A stretch of 64,000 nucleotides of DNA, taken from the NCBI GenBank assembly GCA_964252035.1, contig OZ176201.1; one strand, given 5' to 3'. The notes beneath the pieces were generated by a model. The model ran no database searches, was not told the DNA's origin, and saw only the letters and a program-made list of their open reading frames with translations. A program made the translations under genes and the position numbers. The DNA is from Podarcis erhardii (Eukaryota). Below, one piece after another: positions 1 to 64,000 of the stretch (position 1 is its first letter; the number at the start of each line of letters is the position of its first letter).

Positions 1-44
1 TTATAGAAGCTAGGTCAGATTGCTTTATAGGGTAGTCCAGCTTT

Positions 45-178
45 ACGCCATCTGGTGTCCTCCAGTTGATGTTGGACGACAATCCCCATCATCTCTGTCC
101 ATTGGCCATGCTGGCTGGGGATTATGGGAGTTGGAGTCCAAAAAAAAATCTGGAGGTTACCAGGTTGGGGGAAGGCTG
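45..178. mobile_element. Degraded palindromic hAT-type MITE
   Basis: Self-complementary core (ggacgacaatccccatcatc...gattatgggagttggagtcc) similar to the intact copies at 54098 and 63346; boundaries approximate. Confidence 0.7.
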
Positions 179-1631
179 TATTACAGACTAAGAAAAAGTG
201 ACGGGATTGAAAAGAGGATGCTTTAATGGTTGGTGGAATGAGCACATGAATCCTGGCTTCTAACTCCCTGCATAGTCTGGAGTGGGTAGGTGTGTATTTA
301 GTAAGCTGGCCAGAGTTGCTGGGGCAGACCCAGCCAGATGGGCAGGGTATAAATAAAAAGTTGTTGTTGTTGTCCTTCAGATTTGGCTTCAAAAACAAAC
401 CTTCCAGACCCCTCCCTCAAATCTCTCTTGTGCTTCCTACAGTCCCAGCATTGCAGCCACTAAGAGGGGGGTTTAATCCCCTCTCAACAATAAGAATGGA
501 GGACCTTATTTTTTACTGTAAATTGTGGGTGCAAAGAATCCCAGCAGTGCAAGGGAAGATATTGGATTTCTATTAGAGAAGGAAATGCTGAAGAGTGAAA
601 TACATTTGATCCAGGCACAGGGCTGCCTTCACTGCTGTGCCTTTGAGCAAAATGTACCAGAGGGCAAAATCTCACCACAGAAAGTACTTTCACGGCAAGG
701 TGACACCCCTCCTTTTCCTTTGCTGTGTCTAATTTCAGTGATGCGGCCTCATTTGCAACAATATAAAGCAAGGTGCAGGACTAAATCATCTGGTCCCTAG
801 AGGAGGGAGTCACCTTGGGTCCCGGAAGGCAGGTAGCCAAGTGAAATTTGACAGCAGGCCTTCCTCTCAAAATCAATTTGGGAGCTATGTTCCTTAATGC
901 CTCTAGTCTGGGCCAGGTAAAGTCTTCCCTCATGCATGTTGCAGGTTTCTGAGGGGTGGGGAAATCACATTTATATAGAAGGGTAAAGAGAAATGGCCCA
1001 GTCATTATGTAACATGATCCCTAGGAATAAATTCACTTTGTTCTCTCAGACTTGTAAGCCAAATCCAATATCAAATCTTAGTTATCACCCAATATTCTTC
1101 AAACTCATATGATTTTACTTTGCTCTGCAGTTTTACTTAACCTTTTTTGTTTTTAAAATGTTTATATTTAGTTAGTTAGCTAATTAGTTTCAAAAACTCA
1201 CAGTAATGCAAAACAAATAATAAGGAATATTAATAAGTAAACAAAATGAACACAGAACCCTACTCCCCAGGTAAGTGTCGTTTTTTGTACCTTCTTCTGC
1301 ACAAAACGGTCAAGTGAATCAATGTTCCTGTTTTATGTTATCCTAGCAGGCCTGTCCAAATAGCTGGAGGCTGCAGGGTGTATTCTCTTCTCCTTGCTTG
1401 CAGATCAGATAAACCGTTGCCCCAGTTCACACAGTCAACATTTCCCCCAACAGAGTGGCTCCATCAGTGTAGAAGTCTCACTTGTGTCCAAATGTGGGGA
1501 GCACATGTGCAATTTTTCCATTTTCTTTTTTAAGGGGGAGAATTCCTGACATGCAAAGGTCATATTCCCAGAAAAACTAGTCAAAACAGTGTTGTATTAA
1601 ACTCTGCACATATTCCTTCAAGCCCCTAAGG

Positions 1632-1776
1632 CAGGGATGGGGCACCCGTTGCCCTCCGGATAATGTTGGACTACAACTCCCATCATCCTTGACTGTTGGC
1701 CATGCTGGCTGGAACTGATAGGAATTAGAGTCCAACATTATCTAGATTCTAGAGGGTAACACATATCCTGTTCCTG
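1632..1776. mobile_element. Palindromic hAT-type MITE
   Basis: CAGGG...CCTG termini, ggactacaactcccatcatc core, 8-bp flanks CCCTAAGG/CCCTAAAA with central TA. Confidence 0.75.
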
Positions 1777-3385
1777 CCCTAAAAACCCCCACAAAGTGCC
1801 AATCAAGCAGAATTTTAAATCTGGTTCATCTGGAAAGGTTCAGTTGTACAGTAGTTCTAATAAGAAAACATTTCACTCAGATTTCAGCCGGAACTCATTG
1901 GAACCGAGTTAATGTTATTTTGCGGTGGCAAAATAAAAGAAGATACATATACTCCTTAGTGCTACACTACAAAGGCTAATTAGTGTTAATGAAGCATTTC
2001 GGACCAGCTGGAAGCAGATCCACCTCAGGGTTCCACACAGCACTCATAATCAAACGTCCTATCACCCCTCATCCTGCAATGCCCATTCCCATAACAAAGG
2101 CAAAAGTGGGCAGTGTGTTACTGCACCAACCATTGGAAAAATCAAGCAAAAATTTAACAAGAAAGTGTGAACATTTTCTCAATAATGTGTTTTAAGTTTC
2201 AATAGTCGACTTGCACTTTAGCACAAAAAAAGATGCTTTTAAAAAAATGAAGAAAATTTCAAATGCAAGCTGTAGAAAAGGAATGGGAGGAAGAAATTGT
2301 ATTGCAAAATATGAAACGGTGGCAGATTAATATCTCTGTTTAAGCAAAAACACCACTGATAAGCTGTTTGGCAGGGATGGGAGAGGAGTGTGGGAGGAGG
2401 GCAAATCACATTATCTGTTCTCTTTCCCAAGCAGATAACTGTGGAATGTTAACTTTTGCAAAAGTGCTCTGTGGGGGCAAGACTAGTAATTGTGGTGGTT
2501 CTGCTGGGTACGCAAGGCAAGTAATGCAAGTAACGTAGGAAAGTTTCACCAGCTGTCTCATCGCTGACTACAGCTTCCACAAGGTTCATCCATAATATCT
2601 TGCACCGTAATATCTTGCAAGTTCACATTTGAAAGTCGGGAGCTGAAATTGCATTGGAATTTGTTAGGAGTGGGGTGCACCGGGGGCGCGGGCGCAATAA
2701 CACAAAGAAGGTGGGAGAAATCCTGGAACACAACAGTCTGGCGGCAATGTCATCTGGATTCTGTGTGATAACTATGAAAATAAGTGATGTCAATTTCAGA
2801 GAAAATGCTTTAGTATGGAACCACCTCAGATGAACTTGGGAGCTTCAAAGAGAGCTTTGCTCATTCCTTGCAGATTGTATTTATAGTGCCCATTCATCTC
2901 CCTGCTCAGAGCCTGCCCAATGAGCCTCGCTCCGTAAAATATAAATTAACAACACCTATAATGTGCAATATTTATTTTGTTTAGCAGGTCATCGGTTTGA
3001 AGGTAGTTATTTCAGGTCTATGTCAACATTGTGTCCATTGGCCCAAAGCCTCTGCCTTTCTCAAGCTCTGTTCTAGAAACCCCAGCCCAATTTTGCGTTA
3101 GACTCCTGAACACTTAGTGAATCCTTCAGCATAAAGGTCTCATCCGGTGTTAATTGACTGACATTGAACAGTGACTTTCAGATGGCCTCACTCTGTTTTA
3201 TCCTTGTGATTCTCTGGCTAACTGCCTGGAAAATACTGGTGGCCTCAATCCCAGCAGATTAGGGACAGGCCCCAAAGAAACGGGCTTCCTGTCCTTCCCT
3301 CCCTGCCGTAATTAGTTCTAGTCTGTAGAGCAGAAGAATGCAACTATGTATAAAATCACCCAGTACACACATCTCAAGAATAATA

Positions 3386-3855
3386 GCATGAGACTCTTAG
3401 TTGGTGGTGCTGATAACGCCAGAGTTGCAGGTTCAATCCCCATATGGGACAGTTGCATATTCCTGCATTGCAGAAGGTTGGTCTAGACAGGGCCGGATTG
3501 AGGTTTGATGAGGCCCTAAGCTACTGAAGGTAACGGGGCCCTTTATATGTCCAGCTGTCCTTTATCAACAATAAATTGTTGCTGTTTTTTGTGTTGAATA
3601 CATGCTATATGGAAATTTATCGACCTAATAGGTATCTAAAGCCATTTGCACATAACAAAATATGTATTTATCAAAGTAATTGTTGAATTTATCTTATATT
3701 TTGGAAATGTACATCCAGGTTTTTTTTTACATTTTTTGGGGCCCCCCAAGAGAGGGGGGCCCTAAGCTATAGCTTGTTTAGCTTATACGTAAATCCGGCA
3801 CTGTGTCTAGATGGTCCTCAGGGTCTCTTCCAACTCTACAATCCTATGAGTCTAA
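3386..3855 (+). mobile_element. tRNA-head/CR1-tail SINE interrupted by a hAT MITE
   Basis: B-box-like gcaggttcaatcccc, body ttcctgcattgcagaaggttggtctaga, and tail agatggtcctcagggtctcttccaactctacaatcctatga resuming after 3803. Confidence 0.7.
3488..3803. mobile_element. Non-autonomous hAT DNA transposon (316 bp)
   Basis: TIRs CAGGGCCGGATT / CAGTGCCGGATT (1 mismatch); 8-bp TSD GGTCTAGA/TGTCTAGA. Confidence 0.85.
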
Positions 3856-4559
3856 AATTCTTCTCTTTATGGAGAGTCCTGGGAACAAATTACCACTAGC
3901 CTTTTACAAAACAAAACAAAATTAACTGGACCTCAGTGAGTTCTATCCACAGCTTTGGAAAGGAGAAGACAGGGCTCAACTTCAGCTGAGACTCAACTCC
4001 AGAACCCACTTTTAGTATCAGAATACAGCCCTGGCTTTCCTGCATATTGGGTAACCAGAATAATTCCATAAATATTTAGGATTATGGAGCAGGCTTTCAG
4101 ACTTGACTCTCAACTGCCTTCATCCCAGCATAAAACCCAGTTGTTTTTTTTAAGGGTATGGTGTTTTATTCTCCCTCAAGGCAGCTTCACATGTGTATAC
4201 TCAGTAAAACTATACAAAATGCGACTGCAGTACCCTTTCAAATTGTATGTATCAATGCATCAGGAAACCACAGCTCTGTTCCTATATATGTACTGGTAAC
4301 TATTTGTGTGTGATACATAGAAAATAACTCAAAGAGACATACTTCTGTGTAGACAAATAATGGCTTGCCCTGTGAGTGAACCAATTGTTTGTAAGAATAT
4401 GAGAATATGCAGAATAAATTAAGAACTCAGTGCTACTTGAAAAAGCTTGCACACTACTGCCATGATCAGAAGTTGATCCAATAAAATGAAACTGTGCTGA
4501 TTCTAACAGAAAGCAAGATGTTCCACAAAGAAAATTCCCCAATCCATATTAGGGCAATG

Positions 4560-4840
4560 CCTTTATTAGGTCAACCAAGGTATGGCAGAATAGTATGCAA
4601 ACTCTTGAATTCTCCAGAACTCCTAATCAGGCTTGAAGGTAAATACAGAAGGGAGAGAAAAATGACCGGTGGAGAAGAAGCCATGGATTTGCATCTACCT
4701 TAAGACACTTCACCCACAGCTATTTCTTCTCCCTCTTCCCCTCATTTGCTTTGCTTACCATCTTCTAGCCTGATGAGAAATTCTGCAGAACTTGAAAGTT
4801 TGCACACTATTTTCTGGCATTTTGGTTGGCCAAATAAAGG
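4560..4840. repeat. ~74-bp diverged inverted repeat pair, probably a Penelope-like element remnant
   Basis: 4560-4633 (cctttattaggtcaacc...aatcaggct) aligns to the reverse complement of 4767-4840 (agcctgatgag...ccaaataaagg). The Penelope assignment is from family resemblance only. Confidence 0.65.
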
Positions 4841-5449
4841 TACTGCCCATTATTTGCAACTAAAAACAGGGAGACACCTGTCCATCTGTATCTTGTGATT
4901 ATGCTGTTCAACGAAATGGTTCAAATAATGAGCACATTCCAAGAGTCTGTCTTCAAGTGGCTAGGTATCGGAGTGACAGCAGGCACCCAGGGTGTTGAAG
5001 GAGGGGCCAGGTCACCAAAGAGTTGATTTTTACGTATGCCCCAACCCCTCCAAAACCTCTCTTCTCAATTCACATCATTGCAGAAGCATCCTCGCTTATC
5101 CAACCCTAGTGTATTTCAACAAGAGCAATAGAGGAGAGTTTTGAGGGGTAAAGCTAATACAAAGCTAGGCTTAAAAAGGTGCAGACCTCAATTTACAATA
5201 GCAAGGTGTGTGTGTGTTTTTTTTTTTTAAAAAAATCAATTAATTGGTTGATCAAGAGGTGTATGTATACTCAGTTAAGCTAATCAATTCACTAAAAGCT
5301 GCAGATACAATTAATAGTTGGATCCCACTTTAGTAGTACTCTATATGCCAAATGATGGAACTACTGCACAACAGCATTCACACGTTACAAATACTAGCGA
5401 ATCTCTTTCTGTGTGTGTTTTCCTATTGAAGGACTAGTACACCCATGAG

Positions 5450-6600
5450 CACCCCTCCTAACCTTGGCTACAATTACCATAAAGGGAAACCGTGGACTCT
5501 GCGACGCCGTTCTTTCCCCTAGTACCGCTACCCAAAATGCGAACAAGTTGAACCGGAGCTCGGTAGAGTTAAAAACAAGACGCCTGGTACGCAACGACGA
5601 GGGAAAAAACCAGGAGCTTCTCGTTTTCTGTTCCCTGAAATCTCTCACGTCTCCTGAGGCTAACAGAGGAAATATCCCGTCCTTCTACTCCGGAATAATG
5701 ACCACGGAAGAAGATGCATCCGTTTCCATCCTCACAACCCCCAAACACCAATTAACCCTCTCCGCACCCCCGTGTTGCAATCACAAAAGGCGCGGGAGTG
5801 AAATCAATTTAATTCACCCGGATTGCAAGGGGATTATAAGGCTGAAGCGCGTCGGGAGGTTCCTTACTCCGAGATAGAAGCGATTCTTTATTGCCCCGAG
5901 GTGTCCCGAGGCGCCCACCCACGATCGCCTTGTTTTGTCTGCAAGAAGACGCGTGGCCGGGGCCACTGCCTCTGACCCGCTTTTCACCCCGTGCCTCCGA
6001 GCATCCCGCCTGCAGACAGGCTGCAGCCGCAGCAACATTGCTGTGCACGGCCGGGGAAGACGCCTACCTGCAAGCGGCGAGGCTGCAGTCGGCAGAGGCG
6101 TTGCAGGACGAGAGCTGTCCGGATCGGCTAGTCTGGCGGCTTGAGGCAAGCGTGCCCCGATCCCGGATTGGGAGGACTCTGGGGCGAGCTGGCGGCGCAG
6201 TCGCTGTCTCCACCACGCGCTGCTCCGGAGGAATGGAGCTGAGGAGTCGCTGCCTCCTCTTGCCGCTGCAGCAAATAACGCGGGTCCTCTCGCTCGCTCT
6301 CTTCCCCCACCCCTCCCCAAGGTGCGCAGGACGCCAGCCAGCCAGCCGTCGGGTCTGCTGGGGGGGAAAGAGCGGGACCGCCCAGAGGGAGATGCGGGAG
6401 GAGAGCGGGGCCAGCCGGGCAAGGGGATCGCCTGCTCTCCCGGCCACTGCTGCAGAGGCGTTGGTCGCATTTACAGCGCATCAGAGGAAGGTGCAAGGCG
6501 CTGTACGGGGGAAACAACTGCCACACTGAGCGGCTAGGCACGCGGCAGGGCAAACTGATGGTGACTTTCCCCGTGGAATGTTTAGAAGACCCACAGTCCG
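5450..6600 (-). promoter_or_regulatory. CpG island, probable promoter and non-coding first exon of an unidentified - strand gene
   Basis: High CpG density; - strand donor CAG|GTAGGC (exon ends 6068); no - strand ATG between 6068 and 6467; weaker second donor GAC|GTGAGA at 5648. Confidence 0.6.
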
Positions 6601-6897
6601 TGCTCTTTCCCCAACACGCTCACAAACAGGCCAGGGAAGAGATAACGGGTCCTTGTGATTTGCTTCCAGCTTCCGCTCAAGAGCGGTATACTATTCCTGA
6701 ATACAGAGGCTCAGTTTAGAGACTGAGAGCTGCGTTCCATAAATTTGTCTAATTCTGTTTTGTTTTTTAATTCATGGTGGTCATCAGAACATGTCCTGGA
6801 AATGCGTTCCACATGAGTGCTAATTATGTAGCGTGGAAGTATTTCAGGTTCCCATTCATCTGTATTTACTGCTATTCAGTTCCACTGGATTACTGGA

Positions 6898-6924
6898 GAG
6901 GAAGGAAGGAAGGAAGGAAGGAAG
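6898..6924. repeat. (GGAA)n microsatellite
   Basis: gaggaaggaaggaaggaaggaaggaagg seen directly. Confidence 0.9.
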
Positions 6925-7135
6925 GGCTGTGCTACTCTGCAAGATACTCCTCTCCACAGTGGACTGAGTTTTTCTCAGCTTTGGGACATAAATTAAGTTG
7001 TTATTGGAAAGTGAGAAATGCATGAAAGTGGGTCAAAGTAAACCCACTTGCTCAATCAGCAGTATATTTATTGAAAATAATAAGCCTTCACTATGTGATT
7101 GATTTCTAAAAGGAGTGACACACAGCTCAAGCCTA

Positions 7136-7910
7136 CAATAATAATAATAATAATTTATTTGTACCCCGCCCATCTGGCTGGGTTTCCCCAGCCACTCTGG
7201 GCGGCTTCCATAGAAACCAAAAATACAGTAAAATATCACAGATTAAAAACTTCCCTGAACAGGGCTGCCTTAAGATGTCTTCTGAATGTCAGGTAGTTGT
7301 TTATCGCTTTGACATCTGCTGGAAGGGCATTCCACAGGGCGGGCGCCACTACCGAGAAGGCCCTCTGCCTGGTTCCCTGTAGCTTTGCTTCTCGCAATGA
7401 GGGAACCGCCAGAAGGCCCTCGGCCCTGGACCTCAGCGTCCGGGCAGAATGATGGGGGTGGAGACACTCCTTCAGGTATACTGGACCGAAGCCGTTTAGG
7501 GCTTTAAAGGTCAACACCAGCACTTTGAATTGTGCTCGGAAACGTACTGGGAGCCAATGTAGGTCTTTCAAGACCGGTGTTATGTGGTCTCTGCGGCCAC
7601 CCCCAGTCACCAGTCTAGCTGCCGCATTTTGGATTAGTTTTAGTTTCCGAGTCACCTTCAAAGGTAGCCCCACGTAGAGCGCATTGCAGTAGTCCAAGCA
7701 GGAGATAACTAGAGCATGCACCACTCTGGCGAGACAGTCTGCGGGCAGGTAGGGTCTTAGCCTGCGTACCAGGTGGAGTTGGTAGACAGCTGCCCTGGAT
7801 ACAGAATTGACCTGCGCCTCCATGGACAGCTGTGAGTCCAAATGACTCCCAGGCTGCGCACCTGGTCCTTCAGGGGCACAGTTACCCTATTCAGGACAAG
7901 GAAATCCTGC
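7136..7910 (-). mobile_element. 5'-truncated L2-clade (CR1 group) LINE: 3' end of ORF2, 3' UTR and (TTA)n tail
   Basis: 201-aa ORF 7236-7841 with L2 ORF2 C-terminal motifs (LDYCNALYVGLP, IQNAAARLVTG, HITPVLKDLHWLPV, RAFSVVAPALWNALP); tail (aat)n on + at ~7137-7152. Confidence 0.92.
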
Positions 7911-7980
7911 CCTGCCCTAAGGCTAGGAAGCTACTTTTCCGAGTCACAAATGTGTGTGTCCTAGTTGTGGTTACTCAGCA

Positions 7981-8285
7981 GGGACGTGGGTGGTGCTGTG
8001 GTCTAAACCACTGAGCCTCTTGGGAAGATCGGCAGTTCAAATCAGCCTGATGGAGTGAGCTCCTGTTGCTCTGTCCAAGCTTCTGCCAACCTAGCAGTTT
8101 GAAAGCATACCAGTGCAAGTAGAAAAATAGGTACTGCTGTGGCAGGAAGGTAAACACATTTCCATGCGCTCTGGCTTCCATCACAGTGTCCTGTTGTGCC
8201 AGAAATGGTTTAGTTATGCTGGCCACATGACCTGGAAAGCTGTCTGTGGACAAACGCCAGCTCCCTCGGCCTGAAAGCGAGATGA
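7981..8285 (+). mobile_element. Sauria-type SINE, diverged and 3'-truncated
   Basis: Head gggacgtgggtggtgctgtggtctaaaccac and body ccaacctagcagtttgaaagca shared with the copies at 9536, 13736 and 50729. Confidence 0.85.
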
Positions 8286-8469
8286 TTGTCCACACACGAT
8301 CATACACTTGCCCCATAATTTTTGTGACCCCTGCTTTAAAAACACAATTTGCTCAGAATGCCTGTCTATTTTGTTGCCACATTTTGCACTAAAATAAGCT
8401 AAACTACGGTAGATTCAGGACAGACAAAAAAAAGTATCCGCACAGTATGTAGCTTAACTATGGAGTTAA

Positions 8470-9095
8470 CTTCTATGAAATTTGAGGATGGCAACAAACT
8501 TGGACAGATTTAAAAGAGGATTAGATAAATTTGTGGAGGATGGAGCTATAATGGCTACAAGTCATTATGGCTTTTTGCTACCCCCAGTACTGGAATAATT
8601 TATGCTTCTGAATATCAGTTGCTGGGGATTACAAGCAGGAGAGGGCTATTGCTCTCATATCATAAGGAACCAGAGGAAGCTGCTTTATATATTAAGTTAG
8701 ACTCTTGACCCATCTAGCTCAGTATTGTCTACACCAGGGGTCAGCAACCTTTTTCAGCTGTGGGCTGACCCACCGTCCCTCAGACCATGTGGTGGGATGG
8801 ACTATATTTTTTGGGGGGGGGGATAAAGAATTCCTATGCCCCACAAATAAAAGCACACATTCTACTTATGTAAAAACACGCTGATTCATGGACTGTCCAC
8901 TGGCGATTGGGCCACATCTGGCCCCCAGGCCTTAGGTTGCCTACCCCTGGTCTACTCTGACCAGTAACAGCTCTCTGGGGTTTCCAGCAAGAGTCCTATC
9001 TGAAGGTGCCAAAGACTGAACCTGGGGCTCTCTGTAGAAAGCACAGTGCTGGACTACATGAAGCATTAACCTGATCCAGCAGGGCTCTTATATTC
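8470..9095 (+). mobile_element. Old CR1 3' end with a nested opposite-strand SINE/CR1-tail fragment
   Basis: ttggacagatttaaaagaggattagataaatttgtggagga resembles a CR1 ORF2 end; tail gctggactac...cctgatccagcagggctctta at ~9045-9090; the inner segment ggaagctgctttatattaagttagactcttgacccatctagctcagtattgtctacac is a reversed tail. Confidence 0.6.
8735..8949. mobile_element. hAT (Charlie-like) MITE
   Basis: TIRs CAGGGGTCAGCAACC / CAGGGGTAGGCAACC; TSD GTCTACAC/GTCTACTC. Confidence 0.85.
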
Positions 9096-9535
9096 AAATT
9101 CTCAGGATGTGTCTATCTTCTGTGAACTCTAGGGTGGTGATTCTGAGCTGCGTAACGACTCACGGATCCTTGGAATTTTGGATGAGTTGTGTTTTCAAGC
9201 TGCTGGCAGTGGGAGCTGAAGTCTGGCAGAAGAAACTAGGAGTAACGAAACACGACATAATGTTTTTTAAAAAGACAGAAGGCAATGGGCAGTGAAAGTC
9301 CCACCTCCAGCAAGGCTTATTGTGTGGTGTTGGACACCGATATTTGTTTTGTTTCATTTATCCTTCTATAAAATTTTAGCGACGGTGGTCTGCCTCACAG
9401 AGTTGATGTGAAACACAATAAAGATGGGAAATAATTTTTAAACTCTACTATATAGTTTGGAAAGTTGTTTGTGCACATTTGGACCCCTCTTAAGATATTG
9501 TAACCACATTTTGCATGACAGTTCCTGAGGTCAAA

Positions 9536-9836
9536 GGGACGTGGGTGGCGCTGTGGTCTAAACCACAGAGCCTAGGGTTTGCCAATCAGAAAGTCGGTGG
9601 TTCGAATCCCCGCGTTGCTCAGTCCCTGCTTCTGCCAACCTAGCAGTTTGAAAGCACGTCAAAGTGCAAGTAGATAAATAGGTACTGCTCCAACGGGAAG
9701 GTAAACAGTGTTTCCGTGCGCTGCTCTGGTTCGCCAGAAGCGGCTTAGTCATGTAAGGCCAGTAAAGTGAGATAAGTGCTGCAATCCCAGAGTTGTCCAC
9801 GCCTGACCTAATGATCAGGGGTCCCTTTACCTTTAC
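9536..9836 (+). mobile_element. Sauria-type SINE flanked by a ~90-bp direct duplication
   Basis: tRNA-like head gggacgtgggtggcgctgtggtctaaaccacagagcctaggg...ggttcgaatcccc; tail gggtccctttacctttac; flanks 9446-9536 and 9834-9925 nearly identical. Confidence 0.92.
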
Positions 9837-10967
9837 TATATAGCTTGGAAAGTTGTTTGTGCACATTTGGACCCCCTCTTAAAATATTGTAACCACATTT
9901 TGCATGACAGTTCCTGAGGTCAAAGAGCAGGTTCTCATCTATTTTTGAATAAAATTGGATGCCATTTTTGAATCAAGATGCCAGACTGAACCTTTCAAAA
10001 CCGCACTAATTTTAACTGCTGTTTTCAAAACTGCACTGATTTCTGAGTTTCCTTAGAATTCCTGAGCAGTACTGTACTGCATACGAGGCTGCTACTGTAA
10101 TATAAATAGTAAGGATATTTTTAAACTATCAAATTCTATTGATTGGCCACACTGGAGGCCTGGTTCTGTTCTATTCTGAGGCTCCTAATGGAGTGACCAT
10201 CCTTAAATTTGCTTCCTCTCTTTGCAATCTATTATGGAGTGAAGCCATCCCTGCTCTCTCTCGCTCCATCTTTAGAGGAAGTCCACTGTACTGCTTCCTC
10301 CTTGGTGCCAGAGAGGTGATGGCATCTTACTGCTTATGAGTCTGATTTGCAAAGAGTGTTTATTCCTGGGGCCAAGGAATCAACAATGATAAAACAACAA
10401 TAACAACAACATCCCTCAAACAAAAGACATAAAGATGCAAACAAACCCTTCCCTCCTCTACTCCACGTGCAAAACCTGCCTTAAGCCAAACCAAGCAGTC
10501 TTCTAAAAATAACCATTGCATAAAGCGCAGTAGTTTCTTATTGCATTGTTGAACTGTGCAGATAAAAACAGCAAGGACTGCATGTCTTTAGAAAATGCAG
10601 AAGCGATGAACAGGAAGCAAGGACCATGTTCTATTTTCAACCTTTCAGTCTTTCAGAGGCAAGAAAAGGGAGGTGGTTATAATGTGCAACTGAAGAAGGC
10701 TGAATTGGTGAGAACATGAGCCAGTCTTAGTGCCTGGGCTTTCTGGACGCATGCCCTAATTCAATCATGATGGAAGGTATTATTTTGGAGAGAGTTTGGA
10801 AAAAAGGGTCTGAAACCAGTCCTGATTTGTTTGTCACTTCTTCAGATTCTTAAGTCAGCTAGTTTATGACACCCTTGCATTTCAGCTTCTATAGTATTAC
10901 TATTACTTTTTTCCTTTCCTTTCCTTTTTGGTAAAGTCTATTTAGTGTTCTATCTGACTTTATTCCA

Positions 10968-11117
10968 TTAATAATAATAATAAAAATTTTTATTTATATC
11001 CCGCCCTCCCCAGCCGAAGCCGGGCTCAGAGCGGCTAACAACAGTAAAATGATAAAACATTCTAAAATCATTTCATTATAAAATTAATTCCAATCAGATT
11101 AATGGCAACCATTGGGC
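10968..11117 (-). mobile_element. Short LINE (L2-like) 3' terminus with (TTA)n tail
   Basis: taataataataa followed by atttatatcccgccctccccagcc...gggctcagagcggctaaca, the same architecture as the tail at 7136. Confidence 0.65.
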
Positions 11118-12139
11118 TCAAGCATCCAAAGTCATTGGGCTTATGTACATGCAAAGAGCCTTTCTGGACAATTAATCTACATTGAAATGAGTGTGCAGTT
11201 GTGTTGCCCATTTTGTGTGTGGATGCCAAATGTTTTCCCACTGCCTTTCATAAGCACAGGCTGGCTTGAGTGTTGCTTAGAAGGTACAAACAGGTGACAG
11301 AATCTAGGTTGGTGTCAATGTGCCAAGAGGGTGAGAGGCCACTATTGGGGCCAGGGAGTTCGCAGAGCACTAGAATTAGCTTGGAATAAAGGATTTGCTC
11401 CGTAATCCAGCCAATGGCATGATGGGCCTGTTATGTACCTCTTAAGTACATAATTAGTGAAGACGCATGCGAGACTCCTTCATGTAGGCAGCTGCTCAGT
11501 GATACTTTGTAGACAGGACATGCAGTGGTGCCATGTAGATTTTGCAGGTTTAGCTAGAAATTTTGCATAAACCACTAGAGACTTAGTATTCTGTGCCCAC
11601 CAGGTAGCTTAGAATAAAGTTCCTTCCTTATATTTTGACCAGATTGGAGGGGGGCACAGAAGGGGCAAAGTATACTTCTATGTGGGTGAGGTGTGTCCCA
11701 TGTATTAAGCTCCCTGAAAGAAAAACAACAATCTATTTTAATGACAGGAATCCAGCATTGGGGAGACGCAGGTAGGGGGAAGCTCCTGGTTTGGGTGTTT
11801 GTGCCACCTATGCCTTTTGACAAGCTGCACTGTAGGGCAGTGTTCTCCCTCTCCCTCTCCCTCCTCCAAAGATGAAACATTATTTATCTTCCTTGCTATT
11901 TGACATGTTAATGTTTTGCATGCTACTTGATAGCCCGAGAAAGCAGCTTTTCTATATTTGGGATATCAGAGCAGAAAGTGTCTGATTCAGACTCTCCCCT
12001 GTCACATTGATTATTTTGTTTACAATGCTTTAAATAGCTAAACAGGCTGGGGAAGAGACAAGCTTGTTAGCTAAACTGCACTCCTGGCTAATCCTCACGA
12101 TGTCAGTTACGCTGGCCTCTTTTTCACCTACCTTCCCTT

Positions 12140-12319
12140 CATAGGAGCCAACTCCTAGGGGCTCAGGTCCCTTGGGCCCCCAAATAAAATATTGGAGGGG
12201 GCTACCTCCCAAAGTCGATGGGTATTGCCACTCAAATTATGTGTGTGCTGTGTCTCGTGATTGATTAGGTGGGGTGGGGAATGCTTCCCCCCAATATTTT
12301 ATTCAAGTTGGCACCCCTG
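12140..12319. mobile_element. hAT-type non-autonomous element
   Basis: Imperfect TIRs CATAGGAGCCAACT / CAGGGGTGCCAACT; flanks CCTTCCCT/CATTCCCT (register off by one base). Confidence 0.6.
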
Positions 12320-12454
12320 CATTCCCTTATGTGTGAGAAGCACCTGGAAAAAATGGACCCCCTTTCTGGGAGAACTGGGATCAGAATAGTGGAAATGCAA
12401 ACTCTTTTTTTCTTTGGCACTATCCATGCCTTAAATCAGAAGTGGGAACCATTT

Positions 12455-12665
12455 TCAACCATGGGCTGCGTATTTCAGGGTTGTGGGTTTGAGCCCCACG
12501 TTAAGCAAAAGATTCCTGCATTACAGGGGGTTGGGCTAGATGACCATATCTGTCAACTTTTCCCTTTTCTTGTGAGGAATCTTATTCAGAATAAGGAAAT
12601 TTCCCTTTAAAAAAGGGAAATGTTGACAGCTATGTAGATCACCCTTGTAGTCCTTTCTAACTCTG
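12455..12665 (+). mobile_element. tRNA-head/CR1-tail SINE interrupted by a 90-bp MITE
   Basis: cagggttgtgggtttgagccccacgtt...gattcctgcattacagggggttgggctagatgac, resuming as tagatcacccttgtagtcctttctaactct. Confidence 0.7.
12545..12634. mobile_element. 90-bp hairpin hAT-type MITE
   Basis: TIRs CATATCTGTCAAC / CATAGCTGTCAAC; TSD TAGATGAC/TAGATCAC. Confidence 0.82.
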
Positions 12666-12862
12666 GCCTGTGGAGAATCCTGAGGCCCAGATAGAGATGC
12701 CTAGAGGCCTGCATTTGGGCCCTGCACCTGAGGTTGCCCATCCCTGCCTTAAATTTGCCAGCTGTTAGCTGAGGCTAGCCTCCAATTGTGCTGAAATTGT
12801 AAAGTAAATGTCCTTAAATGAGAGCTGGCATAGTATCACTGTTAAGTGTATGACTTGCAAAG

Positions 12863-12940
12863 TCATAGAAGCATAGAACTGTAGAGTTGGAAGGACCCCT
12901 GAGGGTCATCTAGTCCAACCCCCTGCAATGCAGGAATCTC
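12863..12940 (-). mobile_element. CR1-type 3' tail / SINE fragment
   Basis: catagaactgtagagttggaaggacccctgagggtcatctagtccaaccccctgcaatgcaggaatc is the reverse complement of the SINE tail at 3460-3855. Confidence 0.8.
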
Positions 12941-13735
12941 AATGTGCTCAGTTGAAAATTTCCTGACCTATGACGTCACAGAGCAGTCTTAGGCAGCACG
13001 TAGCAAAGGTATTGCTCAGGCTGTAAATCTTAATCTGATTTAAGCAATTGGGATTGCAATTTGCTTCACAGTCCTAGCCTGAGCCTAGGACATTGGTAGT
13101 ACAGCTGACAACAAAAGCTGGCTGTATTTGATTCAGACGAAGGCACTTGTATCTCTGCCAACGATGCTCTCCTGTGTTATGATTTTGAAGCTGAAGTTTA
13201 GACACTGGTGCCTTTCATGTCCTTTCCCCCCTATTAACAAAAGTGAACAAGTTCAATAACGAAAGGGCACCAATGAGTATCTTCAAATACAGGGGGCTGA
13301 AAATGGAACTCTGTGGCCATACATCTGCAAGTCTCTAGGCATTGTCTGAACATATGCAAGCTTGCATGGCTTTGTCTGTCATTATACCTTTTCAAAAGTG
13401 AAAATTGCAGCAACAAAGGACTTATTGCTTATGAGAAATTAGTTCCATTTGATTTTTTTCCCCTTTGCTTATCAAGAGAAGGCACTGAAGACTGGGCCCT
13501 CAGCTAAAACTAGCATCTCTTTAGCACTGCTTTCAGGACATGGTTCCAGCAACTACTTGTTTTTCATTTCCAAATAAATTTTCTTAATTGTTGGAATTTA
13601 TTTATACTGTTGTTTTTAATGTTATGATGTTTAGTCTTTATTTTTATACACTGCTTTGTGAGAGCTCCTGTGCCCTGAAAGTTTACCAAGGGATCTTTTA
13701 ATAAAGTTCACATTCCAACTGATATATAGCATATA

Positions 13736-14084
13736 AAAGGTAAAGGGACCCCTGACCATTAGGTCCAGTCGTGACCGACTCTGGGGTTGCGGTGCTCATC
13801 TTGCTTTATTGGCCGAGGGAAGCGGCATACAGCTTCCAGGTCGTGGTCAGCATGACTAAGCCACTTCTGGTGAACCAGAGCAGCGCACAGAAACACCATT
13901 TACCTTCCCGCCGGAGCGGTACCTATTTATCTACTTGCAATTTGATGTGCTTTCGAACTGCTAGGTTGGCAGGAGCAGGGACCGAGCAACGGGAGCTCAC
14001 CCCGTCATGGGAATTCGAACCACTGACCTTCTGATCGGCAAGCCCTAGGCTCTGTGGTTTAACTCACAGCGCCACTCGCGTCCC
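13736..14084 (-). mobile_element. Full-length Sauria-type SINE with 13-bp TSD
   Basis: Complete element from aaaggtaaagggacccc to gcgccactcgcgtccc; perfect TSD TATATAGCATATA at 13723-13735 and 14085-14097. Confidence 0.95.
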
Positions 14085-14984
14085 TATATAGCATATAGCT
14101 GTGGCTTAAAGGCACCCTATTTATTTTGCATACCTTTACTAGTTTTCAGCCTGAATTTAAACATATCCCGTGTAGTTCAGTGGAACTTCCTTCCTAGTAA
14201 GCATGCTTAGTGTCACCTATTTGAAAAGTTTTATTTCAATCAAAGGGATTTAAATCAAAAGGATTTTCTAAAAGTGCTTCGGCTCAGAATACCAGTTATC
14301 CTGTAAGTAGTAATTTTTCCTAGGTACACAAATAAATAGCAAACCTCCTTTCTGTATGTCCTATCAAATTTATTTCTTGCATTTCAGATTTTTTAAAGCT
14401 TATTCATGTGTGTTGACATAATTCTAAGCAGCTTTAAGTCTTTTTAAGGTAGTTTGGGAACTGATGAGTGGGCCTATCAGTAAGCATTTTGGGCCCTCTA
14501 GTGGAATCTATTTTGAGCTTTGCTTTCTGGAATTGCGAAAACCGATACTGGGCATATTCCTGACTTCCTCTCAACTTGCTGCAGTATAAAATTCTATTTT
14601 TTTAAGATTTATTTAAAAATGGCGGCCTCGCCGGCCGGTAGATCAGTACTGTATTATGGGGTTACTGCAGCCCTCTAAGCAATATAGAAGATCCTGGTTC
14701 TAATGTATGCAGGACCATCTTTCGCCAACCAGAACATTTCCTTCCTGAAAGAAAGCACACACTGCAGGAGTTTATTCTTATTTTTGTTCTTGTCCATGGA
14801 GAGAAATCTTGCTAATATTCGAGAACATGCAATCCAGATTACATTTTTTTTTTTAAAAAAAATAAAAGATGGTGCTCTGAATTTCTTCCTGCTCTGTAAT
14901 TATTCCAGTTCCTCAATCACTTAACAGGAAAGTAAAAGTTTAGGGTGGCAACTTCTGTCCCCCATTATTTCACCAGGAACTGCC

Positions 14985-15660
14985 TTAGTCTACGCGCTGC
15001 AGTAGAAGCGCCACGCTCCATCTCTGCAGGGCTCTTCGCCTGCAGCCACAAAGCCACTTGCTACGGAGAAACAGTGACAATGACTTCTAAGCAATCAGCC
15101 ATAAGACTGCCTTACATGGCAACGTAAGGGATCCCTCTCCCCCGCCAACGAGCCGCTCTACGCAAACCCCAACCCTACAGCGCCAAGGCCTTCCCGCCCG
15201 CCTCCCTTGGCGCTACGGCCACGCTGATTGGCCGGGGAGGCTCCACGTCCACCCCTCCGAGACGAGGGCGTGACGTCACCGACGCTCCTTTCTCCAAGCG
15301 TCTTGGCTTCGCTCCTGCAAAGGAAACAGGAAGTGACGTAAGGGGGAGCGCGGCGCGTGAACGACGCGGCGTCAGGAAGTAGTGGAGTTGCGGGTAGAGA
15401 CGTGATAGGTACGGGCCTCTGAGGGAGAGAAACGGGGCAGTGGGTGAAGTGGGGCTTCGAGGGTGTAGCTCCTGGGTTACCTGCCTTAGGATATGCTTCA
15501 GGGGCGGGGAAGCTACGGGGAGCCACCTTGCTTAACCAAGGGCCCCCAATTCTTGATCACTGGCTCCTGTCAGCACTAAGGGTGAAGAGGACCGAGGGGG
15601 GACCGCCTCGAATCCGTGAAATAAGGACGTGGTGTGGGGGTTTTTTTGGTGTGCGGCTTT
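14985..15660 (+). promoter_or_regulatory. TTC1: TTC1 CpG-island promoter
   Basis: CpG-rich and TATA-less; X-box-like TTACATGGCAAC 15112-15123; GC box 15193-15198; reverse CCAAT 15224-15233; palindromic CRE GTGACGTCAC 15270-15279; overlapping ETS-CRE GGAAGTGACGT 15329-15339; second ETS CAGGAAGT 15373-15380. Confidence 0.85.
15340..15408 (+). other. TTC1: TTC1 non-coding exon 1 (TSS approximate)
   Basis: Donor TAG|GTACGG at 15409 just downstream of the promoter motifs; no ATG in the exon. Confidence 0.6.
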
Positions 15661-16537
15661 AGCAGCTCTGCGAGGAGGAATTTGCAAAATGTCTCTCTAG
15701 CTTCACTGGTCTGGCAGCCCATAGCTGCTGTTCCTGGTGGGGCGGTCGTGGGTTCAGTTGCCAGTCACGTTTGAGGCTTGGGTGTCTACGGGCATGATTT
15801 GAATGTGAGGAGTTGCCGGGATTACTTCAAAAGCCAAGCCTGTTCTCGCGGGTGGGAGAAGAGGAAGGGAGGGGGAGGTTACATGGTTTTTTGAAATTTC
15901 TTTCAGTTGCTTTATAATTATTATTAATATTTTAAAGGCATGACATAAACCTGTAAAACAAATAAATGGGAATATTGGGGTAAGAGCCATAATCGATTGG
16001 GAGGGCACTTTTTTTGCACATTGAAGTCCAGGGTTTAATCCCTCGTGTCTCCAGTTAACATACAAAATTGAGGTAGCAAGGCTCACCCTGGGGAGAGTCA
16101 GAGAAGACAGTGGTGGACTATGTAGGCTGATGATCTGACTTTAAATAATAAGGCAGTTTCATGTGTCAATATTTTAGTAGGTTCAGTAACTGGTGGAGTT
16201 GCATCTGGGAACAGTTTCTCATCATGTTGCTACTAAAGGCACTGGATTACTGTTGAAATACATTATAATCTTGTTCAAACTACAATAGCATAAATTTGTA
16301 CCAAATCCCATTTTATAGTTTAGCTTGCTTTGGGAAAGTACTGCTTTGAGAATGATGAAGCTAAAATGGTGGAGGGGAAGTATCTCTAGATACAACTATC
16401 AGTTTATAGCTGATTCTGTGATTAGATGTCTTAAGATTTTGCCAGCATTGTATAAAGATTTCATATCTGTTGGCATATGTAATTTTTCTTTCTGTGTTTG
16501 TTTGTTGAAGGCAGAAAATCAACTTTGTAAGCTCAAC

Positions 16538-16852
16538 ATGGAATCTGAAGATTCAATTTCTCCTGAAAAATTAGTTGAGGGTTTGAAACTCTCAGAGGAA
16601 CAAAGCAATCCTTCACAGCCAGATTGTAATAATGTGCATGTCCCCAAAATCGCCAAAGAAGGAGTGAGTCAGCTGCCTCACTCTGAGTCCAGAGAAGACG
16701 AAGACCTCTTCCATGACTGTAATGACTCTTTTGAAGCAGGAGTTGCAGAAGAGAATCACAATAATAAGGCAGATCCTTTAGAAAATGAAATCGAGCTAGA
16801 TGAAAAGGACTTATTAGAACTAGAGAAAAATATGTCTGAGGAAGAAAAACAG
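16538..16852 (+). CDS. TTC1: TTC1 coding exon 1 (acidic N-terminus, 105 aa; exon starts ~16511)
   Basis: Acceptor ttgttgaag|gcag; ATG in AACATGG context; MESEDSISPEKL...FHDCNDSFE...LLELEKNMSEEEKQ matches the TTC1 N-terminus; donor CAG|GTATGC. Confidence 0.93.
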
Positions 16853-18696
16853 GTATGCTTTAATGAAACTACAAATGTTTCTTTAACATTGTGTTGATTA
16901 GCACTCTGATTTTAATGATATTTCTTTGGAAGTATGTCCCATTGATTTAAGTGCAACAAAGTTCCAAGGAGTATGTTTTGAATTTTAGCTTTTCTAGTAT
17001 TCACCGTATGTTTTAAAAAATGAAATCTTTCAACATAGTCCTGCTCTTTTTTTAATTGGAAATAGCATTTGTTGATTTCAGTCAAATTTACTCCCACCTA
17101 CAGCAGCCAATTCCTGTTCATCCTTTTTTGGAAGTAAATCCTTTTCAGCTTAGTGGGGCTTATTGGCAAGTGTGCAATGAAATCATTGTGCATGCAGAAC
17201 TACTTAAATGAATCCATTGTGCTCTTGGAAGTCATTCCATGCACACAATGGATTGCAGTTGGATTGCAATCTTTTCAGGGCACAGGTTCTCTCCCCCCCC
17301 CCCCCCCGTTTCATGCTTGAGGTTTGGAGGGTTTGTGATTAAATTCCAGCACTGTGACTCTCCACACCCACAGCTTGTGTCATTTGTCAAGATAAAGGAA
17401 TCCACAGAGACATTTCTTGTTTTCCTATATGTCAGCCTTCCCCAACCTGATGCCTTCCAGATATTTTGGACTACTACTCCCATCAGCCCTAGCCATCACA
17501 GCACCTAGTTAGGGAATGTTGCTATATGTGATTGCAAGCAGACTCATTATTTGCTCATTTTTGTCTGCGTTATCCATATTTGTCAGAGACACCAACTTTT
17601 CCCTTACCACTCCTTTGTTGTGTTTCTGTTTGTCTTCTGATTGTTCTGTTCCACTTGCTCTCTGTCATCTTAAAACAGAAATGTGCAGTGTGTGCCTGCT
17701 GGACAATTGTGTGCAGGCTGTACTTTTAAAAAAATTCTTGTGTTAGACTCTTCTAGATTTTTAAGTGTCGTTTGACTTATCTGAGTTGTCTGATTCATTT
17801 CAGGATTTAGAAAAGGCAACTGTTAAAAGTTTAAAAAGCTGTGCTTGTTGGTGGTGGGTGAGATTATTGCTAATGTCAGAACTGCTAGAAGACACATATG
17901 ATCTTGCTTGTTTGTGACATGATTGTCTGGATTTGGGCTTTTCACCTTTGCAAGCAATGCTTATTCAGTAGCAAGAATATTCATCTAAAATAAAAGTTAA
18001 TCTTTTAATTATTTTGTTATGTTTATCATTCAACAAAAGCAACAGTGGTTTTGTCAATCAGTTTATGTGCAATGAACAAAGGGTAGGTTGGGGAATTCTA
18101 AGACTGGATAACTAAGGTTAATAAAGGGATTAAAAAGCATTCCTCAAGCAAGGCTGCTTTTTAGGGTTCAGACACAGTCATTTCTCCTTTTATATCAAGA
18201 AAGATGTGCAACAGTGACTCAGCAGTATATAAACAACGAGGCCTCTGTTTGCATTTAAAAACAAAATCAGATTCTTCACTGGGTAACATACAACTCGTGT
18301 CTAGTAAAGCTAGACTCTCTATTATATTAAAATTGTGTAAATATTTACTTTGCAGAGTTATCTTTCTGCTAGTCATTAGATGAGCAAGGTTGCTTGTACT
18401 TACACGCTTACTGCTGGACTGTTTGCTCCATGTACTGTATCTTTTTAGCTTTCAGCCATGGTTAATGACAGAAAAATATTATCAAGGAAGTGCATTCCTG
18501 TTCAAATGTATGTTTCCTAACCTGTAGTATTTTCCCTTACATTCAAATTTTTATTTCCCATCAATTACCAGCAAAACCACAAAACTAAATTTTATTTTCA
18601 TCGAATGAATGCTTACTAAAATTTGGAGGTGTATGGCTGGGTAGTAGAAAATGTTGTTGGCCCTGATTTCTCTAAAAGAGAAAGGAAATCATTAAT

Positions 18697-18700
<4 letters not shown>

Positions 18701-18743
<43 letters not shown>
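18701..18743. repeat. (AT)21 microsatellite
   Basis: Uninterrupted AT run seen directly. Confidence 0.95.
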
Positions 18744-18747
<4 letters not shown>

Positions 18748-20193
18748 TTTCTCTAATTGCTCTGTTAACTTTTCTCTAATTGAATAGGCATTTTTTGGCT
18801 GTATATATTTGAAAGATTATAACTTTCCTTTCTTTAAAATGGAAGTTTTTTCCCACAGTAAAAAATTGGAAAACCTCCATGGTAAGGCACTTCAAAAAAT
18901 CCAGAGAATAAAATGAAATTTATCTTACGACAGTTCCTTTCTGTACTGTGGTAGCAAGCTAAATCCTGAGTGTGTTGGGCAATCAGTTTTAAGTAGTATG
19001 CATTAAAGCAGAGAATGAACAAAAAGAGGTAGGTGTGTGTGTTGATACACTTGATTTCAAGTTAAATGCAGGGTCTGTTGCCTTTCAAGCCCTCTATTTA
19101 TTGGCTGAGCTCTTATGATGTCACAGGACCTGAACTAGGAAGCAGAAATTGGCTCAGCGGCCAGGAGAGTAGTATGCTGGCTGTCATGGATGTGAGGATG
19201 AAAGAACTATTGTGGGGCGGGGGGGGGGGACCTTAGGGAATGGGGAGAGGGCAGAAAAGATGAGGAACTAGAGACTAGTGAAAAGAGGATTAAGGGGGGA
19301 GGAGGGGGCCAAGGGAAGGAATGGATAGAGAGGCAGAGGTTTGAAAAAGTTGAGAAATTAGTAAAAGGGTAGAAGGTGTTGGTGGCTAGACATCTTCCTG
19401 CCTCCACAAGACATTGGTTGAGCTCCTATGTCACAAGGTAGTCCAGGGTGGAAAGTCTTATATGGGATTTGGGAACAGAAGAGCATGTGGTAGTTAGTGA
19501 AAAGAGATGGAGGGCTGTAATTCTTGAAAGCTTATTTTTCCACAAAAGTTGACTGTTCCTTGTTTTACCAAAGAACATATAGCAGAAATAATCATAAACA
19601 ATAAACAATTTCTATGTACCTTAGGTCAATTCTTCATTCACTTTTTTCCCCTCCCAAGTGGGTGAATAGTTTTTGTGGTTGGAACTACAAACAACTCCAG
19701 CCTTGGTTTGGGGAAGTCTCTATTGGCCTTAGTGCCTCATCTGTAAAATGCAAAGTGACCTCTGTTTCACAGGATTCAGAGATCAAGAAATAATTTTATT
19801 TTATTTTTAATGTAAAGGATTTGTCATAAACAAGCACTTGGTAGGTTCTCCTTACCTAAGGAAGAGCCTCCTACCATTTAAGCTAGGAAAATGAAATTTG
19901 CTATGGTTATGGTTTGCCTACTGTTTGCATTTGTGGATAGCCAAGCCTCAAGAACTCTTGGGCCTTTTTGGCGGGGAGAAGACTTCACTCAAATTTTGAA
20001 ACATGTCTCCTTTTTAGAAATCAGAACATTAAAAAGTATGTACAAAATAGCTAGGCAAAATACTAAATAATAGATGGGTTTTTGGATAGCTATTTCCATA
20101 TTTCAGGTTGCAGTTTCCTTTGTGATATCAAATAATAAGCTATTTTGCTTACTTGCTTCAGATATTTATTATGTGGTCTTCTTTGTATTACAG

Positions 20194-20254
20194 AGGAGAA
20201 GAAATGAGAGCACAAAATTAAAAGAAGAAGGAAATGAACAGTTCAAGAAAGGAG
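20194..20254 (+). CDS. TTC1: TTC1 coding exon 2 (61 nt)
   Basis: tacag|AGG...GGAG|gtgggt; RRRNESTKLKEEGNEQFKKG, the start of TPR1. Confidence 0.95.
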
Positions 20255-21441
20255 GTGGGTGAATTACAACTATGTAATACCCAAATTGTGGTCAGTCTAA
20301 AGACAAATGCTATGTAGAATTTGTCATCTGTGCAGGTGATTGATGCGGTCCTTATAGGTGTTTATGTAGTCTTCTTATGACCAGCCATATTTGGAATACA
20401 TACCCCTGGAGAAGATTTCATTTTATACCTTACCACTGTATTTGGGAATTCTCTTTTAAGGGTTCTGGGAGTTAAGATCCCAGAACTGCAGTCATACTTG
20501 TGCTTACTTGGGATTAAATCCATTGTAGATTTTGAGGCAACTGTGCCATTGATCCCCCCCCCTTAATCAGTCTTTGGAAAACAGCTCTGAGCGAGTTGTT
20601 GCCATTTTCTTAAATATGTTTAGTACTTCTGCAAACCTCGGGATTCCTCATATCCTGCTGAAAGTCTTCTTGTCTTTGCATGGTGCCATTTTGGGGCGCA
20701 TAAAGGTTGGCACTCAGAGAATGAGTGCACTTTCAGCAAGGGTCTTCACATTTTGTTTGACCTTAATAGATGGGCTTGCCATCACTCTGTTTTATTCTGA
20801 AGAAATACATCACACCATGCTCTAGGCCCAGTGACTTGATGGTGGGGGGAATCCCTTGCGCTCTTCCCTGGCTCAGTGCTGGGAAGCAGGGTAAGGAGCC
20901 ATACTACTTCTGCTGAATCACAGTGCTTGTCCAAAAGGAGAAAGGTCTTCTTGCCTCTCCAGTATCTCCAAGGCTCGGTGTCAGGAGAATAGACCTTGTT
21001 TGTATCTGTATTCCAGGTTGCCAGAATTATATTTTAGTTGCCTTAGCAACTAAAACAAAGTGTATTTGTGGAGCCTTGCCCTACTCTTAACTCCTCTTCC
21101 TTAATGATGTCTCCTAATTGTCTTGGGGTAGTCCTGTCTACCATGAGCAGCTCCTCACCTTTGTTAAAGATGTTGTAATGTGCTATTACTGGCCCCTAAG
21201 CCCTTGAAAGGGTTGGTATGAGAGTCTGAACATTTGGGAATGCTTCTAGTTAATCCTCCTAGTTATCCTTGATGACTGTTGCTCGGACTGGGATACATTG
21301 CTTTTTTGTTTATTTTAGCAGTGTATTTTTTCTGAAAAATTAAATTGGGGGGGGGGGGTTGATGCTAGGCATGCCTTCAAGGCATCAATTCTTGTGTGTG
21401 CACTTACTGTCTTCGATCTTGACATTTCATTTAAACTGCAG

Positions 21442-21554
21442 AATATAAAGAAGCTGAAGATGCTTATGCAAGAGCTCTGCAGGTTTGTCCAGCCTGCTGT
21501 AACACAGACAGATCCATTTTGTATTCAAACAGAGCTGCAGCAAGAATGAAACAG
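21442..21554 (+). CDS. TTC1: TTC1 coding exon 3 (113 nt)
   Basis: tgcag|AA...CAG|gtaatg; (E)YKEAEDAYARALQVCPACCNTDRSILYSNRAAARMKQ, TPR1 into TPR2. Confidence 0.95.
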
Positions 21555-22658
21555 GTAATGCCCAAGACAGTGAAGTAGCAAGAATGAATGAATGTGATTA
21601 TTGTTTTCATCTTCCCTTTCAGCTATAAACTTGACAGCTGAAGGCATTTTTTTCTCTTAGACTTTTTTTCTCACTGTGGGAGAACATGGGAACAGTGCTG
21701 AGTAGAAAAAGTAAATCTTGGACCTCTGTTAAGCAGGCAGGTCAGCACAGTCTTACTTCCAGAGTTAAGAGGTTCCCTCAGACCTTTGGTATATGTCATG
21801 ACTCATGAGTGACCAGTCTTTTCCTCGCTTGGGGAAGTGGTAGAGATGGACGGGGCTTAGGCAGTTGCACAGCAGTTGTAGTTGCCTGGAGATCCTCATC
21901 CAAGCTGGGCCAACCCTGCAACCCTTCCTGCAACCCCCAGGGCAAGAAAGGCAGGCAAGGATGCTTGAGTGCCACTGCTCAACTGGGCGTGCTTTCTAAT
22001 GGCTCTTCTCTTGAGTGAGGTGGGCAGGGAAGTGCTCCATGCTGCTGCTTGAAGGTGCTTGGGATGCTTTCAAGCAGCAGTGAACAACCTGATGCGTTCC
22101 TCCTTGGTCCTTCTGTTGAGAAGGGGGTGTTGGATGCTGATGCTGGAAGGCACGTTCAGGCAAACCAGGTGTGCTGTCCTTGGGAAAGATTGGTGTGGGG
22201 TGGTGGGGCTTGCTTAGCAAGGATGTTCACTGGAGACTGCAATATTTGGCTTGACCAGCAAGGCCAGCCAAAAGCTCCACCATACCAACTATTTAAATCA
22301 AGAGAGTAAATCAATATTAACACGGTCTATTGCATCAACAATTTTGATTGTATTCCTAGTATGCTTTTATTTTACTTACTGCTGAATGTACAGCAGAACG
22401 TACAGCAGTTTGGTACATTTGCATGCTGTAAGTCCCCTTGTGGAAGAGCTCGCCAACAAATGCTGATCATACTTTTCTTAGCCTCTAAGTAGTTTAGCCA
22501 AATTAGTCCCCTCACAGCTTTAGAATTTGTCATCCAAAACATTCTGTTACACTGCAAACATTAAAATATATGAATAAGTATCACAAAGAATAAGTATTTA
22601 GCATTTCTATAAAAATACTGTTTGGTGTTAAATGTTAATGCCACCTCTTCTTTTACAG

Positions 22659-22695
22659 GACAAGAGGGAAATTGCCATAAGTGACTGCAGCAAAG
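22659..22695 (+). CDS. TTC1: TTC1 coding exon 4 (37 nt)
   Basis: tttacag|GAC...AAAG|gtagt; DKREIAISDCSK. Confidence 0.93.
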
Positions 22696-23580
22696 GTAGT
22701 GTTTTCCTGTTCTTGTGCTCTGTCAAAAGCATGTTGTCTTGGTAAGACTGTTATCTAGACTGTTATCTACTTGAGAGGCACCCCACCAGCGGAGGTATAG
22801 AGATGAACCCAGTTAAAAATGGTGATGGAGGTGGAATTTGCTCTAATCAGTTGGCAAATTCTTTTATTGACATCTAATATCTCTTTGGAAGTTGCTGTAT
22901 TCTTTGTCATAGCAATTTTCTGTGGAGTTCCATAATTCAGTTTTCCACTAGCTAAATACAGATTTTTGCTTCTGGAACTATTGTGATTCAGCATTCCCAC
23001 TTTTATTTTAGGTAAAAGTTTATTATCTGGAGGCTTTTTATGTGAAGCTTTTACTGTATATTATATCCAGCCTCCCTGCCCACATGTCTGTCAGAATGTT
23101 TTTATTCATGTCGTGTGATTTCTTCTGTCCTCCTTTCATACTTGTACTTTATCACCCCTAAAATGGTCGGTTTCTTTCATTCCTCCTCCCTTCTCCTTTT
23201 ACATGTCCTTCTCCATCCTAGAACAGCATTCCTCTCTTACCCTCTGTCTTCTTATTCCAAATTTGTTTTTTCTCTCTTAAATTATTCACCTTTTATGTCT
23301 TTCTAGTTTTCTTCAACATCTCCTGTAGCCCTTTCCTCTCGGAAGGAGGACCCCCCCCCCCGCCACTGGAGGGGTCTCCAGTGGTCTTCCAACCACCTTT
23401 ATTCAGCTGGCGCTAGCATTGGTCTAACCAAAGAGCTATCACATGGACAGAGATGTGAGGCAGAGAGACTGGGTAGCTTGTGGAACTGAGACCCACTTGA
23501 AAGCAGATTGAGACCCACAGGTGGTTCCTGGCCCATGGAATGAGAAACATTTATTTAAAGTTTTAAAGTTTATTTAAATG

Positions 23581-23671
23581 TCAGGAGTGCTCTGATGGTG
23601 TTTCCTGCTTGGCAGGGGGTTGGACTCGATGGCCCTTGTGGTCTCTTCCAACTCTGTGATTCTATGATTCT
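23581..23671 (+). mobile_element. CR1 3' terminal fragment
   Basis: ttcctgcttggcagggggttggactcgatggccctt...ttccaactctgtgattctatgattct, a CR1-type tail. Confidence 0.8.
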
Positions 23672-24258
23672 AAGTGGGGTTGGGGAGCTGCATTTGGCTG
23701 ACCCCTCCAGGCCAAATTTGATAGATGGGAGGGTGCTGCCCACCTGCTAATTAACTGGTGTCTTAAGGTGGCAGGCGACCCATTTTTGCCAGCATGGTTT
23801 GAAATCAGACCATACAGGCAAAGGCACAGCCTGCAAAGTGCCAACGTTTAGCAGGTCATTAGGTCTTGTCCTGGGTGATGGAGTATCCAGCTAGCCTCAC
23901 TCCTGTAAGAGCAGAGCTGCTTGTTTTCCTTGAAGATCTCCATGGACACGCATGTGTAGCATGAAATCATGTTGTGTATATGGCTTGATCTTGCACTTAG
24001 AAAGTAAATCAAGTTCAAGATGGTCCACAAAGGGTTTTGATCACTTATATTTGCTATAACTGTACATTAAAGCAAACAATAAAATGACTAATTATTAATC
24101 CATTTGCGTATGGTTCACGCTAGATCATAGCTTCTACTGCCAGCACTATCCTATAGCCTGACACTAGCTCAACTAGAACATGCTGGAGATGCCATAGGCT
24201 TTGAAGTAAAAAGTTTCCTACCTTTATTTTCTGCTATTTCTTTAATTCTGTTTTATAG

Positions 24259-24407
24259 CCCTGGAATTAAATCCAAACTATATCAAGGCACTGCTCAGGA
24301 GAGCAGAACTATATGAAAAAACAGAAAAGCTGGATGAAGCTTTAGAAGACTACAAAAACTTGTTGGAAAAAGACCCATCAATCCATCAAGCAAGAGAAGC
24401 TTGTATG
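24259..24407 (+). CDS. TTC1: TTC1 coding exon 5 (149 nt)
   Basis: ttatag|CC...ATG|gtacgt; (A)LELNPNYIKALLRRAELYEKTEKLDEALEDYKNLLEKDPSIHQAREACM, containing TPR3. Confidence 0.95.
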
Positions 24408-25369
24408 GTACGTTTCTTTCCCTCCCCAAATACTGTAATGGAGTGGATGGCTCCTGGTGACTGTTGGACATAAGTATTAAATCTTAAAGGTAAAGGCATG
24501 CATTACCAGGACAACAGCCTACCATACTTCTAAACTTGGAAAAAGTGTGATCAGATTACTTTATTCCCGTATTTAAGTCCATAATGAAGCTTCATTTCTA
24601 ATAAGGAAGAACTGACCGACAGTAAGCTTTTTGAGTTGGAACCATAGTCTGATCATAGTTTAAAATCTCAAAGCTGTAAACCCCTTCCTCATTGCTTCAA
24701 CAGATATTCAAGAGAGTAATCTAGAAGACCATAATAACATTTCAGGGAGTAATAAAACAATGAAAATTGTCTAGTTCAGAGGTGACACCTTCTAACAGAA
24801 GGTACTATTCTTTGACTTTATTTTTAGTACACTACTTTGCAACTTTCAGCACACTACTTTGTAACCCTGAAGACATCAACCATCAGACCATGCAGTATTA
24901 AGGGTTTCACATGTATTGACCCAACGTTGATCTATCAGAAATTTGCTCCAAAGTAATGTTTTTAGGGGCAACCTTGTGTCTGGCATGTGCTGTAATTTCA
25001 GCCAGTACAGAAGCAAGACACGGTGAACTGTGGACAGTATAGAAAATAACCTCAAATCTCACAATGACAATGGGAGTTCCATGTGGGAAGTTCAAGAGTG
25101 ATCTCAAAAACAAATTTTGGATGGTTTCCAGTTTGGCAGCATTTATTCAACCAAACACTTCTGCACCATAAAATGACTTATGAAGTAGTTCTTCACGTAT
25201 AAAGTAGCATTGCAGTGCTCCAGTGAGTTCTGGCTATGAGTGTGTCCCCTGTGTTTTTTTCATGCTAAGTCGTGCATCAAGCCATGCATAGTATGTGTCA
25301 TGGGTAAAAAAACAGGTTGTCAAAGCCAACTTTGAAGAATTGATTCTTGTTTGTTTGTTTGTTTTTTAG

Positions 25370-25424
25370 CGATTGCCAAGACAAATAGAAGAACGCAATG
25401 AGAAACTTAAGGAAGAGATGTTGG
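25370..25424 (+). CDS. TTC1: TTC1 coding exon 6 (55 nt)
   Basis: ttttag|CGA...TTGG|gtaagt; RLPRQIEERNEKLKEEML. Confidence 0.95.
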
Positions 25425-26303
25425 GTAAGTGGCACTGGCTTGCTTGTGTGGTTGCTTCCATCCATTGGTATAAAACATGAATTTCTTACACAGCCATCCC
25501 TGCACAAATTGATGACTTCTCTTACTACTATAGGACAGACTTACCCCTGAAATCTCTGGGTTTCAGAGATCCTCATTTTTCACAAAACTAATGCCCCATC
25601 TCAGACCATCCCAGCTCCACAAACATCAAAGCTTATTGAATGTTACGTTAAATTGCCGATTTGAAGCTGTTGTTGAAAACGGGCAATCAGATACATTTGT
25701 TCTGATCTAGACATCTATGGGTGTTGTAGTAAGTGTGGATCATCTTTTTACCACCCCCCACCCCCATGATTTTTGGGGTGGGAGTGTCTGCACTGGGCCT
25801 TCTTGAGCCCAACAGGGGAAGCAGTGGCAGCTGCTCATGAATGTTGCGGTAGGTATGCAGGTTGTGAGTAATGGGTGTGTGTGGGAGACACATTCTGAGA
25901 GGCTAACTCCCAGTAGATTCATATTAGAGAGGACCCCTCTGGATTGCACAGTGACCAGCATCCAGAATCAGAGAAACAGTTGACAGGTTCATTTCTGCCA
26001 GACACTCGTAGCTGAGCAGGATACTGAGTGCAGAATCTCCCTTCCCTCTTGTGCTGGTGAGAAGAAAGGGCAGTCAGTGAAGAATACCTGCCCCCAGGAG
26101 TCTGACCTGTTTGGTCATGTGGTTCTGGTCACCATCTCCTTTTTAGTAAGATGCTGTGCCTCAACACCAGTGTTTACACACCATGCTGCATGCTCAGTTT
26201 GAAATTATGTGGATTTATAATCTAAAATTCTGATCAGAGGCAGTAGGGTGTAGATAATAATGCTTATTAGAATGAAAGGCAAAGCAAACAGAAATAGGAA
26301 TTA

Positions 26304-26639
26304 CAGTGGTGCCTCGCAAGACGAAAAGAATCCGTTCCACGATTCTCTTCGTCTAGCGGTTTTTTCGTCTTGCAAAGCAAGCCCATTGACGGCTTAGCGG
26401 ATTAGTGCTATTAGCGGCTTTTAGCAGCTTAGCGGCTTAGCGGATCAGCTGATAAGCGGCTTAGCGGCTTAGAAAAAGGGGGGGGGAGGAAAAAAAAGTC
26501 GGAAAAACTCGCAAGACATTTCGTCTTGCGAAGCAAGCCCATAGGGAAATTCGTTTTGCGAAGCGCCTCCAAAACGGAAAACCCTTTTGTCTAGTGGGTT
26601 TTCCGTCTTGTGAGGCGTTCGTCTTGCGGGGCACCACTG
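26304..26639. mobile_element. Tc1/mariner (Tigger/pogo-like) MITE
   Basis: 22-bp TIRs CAGTGGTGCCTCGCAAGACGAA / CAGTGGTGCCCCGCAAGACGAA, TA on both sides, internal gcttagcgg repeats. Confidence 0.9.
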
Positions 26640-27465
26640 TAGTCTGTCCTACATTTCAACTGCCGAAGCTAACATTTGCTTCACTGTCTGTAGCACAGCA
26701 GTTGAAAGGCAGCAAGTTTCTGAACATAATATTGAACCCCAAAATGCCATACAACTACTCTTTCAGTTTTAGCAGTAAAGCTGGCATTTGAATATGACAG
26801 AAGGAAAATGTTTTGTGCTGCTTCTTCAAAAGTTGCATCTACAAGAGCTGTTCATTCGAACCAGTTCTTAAGCCTCTGGTCCTGGGCCAGTGTGTTTAGT
26901 TTATACAAACTTTTATGTGCCTTCTTATCTCTTACCCATGTGTTTTGTTTCACGTTGATAGTTCATGGTCTTCAGGCAGGCTTTATTTAGGTTTTGGGTT
27001 TTTATTACTTGCTCTGTAACTTCTGCCTAAGAACCATTTGGTTTCAGCACTTTTTGGGGGGTTACTACAACTTCTTAGCAAGTTTGAAAGTTACTTTATT
27101 AGCTATAAGGAAAACACTGTTCTCAAAAATTAATTACTTTTGGAGACAAAATGATCATACATGCACACTGGATAAGCTTTGAATAGGCACAGTGCTTAAC
27201 ACTAATGTAGGTAACTTGTGACAGAGGACTAAACAAGGTTTCAAGCATGTGGAGCCCATCTTTCCAAATGACAGACCATCTACTGTTGCTTAAGTGTCAT
27301 GAGGCAGGTGCTGTACAGAACATAATCGCTCCTGTGTTAGCACTCTTGAACAATGGAATGCTTGCAGCCAATTCATTGTGGAGTGTTCAAGCAGCAAGGA
27401 ACATTGCTTCATTACTGACCTTGTACATGTTGGGAAGTACATTTCTTTTTGTGTGTGTATTGCAG

Positions 27466-27602
27466 GCAAACTGAAAGATCTTGGCAACTTGGTTCTGCGC
27501 CCTTTTGGCCTATCAACAGAGAACTTCCAGGTGAAACAGGATTCCTCAACTGGCTCGTACTCTATCAACTTTGTTCAAAATCCAAATAACAACAACCGAT
27601 AA
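27466..27602 (+). CDS. TTC1: TTC1 final coding exon
   Basis: ttgcag|GC; (G)[44 protein letters not shown], the conserved TTC1 C-terminus. All exon phases join, giving an 867-nt CDS. Confidence 0.97.
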
Positions 27603-28017
27603 CATAAGCCCAACCCACTCCTGGTAAAAAGTGTGGCATTGGAATTGTGGCGTTTCATTGAATGCAGAAAGAGGGTGAATTAAAACTTTTAAGGCCTAAC
27701 ATCTTTATCTAAATATGAAGATTTGAACATAGTCTCATGCATTTCTCTTCTATAAGGTACTTTTTACAGGTGTGGGTGAATAGAGTGAAGTGGTCTGACT
27801 TCCGCTGCCATCTTAGATGCACTTTATTTGGGCACTCTTTATCCTCCCTTGTGATGAAGGGGGAGGAGTCTTTGGCTTTGCTAAATAGAAGAATCCAGTG
27901 TTCCCATACCTGTAACTAAAGTACAACCATTTTGTGTGTTCATGGAGTTTGCAGCCTGTGTGCGTGAATGAGAGGGCTGATCCCTTTTTATTCAGAGAGG
28001 ACACTTTTGCTAAGTGT

Positions 28018-28023
28018 AATAAA
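28018..28023 (+). terminator. TTC1: Probable TTC1 polyadenylation signal
   Basis: First AATAAA ~415 nt after the stop, followed by GT-rich gatggtattgtggtct. Confidence 0.65.
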
Positions 28024-28840
28024 GCATTGATGGTATTGTGGTCTGCATTCTGTTGCCTTCTTATTCAAAGGAACATATGAATGCTTTTCCTATAAATGTA
28101 GCATACTGTATAAAATAGCCTGGGTGTAATTGCAGCTATCAAAAGCTGCAATTGTGTTGGTGTTTATCTCTGTAAATGAACCAAGGACTTGATAATTCTA
28201 TCCATTTAGTGCTTGGGGTTTTTTGTTTGTTTGTTTGTTTTTGGAGGGGGCAGTGACAGAGGCAGTTGGCAAACTATAACAACCTGTGGCAATATCAATA
28301 CAAAAAACGCTGGCACAAGTTCTTGACTGTGCATCTGCTGTACTTACAATACCATTTTCTACAGCTTGTTCGTATCCCAGCACCACTTTGAGATAATCAT
28401 GTCCGAGCTCCTAAGGCAGGCAAAGAAGCTCTATACTTAATTCTCCATAACATAAACAACAGTTCAGCTGTTGGCAGTATTACAGCTGCTAATGAAGTAG
28501 CAGATTTGCAAACCTGGTACAGAATGAGCCTGCTGCAAGGGGGAGGAAGAAACCTTGTAGCCTATTCGGTTGGAAATATCCTGCAGCACAAGTGTGTGTT
28601 CTGTTTTTATTTCAGAATGTTCCACCCACCTTTCACAAGAGTTTTCAAGGTAGTTAACTAAACATATTAAAAATCTATATTCAAAATAAAGCAAGCAGAT
28701 ACAAACACCATGATAATTTAAAAAACACTTACAAATTCTTCATTTAGTGCTGAAAAGTTAGCGCTGGCTGTAGAGGAACATTCCAGAAGCAGGGGACACC
28801 AAAATGAAGGCCGAGTCCTTTGTACTAGCAACAGAAACAT

Positions 28841-28904
28841 TGTAATCACACATAGGATTGCAGTGTTAGCTGTTTATCAACCTGCAATCCTATGTGTGAT
28901 TACA
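28841..28904. repeat. Perfect 23-bp inverted repeat with an 18-nt loop
   Basis: TGTAATCACACATAGGATTGCAG (28841-28863) is the exact reverse complement of 28882-28904. Confidence 0.95.
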
Positions 28905-29051
28905 CAGAAGGCATAGTTATGTCCAGGTATGTCTAGGATTGCAGCTTGAGTATATTAATTAGCCTTTTACTGTCAAATAAGCAACCAGAGGAAGAGGCAG
29001 AAACCGACTGCTTGTTTATCTTTTTTAAAAGTGCAGGAAAAAAATCAAGGC

Positions 29052-29057
29052 TTTATT
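29052..29057 (-). terminator. PWWP2A: Probable polyadenylation signal of the short PWWP2A isoform
   Basis: - strand AATAAA with TGTA upstream and a T-rich tract downstream, 2.3 kb after the AQRH stop. Other - strand AATAAA hexamers lie in between. Confidence 0.5.
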
Positions 29058-31365
29058 GAATAGATGGTACACAACATTCTTGAACAGTTAATTTCAAGTG
29101 ACCCTTAAAAGTTGAATCGTTTTTCCTCATTCAAGTCTACCAAATGAAGGAGGCGTAGTGACATAGCAAACAGACAAAAAAGGTAACATGGAGCAAAGCT
29201 TAAATATTAAGCAACTAAAGCAAAAGGGTGAAAAGCAATACATTACTTCTACAACTACAATTTTTCCCTGACAGTCATTTCAAAGTGAAAAACAAGGTGG
29301 CTGTAGTTTCTCAATTCTTCATGAGTAAGTACCAACTAGCCATTTTGTCCATTTTCCAACCTGGCTGTCTTTATTTTGCCCATAAACCTGTAGTTCTACC
29401 ACTTCGTACAGTGTTATGGATGTAAATGGGCAGCGGTTGTGCTCTTGAAGGAGAAGGAATAGGAGCACAGGCTAAAAGTAAGATGTCTCTGCAGGCACTA
29501 CTGGCTCCACCCATCATCAATCCAGATATGTACCCTTATTTGTACAGCCAACACCATTTTCCTGAGTCAAAACTATCATTTTGTGCCATGGTTACCTCCT
29601 AAGGTATGTGCACCTTCTCCAGTGAAGTCACCCAACCCTGCTTTTAAATAAAAAGGATGCTTATTTTTGTCTAACTACACTGCACTGACTCGCTGCAGTA
29701 CCTTTTTACCTTGCCCAAATAAGCTTCTAATCTTGCTGGAAAATTGTAGAGTATACTTTATTTCTCTTTTGCTTTGACTATTGTAGAAAGACTACTGCAA
29801 AGCAATTTCTTGTTGTCCTTTAAACATCCTCTCTAATTTCTTAAGAAAACTGGTACAGTTGAACCTCTTAAAAAGGTGCTATGAACTGTTTTTATAAATA
29901 AAAATTTAAATGTTTTCACAGACATTTTTAGTAAATATTTAATATAGAATTGCATTGTAATATACTAACTCATACATCTTTCCCATGTTTAGAATGCTAT
30001 TTAAAAATATAAATCTGTCAAAGCCAAGGGAAAATCTTGTATAATTACAACATGCATGGAAATTATGAAGCCAAGACTTCAGCTTGTATTTGCTGGTATG
30101 GGTAACTTTGGAAAAGAGAGATATTTTGTTAATTTGTAGATGGTTACCTTAATGCCATACAAGACTTAACTCTTGTGTAGATGGCATTGTCATAGTTTAA
30201 AAAGAACTTGATATTTGTACTTCATCAGATTGTGCATTCATTTTGACTTGTGTTTATTAACCCATCAACCTTCCTGGGGAATCCTGATCTGCTGTTAATA
30301 AACTAAATGCAAGTTAAGGTTTTATACCTGGGTAATATGAAAAGCAGATTTTAATAGTGAGTGCAATCCTGTGGAAAACTAGGTTGAATTCCATTGAAAT
30401 GTGGAACAATCTGGCAGTTAAATACTCAAGTCCTGCAGATAAGAGTTAAGACTTGTTTTATTGGAGAGGGCTTGTAAACCAACTAACTTTAGAAATGCTA
30501 AAACCCCAATCTAACAGCGGGCTGTTATGAATAAGTTAGTCACAACCAAGTCAGGACTAATTTAATGTGCAATATGTTCCTTCATTAGAAAGGAAACATG
30601 ACTTTGGATACCAGTTACTACCCTATCTTAGCTGTAGCTGTCCTTTAGGGTGACTACTGCTAGAGAATCACAAGCACACAGACATTTGTGTATTGTCAGT
30701 GATTCCTGCATTTTATAGAATGATCTTCGTGGCCATCAAAGAAACATTTCCCACAACAGCAAAGATTTGCCATAATTATTCAAGAATTACATGGAGTTCA
30801 CTGTCGCTGCCCTTACCACCATCTCTAGGGGAAACCTTTGCCTCCAAACAGGACTGTCAGTACTTAACACCACAGCTGAATGTGGACGTGCTTCCAGAAA
30901 TAGGTTACAGCTCTGCTAACACCTGCACCAAATACTAAAGTTTGTTAAGATGTGAAATAACACACAGTAAGAACAAAAGTAAATGTTCAGAAGTTTACAG
31001 CCAACTTTCCAGAGGTCTTGACTCCACTGCTAGGGCCTATTCAGACTATCACATTTGAAGAGTAAGAGTACACTTTGTGATTCTTCATACTAGTAATTCA
31101 AGTGGTTCCTTGCAAGTTCATCTTGAACAGGCTCCTTGGCTCATGCCTTAGTTATTGCAAAAAAAGTTTATAAAATATTTCTAACACTTCAAATTCCAAA
31201 ATAAATTTACAGTAAGTACAGATGCCCTGGAAAAGGGGTGTGGTGGTTTTTGTAAAAAGTTCTCTCCCAGTATACACTGCAATCTAGATTTCAGTTGTAT
31301 ATCATGCCTGGCCAGCTGACCTTCTTCATGGCAGTGTAGGGAGGTTCCATAAATACAGCAGGCGA

Positions 31366-31379
31366 TTAATGTCTCTGTG
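31366..31379 (-). CDS. PWWP2A: PWWP2A alternative terminal exon, coding part (A-Q-R-H-stop)
   Basis: Branch-like CTAAC, then TTTTCCCTCTCCTTTTCAG|CA CAG AGA CAT TAA; phase-compatible with the internal donor at 41903. I recall human short isoforms ending AQRH. Confidence 0.8.
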
Positions 31380-32699
31380 CTGAAAAGGAGAGGGAAAACA
31401 TTCTGAGTTAGCAGTGAATGCATAATTGCCCTTAAAAGACTTTAGAACAGTTAATATGTGGGTTTTTTTTTTTTAATCAGACATAATTTTTAATGGGGAA
31501 AATAAATAGTTGAGGAGAAAGTCTTAGCAAGCCCATACAGATAAATGTGATGGTTAACACGCAGCAAGCCCGAAACAGTATATCAATTATTTTCAACATC
31601 ATCCTTCCAAGAACCTTGTAATGTTGGTTACTATTATCCCTATAATGCATACTAGGGTCTGCCTTATCCAAGACCACCTTGTGAATTCATGGCACATCTG
31701 ACTTCCTCATGTATACACAACAGTCTCTTAACCATATGCTACACCAGCTGATGTTTGTCAGGTTTATTACTGCCACAGTTTAAAAGTATACCCAAATGCT
31801 GCCTACTCCAACTCTCTCTACCTAAAGGCCACAAGTAGTGAGTAGAGCTAACATCTTCAAATGACACAAGCAGGAGGTAGGGGAAAGGAAGACAAAGGGT
31901 TGCATTCATTCATCTCAGTGGGTGTTCTCTGCATAGGACTCGTGTCTATCGAGTTCAGTGGGTCTACTGTACATATAGCTTAGCTTTAGCTGGATACAAC
32001 TCAATGACTTGAAAATACAGTGCTTTTGGAGAATTTTGCTCCAGGCAGGGCAGAGGACAAAATGCTGGTGGGGTGGACAAGGATAGAAGCTAACATTAAA
32101 TGGACAGCAGCATTTGCTTACTCAGCAGAGGCCTCTTCTACTAACCCATCTCTATGGGAAGGATCAGACGTTAGCACAAGACAGGTAAGCACAATCATGT
32201 TATATAGGGACACCCCCAACCAATCATTTCTAACAGCAGAGAAAGCAGGGCTAGGGCAACACGGATGGGAGAAAATGTTGGCCACTGCCCATGAACCAAA
32301 CTGGGTTGGGTCCCATGGGGAGCTTGTGTGATGGAAAGGCATTTCCATTTCCCCTGTATTTGAGACTTGCACTTTCTGTTACATGCACATACTCTCCATC
32401 TCCCATCCTTCTATCACTCAGGAACAGATTTTTGAGGATTTGTGGAGAAAGGAGCTGGGAAGCTCTGCTGCTTGAGCAGAACTCCCATTTGTGAGTCTTG
32501 GGACCAAATCCAGTATTCCCAGTATCAAACTGCTCAAATGAAGAGCTCAGAAAAGAGGAAAGCTACTGCAGACCACAAACGTGCTAGGAAAACACCATCT
32601 CTAACAGACTTACATTTTTAATTACTTGCGCCAGAAACTGCTTGGAATGTTTCCATGTTGTCCCTATAACACTATCGCTCCTGAGGTGTCCCCTTCTAA

Positions 32700-32876
32700 G
32701 TCTTGGAACAGGGCTATTAGTAGCCCTTCGCTCTTTTAAAATGTGTTGGGACGGGTTATTGGGTTGTTGTTTTCATTTTGATAATGTATTTTGTGGTTTT
32801 ATATTCTGATTTTGTTCTGTGAACCACCCTTAGATCTGCAAGTATATGATGGTATAATAATAATAATAATAATAAT
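32700..32876 (+). mobile_element. L2-like LINE 3' end with (ATA)n tail
   Basis: T-rich 3' UTR, ttctgtgaaccaccct motif, then (taa)n tail. Confidence 0.6.
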
Positions 32877-35007
32877 TCTAGAAAAACCACGGAGACCTGT
32901 GCCTTGGACTTGTGCAACATAAAGAGAAGATTCCCATAACACGCTGCATTCAGTGAGCCACAGCTAATGAGCTACCAAGCTACAACACCACTATCAGCCA
33001 AGGAAGGGTGGGCTGGAAACAAACAACTGAAAGGCAGGTTCCTGAGAATCTTATCTTGGGGGGGACAATGGGCATGAGCACTCCATGCAGGGAACTGTCA
33101 AGAGCAAAGACAGTATATTCTAGGGATCCTTCAGCAGCTGTTATCACTGCATGCATGCCACCACCATGCTGCTCAATGTGGGAAAAACAACTATGTTTAC
33201 TTTGCTCCCCATTAGCCACAGACTCAAGGACTCCTATACTTTTTATGCACTCTGTCTTGCCCCCTGCAAAAGGAGGTCAGGCTCAGGGATCAGGTGTGGA
33301 ACCAAGAGTAGAGCTCCGAATGACATGAAGTATCACAAATTCAGGCAGAGGTTCTTCGTACCTTCTGGAAGCACCACAGCTCCAAGGGACTGAAGCCATG
33401 AAAATGAGGAAAACCTAGGCTGCAAACACAGAGGGTGTTAGAAGACCAGCCCATAAGACAATATACCTAAGAATCCAGCAAGATACCCTCCACAGCAAAT
33501 AGTGGTGAAATGACAGGATGCTGATGAGCAATGAGTAGATGGCTCGGGGCCTCCAATCACAATTTTTAGTACCCACCTTTGGGGTTTCTTGTACTGATAC
33601 TATCTACCATTCGATTCATGGATACCAACACCATCTTTTAAGGAGCTCAGTTGTGACTGACTGAAAGGAATCCCATTTGACAGTTTAAATTTCCCAGCCT
33701 CAAACTATAGTTCACCCATGAAGCTCCCAAACTGGGAATATTTTCAAAAGGCAGCAGGAGCTAAAACTTTCTTGTTCTTGTGTATGTTTAACAGCATACA
33801 GGTCTACTCATAAGTATATTCCACTGAATTCAATGGGGCTTGTTCTGAGGAAAGTGGGTACAGGACTGCTGCCTTAGTTTAAGAAGTTACACGGAACATA
33901 TTTATAATCCTGTCAGCAAACTTCCCTTACAAGAAACAAATGTACAACCAATTACTCACTTCCCCTACTTGGGATTTTCTTGTTCACGATACAAAACAGA
34001 CCCACGGATATCCAAAAAGCAACAGGAAAACATCAAGAATATCAGCTAACAGTCCTTTGGTAAGAAACAGAGCTAACATGATCCAACTCAGTGACTGGAT
34101 CTTTAGACATTTTTATTTGGCGAAAAGTAACAAGAAAGATGTCAGAAGATCCAGTTCGTGAAGATAGAAAAAACATAGCTTAATTATAATGCCTGGCACA
34201 GCCCAGCAAATGCTAGTCACAACTAAATCTTACTGAAATCTTTGTGGCATTAACTGTAATTAATTGTTTTCCATAGGATTGTTCCATAGGATTGTTTTCT
34301 GTGCAACATATTTCTGCTGAATTATACCCATTATCCAATAAGTGACAGCTGTTTCAGCAGATCAAGGGCAAGTGAGAATGGTTTCTCTTGAACAGCAGCT
34401 CCCTGTCATCCCATGTTGCATGGCCAAACAGCATTTCAACTTACCTTTCAGAGCAATTTAATATGGCATGGGAAGCTACTGTCGAACAATGAAAGCTGAA
34501 AATCCCACTGGGCATGTGCTCTTGAAAATCCTACCAGGTAGCTCTTTGAATCCTAGCAATTTATTGACCACTTATTTCACCATTTGTTTATCACTTCCTC
34601 TAATAGCCAACTCATGTGATGAGTGCTGACAGAGCTGCAGCCAAAACAGAACCACTGACAAATGAGGAGGTATTGATTGACGTGCTTGAGGGAAATGCCA
34701 AGGTTTCCAAAAGTACAGAAAATCTTTTAAACGCACACATGGTGTAAAAACAAACAACATAATGAGGTTTGAGCATGCTCAGTAGCCAAGGAATGTTAAG
34801 TGTCAGCTGGAAAAGAAAAATGGAAAACTAGAGGAAGGGTGTGGACATGTGGGAATTAATAAAAGAATCCACAGGCCAAAAGCATATCAAAGTCACCAAA
34901 ACTTGAGTTCCATAACGAAAAGGGAAGGATGAACCAAATGGAATCCATTAGGTTTGTAATTATCTGATAATACAAAGTTGATGGGTTTGAGAAAATAAGC
35001 TGCAGAA

Positions 35008-35132
35008 CAGAGATGGGGAACCTGTGGCCCTCCAACGGTTGTGGTCCTCTCAACTCACATCAGCTCTGGTCAGCATAACCTATGGTCAATGGGAGTCCTG
35101 CAGCACTGGGAAGGCTATGTTTCCTATCCCTG
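35008..35132. mobile_element. Degraded palindromic hAT MITE
   Basis: CAGAGATGGGGAAC...TTTCCTATCCCTG termini; flanks CTGCAGAA/CTGCAAAG. Confidence 0.7.
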
Positions 35133-36018
35133 CTGCAAAGTGAGGCTAGCTTTCACCCTGCATAGCTAGCTATACATTGAGGATGCCTAGAAGGACACGC
35201 AGGCAACATACTTACAACTACTTTCTTATAAACGTTTGTATTGAAAGCAGCTATGAAAATATATGTAAATCTCTGGTGCTTTCTTCTTTTGAACAGTGGT
35301 TTTTATCTATTTTTTGAAAATACATTTTAAAGTATTTTTAATACTTTTATTAATTTCTTTTAAAGCTACAAATTTAAATCTTAAAATATATTTATTACAA
35401 TTGCTTTCCATGTTACTCTTTTCACTGCTGTACACAATACCCTTGATTATAAAAGGAAACGTTTTTCAAGCACCATGAAACTTGAAAACCAAAAATCACA
35501 TAGGGAAAAGATATTTGATTTTAATTTTTCTAACTAGTGTTGCAAGTCTAGTCCTCATTATTGTTCGATTTGACGGACATTGTCTTTTTCATCATCTCTG
35601 TAATCTCCACGTATAAAGTTATAAACTGAAACCAAGCAAAATGGATGTTTTCATATTATACAGTGCCTGCTTTGCAATTCAGTAAATGTATCACCTGAAG
35701 AGTCTTTGTGAGCAAATAAGCCATATCAATTCTGATACGGTAATATTTAACTACACTGAATAAAAGCTGAGGTATGAACCAGCCCATGAAATCAATATGC
35801 AAGACGTGAACACTAGCGAAATATACTATCAGCATCTATCTTTGGAATTTGCTTACCATGGACTAGTGGTGGATGGGATGTATGGGCAGAGAATGATGTA
35901 TTCTTCAAGACCCCTGAGGGATGCAGTGCTCTGTGCAACAAACACACATTTCAACCTCCTGCAGGATCCCTCTATGTGCTGGACAGAGCACCCAGTCTCA
36001 AGGATGGAGATTAGGGGG

Positions 36019-36447
36019 AAGTTTGTAGGTGACATCAAACTGGGAGGAGTAGCCAGTGCCACTGATGACAGAATTGGGATTCAAGATGACCTAAACAGAT
36101 TGCAGAGCTGAGCCAAAGCTAATAAAATGAATTTCAATAGGGACAAATGTAAGGTTCTACACTTAGGCTAGAAGAACCACCTGAACAAATAGAAGATGGG
36201 GAATACCTGGATTGCCAGTAGTACATGTAGAAAAGGATCTAGGGATCTTAGTAGTGCATAAGATGCAAAAGAAAGAAAGAAGCTTATGCTATTGTAGGCT
36301 GTCACCAGGAGTGAAGTGTACCAATCAGGGAAGTTATAGTGCCACCCTATTCTGCCTTGGCCAGACCAGACCATACCTGGAGTACTGTGTCCAGTTCTGG
36401 GCACCACAATTTAAGGATATTGACAAGCTGAAAAGTGTGCAGGAGGG
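36019..36447 (+). mobile_element. Decayed CR1 LINE ORF2 (reverse transcriptase C-terminal) fragment
   Basis: Translates across stops and frameshifts to KFVGDIKLGG (cf. KFADDTKLGG), IQDDLNRL, MNFNRDKCKVLHLG, EKDLG, RPYLEYCVQFWAP. Confidence 0.88.
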
Positions 36448-37209
36448 CCAAGGACCCTTCTGGTACAAGAGAGGAAGAGTCCTGTTGTGAGGTTAGATTC
36501 TGCCCTAAGTCACCAGTGGAGGAACATGTGTGAATTCAGCTCAAACAGCTGCAGCAACCCTTCCTGTGCTACATACGGTAAATATTTTTTGCCTAGTGAC
36601 TTCTTGCCCACCTGCCTGTAGCCTAGCCTTCCTCAACCTGCTACCTCCCCCCCAAGATGTTTTGGACTACAACTCCCATTAGCCCCAGCCAGCACAGCCA
36701 AGGCTTATGTAGATTATTTTGCAATGCAGAACATTCTTTTCACTGCCTTATGAGCTTGGAAGTAGCAAAGATTTCTCACTTCCTTGAAACTATGATATAT
36801 CATTTAAAGTACTGCCCATCTCTCTCAAATACATGCACCTGGCTCATTACCATACTGCAGGGGGACTTGTCTCAGAACAGAGTAACGCATACTAGAAGGA
36901 TGATAAAACAACATGCTACTTGATCCTTGTTAAAATGTTTCTGTGGGCAGATTCACTGGATGCAGTCCACTGGGGCATGTACCTATGTTCCATGTATGCA
37001 TCTCATTTTAACTGTTCATTTCCTGTGCTGGTCATTTCCTGTGCTGGTCATGCAGAAAGAATCATTTACTTAGACCTTAGCACATGCTACTAATAGTGCT
37101 AGATCTGAATAGTGCTAAGATGTGCTGCAGCAACACAATACAACATAGATAAGACTGAAAAAGGTGTCAGCAATTAAGACTAACATTTCATTATAGCAAA
37201 AGCCTTTGT

Positions 37210-37303
37210 GAACTTGGAACTTTTGCCCAGGAAAGCTTTTGACATAATGCATTTGTAGCACCTTCAAGACTGCTGTTTTTGCAACGACAGACTAACACTG
37301 CAC
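37210..37303. mobile_element. Possible Penelope-like remnant
   Basis: aaagcttttgacataat...caagactgctgttttt...cagactaacac resembles squamate Penelope-like ends; resemblance only. Confidence 0.4.
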
Positions 37304-37698
37304 TTATTAAAAATTACAAGTGGCAAGTCCTATCTTAAAGAGGCATTTCCTTTTATGCAAGAAAGAGGGTCATGGCTATTCTAAGACTACTCTTGCTACA
37401 AAGAATGCATTTTCTAAAGCAAAATTATCACGACAGCCATTCTGAAATCCTAACTGCAGTTCAACACAGGTTGGTGTATTTGATTATCATGGAAATGAGA
37501 GCACACAACTTGTGCAGGGCTATAACAATGGAAACAGATTAGGTAGAACATGTTAGTAAGGCATGACGGTTTACTAGCTTTTTATTTGGAATTGTTCTGC
37601 TTGTGGAAATAAGTCATCTGTTCTTTCACCAATTTCATTCCACGTCAGGATAAAATTTATACCATCGTTTTCCTTTGAGGTATGAAGCATTGAAAGTA

Positions 37699-37749
37699 AT
37701 GCCCTGAGACCCCCGGGTATAGGGGGGTATATTATTATTATTATTATTA
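37699..37749 (+). mobile_element. Very short L2-like 3' terminus with (TTA)n
   Basis: ccctgagacccccgggtataggggggtata followed by (tta)n. Confidence 0.55.
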
Positions 37750-40055
37750 ACCAACAGGGATGTATTCAACTAAATTATTGTGCTTACCTAATTTCCCGTA
37801 CCTCCCTAGGACTACTCCTGTGCATCTACCAAATTTGCTCTGGAGTTCCCCTCAACCCTTCAGAGACCATCTGGAGGGGAGAGTTTTGTTATGCTTGCAG
37901 AAGTTCTGTGCATGCAATTGTTTAATTGGATGCAATTCATGATGATTTTAAATGAAGTATTCTGTTTAGTTTTAAGGCAACTCAGGGTTAGCTACATGCA
38001 CCAGGGCATTCTCCGTGTCTTTCACTGAAGAGACAGCTGGTTGAAGTGGAATAATAAACTACTTGAAAGAAAATATACGAAACCTAGGTGTTTGGTGAAA
38101 ACCTTTGCCTAAAGTTTGACAATCAATTTGTGTATTCTGTCCAAAATTCAACAGCTTGGATACAAACATCCTGCTCACGTAGGCTGGGTGTGTCACCAAT
38201 TTCCATCAAACCCTCATCATCCACCCCTCACCTTCCCCCAAAAAACCTATACCGGTGGGTTCAGTAATCCCAAGTCATTTATTTTGGAGAAGGACACAGG
38301 AAAGTGCAGATGGATGAGTCAGCAAATGCACCCCCACAGCACTAGAAGTGCTTCCTGCTCAGGCAGAAGGCCCTGGAATCTAAGCCAATATTTGCTTTGT
38401 AGTTTAGTGCCTCTTGAACAGCCGCTTTTGCCTCCAAGCCTGGATACAACATCCAAAATCTCTTGAATGCCTTGCAGCAAATGGATTATATCATGACATC
38501 TCCATGCTTTGAACTGAAAAATCAAACTGCAGTAAGGCTCTACACAGAAATGAACGACATTAAGTCATTGCCTGTGACATCAAAATGTCACTAAGGAACT
38601 CCAAAATTAAAGAGATAAAAAAAAATCAAACAAGTATTTTCAAAAGGGAAGCAAAGAGAAGATTTCTCATCAAGGCAAGCAGAGAAAAGTAGTAATTAAA
38701 TTTAAAGTGAGAGTAATTTCTACTCAACCCTTTTAATGTCATGTATAGCATGCCCGATTGCAAACTATGGCCTGAGTAGGGAACAGAACTGTTCCACAGT
38801 GTTGTAAAAAGCATGATTTTGAAGACAAGACTCAATTATATTTATTTCAAACTGGAGCAAAGGCTCCAGAATCAAATTATACTCTTGGTAGAATGCAAAT
38901 GCAGAAGACTGTCTATTCAAAATGGCAAAACCCTAGAAGACGTGCCCAATCAAGCACTCATCACAGGCTCCCTTGAAGGTAGGGTCATGAATTAGGAAAT
39001 TAGCAGGTACACCCAGGTATACCTATCAATCTCATAATGTGTACACTAGCCCCAAACTGAGCTTTTAACTTTGCAGAAAGCACTGAAAGTTGTCTGTTTC
39101 ATTGCGAATTTTTGTTTTTAAAAACCTTAGGCACAGCCTGCCTGAAAAAAACAAAACAAAATAGTTCAACACTGCATTTGTTTCTGTTTGCAGGAAAGAG
39201 AATACTGTACACAGCACAGGAGTGAAACAGAATTGCATGCTATTAATGTTGTGTGTTTTGTAATTTCAAAAAGCATTGACAGACTGAATGCAGGTTTATT
39301 TGTCTACACGTTTAGAAATTTATGCTTATCTAGTGTTACATCAAGGAAGGATGAAAACTATTTGGAGCCGATTTCAAGCCCACGTACAAAGCGTCAGAGA
39401 TACCAGATTTAAAGTAAAATGTTTGGGAATAAAATGAAGTTTGAGTATTATGATAAAGTATACCTTAGAATCAAACTGTCACAACAGAGCCTTTGGTCAT
39501 TAATTCTTTGAGATTTGATACACACAATTAATTTAGCTTCAAGCTTTTTCCCTTTTTCCTAAATGCCTACTCCTAAAATTGTAATGTGTTTTGGGGGAGA
39601 ATGAAATTAGGCACCTTTTACAACATTGCAAACTTAAACCAAGTACAAATTATATGAGTCCATTAGAAAGTGTAATGTCTAAGCGAATCAACTGCATAAA
39701 AGGGTCCAATGCAGAGCATCAGACCTGCAGAAGATCTAGGAGCAAATGGACATGAGGGATAAAGTAACATAAAATGGTGGGGGGAATAATTACACTGGAA
39801 AGGCGTGTGGTTTTTTAAAGCACTGACAAGGATTTGCTATGGGGAAATAAATAGCTGAATAATTTGCCAAAATTAGAACCTTATTTATATTTTCAACACC
39901 AATGTTATTTTGATACGCAGTTAGTGATACTAATTTAAGAGTGTCGAGCAAGAAAATTATTTCCTAAATATTGTGTAAACAGAAAACAGTCCTGTTTCCT
40001 GATTTTATTTCAAAGCTTTTTGAGAAATACACACAAATAATTAGATTTAGTCAAT

Positions 40056-40061
40056 TTTATT
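40056..40061 (-). terminator. PWWP2A: Probable polyadenylation signal of the long PWWP2A isoform
   Basis: - strand ...TGTACAAAAAAACTGTAAATAAAATTG..., ~1.1 kb after the stop. Confidence 0.7.
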
Positions 40062-41184
40062 TACAGTTTTTTTGTACATTTCAGAGCATTACACAATTAC
40101 ATTTTCCATATTTTCTGACCTGCAAACAGATACCTTAAATGGAAATAGTTTAAAAAAAATATGCTGCTCGGTACATCCAAATGCAATAATTACACATCTG
40201 ACAGTTCACAAAGTGTAATTTACTAGGACGCATCCTAAGAATTTAAGAACAAGTAGTCAGGGGGGAGAAATCTGACCAATTATCTATACAACACAAACTC
40301 TCTCAAGCTACACCTTCAAGACAATTGTCCTAGGAGCATCCCACCCCACCCTCCTTGGAAATTATGATTCACACCTATGCAGCATTAACAGCCTCTGATC
40401 CCAAATGCTGGGGTACTATCCAGACCCGCCTGTGAGCAACTGGCTTCCTCTTAACTTGCCAAAACCTGAAGTTCATGCTGCTGTCCCTGGGTGCATAGCA
40501 TAACTAAGCATTTGGGAAAAGGTGACCAACAAGACCTATCTAACAAATGATAAAACCTTTCTAACTGAATTCAGATTAAAATTGGTTTCTAAAAGGATTT
40601 AAAGTGGCCAGTGAGAAAGTGTTTTTAGGCAAAGGCTGAACTCTTTGGGCCCATCACACTATTGTAAATTACGTTTTCTGGGCAGGGGACAGGGAAGGGG
40701 AAACACTGAAATCAAGTTTGAGGCTCAGAGAGGGCCTAGGGTTCTGCATTTAAGGTGGACCATACAAGTCATGTTTAAAACTTCCATTTCATTTGTTCCC
40801 TCCCCCCTCCCCCTACATACACTGAAATGGTATATATAGTGGGTAGAAACTAGTAAAAATTCCCTGCAAATAAACTGCTCTTCAGCTGAGGTTATGGCTC
40901 CTGTGCATGGGGTGGTCAGAGGAATTTTTTACTTTTACCAAAAAAATGTAAGAGTCCTCTTGAAAAATACTGAGATCTCGCTTTAGGTTAATTTGATTGC
41001 ATGTACAATTTGTTAAGTATAACTTTCAGTCAAGACATTGCTACAAATGGACATTTCAGTATATAAAAAAAGCAGCCAACTGAGTGCAATTTTTGTGTTT
41101 AATTGGCTAAGTCCTTCATAGCATTTAACTAGGCTAGACATTTCAAGGAGCCTCCACATTTCTTGCCTACCTTACTTCTCATGT

Positions 41185-42868
41185 TCATGTTTCAAACTGT
41201 GTCAGCAGGGCCCGAACTTCAGGAGTTAGCTGCTTAGCAGCCTTGGCTGCTTCTGTAATGGCCTTGCGGTAAAGACCTTTTCTCTTCTTATTAAATCGCG
41301 ACTGAAAGTTTTCTAAAAAAGGGGAGAGCTGTGAAAGAGCAAGGAAAGATGTTGTTGGGGACCCAAACCATGAAATACGAGCTTCCTGTCGGACTAAGAG
41401 GCCGTTATCTTTTCGGCTCACAGTTATAGAAAGAATACGGGCTGGCCACCATGGGAAACCATATATCTTGGCCCAAACAATGTCTCCTACACATATGGTC
41501 CTGCCATCTGGTGTGACACATTTANNNNNNNNNNNNNNNNNNNNNNNNNNNNNNNNNNNNNNNNNNNNNNNNNNNNNNNNNNNNNNNNNNNNNNNNNNNN
41601 NNNNNNNNNNNNNNNNNNNNNNNNNNNNNNNNNNNNNNNNNNNNNNNNNNNNNNNNNNNNNNNNAGAGTTGGTGGACTTCAAGTCATCTGTGCTATCACT
41701 ACTACACACTGATGCACTGGAAGAGTCAGATTTCTTTTTATTAAGGGTCATGTAAACCGTTATATTGCTTTTGCTGCCTCTCTTGCCCAGTGTCTGCTGT
41801 TCATCCTGATCAACAGGTACATGCACTTCATTTGTGTCCTGAACCTCACTGCTGGCCTCTTCAGGGCCTTCTGAGGGGCTCTGATTTTCTGAAGGGGCCT
41901 CACCTGCTGAGCGGGTAGAGGAGCAGCGAGACTGAGGCTTAGCTGCCATCTTGCCACTCTGCAATTTCTCAAGCCCTGTCTTGAGAGAGGAGTCGTTTTC
42001 TTCATTTCGGTACCTTTGTGGCTTTAGACGCAATCGTGGGGGCAGGGAACCTGAGCTGGTGTTTTGAAGACGCCGTGTGAAGTGGACCTTTGAATGTGCA
42101 TTTTTGGAAGTAGAGGTTGCACTCTGTTTCTTTTGTGCCTTCTCTTTGGCTATTTTCAAAACTTCCCGAGCTTTTGCATGATCCATGTTTTTGCTCTGGA
42201 GAACTTTTTTAGTATTTAACTGCGTTTTTGAAGTATTTGCTTGAGTGGTAACTTTGACTACTCTACTTCTGCTATGAGCAATATTTGCAACTTTGACCAC
42301 GGAATTCCTTTTCTGGCTTTCATTTTGGCTTTTCCCATCAACTTTATGATCAGTTTTAATTTTTTTATTCACAGTAGTTACGCTCTCATGTCTTCGCTTT
42401 CTATTATCCTCATACCTTGAGGAATCACTTGTACTGCTGCCCTTCTTAATTTCTTTCTTTTCTGCAACAATACTGTTCTTACACTTGTCACACAAGACCT
42501 GTCTGGGTCGTAGTTTGATAGCATTCATAATAGAAGTGGGTTCCTCCCTGTACATTTTCCGCTTGGGCCGTTTAATTTTCCGAGGCGGCGGCTGAGGTAT
42601 TGACTGGTTATATGTGTCCCTGATAAACAAAGGAGGAGGATATGGTGCTCCCTCGTGAAAAAGGGGAGGTGGCTTGGAAGTCCATAGGCTTTTAGCCAGG
42701 CTAGGCTCTGATGGCTGGAGGGGAGAAGAGTCTGTGACTACCCCATTGGCTTCACACTTCACTTGGGTCTCATCTTGGAATGATTTACTTTGGAGCTCCA
42801 TCGCTTCAGGATTATCCTTGTACTCCCTTTTGGGAAATATGGTCACAGGGATTCCGTGCGGTCCAAAC
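41185..42868 (-). CDS. PWWP2A: PWWP2A exon 2 (long isoform) including the C-terminal PWWP domain
   Basis: Acceptor TTTTTCTCTCTCATTAAG|G; FGPHGIPVT...LFIRDTYNQSIPQPPPRKIKRPKRK...CDKC...; PWWP signature ICVGDIVWAKIYGFPWWPARIL; ends LLTQFET*. Confidence 0.97.
41525..41664. other. 140-nt run of N (assembly gap or masked sequence) inside PWWP2A exon 2
   Basis: Seen directly; the reading frame is preserved across it (47 codons). Confidence 0.99.
41898..41906 (-). promoter_or_regulatory. PWWP2A: Internal alternative 5' splice site in PWWP2A exon 2
   Basis: CAG|GTGAGG after ...RSA, phase 1; a strong U1 match embedded in coding sequence. Confidence 0.8.
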
Positions 42869-45800
42869 CTTAATGAGAGAGAAAAACACAGAGTTAACTG
42901 CAAATCTTTGCTTAATTGAGATTTCTCAGTATCTTAAGGAGCTAACATTTCACACCACATGAAAACAAGCTTATCATTTCAGAATACACAATGACGTGAA
43001 TTGGAAAATTTCAGCACTGACTAGAAAGCAATCTACCAAGGGTCACAAGAATTGTGTGCCAGCAGCAAAATGGTTTATTTCCCTTTCATTGCTGTTCTCA
43101 AGACACATTTAGAATCTCCTCTATGGCAGTGCAGTGGTTTCAAGACTTTGTCCACAGTGACCCACCTGCCATGGAATTCCTAAAACATTCTGGAGGCAAA
43201 TACTCAGTTGGCAGAGGATACTTCATAAGCTTGTTGGGCTTTATTATAGTCATGTAAGCTGAGAGTGCACTGGAAATGGGCAGGCTCTTGTGCCTCCTAT
43301 TACCCCTCCTTCTCTTGAGGAACCCCATGTTTCTCCAGAAATGTTCTAGAAACAAATGGTTTAGGGAAGCTAATCTTGTAGAAGGTACAGTGCGTGCCTG
43401 GCTATCGGAAGGTAGAGAACTGCAATCGCCTAGCTGTTCTGGTTTTAGGGGAGCTTGGTGCCAAGGTTTCCTGAATGGCAACCACGAATCTCTCCCTGGC
43501 AACCGTCTTCCTAATTCCAGCATGACACGTTAACCCTCCTTCTCCTGGAGCTCTCTGCACAGAGAACTTGGAAGGGCCTCGCCATTTGAGAAGAGACCAA
43601 GCATACCCACCCATCACCTGACATGTACAGAGGAGGAGTCAGTCTCCCAGGCCAAGTCAGAAGGTATGAGAAAGACTCAGCTGCATCTGAACAAGGCTTT
43701 GTGCAAATTGAAAGGCCCGTTGCCTTCTCCTCTGCAAAATTTTCTGCTGTGCCAGATGGCCGAGGTGACCAAAAAGAGTGCGCAGCTAGCCAAATTGTGC
43801 AGACCACCCTTCATCTGTGCATGTCCCCATAATTTTTAGACTGGGCTAATCTTATAAGTATTGGCTAGCTCCAACTAGTCAGGGAAATCAAGACCTTATA
43901 TGAACAGGTCACCTTTAGAACTTTCAAATCCTCCCAGCTAGCTAGCTAGCTCAGGTGCAGAGACAGACATCTTAATCACAGCCAATTCTGTTAACTGTAT
44001 CGCTGAAGATACATGTGATGTGATTAACAGTCAATGCAGTCCTTGGCTAGCATTTCCTATTTAAACAGTCTGAAGAGGTAATCTATCAATTTCAAAGTGA
44101 GAGGGCCTTATTGCTTAGAGTTGGCAATCTTACACAAAAAAGGCTGAAGGCTTTTTTGTACACATTCAGCAGCAAGCATTTCAGCATAAGTAAGTGCTGT
44201 CCATGATGCCCTGCATCATAGGCCTTGCATCGTTCAGCATGGCTGCGACTAGGTGAAAGCAAGGGCTCAAATGGGTGGCATATTACCTGCTTCTACAGCC
44301 TTACCCCACTATATATTACAAACATAAGTCTAAGTGTGGGACCAGGCTGCTCAATTCAAAAAGCTTGGATTCACACTGTTGTCATTCCTCCTGCCTGTTA
44401 AAGAGTAACTTTATGCCACATATAAAGGTGTTTTTCTACACAGACATCAGTTATGTATAAGAAATGGAACATACACCAAATCATTCCTCCTCCCCAATCC
44501 CTTCCACTTCATTAAACAGACTTTAAACTTCTGCCTGAAGGTGCCCATGGATCAGGGTAAACTGTATGCTTCTACTGCTGGGGGTAAGGAAAGGAAAAAG
44601 TCCACCAGATCCACCCCGCCCCCGCATTTTTCTGGCTACCCTCAACTATAAGACATGGGGTGTGGGTCGGTGTTGTTTTGCAAATAAAATGAACGTAGGC
44701 TGATCTATTTTTCTTAATCTGTACAGTAAGTCCTTAGAATTAAACAAAGATGAGGATCACATTATTAAGGATGAGTAGGCAAGCTTATTTACTCCCTACT
44801 TAGGCATACAATCGTGGGCATGAATGAATGAAATACCTAAAGGATGGCTGTATACTTAGCAGCACCTCTTGCTTCACCAAGAATCTACAGAAACATGTTA
44901 TTGTTCTACAGTGAGCCAGCTTGTTCCATTCTAGCTTGCACGGACCTCCCAATAACTTCATTATGCATAATGTGAATTATTGTAAAGTCCTGGGGTTTCA
45001 GATTCTGGAGCTTTCTAACTGCACAATAGAGATCAAGACACCTTCCAGTTCCTGAGCTCCACACAACTTGCACAGCTTTCCCTTTTAAACTCCCTATTCA
45101 GTAGGGGATTTTGTTGCAATTTTGCAAAATTTTAGGCAGCCTGGTTATGGCTACTTAAAAGTATTTAGCACAGCTTTGCCTCCTGGCAAATGTCTCTACT
45201 GACACTGTTCGTGGACTCTTGCTTCCAATACTCCCCAGTTCCTGATTTTAACAACTCCAAAAGACTATCAAAGTTTATACCTACTATCAAATCCTTAGCC
45301 CAAAGCACCATAAACCAGGCCCTACTTTTATCTTTTTTTATTATAAAAAGTATACTTCCTTCAACAATAAGACACTGTTCTGCTGACAGAGAGTATCTCA
45401 AAACTAATCTTTAGAAATTACACCAAAAACTCTGGGAACAATCCAGACAAAGTTCTGCACATCAAGTCCCAATGATTCAAAGGAAAGATATGCAGGTATG
45501 TGCTTACCACTCCCACTGAAGGGAACCAGACTTAGTAGTGCTTCATTTTGCCTAGCTTGTGCCTTCTAAAATCAGAAATTCAGCAGCCTTCCAAGATTAG
45601 AAATTCAGATTTCTAGATGGCATACCCCACCAATTTAATATTTACCAGCAACTTATTTCCCATATCCCTAATAGTCTTAAATTCACTTTGCAAATTTAAT
45701 CATGTTTTTCATAAATCAGACTGAACTATAATCACATTTGCCAACAATTAAGTACTGACTCAGACTTCACATATAAACAATGCTCATCCAGTAAATATGA

Positions 45801-46080
45801 ACTAGCTACAGTGGTTTCTATAAAACAATGTTACATTTGCAATACTGCCATGTTAGTTTGGGCAAGATAAAATATGCAATGTACTCAAGCCATAATTCAC
45901 TGTGATTTTAGTGGAAGGTTTGGGCTTAACTGAATAGCATAAAAGGAACAACAGGTTCTTAGTATGATCTCACCATATTTACAAGAGTATTGACAGTTTC
46001 AGCTTATGAACAGCTGCACAATTCCCAATGGTGGACAATTGTGTTGCACGAAAGATGACCCAAACAAAGTAAAGATATAC

Positions 46081-46268
46081 CAGAGCTTTCCAAACTTTTC
46101 ATTTCGGTGACACACTTTTTAGACATGTATCATTTCGTGACACAGTAAATCGGTTTTACTAGCAAACCGGGGGTTAAACTAACCCCTTTCCAACCTAGGG
46201 AGGAGCTCCAGGAGCGTTCATGAGGCACACCTACACAATGCAGCCGACACACAGTTTGGAAAGCTCTG
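46081..46268. mobile_element. hAT-type MITE
   Basis: Perfect 16-bp TIR CAGAGCTTTCCAAACT; flanks AGATATAC/TCTTATAC. Confidence 0.85.
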
Positions 46269-46558
46269 TCTTATACCAACTAGCAAGAAAGCAGTAATAT
46301 TAGCTCAACTCTTATCTTAAATGAAAAAGAATACGAAGGTAAAATGGAAGCCTATGTCTAACACCCACTTCTGACATTATTTTATGCTAACCAGACCACT
46401 GCAATTTTAACCAGCAACAGAAATATATAAAAACTTAAATCAATATACTAGATGTGCCTATACTGAGCTCTGAACCCTCAGCAGTGCTTTATTTAGAACA
46501 CCTTCACAGACTTTACAATTTATTATATACCTGGAGAGATTATGCAACAAACATAGTA

Positions 46559-46794
46559 CAGTGGTACCTTGGTTTAAGAACAGTCCAGTTTAAGAACAAT
46601 TTGGTTTACAAACTCTGCAAAACCAGAAATAGTGTCTTGGTTTTAGAACTTTACCTCGGTCTAAGAACAGAATCTCAACGGAGGAAGGGCACTGGCAGGC
46701 CTCATTAGGGAAAGTGCCCCTCAGTTTAAGAACAGTTTCGGTTTAAGAACGGACTTCCGGAACAGATTGAAGTTCATAAGCTGAGGTACCACTG
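46559..46794. mobile_element. Tc1/mariner (Tigger-like) MITE
   Basis: TA|CAGTGGTACCT...AGGTACCACTG|TG; internal gtttaagaac repeats. Confidence 0.85.
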
Positions 46795-46930
46795 TGTTTC
46801 AATAGACTCCATTTCCTTGGGAGTCCTACTTTTGCAGTCAAAATAGGAATGATCTAGCTCTGACTAAGGTCTGTTTCAGAGAAGCTAAACACAAAATGGG
46901 CATATCTTACTTACTTTCTATTTAACAGTA

Positions 46931-47161
46931 GTGTGGTACCTTGGGTTAAGAACTTAATTCATTCCAGAGGTCTGTTCTTAACCTGAAACTGTTCTTAACC
47001 TGAAGCACCACTTTAGCTAATGGGGCCTCCCACTGCCGCCGTGTGATTTCTGTTCTCATTCTGAAGCAAAGTTCTAAACCCGTGGTACTATTTCTGGGTT
47101 AGCGGAGTCTGTAACCTGAAGCATCTGTAACCTGAAGCATCTGTAACCCGAGGTGCCACTG
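46931..47161. mobile_element. Tc1/mariner (Tigger-like) MITE, different subfamily
   Basis: gtggtaccttgggtta...taacccgaggtgccactg|TA; internal ctgtaacctgaagcat repeats; left end degraded. Confidence 0.8.
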
Positions 47162-49209
47162 TACACCAATATGGTATTCAGTAAGAAAACTAAAAAGCGT
47201 GGCATGTGTGCTATTAAAGTGGCCACTTCTGCAAAATCACCATGAAGGTACCAAATCTACTCTTAAGGCATATCCTGGGTATCTGTGGCTTATGTCACAG
47301 ATCTTGAGACTGTGGATCAAGACCACCAGTGGGTCATGCAAGGACCAAAAACAAGATTCTTGTACATGCATGCTACAAGTCAAAGAGTATGTTGTAAACA
47401 GACAGATGGTTGTATCCAACAAAGTCGTCCAATCAGCGCAATGTCTTATTTTTGTGCAAAGGTTCTTCCTTTCCCATCTTCTTCTTTTTTGGCGATCACT
47501 TGTAGATTGTCTTGTATAAACAGGGTTTTAACAATGAGTGGTATGCTCCAGAAGGTTGAGGGAACCCCCATAATGGATTTGGGAGGCATGAGGGAGAGGA
47601 AGTCCTGTTGCACAGGAAGAAGTATTTGTACTAACAGGACAACTTTGTTGGCTGCAACCCAAATTGGTTGTTAAGCACCATTAACGAAAAGCCCAGGGCA
47701 AATCCAAATTTCATGAACATATTAAGAGAATTCACTCTAGTCATGTCCTTCAGCTCTCACCTAGGAGTTCAAGACAGACATTTTGGCTTCATAACCTCCC
47801 TACAGTTAAGCCTACACAAACACACAATACCCTACTATATAACGTCTTAGGGAACACTGTTCTAGGGTACAGAGGCAACTAAGTACCTGAGAACGACTTG
47901 TTCAAGGCCGACACATCAGTTCCCAACCACATAAACACACTGTGACTTGACAGTTTGCATCATACTGGTCTGCAGTACATTGAACCCTTGTGAGGGGGAG
48001 GAAGCAACACATTTCCCCTGAATATTCAAACAGTGGCCTTGAGGCCTCCATTTACCACATACAATAATAGGTGCAGAAATGGAGCTACATTTACAAAATC
48101 CAAGGATTGCAGCACTTTACCTCAACAGGGAGAGAGTAATTATATTTCAGTCTTTTTCAATAATAAATGGTGATGGCGATTAATGTTTATAAAAGTATGA
48201 ATCGTATGGAGGGAAGTTTTTCCTCTCTTTCCAGCAAGTAACCAATCCAGGGTGGCCGTCAATATTGTTTAGACCAAAAATTACTTCATATTCTTAGCTT
48301 ATAAATTCACTGTATATGTGATGATGACTGATAGCTTTTAAAGGGAACCGAGAGAAGCTCTGAAGAAACAAGTCTACTGATGGCTATCACTGCCTTTACG
48401 CTCTACTCATGGGACTTCTCAAAAGAATCTGCCTGCCACTGCAGAACACAGGTTTGCTGGACCAAATGATGCAACAGAATTCATTTTTTTCCTTGTGGAA
48501 TTCTCTATTGGTCCCATGTGGCTCTGGTGGCATTCTTGTATGGCTACATAAGTGTAATGGTGCCAACAGTCCCTTCAGCAGATATATAGGGTTTTTTTTA
48601 AGTTCAGGAAGGTAAAATGCACACACCCAACCTTTAATCAGATTTGTACATGTCAGCCAATTCTGACATGACTATTTCTCCTCCACAGCTTCTGACAGGA
48701 ATGCATACTGTAAAAATCTAGTAGGGAACTCCCAACTTCTCCAATAAGAGAAGCTAAGGATTATGGCTTACACTTGGCACCAGCACATTTGTTGCACAGA
48801 GCAGGGTTAGCAGCAGCAGGACCTGATGCCTGGAAATCACTAGCCAAAGACTGAATGTGGGTTAAATTCTAACTCTTGATTTTTACAACTTCCTGAATTG
48901 TATTATGTGTCTCATCATGTTTGAAGGGCAAACATACTTTTAAAGAAAGGTTTCAGAGAACTAATAAATGTATCTGAAATACACATATATAACTAAAGGA
49001 AGTTAACATGTTTGGCCTAGCAGAAGGGTCTGAGAATAAGGAAGCATCTAAATGTCAGCTTTTTGTTTTAATAAATAATCCTTCACCAGAATCACCGAGT
49101 GAAAGGCAGGAAGCAGCAATTCAGCTGTATCATAGCAGACTTAAGCCAGATACAATGGAAGCTACTCAAAATTAAGAGGATCTGAACAGGCTGTTTAGCA
49201 AGTTGATAT

Positions 49210-49240
<31 letters not shown>

Positions 49241-50396
49241 TGGTTAATAAATATGGGAAACAATAAGCATCCATTTGCAGTGATTTAGTTATGGGAAACA
49301 TTGGTTGCCAGCAACCAGACTAAATTATATTTGACATATCTTTCAGCTTTACTATGTAGTTCTGTGCTTTGACAGAAGCAAACTTCGTCAAATGCAGTCT
49401 GATTTTTTAAAATATCCAATCTTTTCCTCTATCCTTCAATTTACGTAAAATGAATTAAGCTTCTCAAGCTAGGAGCCATGACAACCAGAACCAATGTTCC
49501 AGCAATGCTAGAAACTGGATGCTTTAGGAAATATAACACACAGGAAAGTAAGCCATAAGCTTGTATGGTTGTTGCTAATCTGTAGCCTGCTTTCAGTTCC
49601 CGTCCTATGTAAATCTCATGCCCTAGTTGCTCTACTTAAGGCTTAAAGCTGGGGTGGGCTAACCTATGGCCAACCAGATATCAGCCCTGACTACAGGCCA
49701 TGCGGGTGGGAGTGTAGGCCAACATGTGGAACGTCACAAATTGACCACCCCAGCTTAAAAGCCTCACACAACTGCAAAGAAACAACATATGAAAGGAAGG
49801 AAGAAGTAAGAGTGAAGGATGCTAAAGACCAGGGGCGGTCAAGCAGGTATTAATCACTATTGAGAGATAAGCACCAACACGAATCTCTTAGTTTCATAAT
49901 AGCTCAAGAAGATAGCAATACTGGAACAGCTCCGTATTGCTGTCACAGGGGCATCCATCTTAGCACCGTTGAGGCATTACTCTTGAAAAGGAATAAACCA
50001 TAAACAGAGAAAATGGAGTTGTGCATGACAGCCCCACACCCTAATGCTCCTACATATGCCAGACTCCCTGCTCCCTTCTCTATGCTGCCCCACTGAGCAG
50101 CTGGGTCTGAAGGTGAGCTCTGAAAGCTTTCAGTCAAGGCATCCTTGAACCCCCTTAGGGTTCCCAGTAGCAAAGAAGTTTCTAAACACTTTCAACCAAA
50201 CATGCTTAGAATTCCCCTTCAAGCTTTCCCACTCAAAAAGAGGTCAGAATGGGACTCAAGTGGGAGGGAATGAAGCAATGCCCCATGCTCCCCACTTGTG
50301 CTGTGATTCTTTTTTCAGACATAATGAACACAGCTAAGTGTAAGCTTATGAATGGTGTATCTAGATAAGTTATTGTTGAAGAAAATCATGAAGTGC

Positions 50397-50526
50397 AGCA
50401 TGAAAGGTGAACCTGTGGCCCTCCAGATGTTGTTGAGAGTACAGCTCCCATCAGCTTCAGCCAGCATGACTAATGGCCACGGATGGTGACTAACAACATA
50501 TTTGGGCTACAGATCTCTCATCCTTG
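50397..50526. mobile_element. Degraded palindromic hAT MITE
   Basis: aacctgtggccctccagatgttgttg...ctcccatcagc core; boundaries approximate. Confidence 0.55.
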
Positions 50527-50728
50527 ATGCGCTGACTTGAAGACTTGCATCACTTTCATAAGTGAGAACGAGCCTTCCATTTAAAACAACTATGTATTTC
50601 TGATGCCCAATGGTGGAAGCTGAGCTTCCTTTATGAACCAGTTAATTCATTTGATGCTATCTATGATTACAAAGGGATACACCATTAAAATTGAGCATAA
50701 CCATCACAAGCTAACTCTGCATGCAGCT

Positions 50729-51101
50729 AAAAAAAGGTAAAGGTAAAGGATCCCTGACAGTTAAGTCTAGTCACGAACGACTCTGGGGCTGCGGCGCTCA
50801 TCTTGCCTTACTGGCCGAGGGACCTAACATTGGTCTGCAGACAGTTTTTCCGGGTCATGTGGCTAGCATGACTAAGTCGCTTCTGGCGAAATCAGAGCAG
50901 CGCAGGAAAATGCCGTTTACCTTCCTGCCAGAACGGTACCTATTTATCTACTTGCACTTTGATGTGCTTTTGAACTGCTAGGTTGGCAGGAGCTGGGACT
51001 GAGCAACAGGAGCTCACCCCATCGCAGGGATTCAAACCACCAACCTTCCGATCAGCAAACCCTAGGCTCTGTGGTTTAGACCACAGTGCCACCCGCGTCC
51101 C
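50729..51101 (-). mobile_element. Full-length Sauria-type SINE
   Basis: aaaggtaaaggtaaagg tail through gtgccacccgcgtccc head; aligns with 13736-14084. Confidence 0.92.
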
Positions 51102-54097
51102 CTGCAAATCAGAATTATTTAATCTGCATGATTATATGTAAACTATATACAAGTAACTCCCATCTTTCGCGGAGGTTATGTTTCAGGGATGGTGTGAATA
51201 CGCAGAGACTTGTATACTTGAACCCTCTCTTGAAACTGCCACTGCGCGAGCAATTTTACCTTCCAAACTCAGCATGCCAAACAGGTCTTACCCCCAGAAC
51301 TGTGCAGAGCTTGTTTGAGGCCTGGGGTGGGAGTCTTGTTAGAATGAAGTTATAAACAAAAAGGCAGCTGGACCCTGGCGGGGCACGCTAGCCAGCTTAG
51401 CTTAGCTCTCCGAGGCCCAGTGGAAGTGTACTCGGCTGCTACCCCCTGCACAGATCTTGCAGGATTGTCTGAGATCTTGCAAGAGCCTCGCAGAGCCTGG
51501 TAAGCAAGGCAGACAGCTTAAAAGCAATTTCTGTGCCAGAAAAATCCTGTACAAAAAGAACTTTTAACCTGTATGCCTTCCATGCATTTAATTTGTGTGA
51601 TTTCAACAAACACATGTAAATTCTGAGTTAATTGTACTTTGGAACATTATTTCTTAAATTCAAATTATGTTCAGGTCTCACCCTGATCATAAAAGTAGAT
51701 ACCACAGTATTTTGGGGGGGTAAGGTTGTCCCTTATTACACATTTTGATTTCCCCACACAATGGTTTTATGCACCCTTAAAGTTATGATGGAAAATGATT
51801 TATCTGCATTATTCTAAACTGCTGAACCATACATAGGAAAGAAGGGAGGGCAACTCTAAATCTATTAATTTTAGGAGGCAACACTAAAAACAAAGATATT
51901 TGAATAAGTCCAGAATATTCAACTGTTTTAGTTGCTGTGCAGTTTTTTTTTTTTTTTTTGTATCTCAAATGCACAAAAGCAGTAAAGTGCCAGATCAAGA
52001 TAACCAAATATACCTGGTCAATTCTTAGGCACTATGGCCTCATCCATTAACCAGAGAAGGAGCAGCTGCAGGGAGCTTGCCTGCTTGCTTCCTCCTCTCA
52101 GAAAGAACACTTTGCTTCAACTGCCTGCTGTTAATGGAATGCAGAGTAAGGGAAAAGGACTCTCCCTCCCATCCTCTGGTCAAAGGAACAAGATCCACCA
52201 GCTGCTTTCAAGCAAGAACACCAGCAAGAGAAGATCAGCCTGCCCTGGATTACATCTAAATGCTCATAGCTCTGCACTTTGTTCTGGCCTTGAAGACTGA
52301 TCTCTCCTGTACCTTTTTCTTCTACTCCCCTTCCCTTCTGTATCTTGTCTTTTTAGTTTATAAGCCTGATAGATGGACCCATTTAAAAAAAAAACAAAAA
52401 CCATGTGAGCGGTTTTAGAAGACAACAGTCCAAAAAGTGGAATAAAAATAAATAAATGCACTGATAAGTGATGCACAATGTTAGCTTTGAAAGATGCACT
52501 ATGAATAAAGTTTGAGTTTCATCACACCATCTTCCATAACTGTATGCAGAGTTAATGGCTGCATTCATAGATAACACTAAACCAAGTGAGTACAGTACTC
52601 ATGTATTCCACAGATGAAGCCTGGGATAGGGTTGGCAGGCATCTGCTAAGTTTAGTTTTACTTTCAAATAATCTTTCAGAGAACCAGGGATGCTGGTTTT
52701 ACAGCAAACAATGGATAGTTAATTAAACAAACTAACAAACTATATTCTTACCCTATGGTTTGAAGTTGGCTTGTTTAGAAACTAACCATTGTTTGTAAAA
52801 AAACAACAACCCAGGATTCCTGGTTCTTATGTAACACTAACCATGAAACCAAATTTGCAGAAGCCATCTCCACAGCTGTGTGGGGTGGAGAAAGAGAGAA
52901 ATTAGCTCCATGCTTTGCCTGAACTCATGGAGGCTTGTGCACGTACAGTACTGTTACAACTTTGTTCTAGTGTCACATGCAAACTGGGTCAAAGTTTCAT
53001 TACAATTCTAACTATTATAGGTCTTTTTAACTTGTAAGAGAATAAATTTTAGAAAGGGCTGAATGAACTAATCATCCCTACCAAATCTATTCTGAACCTC
53101 TACTCTTTATTATAACCCACCCAACATACCACTTTAGTTTGCTCTCCACAACAAAGAGCAAACTATTCTATTTCGTTGTTAAAATAATAAACAAAATGTC
53201 AATACTACTTGAAGAAATATACCAGAGTAAACAAGCTGGCAATCAAAATACTACTTAAACAATATACAATTACTGTGAAATAACCTGCTGACAATTTCAG
53301 CTTCTTGCTTTTATAGGTTTGTGTTTTGCTCTTTCCATCTAAACTAAGCCAACATAGATGTTGCTTTGTTTTCCACCCCTACTTGACTCTTTCAGCATAT
53401 CAGGACTCCATACCTGAAAAAGAAAATGTAAGGTAAGACACCCAACCACATATTCAAAGTCCAAGAATAAACAAATTAAAGCATTAAAGGACTGATACCT
53501 TTAGCTTATTCACTATGAGCAAGCACATCATCTCTACCAAGGTAGACTGGATAAAACAGACTGTTTACAAGCAAGCACCATGCAGCAAATTCATCATGAA
53601 ACACATAAAGCCATATGGCAACCTGGTTATCTGTAGCAAGGCATGGCACATTTTCCACAGCAAATATGTTTTTAAAGACACCCTGTAAACTATTGGCAAT
53701 GTGCACAGTGGAGAGGAGATTACACCCCACAGCCAAACTCTACGTGCAACTAGTCCTCCATATGGCTGCATGTATCCCATAACTGGTGTACAAGCAGCCA
53801 CCATGCCTTTGCCAAATGGTGCCCTCCTCATGTTTTGAGCTAGAGCTACCGTAAATTGCCCCCTTTATCTACTCAAGAAGCAGTTAAGTGCACACACTGT
53901 ATCATTATTTATATGAAGATGATAAAAACGGGTATGTTCTACACCAAAACAGCCTACTAACCAGCAGCAAAAAATTCTATGAAATCCAAGAAAGTTTTAT
54001 ATAATCTATATATGAAATTCTGTACAGGTAGTTAGTTACTTCATGTTTCATAACGTTTTCATATGCTTATCCTTACTTTAAAACATACACTCTAGAA

Positions 54098-54232
54098 CAG
54101 TGTTTCCCAACCTTGGGTCTCCAGCTGTTTTCAGGCTACAATTCCCATCATTCCTGGTCACTGGTCTTGCTAGCTAGGGATGATGGGAGTTGTAGTCCAA
54201 AAATAGCTGGAGACCCAAGGTTAGGAGCACTG
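54098..54232. mobile_element. Palindromic hAT (Charlie-like) MITE with perfect TSD
   Basis: CAGTG...CACTG termini, hairpin body, identical TSD CTCTAGAA at 54090-54097 and 54233-54240. Confidence 0.92.
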
Positions 54233-54240
54233 CTCTAGAA

Positions 54241-54372
54241 CAGCCTCCTGCAACCTACTCTCCAAATGCTTTGGTCTACAACTGCAATCATCTCTGACCA
54301 TTAAACATGATGGCTGGAGTTGATAGGAATTGTAGTTCAGAACAGCTGAAGAGCATAATGTTGGGTAAGGCA
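54241..54372. mobile_element. Older, degraded copy of the same palindromic MITE family
   Basis: cagcctcctgcaacct...ctacaactgcaatcatc...ggaattgtagttc...gttgggtaaggc directly after the younger copy's TSD. Confidence 0.6.
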
Positions 54373-55583
54373 ATTCTAGAGTTTCTGTTTTAAGGTAAGG
54401 ACATGCATTTGAATGGGCAAAGCTAGATTTGGAACCAAGTTAAAGTCCCAGTTCAGCAGGTCAGCCCACAGAATACCCTGGCCAGGCCACACCCAAATAT
54501 TATCCTCTCACAGAAGTAGAATAGGAAGAATTACAACCCCCCCCCCTTTGTATGCTGAGGTTTACTTAGGTTTACTTTTAGCACATTCTCTACAAGCAAG
54601 TACACCATCTATAGGCTAGACATTCATTTCCCCTGTCCTAATTCACCCTCAGGAAAGCCATAATGAAGATGTGTCTAGAAATTCACTCCAAGATTGTAAA
54701 CTATGATACAACCTCTACATAAAGTCTGTTCGACATGGCCTCTCTCTATGCCCAGAAGGAAAATCAATACACAGTATGTAGTGGGAAAAAGTGTGCCTTT
54801 TAACTTATGAATAGGGTGACTATTTTAAAGCCTGGGACCATGAAACATTTAGCCAATTCTCACTGTGACTTCCCAATATGTGAAGCTGTAGCAACATACA
54901 ACCTTGTCACACAACTTTTTTCCAGCATGAAGGCTGACTGCTTCTGAAGTTAGAAGAATAAGGTGAAGGTGAATTCAAATATCTTAAGTAACTGGAAAAC
55001 AAATATGAGCCCCAAGCCATTATGGATAGGACCATATTGTCTTGAAATTTTCATAATACAGCACTGTATAAATAAAATCACTGCATATTTATGCATCAGT
55101 AGCAAACTAGTAGGAACTATGGTCCAACTTTTTGCTACCAAGAAGGAGAAGTCTCCCCAATTTTTGATCCCTGTCCAGACGGGTCAGCCTGTTCCCCTCC
55201 CAACCCACCTTCTAAACTTCGTGAGGAATCAAAATTGGGGGGGGGGGTTACCTAAATAAAGGCAAAGAATATTGTAGTGGTAGGCTACAGATCACGTTGG
55301 AATTCGAGGGCGAGGGAAAACCTCTTCCCTGCTTGCATGGATCAGAGGCAGGAAGGCAGAGCTCTGAAGCACACCACGAGGCCCTTTGCAACAGGGCACT
55401 TTCGCCCTCTTGGCGGAGCCATAAAACCAAACACCTCGTGGCTCACCCACCTCCTCATCTAACGCAGCCACCCCCCAGATGCCGAGAGGGCACCACCTCC
55501 AGAAAGAAAGTTGGGAGGAGAGACTGAGAAGGGCGGCGGAGGGTGGGTCTCCCTCCTGTAAAACACCGGACAGCCTCTCTCAC

Positions 55584-55700
55584 CTCTTGGAAAGATCCAT
55601 GAGGACCCCGGAAAAAAGCTTCTTCCCGAATCGGAAAGACACCACCAGCGCGTCCTCGATGATGTGATCCAGGGTGACCAGCACCTCCGAGCCGGGCAGC

Positions 55701-55732
<32 letters not shown>

Positions 55733-56275
55733 TTCCTCCTCCTCTCCTCCAGCGGCCGCCGCCTGCTCCGCGGGCGCAGCGAGCTCCGGCTGCTTCGCAA
55801 CGGCCGCGGCGGCAGCATCCGGCTCCTCCTCCTCCGGCCGGGGCGGTTCCTCTCCGGGCTCCGGCCCCGCGGGGCCCCCAGCTGCAGGCGGCGGCGGCGG
55901 CGGCGACAGCGGCAAGCAGGGCGGCTGCTCCCCTCCGCCTTGTCCCTCCGCCTCCTCGCCGGGGGGGAGCTCGGAGAGCTCCGCGGTGAGCGGGCAGGGC
56001 GGCTGAGGCGACCCTCCGACGGGCTCCGGGCTGGGCTGGGCCTGCGGCAGGTCTCGGGTCCCCGCTGGGCTCCCGGGCGGCGGCGGCGGCGGCTCCTCGG
56101 CCTCTCCCCCCGGGGCTGGCTCGGGCTCCTCCCGGGCGTCGAGCACCGCCGACTCCACGGCGGCCTGAGTGCCAGCCGGGAGCGGGTCTGCGCCGGCCTC
56201 GCTGCCCGGGATGGGCTCGGCCTCGCCGGCTCCACCATCACCCGGCACCGCCGCAGTCGCAGCCACGGCCGCCAT
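55584..56275 (-). CDS. PWWP2A: PWWP2A exon 1 (Ala/Pro/Glu-rich N-terminus)
   Basis: AAAATGG start; MAAVAATAAVPGDGGAGEAEP...PGSEVLVTLDHIIEDALVVSFRFGKKLFSGVLMDLSKR; donor AG|GTGAGA, phase 2, joins exon 2 in frame. Confidence 0.96.
55706..55732 (-). repeat. Pure (GCG)9 coding repeat (poly-Ala9)
   Basis: Nine consecutive CGC triplets on + with no synonymous interruption. Confidence 0.95.
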
Positions 56276-59200
56276 TTTCTCTGCTGATGCTTCCTCCTCC
56301 CTCTAGTCAGCAGCGGGATCGATAACCGCGGCCTTCTTCGCCCGCCTGGCAAGGGAGGGGGACGCCGCCTACTGGGGGGCGAGGACCTTGCCGCTCGAAA
56401 GCGCTTATTGGAAGCAGGGGATGTCCATCAAGGGAAGGAGGAACTTCCCATTGGCCGCGAGAAGGGGACGTTGATCTCGAGGGCAGGAAGAGGAATTAGG
56501 GGTGGGGCTACTGGTATCTGTGTCGACAAAGATCAAAAGGGGCAGGTTAATGAGCAGCTCTTCGCCTATTCGTGGGGGCGGGGGGTAGAATATAGGCCCG
56601 CCCACTTCGCTGAAGTTGCTTATTGGTCCTGGGGAATGTCTGGTGAAATGCTGGTTAGGAGCGAGGCAGAAGCCGTGGGTTTAGGGGCTTGGTGGGGCTT
56701 CATAAGGAGCTCGGAGGAGGTAATAGAGGCGAGCCTCCCGTCCACTCGCTCAGTTGACGGTGCAGGCAGGATTTTTCTTTTTTTTTAATCTTTTTTTAAC
56801 AAAACTACAGCGCAATAGGTAGGGAAAGGGAACACGCAACGTGACTTGAGTGAAAGGGGAGCAGAGAAACCCCGAAACCATAAATAAATAAATAAATAAA
56901 ACAGGAATTTATGCTTGCTATCCTCGGTGCTGGCAAAAACCAACCAATTAATTGGAAAGGGGCTTGCTAAGTAGCGTCAGCTTCCTAGCAACCAGTATGG
57001 CAAAAGAAAGAAAAGTGAGATAAAATCTTGGGACTTCAGAAATTGCCCATACTTCTTCGAGGAAGGCTGCCTGCAACTGGGGAAAGCTGGTTCTGGGAGA
57101 AGGTGAAAACGGCAAGATCTTACTCTAAATTCTGTGGTGTTTATGCAGAAAGGAAGGCAACCTGTCAATAATAAATTCCTTTAAAAAAAAAAAATCAAGT
57201 TCAAAAATTTTAAGTTTTAAGCATAAAACGCAAGCAGTGTTCCTTTTCTTGCCCCCTTCAAAATGTCATTTGGTAAGGGCCAGCTTTCAAGCTTTTCCTA
57301 GAATCTGCATTGTGAAAGGTTGGCTACAGGAACTGGGCTGGGGTGGGGGTTAGTTAAAATAAAAGCCTTTTAGGTCACATCAGTATTTGCAGGTAGGTAT
57401 ATTCCTCCCTACCCACACACATCTTCAGGTCTAATAGTGATATTCTGGTCCGCTGCTTCATTTTGTGGGGTACTCTCTTAAGTTTTTTGAATCCTAATGC
57501 AACTGCTTTTTCCTCTGCTTCTCCAAAGTTGAGGGATTAAATAGTTCTCATGAAAACACTGCTATGCCTCCTAAACCATTACAACTGCCTGCAGAACAGC
57601 ATCCACATTATGAACAAGGGTATAAATGGGTTGTCTGTTCATGTTCATAAAAATGTTTGAAGAGGTGGAGTGAGACAGATGAGGGAAAAGTTAACACAAA
57701 TACTCCTGCCCTACTGCCAAAATTTTGGGAGCAATTTGCTCATAACCAGACCCCCTTCTGCCTGAAAGAAGCTGAAGATGATGAGGATACTTTGCACAAC
57801 AATGCCCTGATTCTGCATTCCTAAAAGAATCTCCATGTGATATACTAGAAACCAAACTCTGTTCCTGCTAATCCACTTGTACCCAGCATGGCATTTTGAT
57901 GCTGCATTTGCTTACATTCTTCCTTTGTTACCCTGATCACTCTTATGTAATTGTTTTATCAGCTCCTCCTCTTCCCTTCCTCTTTCCCTTTTGTTTCCCC
58001 TCACCCACTGAGGAGAAAGGTAGATAATAAGCTATCCAAAAGATTCCTTTCTGAGTATCTGCTAGCTGCTCACATGCTTCAATATACAGACTTGTAACAC
58101 CAACAGTCTCCCCATCCTTTTTAACATCTATCGGTAGGTTGGGGCAGCCAGTGTGTCCCAATCTATAACTCCCATTGGCCCTCACAAATGGCCATGCTTG
58201 GCTGAGGCTGATGAGAGTTGTAGTCCAGCAATGTCTGGAGGGCACCATCCTGGCTACTTGTGATCTAGCTATATGTGCACACTATTTTATGACATTTTGG
58301 TTAGCCTAATAAATGGGAACCTGGGCTTTTAATTTTATTTTGGATCAACACACCTACCTTTGCCCTTTCTCATTTTATTTATGCTACTTTCGACAGCACC
58401 TGTATATGCTAGTTGTGCTACATAAAACAGCAAGAGTAACTTCTAGGGGGACACAAGTATGAAATAAAAGGCACATATACCGTTCCCGCAATAGCACACA
58501 TCAAAGGGCCCTCACTAACCCACAACAAAATTAACACATGTAATGCTTTCACATGTTTCACTGAAAGAACTTGTATGAACCAAAGAAAATGAATTCAGAC
58601 AACTGGAATCAAAATGCCATAGGCTTGTGTGTTAAACAGAGGGAGAGAATACTGTGGTCTCACTGTGTTCAGCCTATAAGGAGCCCCTGCTGATCCAGGT
58701 TACTTAGCTGTCTAGAAATAGATGAAGACATCAGAGATGTTGCCCTTTGAGATTATTGTTCTTACACATCATGGCATTTGCAAAAGAGCATTACCTGATG
58801 ACATTGCATAGATAAGATGGACAAGCAGCTACCAACACCACCCTACATAATGGCAAGAGCATGCAATGTAATCAGATAGTGGATATACTTTATAAGACTT
58901 GCTTGGAAGATTATGTTGGGGGTGGGAGGACTCAGGAGGCAGGAAGTCGGGGAACAAACTTGGATACTTCCGAGTTACAAATTATTCAAATGACCAGTTG
59001 CAGTGGAAAGGTTCAAGGAGAGGAGGCACCAAATGTTGCTGGTCTCTCAGCTGTGTCTCCATGGAGGGCTCATGCATCCCTTCTCTTCCCTCTCCCAACT
59101 GCAGCCTTCTGTAATGGTTGCTACTAGATGACAGTTAATGGAGGGGAAGAGCCTGGCTTCTCAGCAGAGCAGATGGTGGCTCTGACTGCATTTCTTATCT

Positions 59201-61154
59201 TCTCTCGTCTGCGACAGCCTGATGGAATGGCTGTTGCCATGTAATGGTTGGTGACAGTTTAATATAACATACTAAAATGTTCAGGAAGCATAATATCAAC
59301 TCAATGCCATATTTCTTAATACTATCTAAGTATGCCAGTTGTAATAGAGCTACAATACAATAACAGTCTCATAGCTTCCAACCTGCAAAGTTTCTGCTAT
59401 TATCCCATCCCCCTTGAAGACAGCACCAGCAAGAGCTTATATATGCATCACTGGTGCATCTTTCATGACAAAAGTAAACAAACAAACATCAGAGAGAACA
59501 TTTGTTACATTGCTTAATCTCTGGGTCAATCAAGAAATAAGTACTAATGTCAAGATATGTGCCTCTAATGACTATCATAATTTTTGCTTGTATTTTTTTT
59601 TAAATCATCAGATCAGCTAATCGATACATGGAGCAAAGGAGTGATTCAATATTTCCAATGGAGTACCTGCCTTTTTTTTTTTTTTTTTTGCAGCTGCTGT
59701 GCCCTTGTTTATCCAACTGTTCTGCCCTTTGGCTAGGGACCATATGGTAGGTATATATCCCCTTATGCGAGATGCCTGACTGTGAACTGCAGACTGAATT
59801 TAAGCCCACATTTGTATACTAAGAAATATACCCTTCCTTGTTTTGGACCATATATATGGGGAAGATATGCAGCTTTCTTGGCCATGGGATAAGTAGTTGG
59901 GATTTTTGATTTAAATTGTTTTAGGAGACAGATTTGTTCAGTGAGTGATTTTAAATTACCAGCTGCAGTGATGTGTCTTGGTCTAACTGACTGTTTTGTC
60001 CACTCCTTGGTGCAGGTTAATTTGCATGTTTCATAACGCCCTTTCCCCCGTTTTCTTTTGCTTCTCCATAAGTGTTAGAAATGTGGAAGATATAAGCATT
60101 CTGCAACACAAAGGTGATAAGTCTGCTGTTCTATAATAACTGTTTCCTGTTAGGTTCCTTCTGGTCACAAATCTGATCACAAGTGTGTTGTTGTGGACCA
60201 GTGCCAAGTAGATACTGTATAACAGTGCCTTGGAGATATTTCACTGGTATTAAAATTCATCTTTGTGTAGACAAGGCCTTATTGTATATATCCATAAAAT
60301 GCTGTTTTTAGTACCACAGACATGAAGGTGGGGTTCATGGCAGTAGTGGTTGGTGGATTGCTCTCATAGCTTGCCAGGGAAGACCATCCATTTTGAGTAT
60401 ACAAGAAGCTGTCTGAGTAGAAAGAGCCACTGCACTCCACTGGCTACTGGATGTGGCATTCCTGTGGCTCCCTTTCTTTTAATCTTTACTTCTTTGCAAT
60501 AGACAAATATTAAAACAAAACTATTAATCTCCACAAAGCTTCTAAAGCTTTTGCTTTCCCGTGACTATTAAGGGATTGTATTTATTTTGTTTACATTTTG
60601 TCAAAAAAGTATTGCAAGCTTTTCAAAAATTTCAGATTATACTTTGACTGTGGTCCTTTAAATCATGATTGATAAAGGACTAATTCTTTTCAGAATGCTG
60701 ACTGTGTTATAATGAAAAGATCCCAATTGACTGTCAATGGCCCATAGACCCAGATGTAACACCTGTGTTTAGCATAACAATATTCACCCTCCCTTCACCA
60801 CAGGTGGGCAGGGTTTGCAGCATGGAGCGGGGCTCACCTGGGCGGGTGCCACCCACCTGCTTGAGCTGGTCTTTGACCCGCCCTTGGCCAGGGAGGACAA
60901 TGGACGGACGGACGGACGGGGGTGGGCCTAAGGCCAAAAGAAAAGAGGCTGACTCCTTGGCTCAAGCCTCTTTTGCTGTTCTTCATTGCAGAATTAAGGG
61001 ATTATATTCTACATTTTGGTAGTTTAAGGCAGGCAAGATGTTTTTATGTTCAGGAAAGGGTATCTGTGTAATTCGAAAGCCAAAGAAAAACAAGATTGTA
61101 GTGCCATGGCAGAGCAGGGGCCAATAGATACTAAAGTTATTCCAGACGATGGAG

Positions 61155-61213
61155 TTAGAATCATAGAATTGGAAGGGACCCCAAGGTTCATCTAGTCTAG
61201 TTCAACCCCCTGT
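61155..61213 (-). mobile_element. CR1-type tail fragment
   Basis: tagaatcatagaattggaagggaccccaagg...catctagt...caaccccctg. Confidence 0.7.
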
Positions 61214-61686
61214 ATCTTGTTACCTTGTTTAATAACTATGCAGTTGTTAATCAGCTTTACATGGGCTCTCAATGCCTTTCCCCAAGGCTGTACTTCAGTT
61301 ATGAGGACATCACTAATTTTATCACTGGCAAAATGCTTTCCTCCCTGTTAAGGTGTGAGTTTATTGCAAGCCTGAGTGCACTTTGGAATGTGACTGTGCG
61401 AGTGGAAGGCATTTACTGGACAATGCCTTTCTCACCACTGTTGATGAACGACACAAATCCTTCCCATTCCATGATAGTGCCATTATGATAAAAACTTTTT
61501 AAAAATGTTACATTTTATAAAATTCTATTTATCTAAGTCCTTTTATCCCACTTCTTTGTTTGCTCAAGGTGCCTTACATCTTTTTCATCTTTGTAGCCTG
61601 AGTGATCCCCCACTAAGGTGCACCTGTGGGACTGATGAAGTCACACTTCTTTTTTAAAGTGGCAAGGCTGTTTCTCTTCCCTCTAG

Positions 61687-61754
<68 letters not shown>
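61687..61754. repeat. Compound (CT)n(CA)n microsatellite
   Basis: Seen directly. Confidence 0.95.
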
Positions 61755-61847
61755 GGTTGTTTTTTTTAAATTTAGTAATCTGTTATTATTTCTTTCCCTC
61801 TCCAGCAACCTTATTGCATTCACAGAGATACCCCTGATTGAGTTAGT

Positions 61848-61971
61848 ACAGGCTTCCTCAACCTCGGCCCTCTAGATGTTTTTTGGCTTACAACTCCCAT
61901 GATCCCTGGCTAGCAGGACCAGTGGTCAGGGATGATGGGAATTGTAGTCTTAAAACACCTGGAGGGCCGAG
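61848..61971. mobile_element. Palindromic hAT MITE with its right end replaced by a microsatellite
   Basis: caggcttcctcaacctcggccctctagatg...acctggagggccgagg, then (CG)n/(CT)n/poly-C at 61972-62040. Confidence 0.8.
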
Positions 61972-63345
61972 GCGCGCGCGCTCTCTCTCTCTCTCTCTCG
62001 CTCTCGCTCTCTCTCTCAATCTCTCTCCCCCCCCCCCCCCGAGTTTTGTGGCATCCCACTGGTTCCCCTCTGGCAATTCTGTTTCCCTACTTCCACTCAC
62101 TGAGACCACTTGCCTTTCCCTTCCTCCCCTCTTTCCTTCCTACTGTTGCTCCATTTTCTGTTTAGCTTCTCAGGTGCTGATGTGTCTTGAATAGCACATT
62201 GAGTTGAAAGAGGAAGTGGTTGAGAGAGAGAGATGCTCTTTCCACTTCCTCTTTCCCCTTTATGAGCTTTTCAGGAGTTGGGGAAGGGAATGGCTCTTTC
62301 CACCTGATAATAAGCGGGCAAGGAGAGGGGAAAGGACTGAGAGGTTTCACAGGTGCCAGGCAAAGTCTTCAAGTGTGCCATTGTGACTGCTGATAACCCC
62401 AGGCCTGTGTTGTGTTCAGTTTCCCTTCGTTGTTTTGCTAAGGTTGCATGAAACTCTCTGTAAAATTTAGCCTCACATATGCCAGAATCTCTAAATGAAT
62501 TTGAAAAATTGTAAGGTTAAACGGATGTGTGATGGCCAGGTTGTAACAAAGTCTGCAATTGGCTCCACACACTCAAGGCAGCTTTGAGTTCCCGTTTCTC
62601 AAACCGCAGCCCTCCATGCCATATTTTTGAATCTGATTCAAAAGCATCTTGACATATAGCACAGCCATATGGATATGGGCTTGTGGTTCAGAGAAGAAGA
62701 GAAAAGGTCAGCAATCCTATTGAGTATGCCAAAAACATGGCCTTGCCTAAAATTGTTCTTTGGATTCTGACCTATATTACTATAGTGCATGAAAGGGTGC
62801 TGTGCTGTGGGCTTCACAAAGGTTGGCCACTTATACATTGCTAAAAAAGAGGAAGCAGGCATAGAATTACATACAATTTGTACAGGCTAGTTTATATGCA
62901 AAATTAGAAATAAAAGGTTGTACCCAACAAAGTTCTACTCAGACTACATTGGGTAGGGAGAAATTCAACATTGTGTTCTTCCAGTTCCATCAGCTCAAAC
63001 ATTTCAGCTTGTGCTGATGGAATGACGCCTCCATGTCTCCCCCCGCCCTCACACTGTTCTGGGGGTTCTCCTGAAACCCTCCAAACCAATTTCAGGAGGT
63101 TCATGGCAGGGAAGAGAAAGGGGGAAAGCCCTAGAATGTGGCATATAAATGGGACCACTGTTTCTCAGCCTCACTTGTAAAATGATAATAAAGTGTCAGA
63201 TAGTAAACAGGAGCAGAGACTACAGGCATATTTCCATACCTCTGGTCACCCAAAAGATCTCCAGTTGGGTCTGATGGAGTCCAAGAACATCACCATTTTG
63301 GCCAAGACTGCCTTAGTTAGTATCTCACTTTTTGACTGTACAGCA

Positions 63346-63481
63346 CAGGCATAGGCAAACTCAGCCCTCCAGATGTTTTGGGACTACAATTCCCATCATC
63401 CCTGACCACTGGTCCTGTTAGCTAGGGATCATGGGAGTTGTAGTCCCAAAACATCTGGAGGGCCAAGTTTGCCTATGCCTG
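63346..63481. mobile_element. Near-perfect palindromic hAT MITE (136 bp)
   Basis: TIR CAGGCATAGGCAAACT at both ends; TSD GTACAGCA/GTATAGCA. Confidence 0.92.
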
Positions 63482-64000
63482 GTATAGCACCTTCAGCCTT
63501 CCAATGCTATTACCCAAACATTTTATCTGTCAGCATTCCAGAATGTTCTGTGAATTATCATTGACAGCTCTGTAGATCCACTCATACATCACTTAAAACC
63601 CAACCAATTTTGCTGCGCAAAAGACACTGTGTGGCTAGCAAAGCTAATTCACTCACACCATAATCTCTCAGCATCTCCAGAGGTATTTTTGTTCAGTGTG
63701 GAGAAGCTAGTCATGTATCATTTGCAGGAGGGTGGGCACACACAGTCTCAAAGTGTTGTTAGTATGTATTTGCATATCTTAACGTACATCGTATTTACAC
63801 AGCTTAATGAGAACCTTGCTTTGCACTGTAAGGATTCAGGAGTAGGTGGGTGGGCAGCCAGATGGCTGACAGAGAGAGAATGAGAGATGGAGTGTTATGT
63901 AGTCTGACTCCCCTTTTCAAAAGACCTTTACTCTGCTGTATGACAGTGACAGAGCCTGGAGCCATATCCCTCTTATGCTTTACCTAGAAAGGCCTCAATT

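What the first reader, a model, noticed from the sequence alone, without database searches (positions are those of the whole stretch)
31366..41906. PWWP2A reader-domain switch: internal donor plus a distal A-Q-R-H terminal exon removes the PWWP domain
Exon 2 contains a strong donor (CAG|GTGAGG, 41903) ~130 codons before the PWWP domain. 10.5 kb downstream is a textbook acceptor (CTAAC branch, 16-nt pyrimidine tract, CAG at 31380) whose in-phase reading is A-Q-R-H-stop. The product is ~556 aa. It keeps the proline-rich N-terminus and the internal region, reported in human to engage MTA1/HDAC-NuRD and H2A.Z nucleosomes. It loses the PWWP domain (an H3K36me3/DNA reader) and gains a different ~2.3-kb 3' UTR running toward TTC1. 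I recall human short isoforms ending in AQRH. If correct, this 4-residue exon and the switch are conserved across amniotes, which argues for function.
Basis: partly seen in the sequence, partly recalled or inferred. Interest (0 to 1): 0.7.

Follow-up and report, generated by a model that had tools for sequence, protein, structure and literature searches.

The report
Known PWWP2A short isoform, lizard copy
The splice switch that removes the PWWP chromatin-reading domain from PWWP2A is really encoded in this wall-lizard sequence and is conserved across amniotes, but it is already annotated in many species and was already tested in mouse cells, so it is ordinary.

Summary
On the minus strand, PWWP2A exon 2 has an internal donor CAG|GTGAGG (GT at 41903-41902). 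It is the best consensus match in that exon. At 31381-31380 there is a CTAAC branch site, a 16-nt pyrimidine tract and a CAG acceptor. Joining the two reads G|CA CAG AGA CAT TAA, i.e. A-Q-R-H-stop, and gives a 556-aa product without the PWWP domain.

The 140-N run (41525-41664) lies inside the intron of this short form, so it cannot affect the junction. As written it keeps the long form in frame.

42 of 148 database PWWP2A proteins end in ...STR(S/T)AAQRH. They come from squamates (including Podarcis muralis and P. raffonei isoform X2), turtles, birds, placentals and marsupials. The same exon is present in snake, turtle and quail DNA. Its only coding differences there are synonymous, and sequence identity jumps at the acceptor.

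It is not new. Zhang et al. 2018 described long and PWWP-less short PWWP2A isoforms made by alternative splicing and polyadenylation. They showed that the short form still binds MTA1/HDAC1 but loses gene-body binding. Mouse has separate RefSeq transcripts for both forms.

The parts
55584..56275 (-). PWWP2A coding exon 1, from the ATG at 56275 to the donor AG|GTGAGA. It is proline- and alanine-rich and shared by both isoforms.
   Evidence: ORF and sequence. The joined product has no internal stop.
41904..42868 (-). Proximal part of exon 2, shared by both isoforms. The acceptor AG is at 42870-42869. It encodes FGPHGIPV...STRSA.
   Evidence: It is 100% identical over 321 aa to Podarcis lilfordi PWWP2A.
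41898..41906 (-). Internal 5' splice site CAG|GTGAGG (GT at 41903-41902, phase 1).
   Evidence: It is the best consensus match in exon 2. The sequence CGCTCAGCAG|GTGAGGCCCC is identical in P. raffonei, snake, turtle and quail. Database isoforms with a dozen or more different alternative tails all diverge exactly after ...STRSA.
41185..41903 (-). Long-isoform-only coding part of exon 2: the serine-rich stretch, the PWWP domain and the stop after TQFET. It is removed as intron in the short isoform.
41525..41664 (.). Run of 140 N inside the long-isoform-only part. It was not filled.
   Evidence: The frame is kept as written. The spacing in the P. raffonei locus is also 140 nt.
41236..41487 (-). 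PWWP domain (Pfam PF00855).
   Evidence: E = 1.3e-14, 54.9 bits, profile positions 1-92 of 93.
39115..41184 (-). Proximal 3' UTR of the long isoform (extent approximate). AATAAA signals lie at 40061, 40009 and 39300.
   Evidence: Conserved against snake to about 39115, turtle to about 39168 and quail to about 39997. Signals. The ends are inferred, not shown.
31380..41903 (-). 10,524-nt intron of the short isoform.
   Evidence: The annotated coding range in P. raffonei spans it.
31380..31411 (-). 3' splice site: CTAAC branch site (A at about 31408), 16-nt pyrimidine tract and CAG.
   Evidence: The TTTTCAG| motif is conserved in all five loci.
31366..31379 (-). Coding start of the distal terminal exon: (G)CA CAG AGA CAT TAA = A-Q-R-H-stop.
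   Evidence: The annotated coding range of P. raffonei PWWP2A ends exactly on this TAA. Snake, turtle and quail differ at three positions only, all synonymous or stop-keeping.
29030..31365 (-). Distal 3' UTR of the short isoform, about 2.3 kb. The 3' end is inferred from the AATAAA at 29057-29052.
   Evidence: Conserved blocks against snake, turtle and quail run from 31377 to about 30550 and from 29626 to about 29024-28955, then stop. Signal. Places 29187-29224 lie in here and were left out of all searches.
27468..27602 (+). Last coding exon of the convergent neighbour TTC1 (...[44 protein letters not shown]-stop).
   Evidence: In the P. raffonei locus the neighbouring gene is on the opposite strand and carries TPR repeats.

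Best explanation
This is the lizard orthologue of the known PWWP2A long/short isoform switch, and it works through a composite exon.

Exon 2 can behave in two ways. If its internal 5' splice site (41904|41903) is not used, the transcript runs on through the serine-rich and PWWP coding sequence. It reaches the TQFET stop and is cleaved at polyadenylation sites about 1-2 kb later. This gives the long, H3K36me3-reading protein.

If the internal site is used, 10.5 kb is spliced out. That piece includes the PWWP coding part, its stop and its 3' UTR. Exon 2 is then joined to a distal terminal exon (31379 to about 29030). That exon adds only A-Q-R-H and a different, deeply conserved 3' UTR of about 2.3 kb.

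The 556-aa product keeps the proline-rich MTA1/HDAC-binding region and most of the internal nucleosome/H2A.Z-binding region. It has no PWWP reader. By analogy with mouse, it should still assemble the MTA1-HDAC complex but not be drawn to H3K36me3 gene bodies.

Shown here: the sites, the frame, orthology and conservation. Inferred: use of the junction in this species, the poly(A) sites, and the protein's behaviour.
For: - Sites and frame.
- The PWWP domain lies only downstream of the donor.
- 42 of 148 retrieved PWWP2A proteins end in AQRH (39 straight after ...STR(S/T)A, 3 after extra exons). They come from squamates, turtles, birds, placentals (mouse, goat, bats, mink, otter, squirrel, colugo, gibbon) and marsupials.
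- Podarcis muralis X2, P. raffonei X2, Zootoca X2 and Lacerta agilis X2 have the same end. They differ from the window's conceptual product only in exon-1 low-complexity runs and a few substitutions.
- The P. raffonei annotated coding range ends on the orthologous TAA.
- The exon is present in snake, turtle and quail DNA. Its three coding differences are all synonymous or stop-keeping.
- Identity to the window rises from 31-47% in the last 100 nt of intron to 57-74% in the exon.
- Conservation ends just past the AATAAA at 29057.
- PMC6143588 states that PWWP2A and PWWP2B make long isoforms and PWWP-less short isoforms by alternative splicing and polyadenylation. It reports that the short form co-precipitates MTA1 and HDAC1 and loses gene-body ChIP signal.
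Against: - There are no junction-spanning reads for this species.
- The congeneric isoforms are automatic gene models whose transcript support I could not inspect.
- The 3' end at about 29030 rests on a hexamer and a conservation boundary only.
- I could not confirm that the short isoform cloned by Zhang et al. is precisely the AQRH form rather than another short form. A mouse entry does end in AQRH.
- A conserved AATAAA 223 nt into the distal exon reads AATAAC in this window, so poly(A) site choice here may differ from relatives.
Confidence: 0.9

Rival explanations
1. The sites are conserved relics. In this lizard the junction is rarely or never used, so the short form is noise, or a gene-model artefact carried over by homology-based annotation.
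For: No reads could be laid for this species. Four other acceptor-like sites of similar motif quality lie in the same interval. The proximal AATAAA of the distal exon is AATAAC here.
Against: The donor, acceptor, four codons and stop are all intact. The only cross-species coding changes are synonymous. The UTR is conserved from lizard to bird. The isoform is modelled independently in four lacertid genomes. Fourteen small runs of a related organism (71-148 million letters, possibly RNA) hold 54-60% of the words of 28900-31400. That share is what about 1.5% divergence over the full stretch would give, and it would not be expected from such shallow whole-genome DNA. This last point is only suggestive.
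Confidence: 0.06
2. The conserved block at 31379-29030 is conserved mainly because it serves the convergent neighbour TTC1, as an extended 3' UTR or antisense element, and not as a PWWP2A exon.
For: TTC1 ends tail-to-tail only 3.7 kb away, with its stop at 27600-27602. In the green turtle record the TTC1 coding range overlaps the PWWP2A range, and the AQRH exon lies inside it.
Against: Identity jumps exactly at the minus-strand acceptor. The 14 coding nucleotides change only synonymously in the PWWP2A frame. Plus-strand TTC1 poly(A) signals lie at 27679, 28018 and 28685, short of the block. 42 database proteins use the exon as PWWP2A coding sequence.
Confidence: 0.03

Closest known systems
Mouse PWWP2A short isoform (Zhang et al. 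2018, Nat Commun, PMC6143588; mouse transcripts NM_027557 and NM_001164231 as listed in PMC11672872)
   Same: It has the same gene and the same architecture: an alternative 5' donor inside the large exon creates a new short CDS end and a new 3' UTR. It shows the same loss of the PWWP domain. A mouse entry has the same ...STRSAAQRH end.
   Different: Only the species differs. In the lizard the isoform is inferred from sequence, conservation and congeneric gene models, not from transcripts or protein assays. The intron is 10.5 kb here, and I did not measure mammalian distances.
Isoform X2 gene models of Podarcis muralis, P. raffonei, Zootoca vivipara and Lacerta agilis (NCBI)
   Same: They use the same junction and the same AQRH end. 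They are 548-552 aa, against 556 aa for the window's conceptual product. The differences lie mostly in exon-1 Pro/Ala runs. The P. raffonei coding range ends on the orthologous TAA.
   Different: The window comes from another Podarcis-like genome. It is 97-99.5% identical to P. raffonei in DNA. Its exon 1 differs from the P. lilfordi, P. muralis and P. raffonei proteins.
PWWP2B short isoforms
   Same: The paralogue is reported to make PWWP-less short forms in the same way.
   Different: It is a different gene. I did not test whether the donor is homologous.
Composite-exon switches in which splicing competes with polyadenylation, such as the immunoglobulin mu secreted/membrane switch (textbook knowledge, not tested here)
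   Same: An internal 5' splice site inside an exon competes with a downstream poly(A) site. Using the site replaces the C-terminus and the 3' UTR.
   Different: This is a resemblance of mechanism only. Here the fully spliced form is the truncated one, and it loses a chromatin-reader domain rather than gaining a membrane anchor.

Membership tests
PWWP2A orthologue | C-terminal PWWP domain after a long region with no assigned domain | tested here: met
   PF00855, E = 1.3e-14, on 41188-41523. There is no Pfam match in the upstream 413 aa or in exon 1.
PWWP2A orthologue | Close sequence identity to named PWWP2A proteins | tested here: met
   100% identity over 321 aa to Podarcis lilfordi, and 90-96% to other sauropsid PWWP2A proteins.
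PWWP2A orthologue | Conserved neighbourhood: tail-to-tail with TTC1 | tested here: met
   The TTC1 C-terminal exon is at 27468-27602 on the plus strand. A TPR-repeat neighbour lies on the opposite strand in the P. raffonei and turtle loci.
AQRH-type PWWP2A short isoform | Internal donor in phase 1 directly after the ...STRSA codons | tested here: met
   The donor sequence is identical in four other sauropsid loci.
AQRH-type PWWP2A short isoform | Distal acceptor whose in-phase reading is A-Q-R-H-stop, at the orthologous place | tested here: met
   The P. raffonei coding range ends on the aligned TAA.
AQRH-type PWWP2A short isoform | The junction is used in transcripts of this species | not testable with these tools
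There is only indirect support from run word shares and congeneric gene models.
AQRH-type PWWP2A short isoform | The product binds MTA1/HDAC1 and loses H3K36me3 gene-body localisation | not testable with these tools
   Shown for mouse in PMC6143588. For the lizard it is inferred from 88-90% identity of mammalian short forms over the last 50 residues. I did not compare the MTA1/HDAC1-binding region between lizard and mammals.

The most novel reading that the evidence does not exclude
Seen from the gene's full extent, the 'canonical' PWWP-bearing protein is the product of polyadenylation inside an intron, and the AQRH form is the fully spliced mRNA. The ratio of reader-bearing to reader-less PWWP2A would then be set by competition between the internal donor and the proximal poly(A) sites. 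Each form would carry its own deeply conserved 3' UTR. The distal UTR ends within about 0.3-1.4 kb of the TTC1 3' end, so convergent transcription could couple the two genes. In this lizard the conserved proximal AATAAA of the distal exon is lost (AATAAC), which might shift 3'-end choice. None of this regulation is described in the papers I read.
Probability: 0.25. Interest if true: 0.3.

Novelty: already known. Interest (0 to 1): 0.12.

Why it matters
PWWP2A links an MTA1-HDAC deacetylase module to chromatin through H2A.Z and H3K36me3. A switch that removes the H3K36me3 reader changes where that deacetylase goes. This is biologically meaningful, but the isoforms, their binding partners and their ChIP profiles are already published for mouse. 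The AQRH end is also already in public annotation for dozens of amniotes, including this lizard's congeners.

This check adds three small things:
- The four-codon exon and its 3' UTR are under visible constraint from lizard to bird at the DNA level.
- The same internal donor feeds a dozen or more different alternative tails across sauropsids.
- The N run does not affect the junction.

Tried and rejected
I kept 29150-29260 out of local comparisons and started the Rfam scan at 29261.
- Fetching loci by short-isoform proteins (chicken, mouse, gopher tortoise) found nothing, because only the longest product of a gene is on record. I used long isoforms instead. No mammalian locus was fetched, so mammalian evidence is at the protein level only.
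- tblastn of the other alternative tails seen in birds, turtles and snakes (GLNKWQHFTSD and others) against the window gave only chance-level matches in the part of the output that was printed; the output was cut at 6000 characters and showed only two of the tails. This search therefore showed no sign of those cassette exons in this lizard, but it does not rule them out.
- An Rfam scan of 29261-43000 found nothing.
- Earlier scan notes near this place: none.
- Motif quality as evidence: rejected, because five acceptor-like sites occur in the interval.
- I did not look at human sequence or contigs.
- I did not test amphibians or fish, and I left the third protein word search unused.
Full report
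**What is in the sequence.** The gene runs on the minus strand.
- One search shows ...ACC CGC TCA GCA G|GTGAGGCCCC. The last exon base is 41904 and GT is at 41903-41902.
- One search shows ...cactgCTAACtcagaatgttttccctctccttttcag|CACAGAGACATTAATCGCC. AG is at 31381-31380 and the first exon base is 31379.
- The donor leaves one base of a codon, so the joined reading is G|CA CAG AGA CAT TAA = Ala-Gln-Arg-His-stop.
- Joining exon 1 (56275-55584), the shared part of exon 2 (42868-41904) and 31379-31366 gives 1671 nt. That is 556 residues and one terminal stop, ending ...KPQSRCSSTRSAAQRH.
- The donor is the best consensus match in exon 2, at 8 of 9 positions.
- The acceptor is one of five comparably good sites in the 12 kb, against about 0.6 in shuffles. 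Motif quality alone would not single it out.

**The N run, tested first.**
- The only N run is 41525-41664, 140 letters.
- It lies downstream of the internal donor, inside what is intron for the short form. It therefore has no bearing on the claimed junction.
- For the long form, 140 N is 46 codons plus two bases. As written, the reading frame continues from ...DDLKSTNS through the run into KCVTPDGRTICVGDIVWAKIYGFPWWPARI... and on to TQFET-stop.
- Pfam finds a full PWWP domain in that frame (PF00855, E = 1.3e-14).
- The flanks align colinearly to the Podarcis raffonei locus with exactly 140 nt between them. The P. lilfordi protein is within one residue of the written length.
- I used only spacings. 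I did not read or fill the letters.

**Identity of the locus.**
- The shared part of exon 2 is 100% identical over 321 residues to Podarcis lilfordi PWWP2A, and 90-96% identical to other sauropsid PWWP2A proteins.
- Exon 1 differs from the P. lilfordi, P. muralis and P. raffonei proteins in proline/alanine runs and a few substitutions.
- The DNA is 97-99.5% identical to P. raffonei. The window is therefore from a close relative within or near Podarcis.
- As in the related loci, the long isoform is encoded by two coding exons, and the second carries the PWWP domain and the stop.
- TTC1 lies tail-to-tail. Its last coding exon ends with a stop at 27600-27602 on the plus strand.

**Is the AQRH exon real and conserved?**
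- Two word searches returned 148 PWWP2A proteins, and 42 of them end in AQRH (39 directly as ...STR(S/T)AAQRH, 3 after extra exons). These include:
  - squamates (Pogona, Rhineura, Candoia, Sceloporus, Hemicordylus, Elgaria, Eublepharis, Gekko, Thamnophis, Crotalus);
  - turtles (Dermochelys, Gopherus);
  - many birds;
  - placentals (mouse, goat, two bats, mink, sea otter, ground squirrel, colugo, gibbon);
  - marsupials (bilby, wombat).
- The cluster holding the Podarcis protein also contains isoform X2 of P. muralis, P. raffonei, Zootoca vivipara and Lacerta agilis, all ending in AQRH.
- In the P. raffonei record the annotated coding range starts at the orthologue of 56275 and ends exactly on the TAA that aligns to 31368-31366.
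- The same exon is present in a snake, a turtle and a quail locus fetched through their long isoforms.
  - The lizards read CA CAG AGA CAT TAA.
  - The snake reads CT CAG AGA CAT TAA.
  - Turtle and quail read CT CAG AGA CAC TAG.
  - All three variable positions are synonymous or keep the stop.
- Identity to the window is 31-47% in the last 100 nt of intron and 57-74% over the next 486 nt of exon.
- Conserved blocks continue to about 30550, resume at 29626, and stop at 29024-28955 in all three distant species. That is just past the AATAAA at 29057.
The 3' end is inferred, not observed.
- The donor sequence CGCTCAGCAG|GTGAGGCCCC is identical in all five loci, including the synonymous positions of the Gly and Glu codons that form GTGAG.
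- Across sauropsid gene models the same donor feeds a dozen or more different other tails. It behaves as a general exit point from exon 2.

**What is already known.**
- Zhang et al. [quoted passage not shown]
- They also report that:
  - residues 148-373 are necessary and sufficient for MTA1/HDAC1 binding;
  - the short isoform still co-precipitates MTA1 and HDAC1 but not CHD4 or MBD3;
  - in ChIP-seq the short isoform, like a PWWP deletion, loses gene-body (H3K36me3) localisation;
- Link et al. [quoted passage not shown] They map H3K36me3 binding to the serine-rich stretch together with the PWWP domain. Both of those parts lie downstream of the donor here.
- One caveat remains. I could not see the figure that defines the cloned mouse short form, so its exact C-terminus is not confirmed from the paper. 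A mouse database entry does end in AQRH.

**Mechanism.**
- Exon 2 is a composite exon. Its internal 5' splice site competes with the proximal poly(A) sites that follow the TQFET stop. AATAAA signals lie at 40061, 40009 and 39300, and the proximal UTR is conserved to about 39100.
- Cleavage there yields the long reader-bearing form.
- Splicing from 41904 to 31379 removes the serine-rich and PWWP coding sequence, its stop and its UTR. It adds four residues and a different conserved UTR.
- The new stop lies in the last exon, so nonsense-mediated decay is not expected (established rule; an inference here).
- The architecture resembles the immunoglobulin mu secreted/membrane choice (textbook knowledge).
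- Shown here: the sites, the frame, orthology and constraint.
- Inferred: use of the junction in this species, the poly(A) sites, and the protein's behaviour.

**What could not be done.**
There is therefore no junction evidence for this animal.
- One indirect hint exists. Fourteen small runs of a related organism (71-148 million letters, kind only guessed as RNA) hold 54-60% of the sampled words of 28900-31400.
  - That share is what full cover at about 1.5% divergence would give.
  - Shallow whole-genome DNA would not give it.
  - It shows neither strand nor splicing.
- No mammalian, amphibian or fish locus was examined at the DNA level.
- No human sequence was fetched or compared.

**Verdict.** The feature is a conserved, functional-looking alternative last exon. 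It is already annotated in this genus and already characterised in mouse, so novelty is nil and interest is low.

Noticed in passing
window 31151-31156 (minus strand): An AATAAA 223 nt into the distal exon sits in a block (TTTTTGCAATAAA) that is conserved in P. raffonei, snake, turtle and quail. In this window it reads AATAAC. If relatives use it as a proximal poly(A) site, this genome may have lost it.
   Followed up: partly
window 41525-41664: The N run is exactly as long (140 nt) as the spacing between the same flanks in the P. raffonei assembly. That looks more like deliberate masking of known-length sequence than an assembly gap of estimated size.
   Followed up: partly
I left it alone.
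   Followed up: no
proteins P0026, P0065, P0103, P0120, P0028, P0014 and others: The same internal donor is joined in gene models of birds, turtles, crocodilians and snakes to a dozen or more different other tails. Examples are GLNK-stop, GLNKWQHFTSD-stop, a 44-residue read-through of extra exons that still ends in AQRH, and ELMQWRH... in elapid snakes. In the part of the tblastn output that was printed (two of the tails), only chance-level matches to this window appeared.
   Followed up: partly
P0157 (Podarcis muralis isoform X3); window 36167, 33419, 33281 (minus strand): A second lacertid short form ends ...STRSAA-stop. Three AG|CCT(AA/AG/GA) sites in the window's intron would give that reading. 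Which one, if any, is used is unknown.
   Followed up: partly
L003 (Chelonia mydas) 33849-44184: In the green turtle record the TTC1 coding range overlaps the PWWP2A range, so the AQRH exon (40171) lies inside TTC1 on the other strand. In the lizard the two stop codons are 3.7 kb apart with no coding overlap.
   Followed up: no
window 7236-7841 (minus strand): A 201-aa ORF looks like the C-terminal part of a CR1/L2-type LINE reverse transcriptase (...HWLPVRFRAQFKVLVLTFKALNGFGPVYLKECL...). This identification is by eye only.
   Followed up: no
window 55580-56352, both strands: PWWP2A exon 1 is very GC-rich, with Ala, Pro, Glu and Arg runs. It gives long overlapping ORFs in several frames. The length differences between Podarcis species all fall in these runs.
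   Followed up: partly
window 16325-16897 (plus strand) and 15158-15526: An ORF containing ...MESEDSISPEKLVEGLKLSEEQSNPSQPD... looks like an early TTC1 coding exon, preceded by a GC-rich, promoter-like stretch. Pfam found nothing in it.
   Followed up: no
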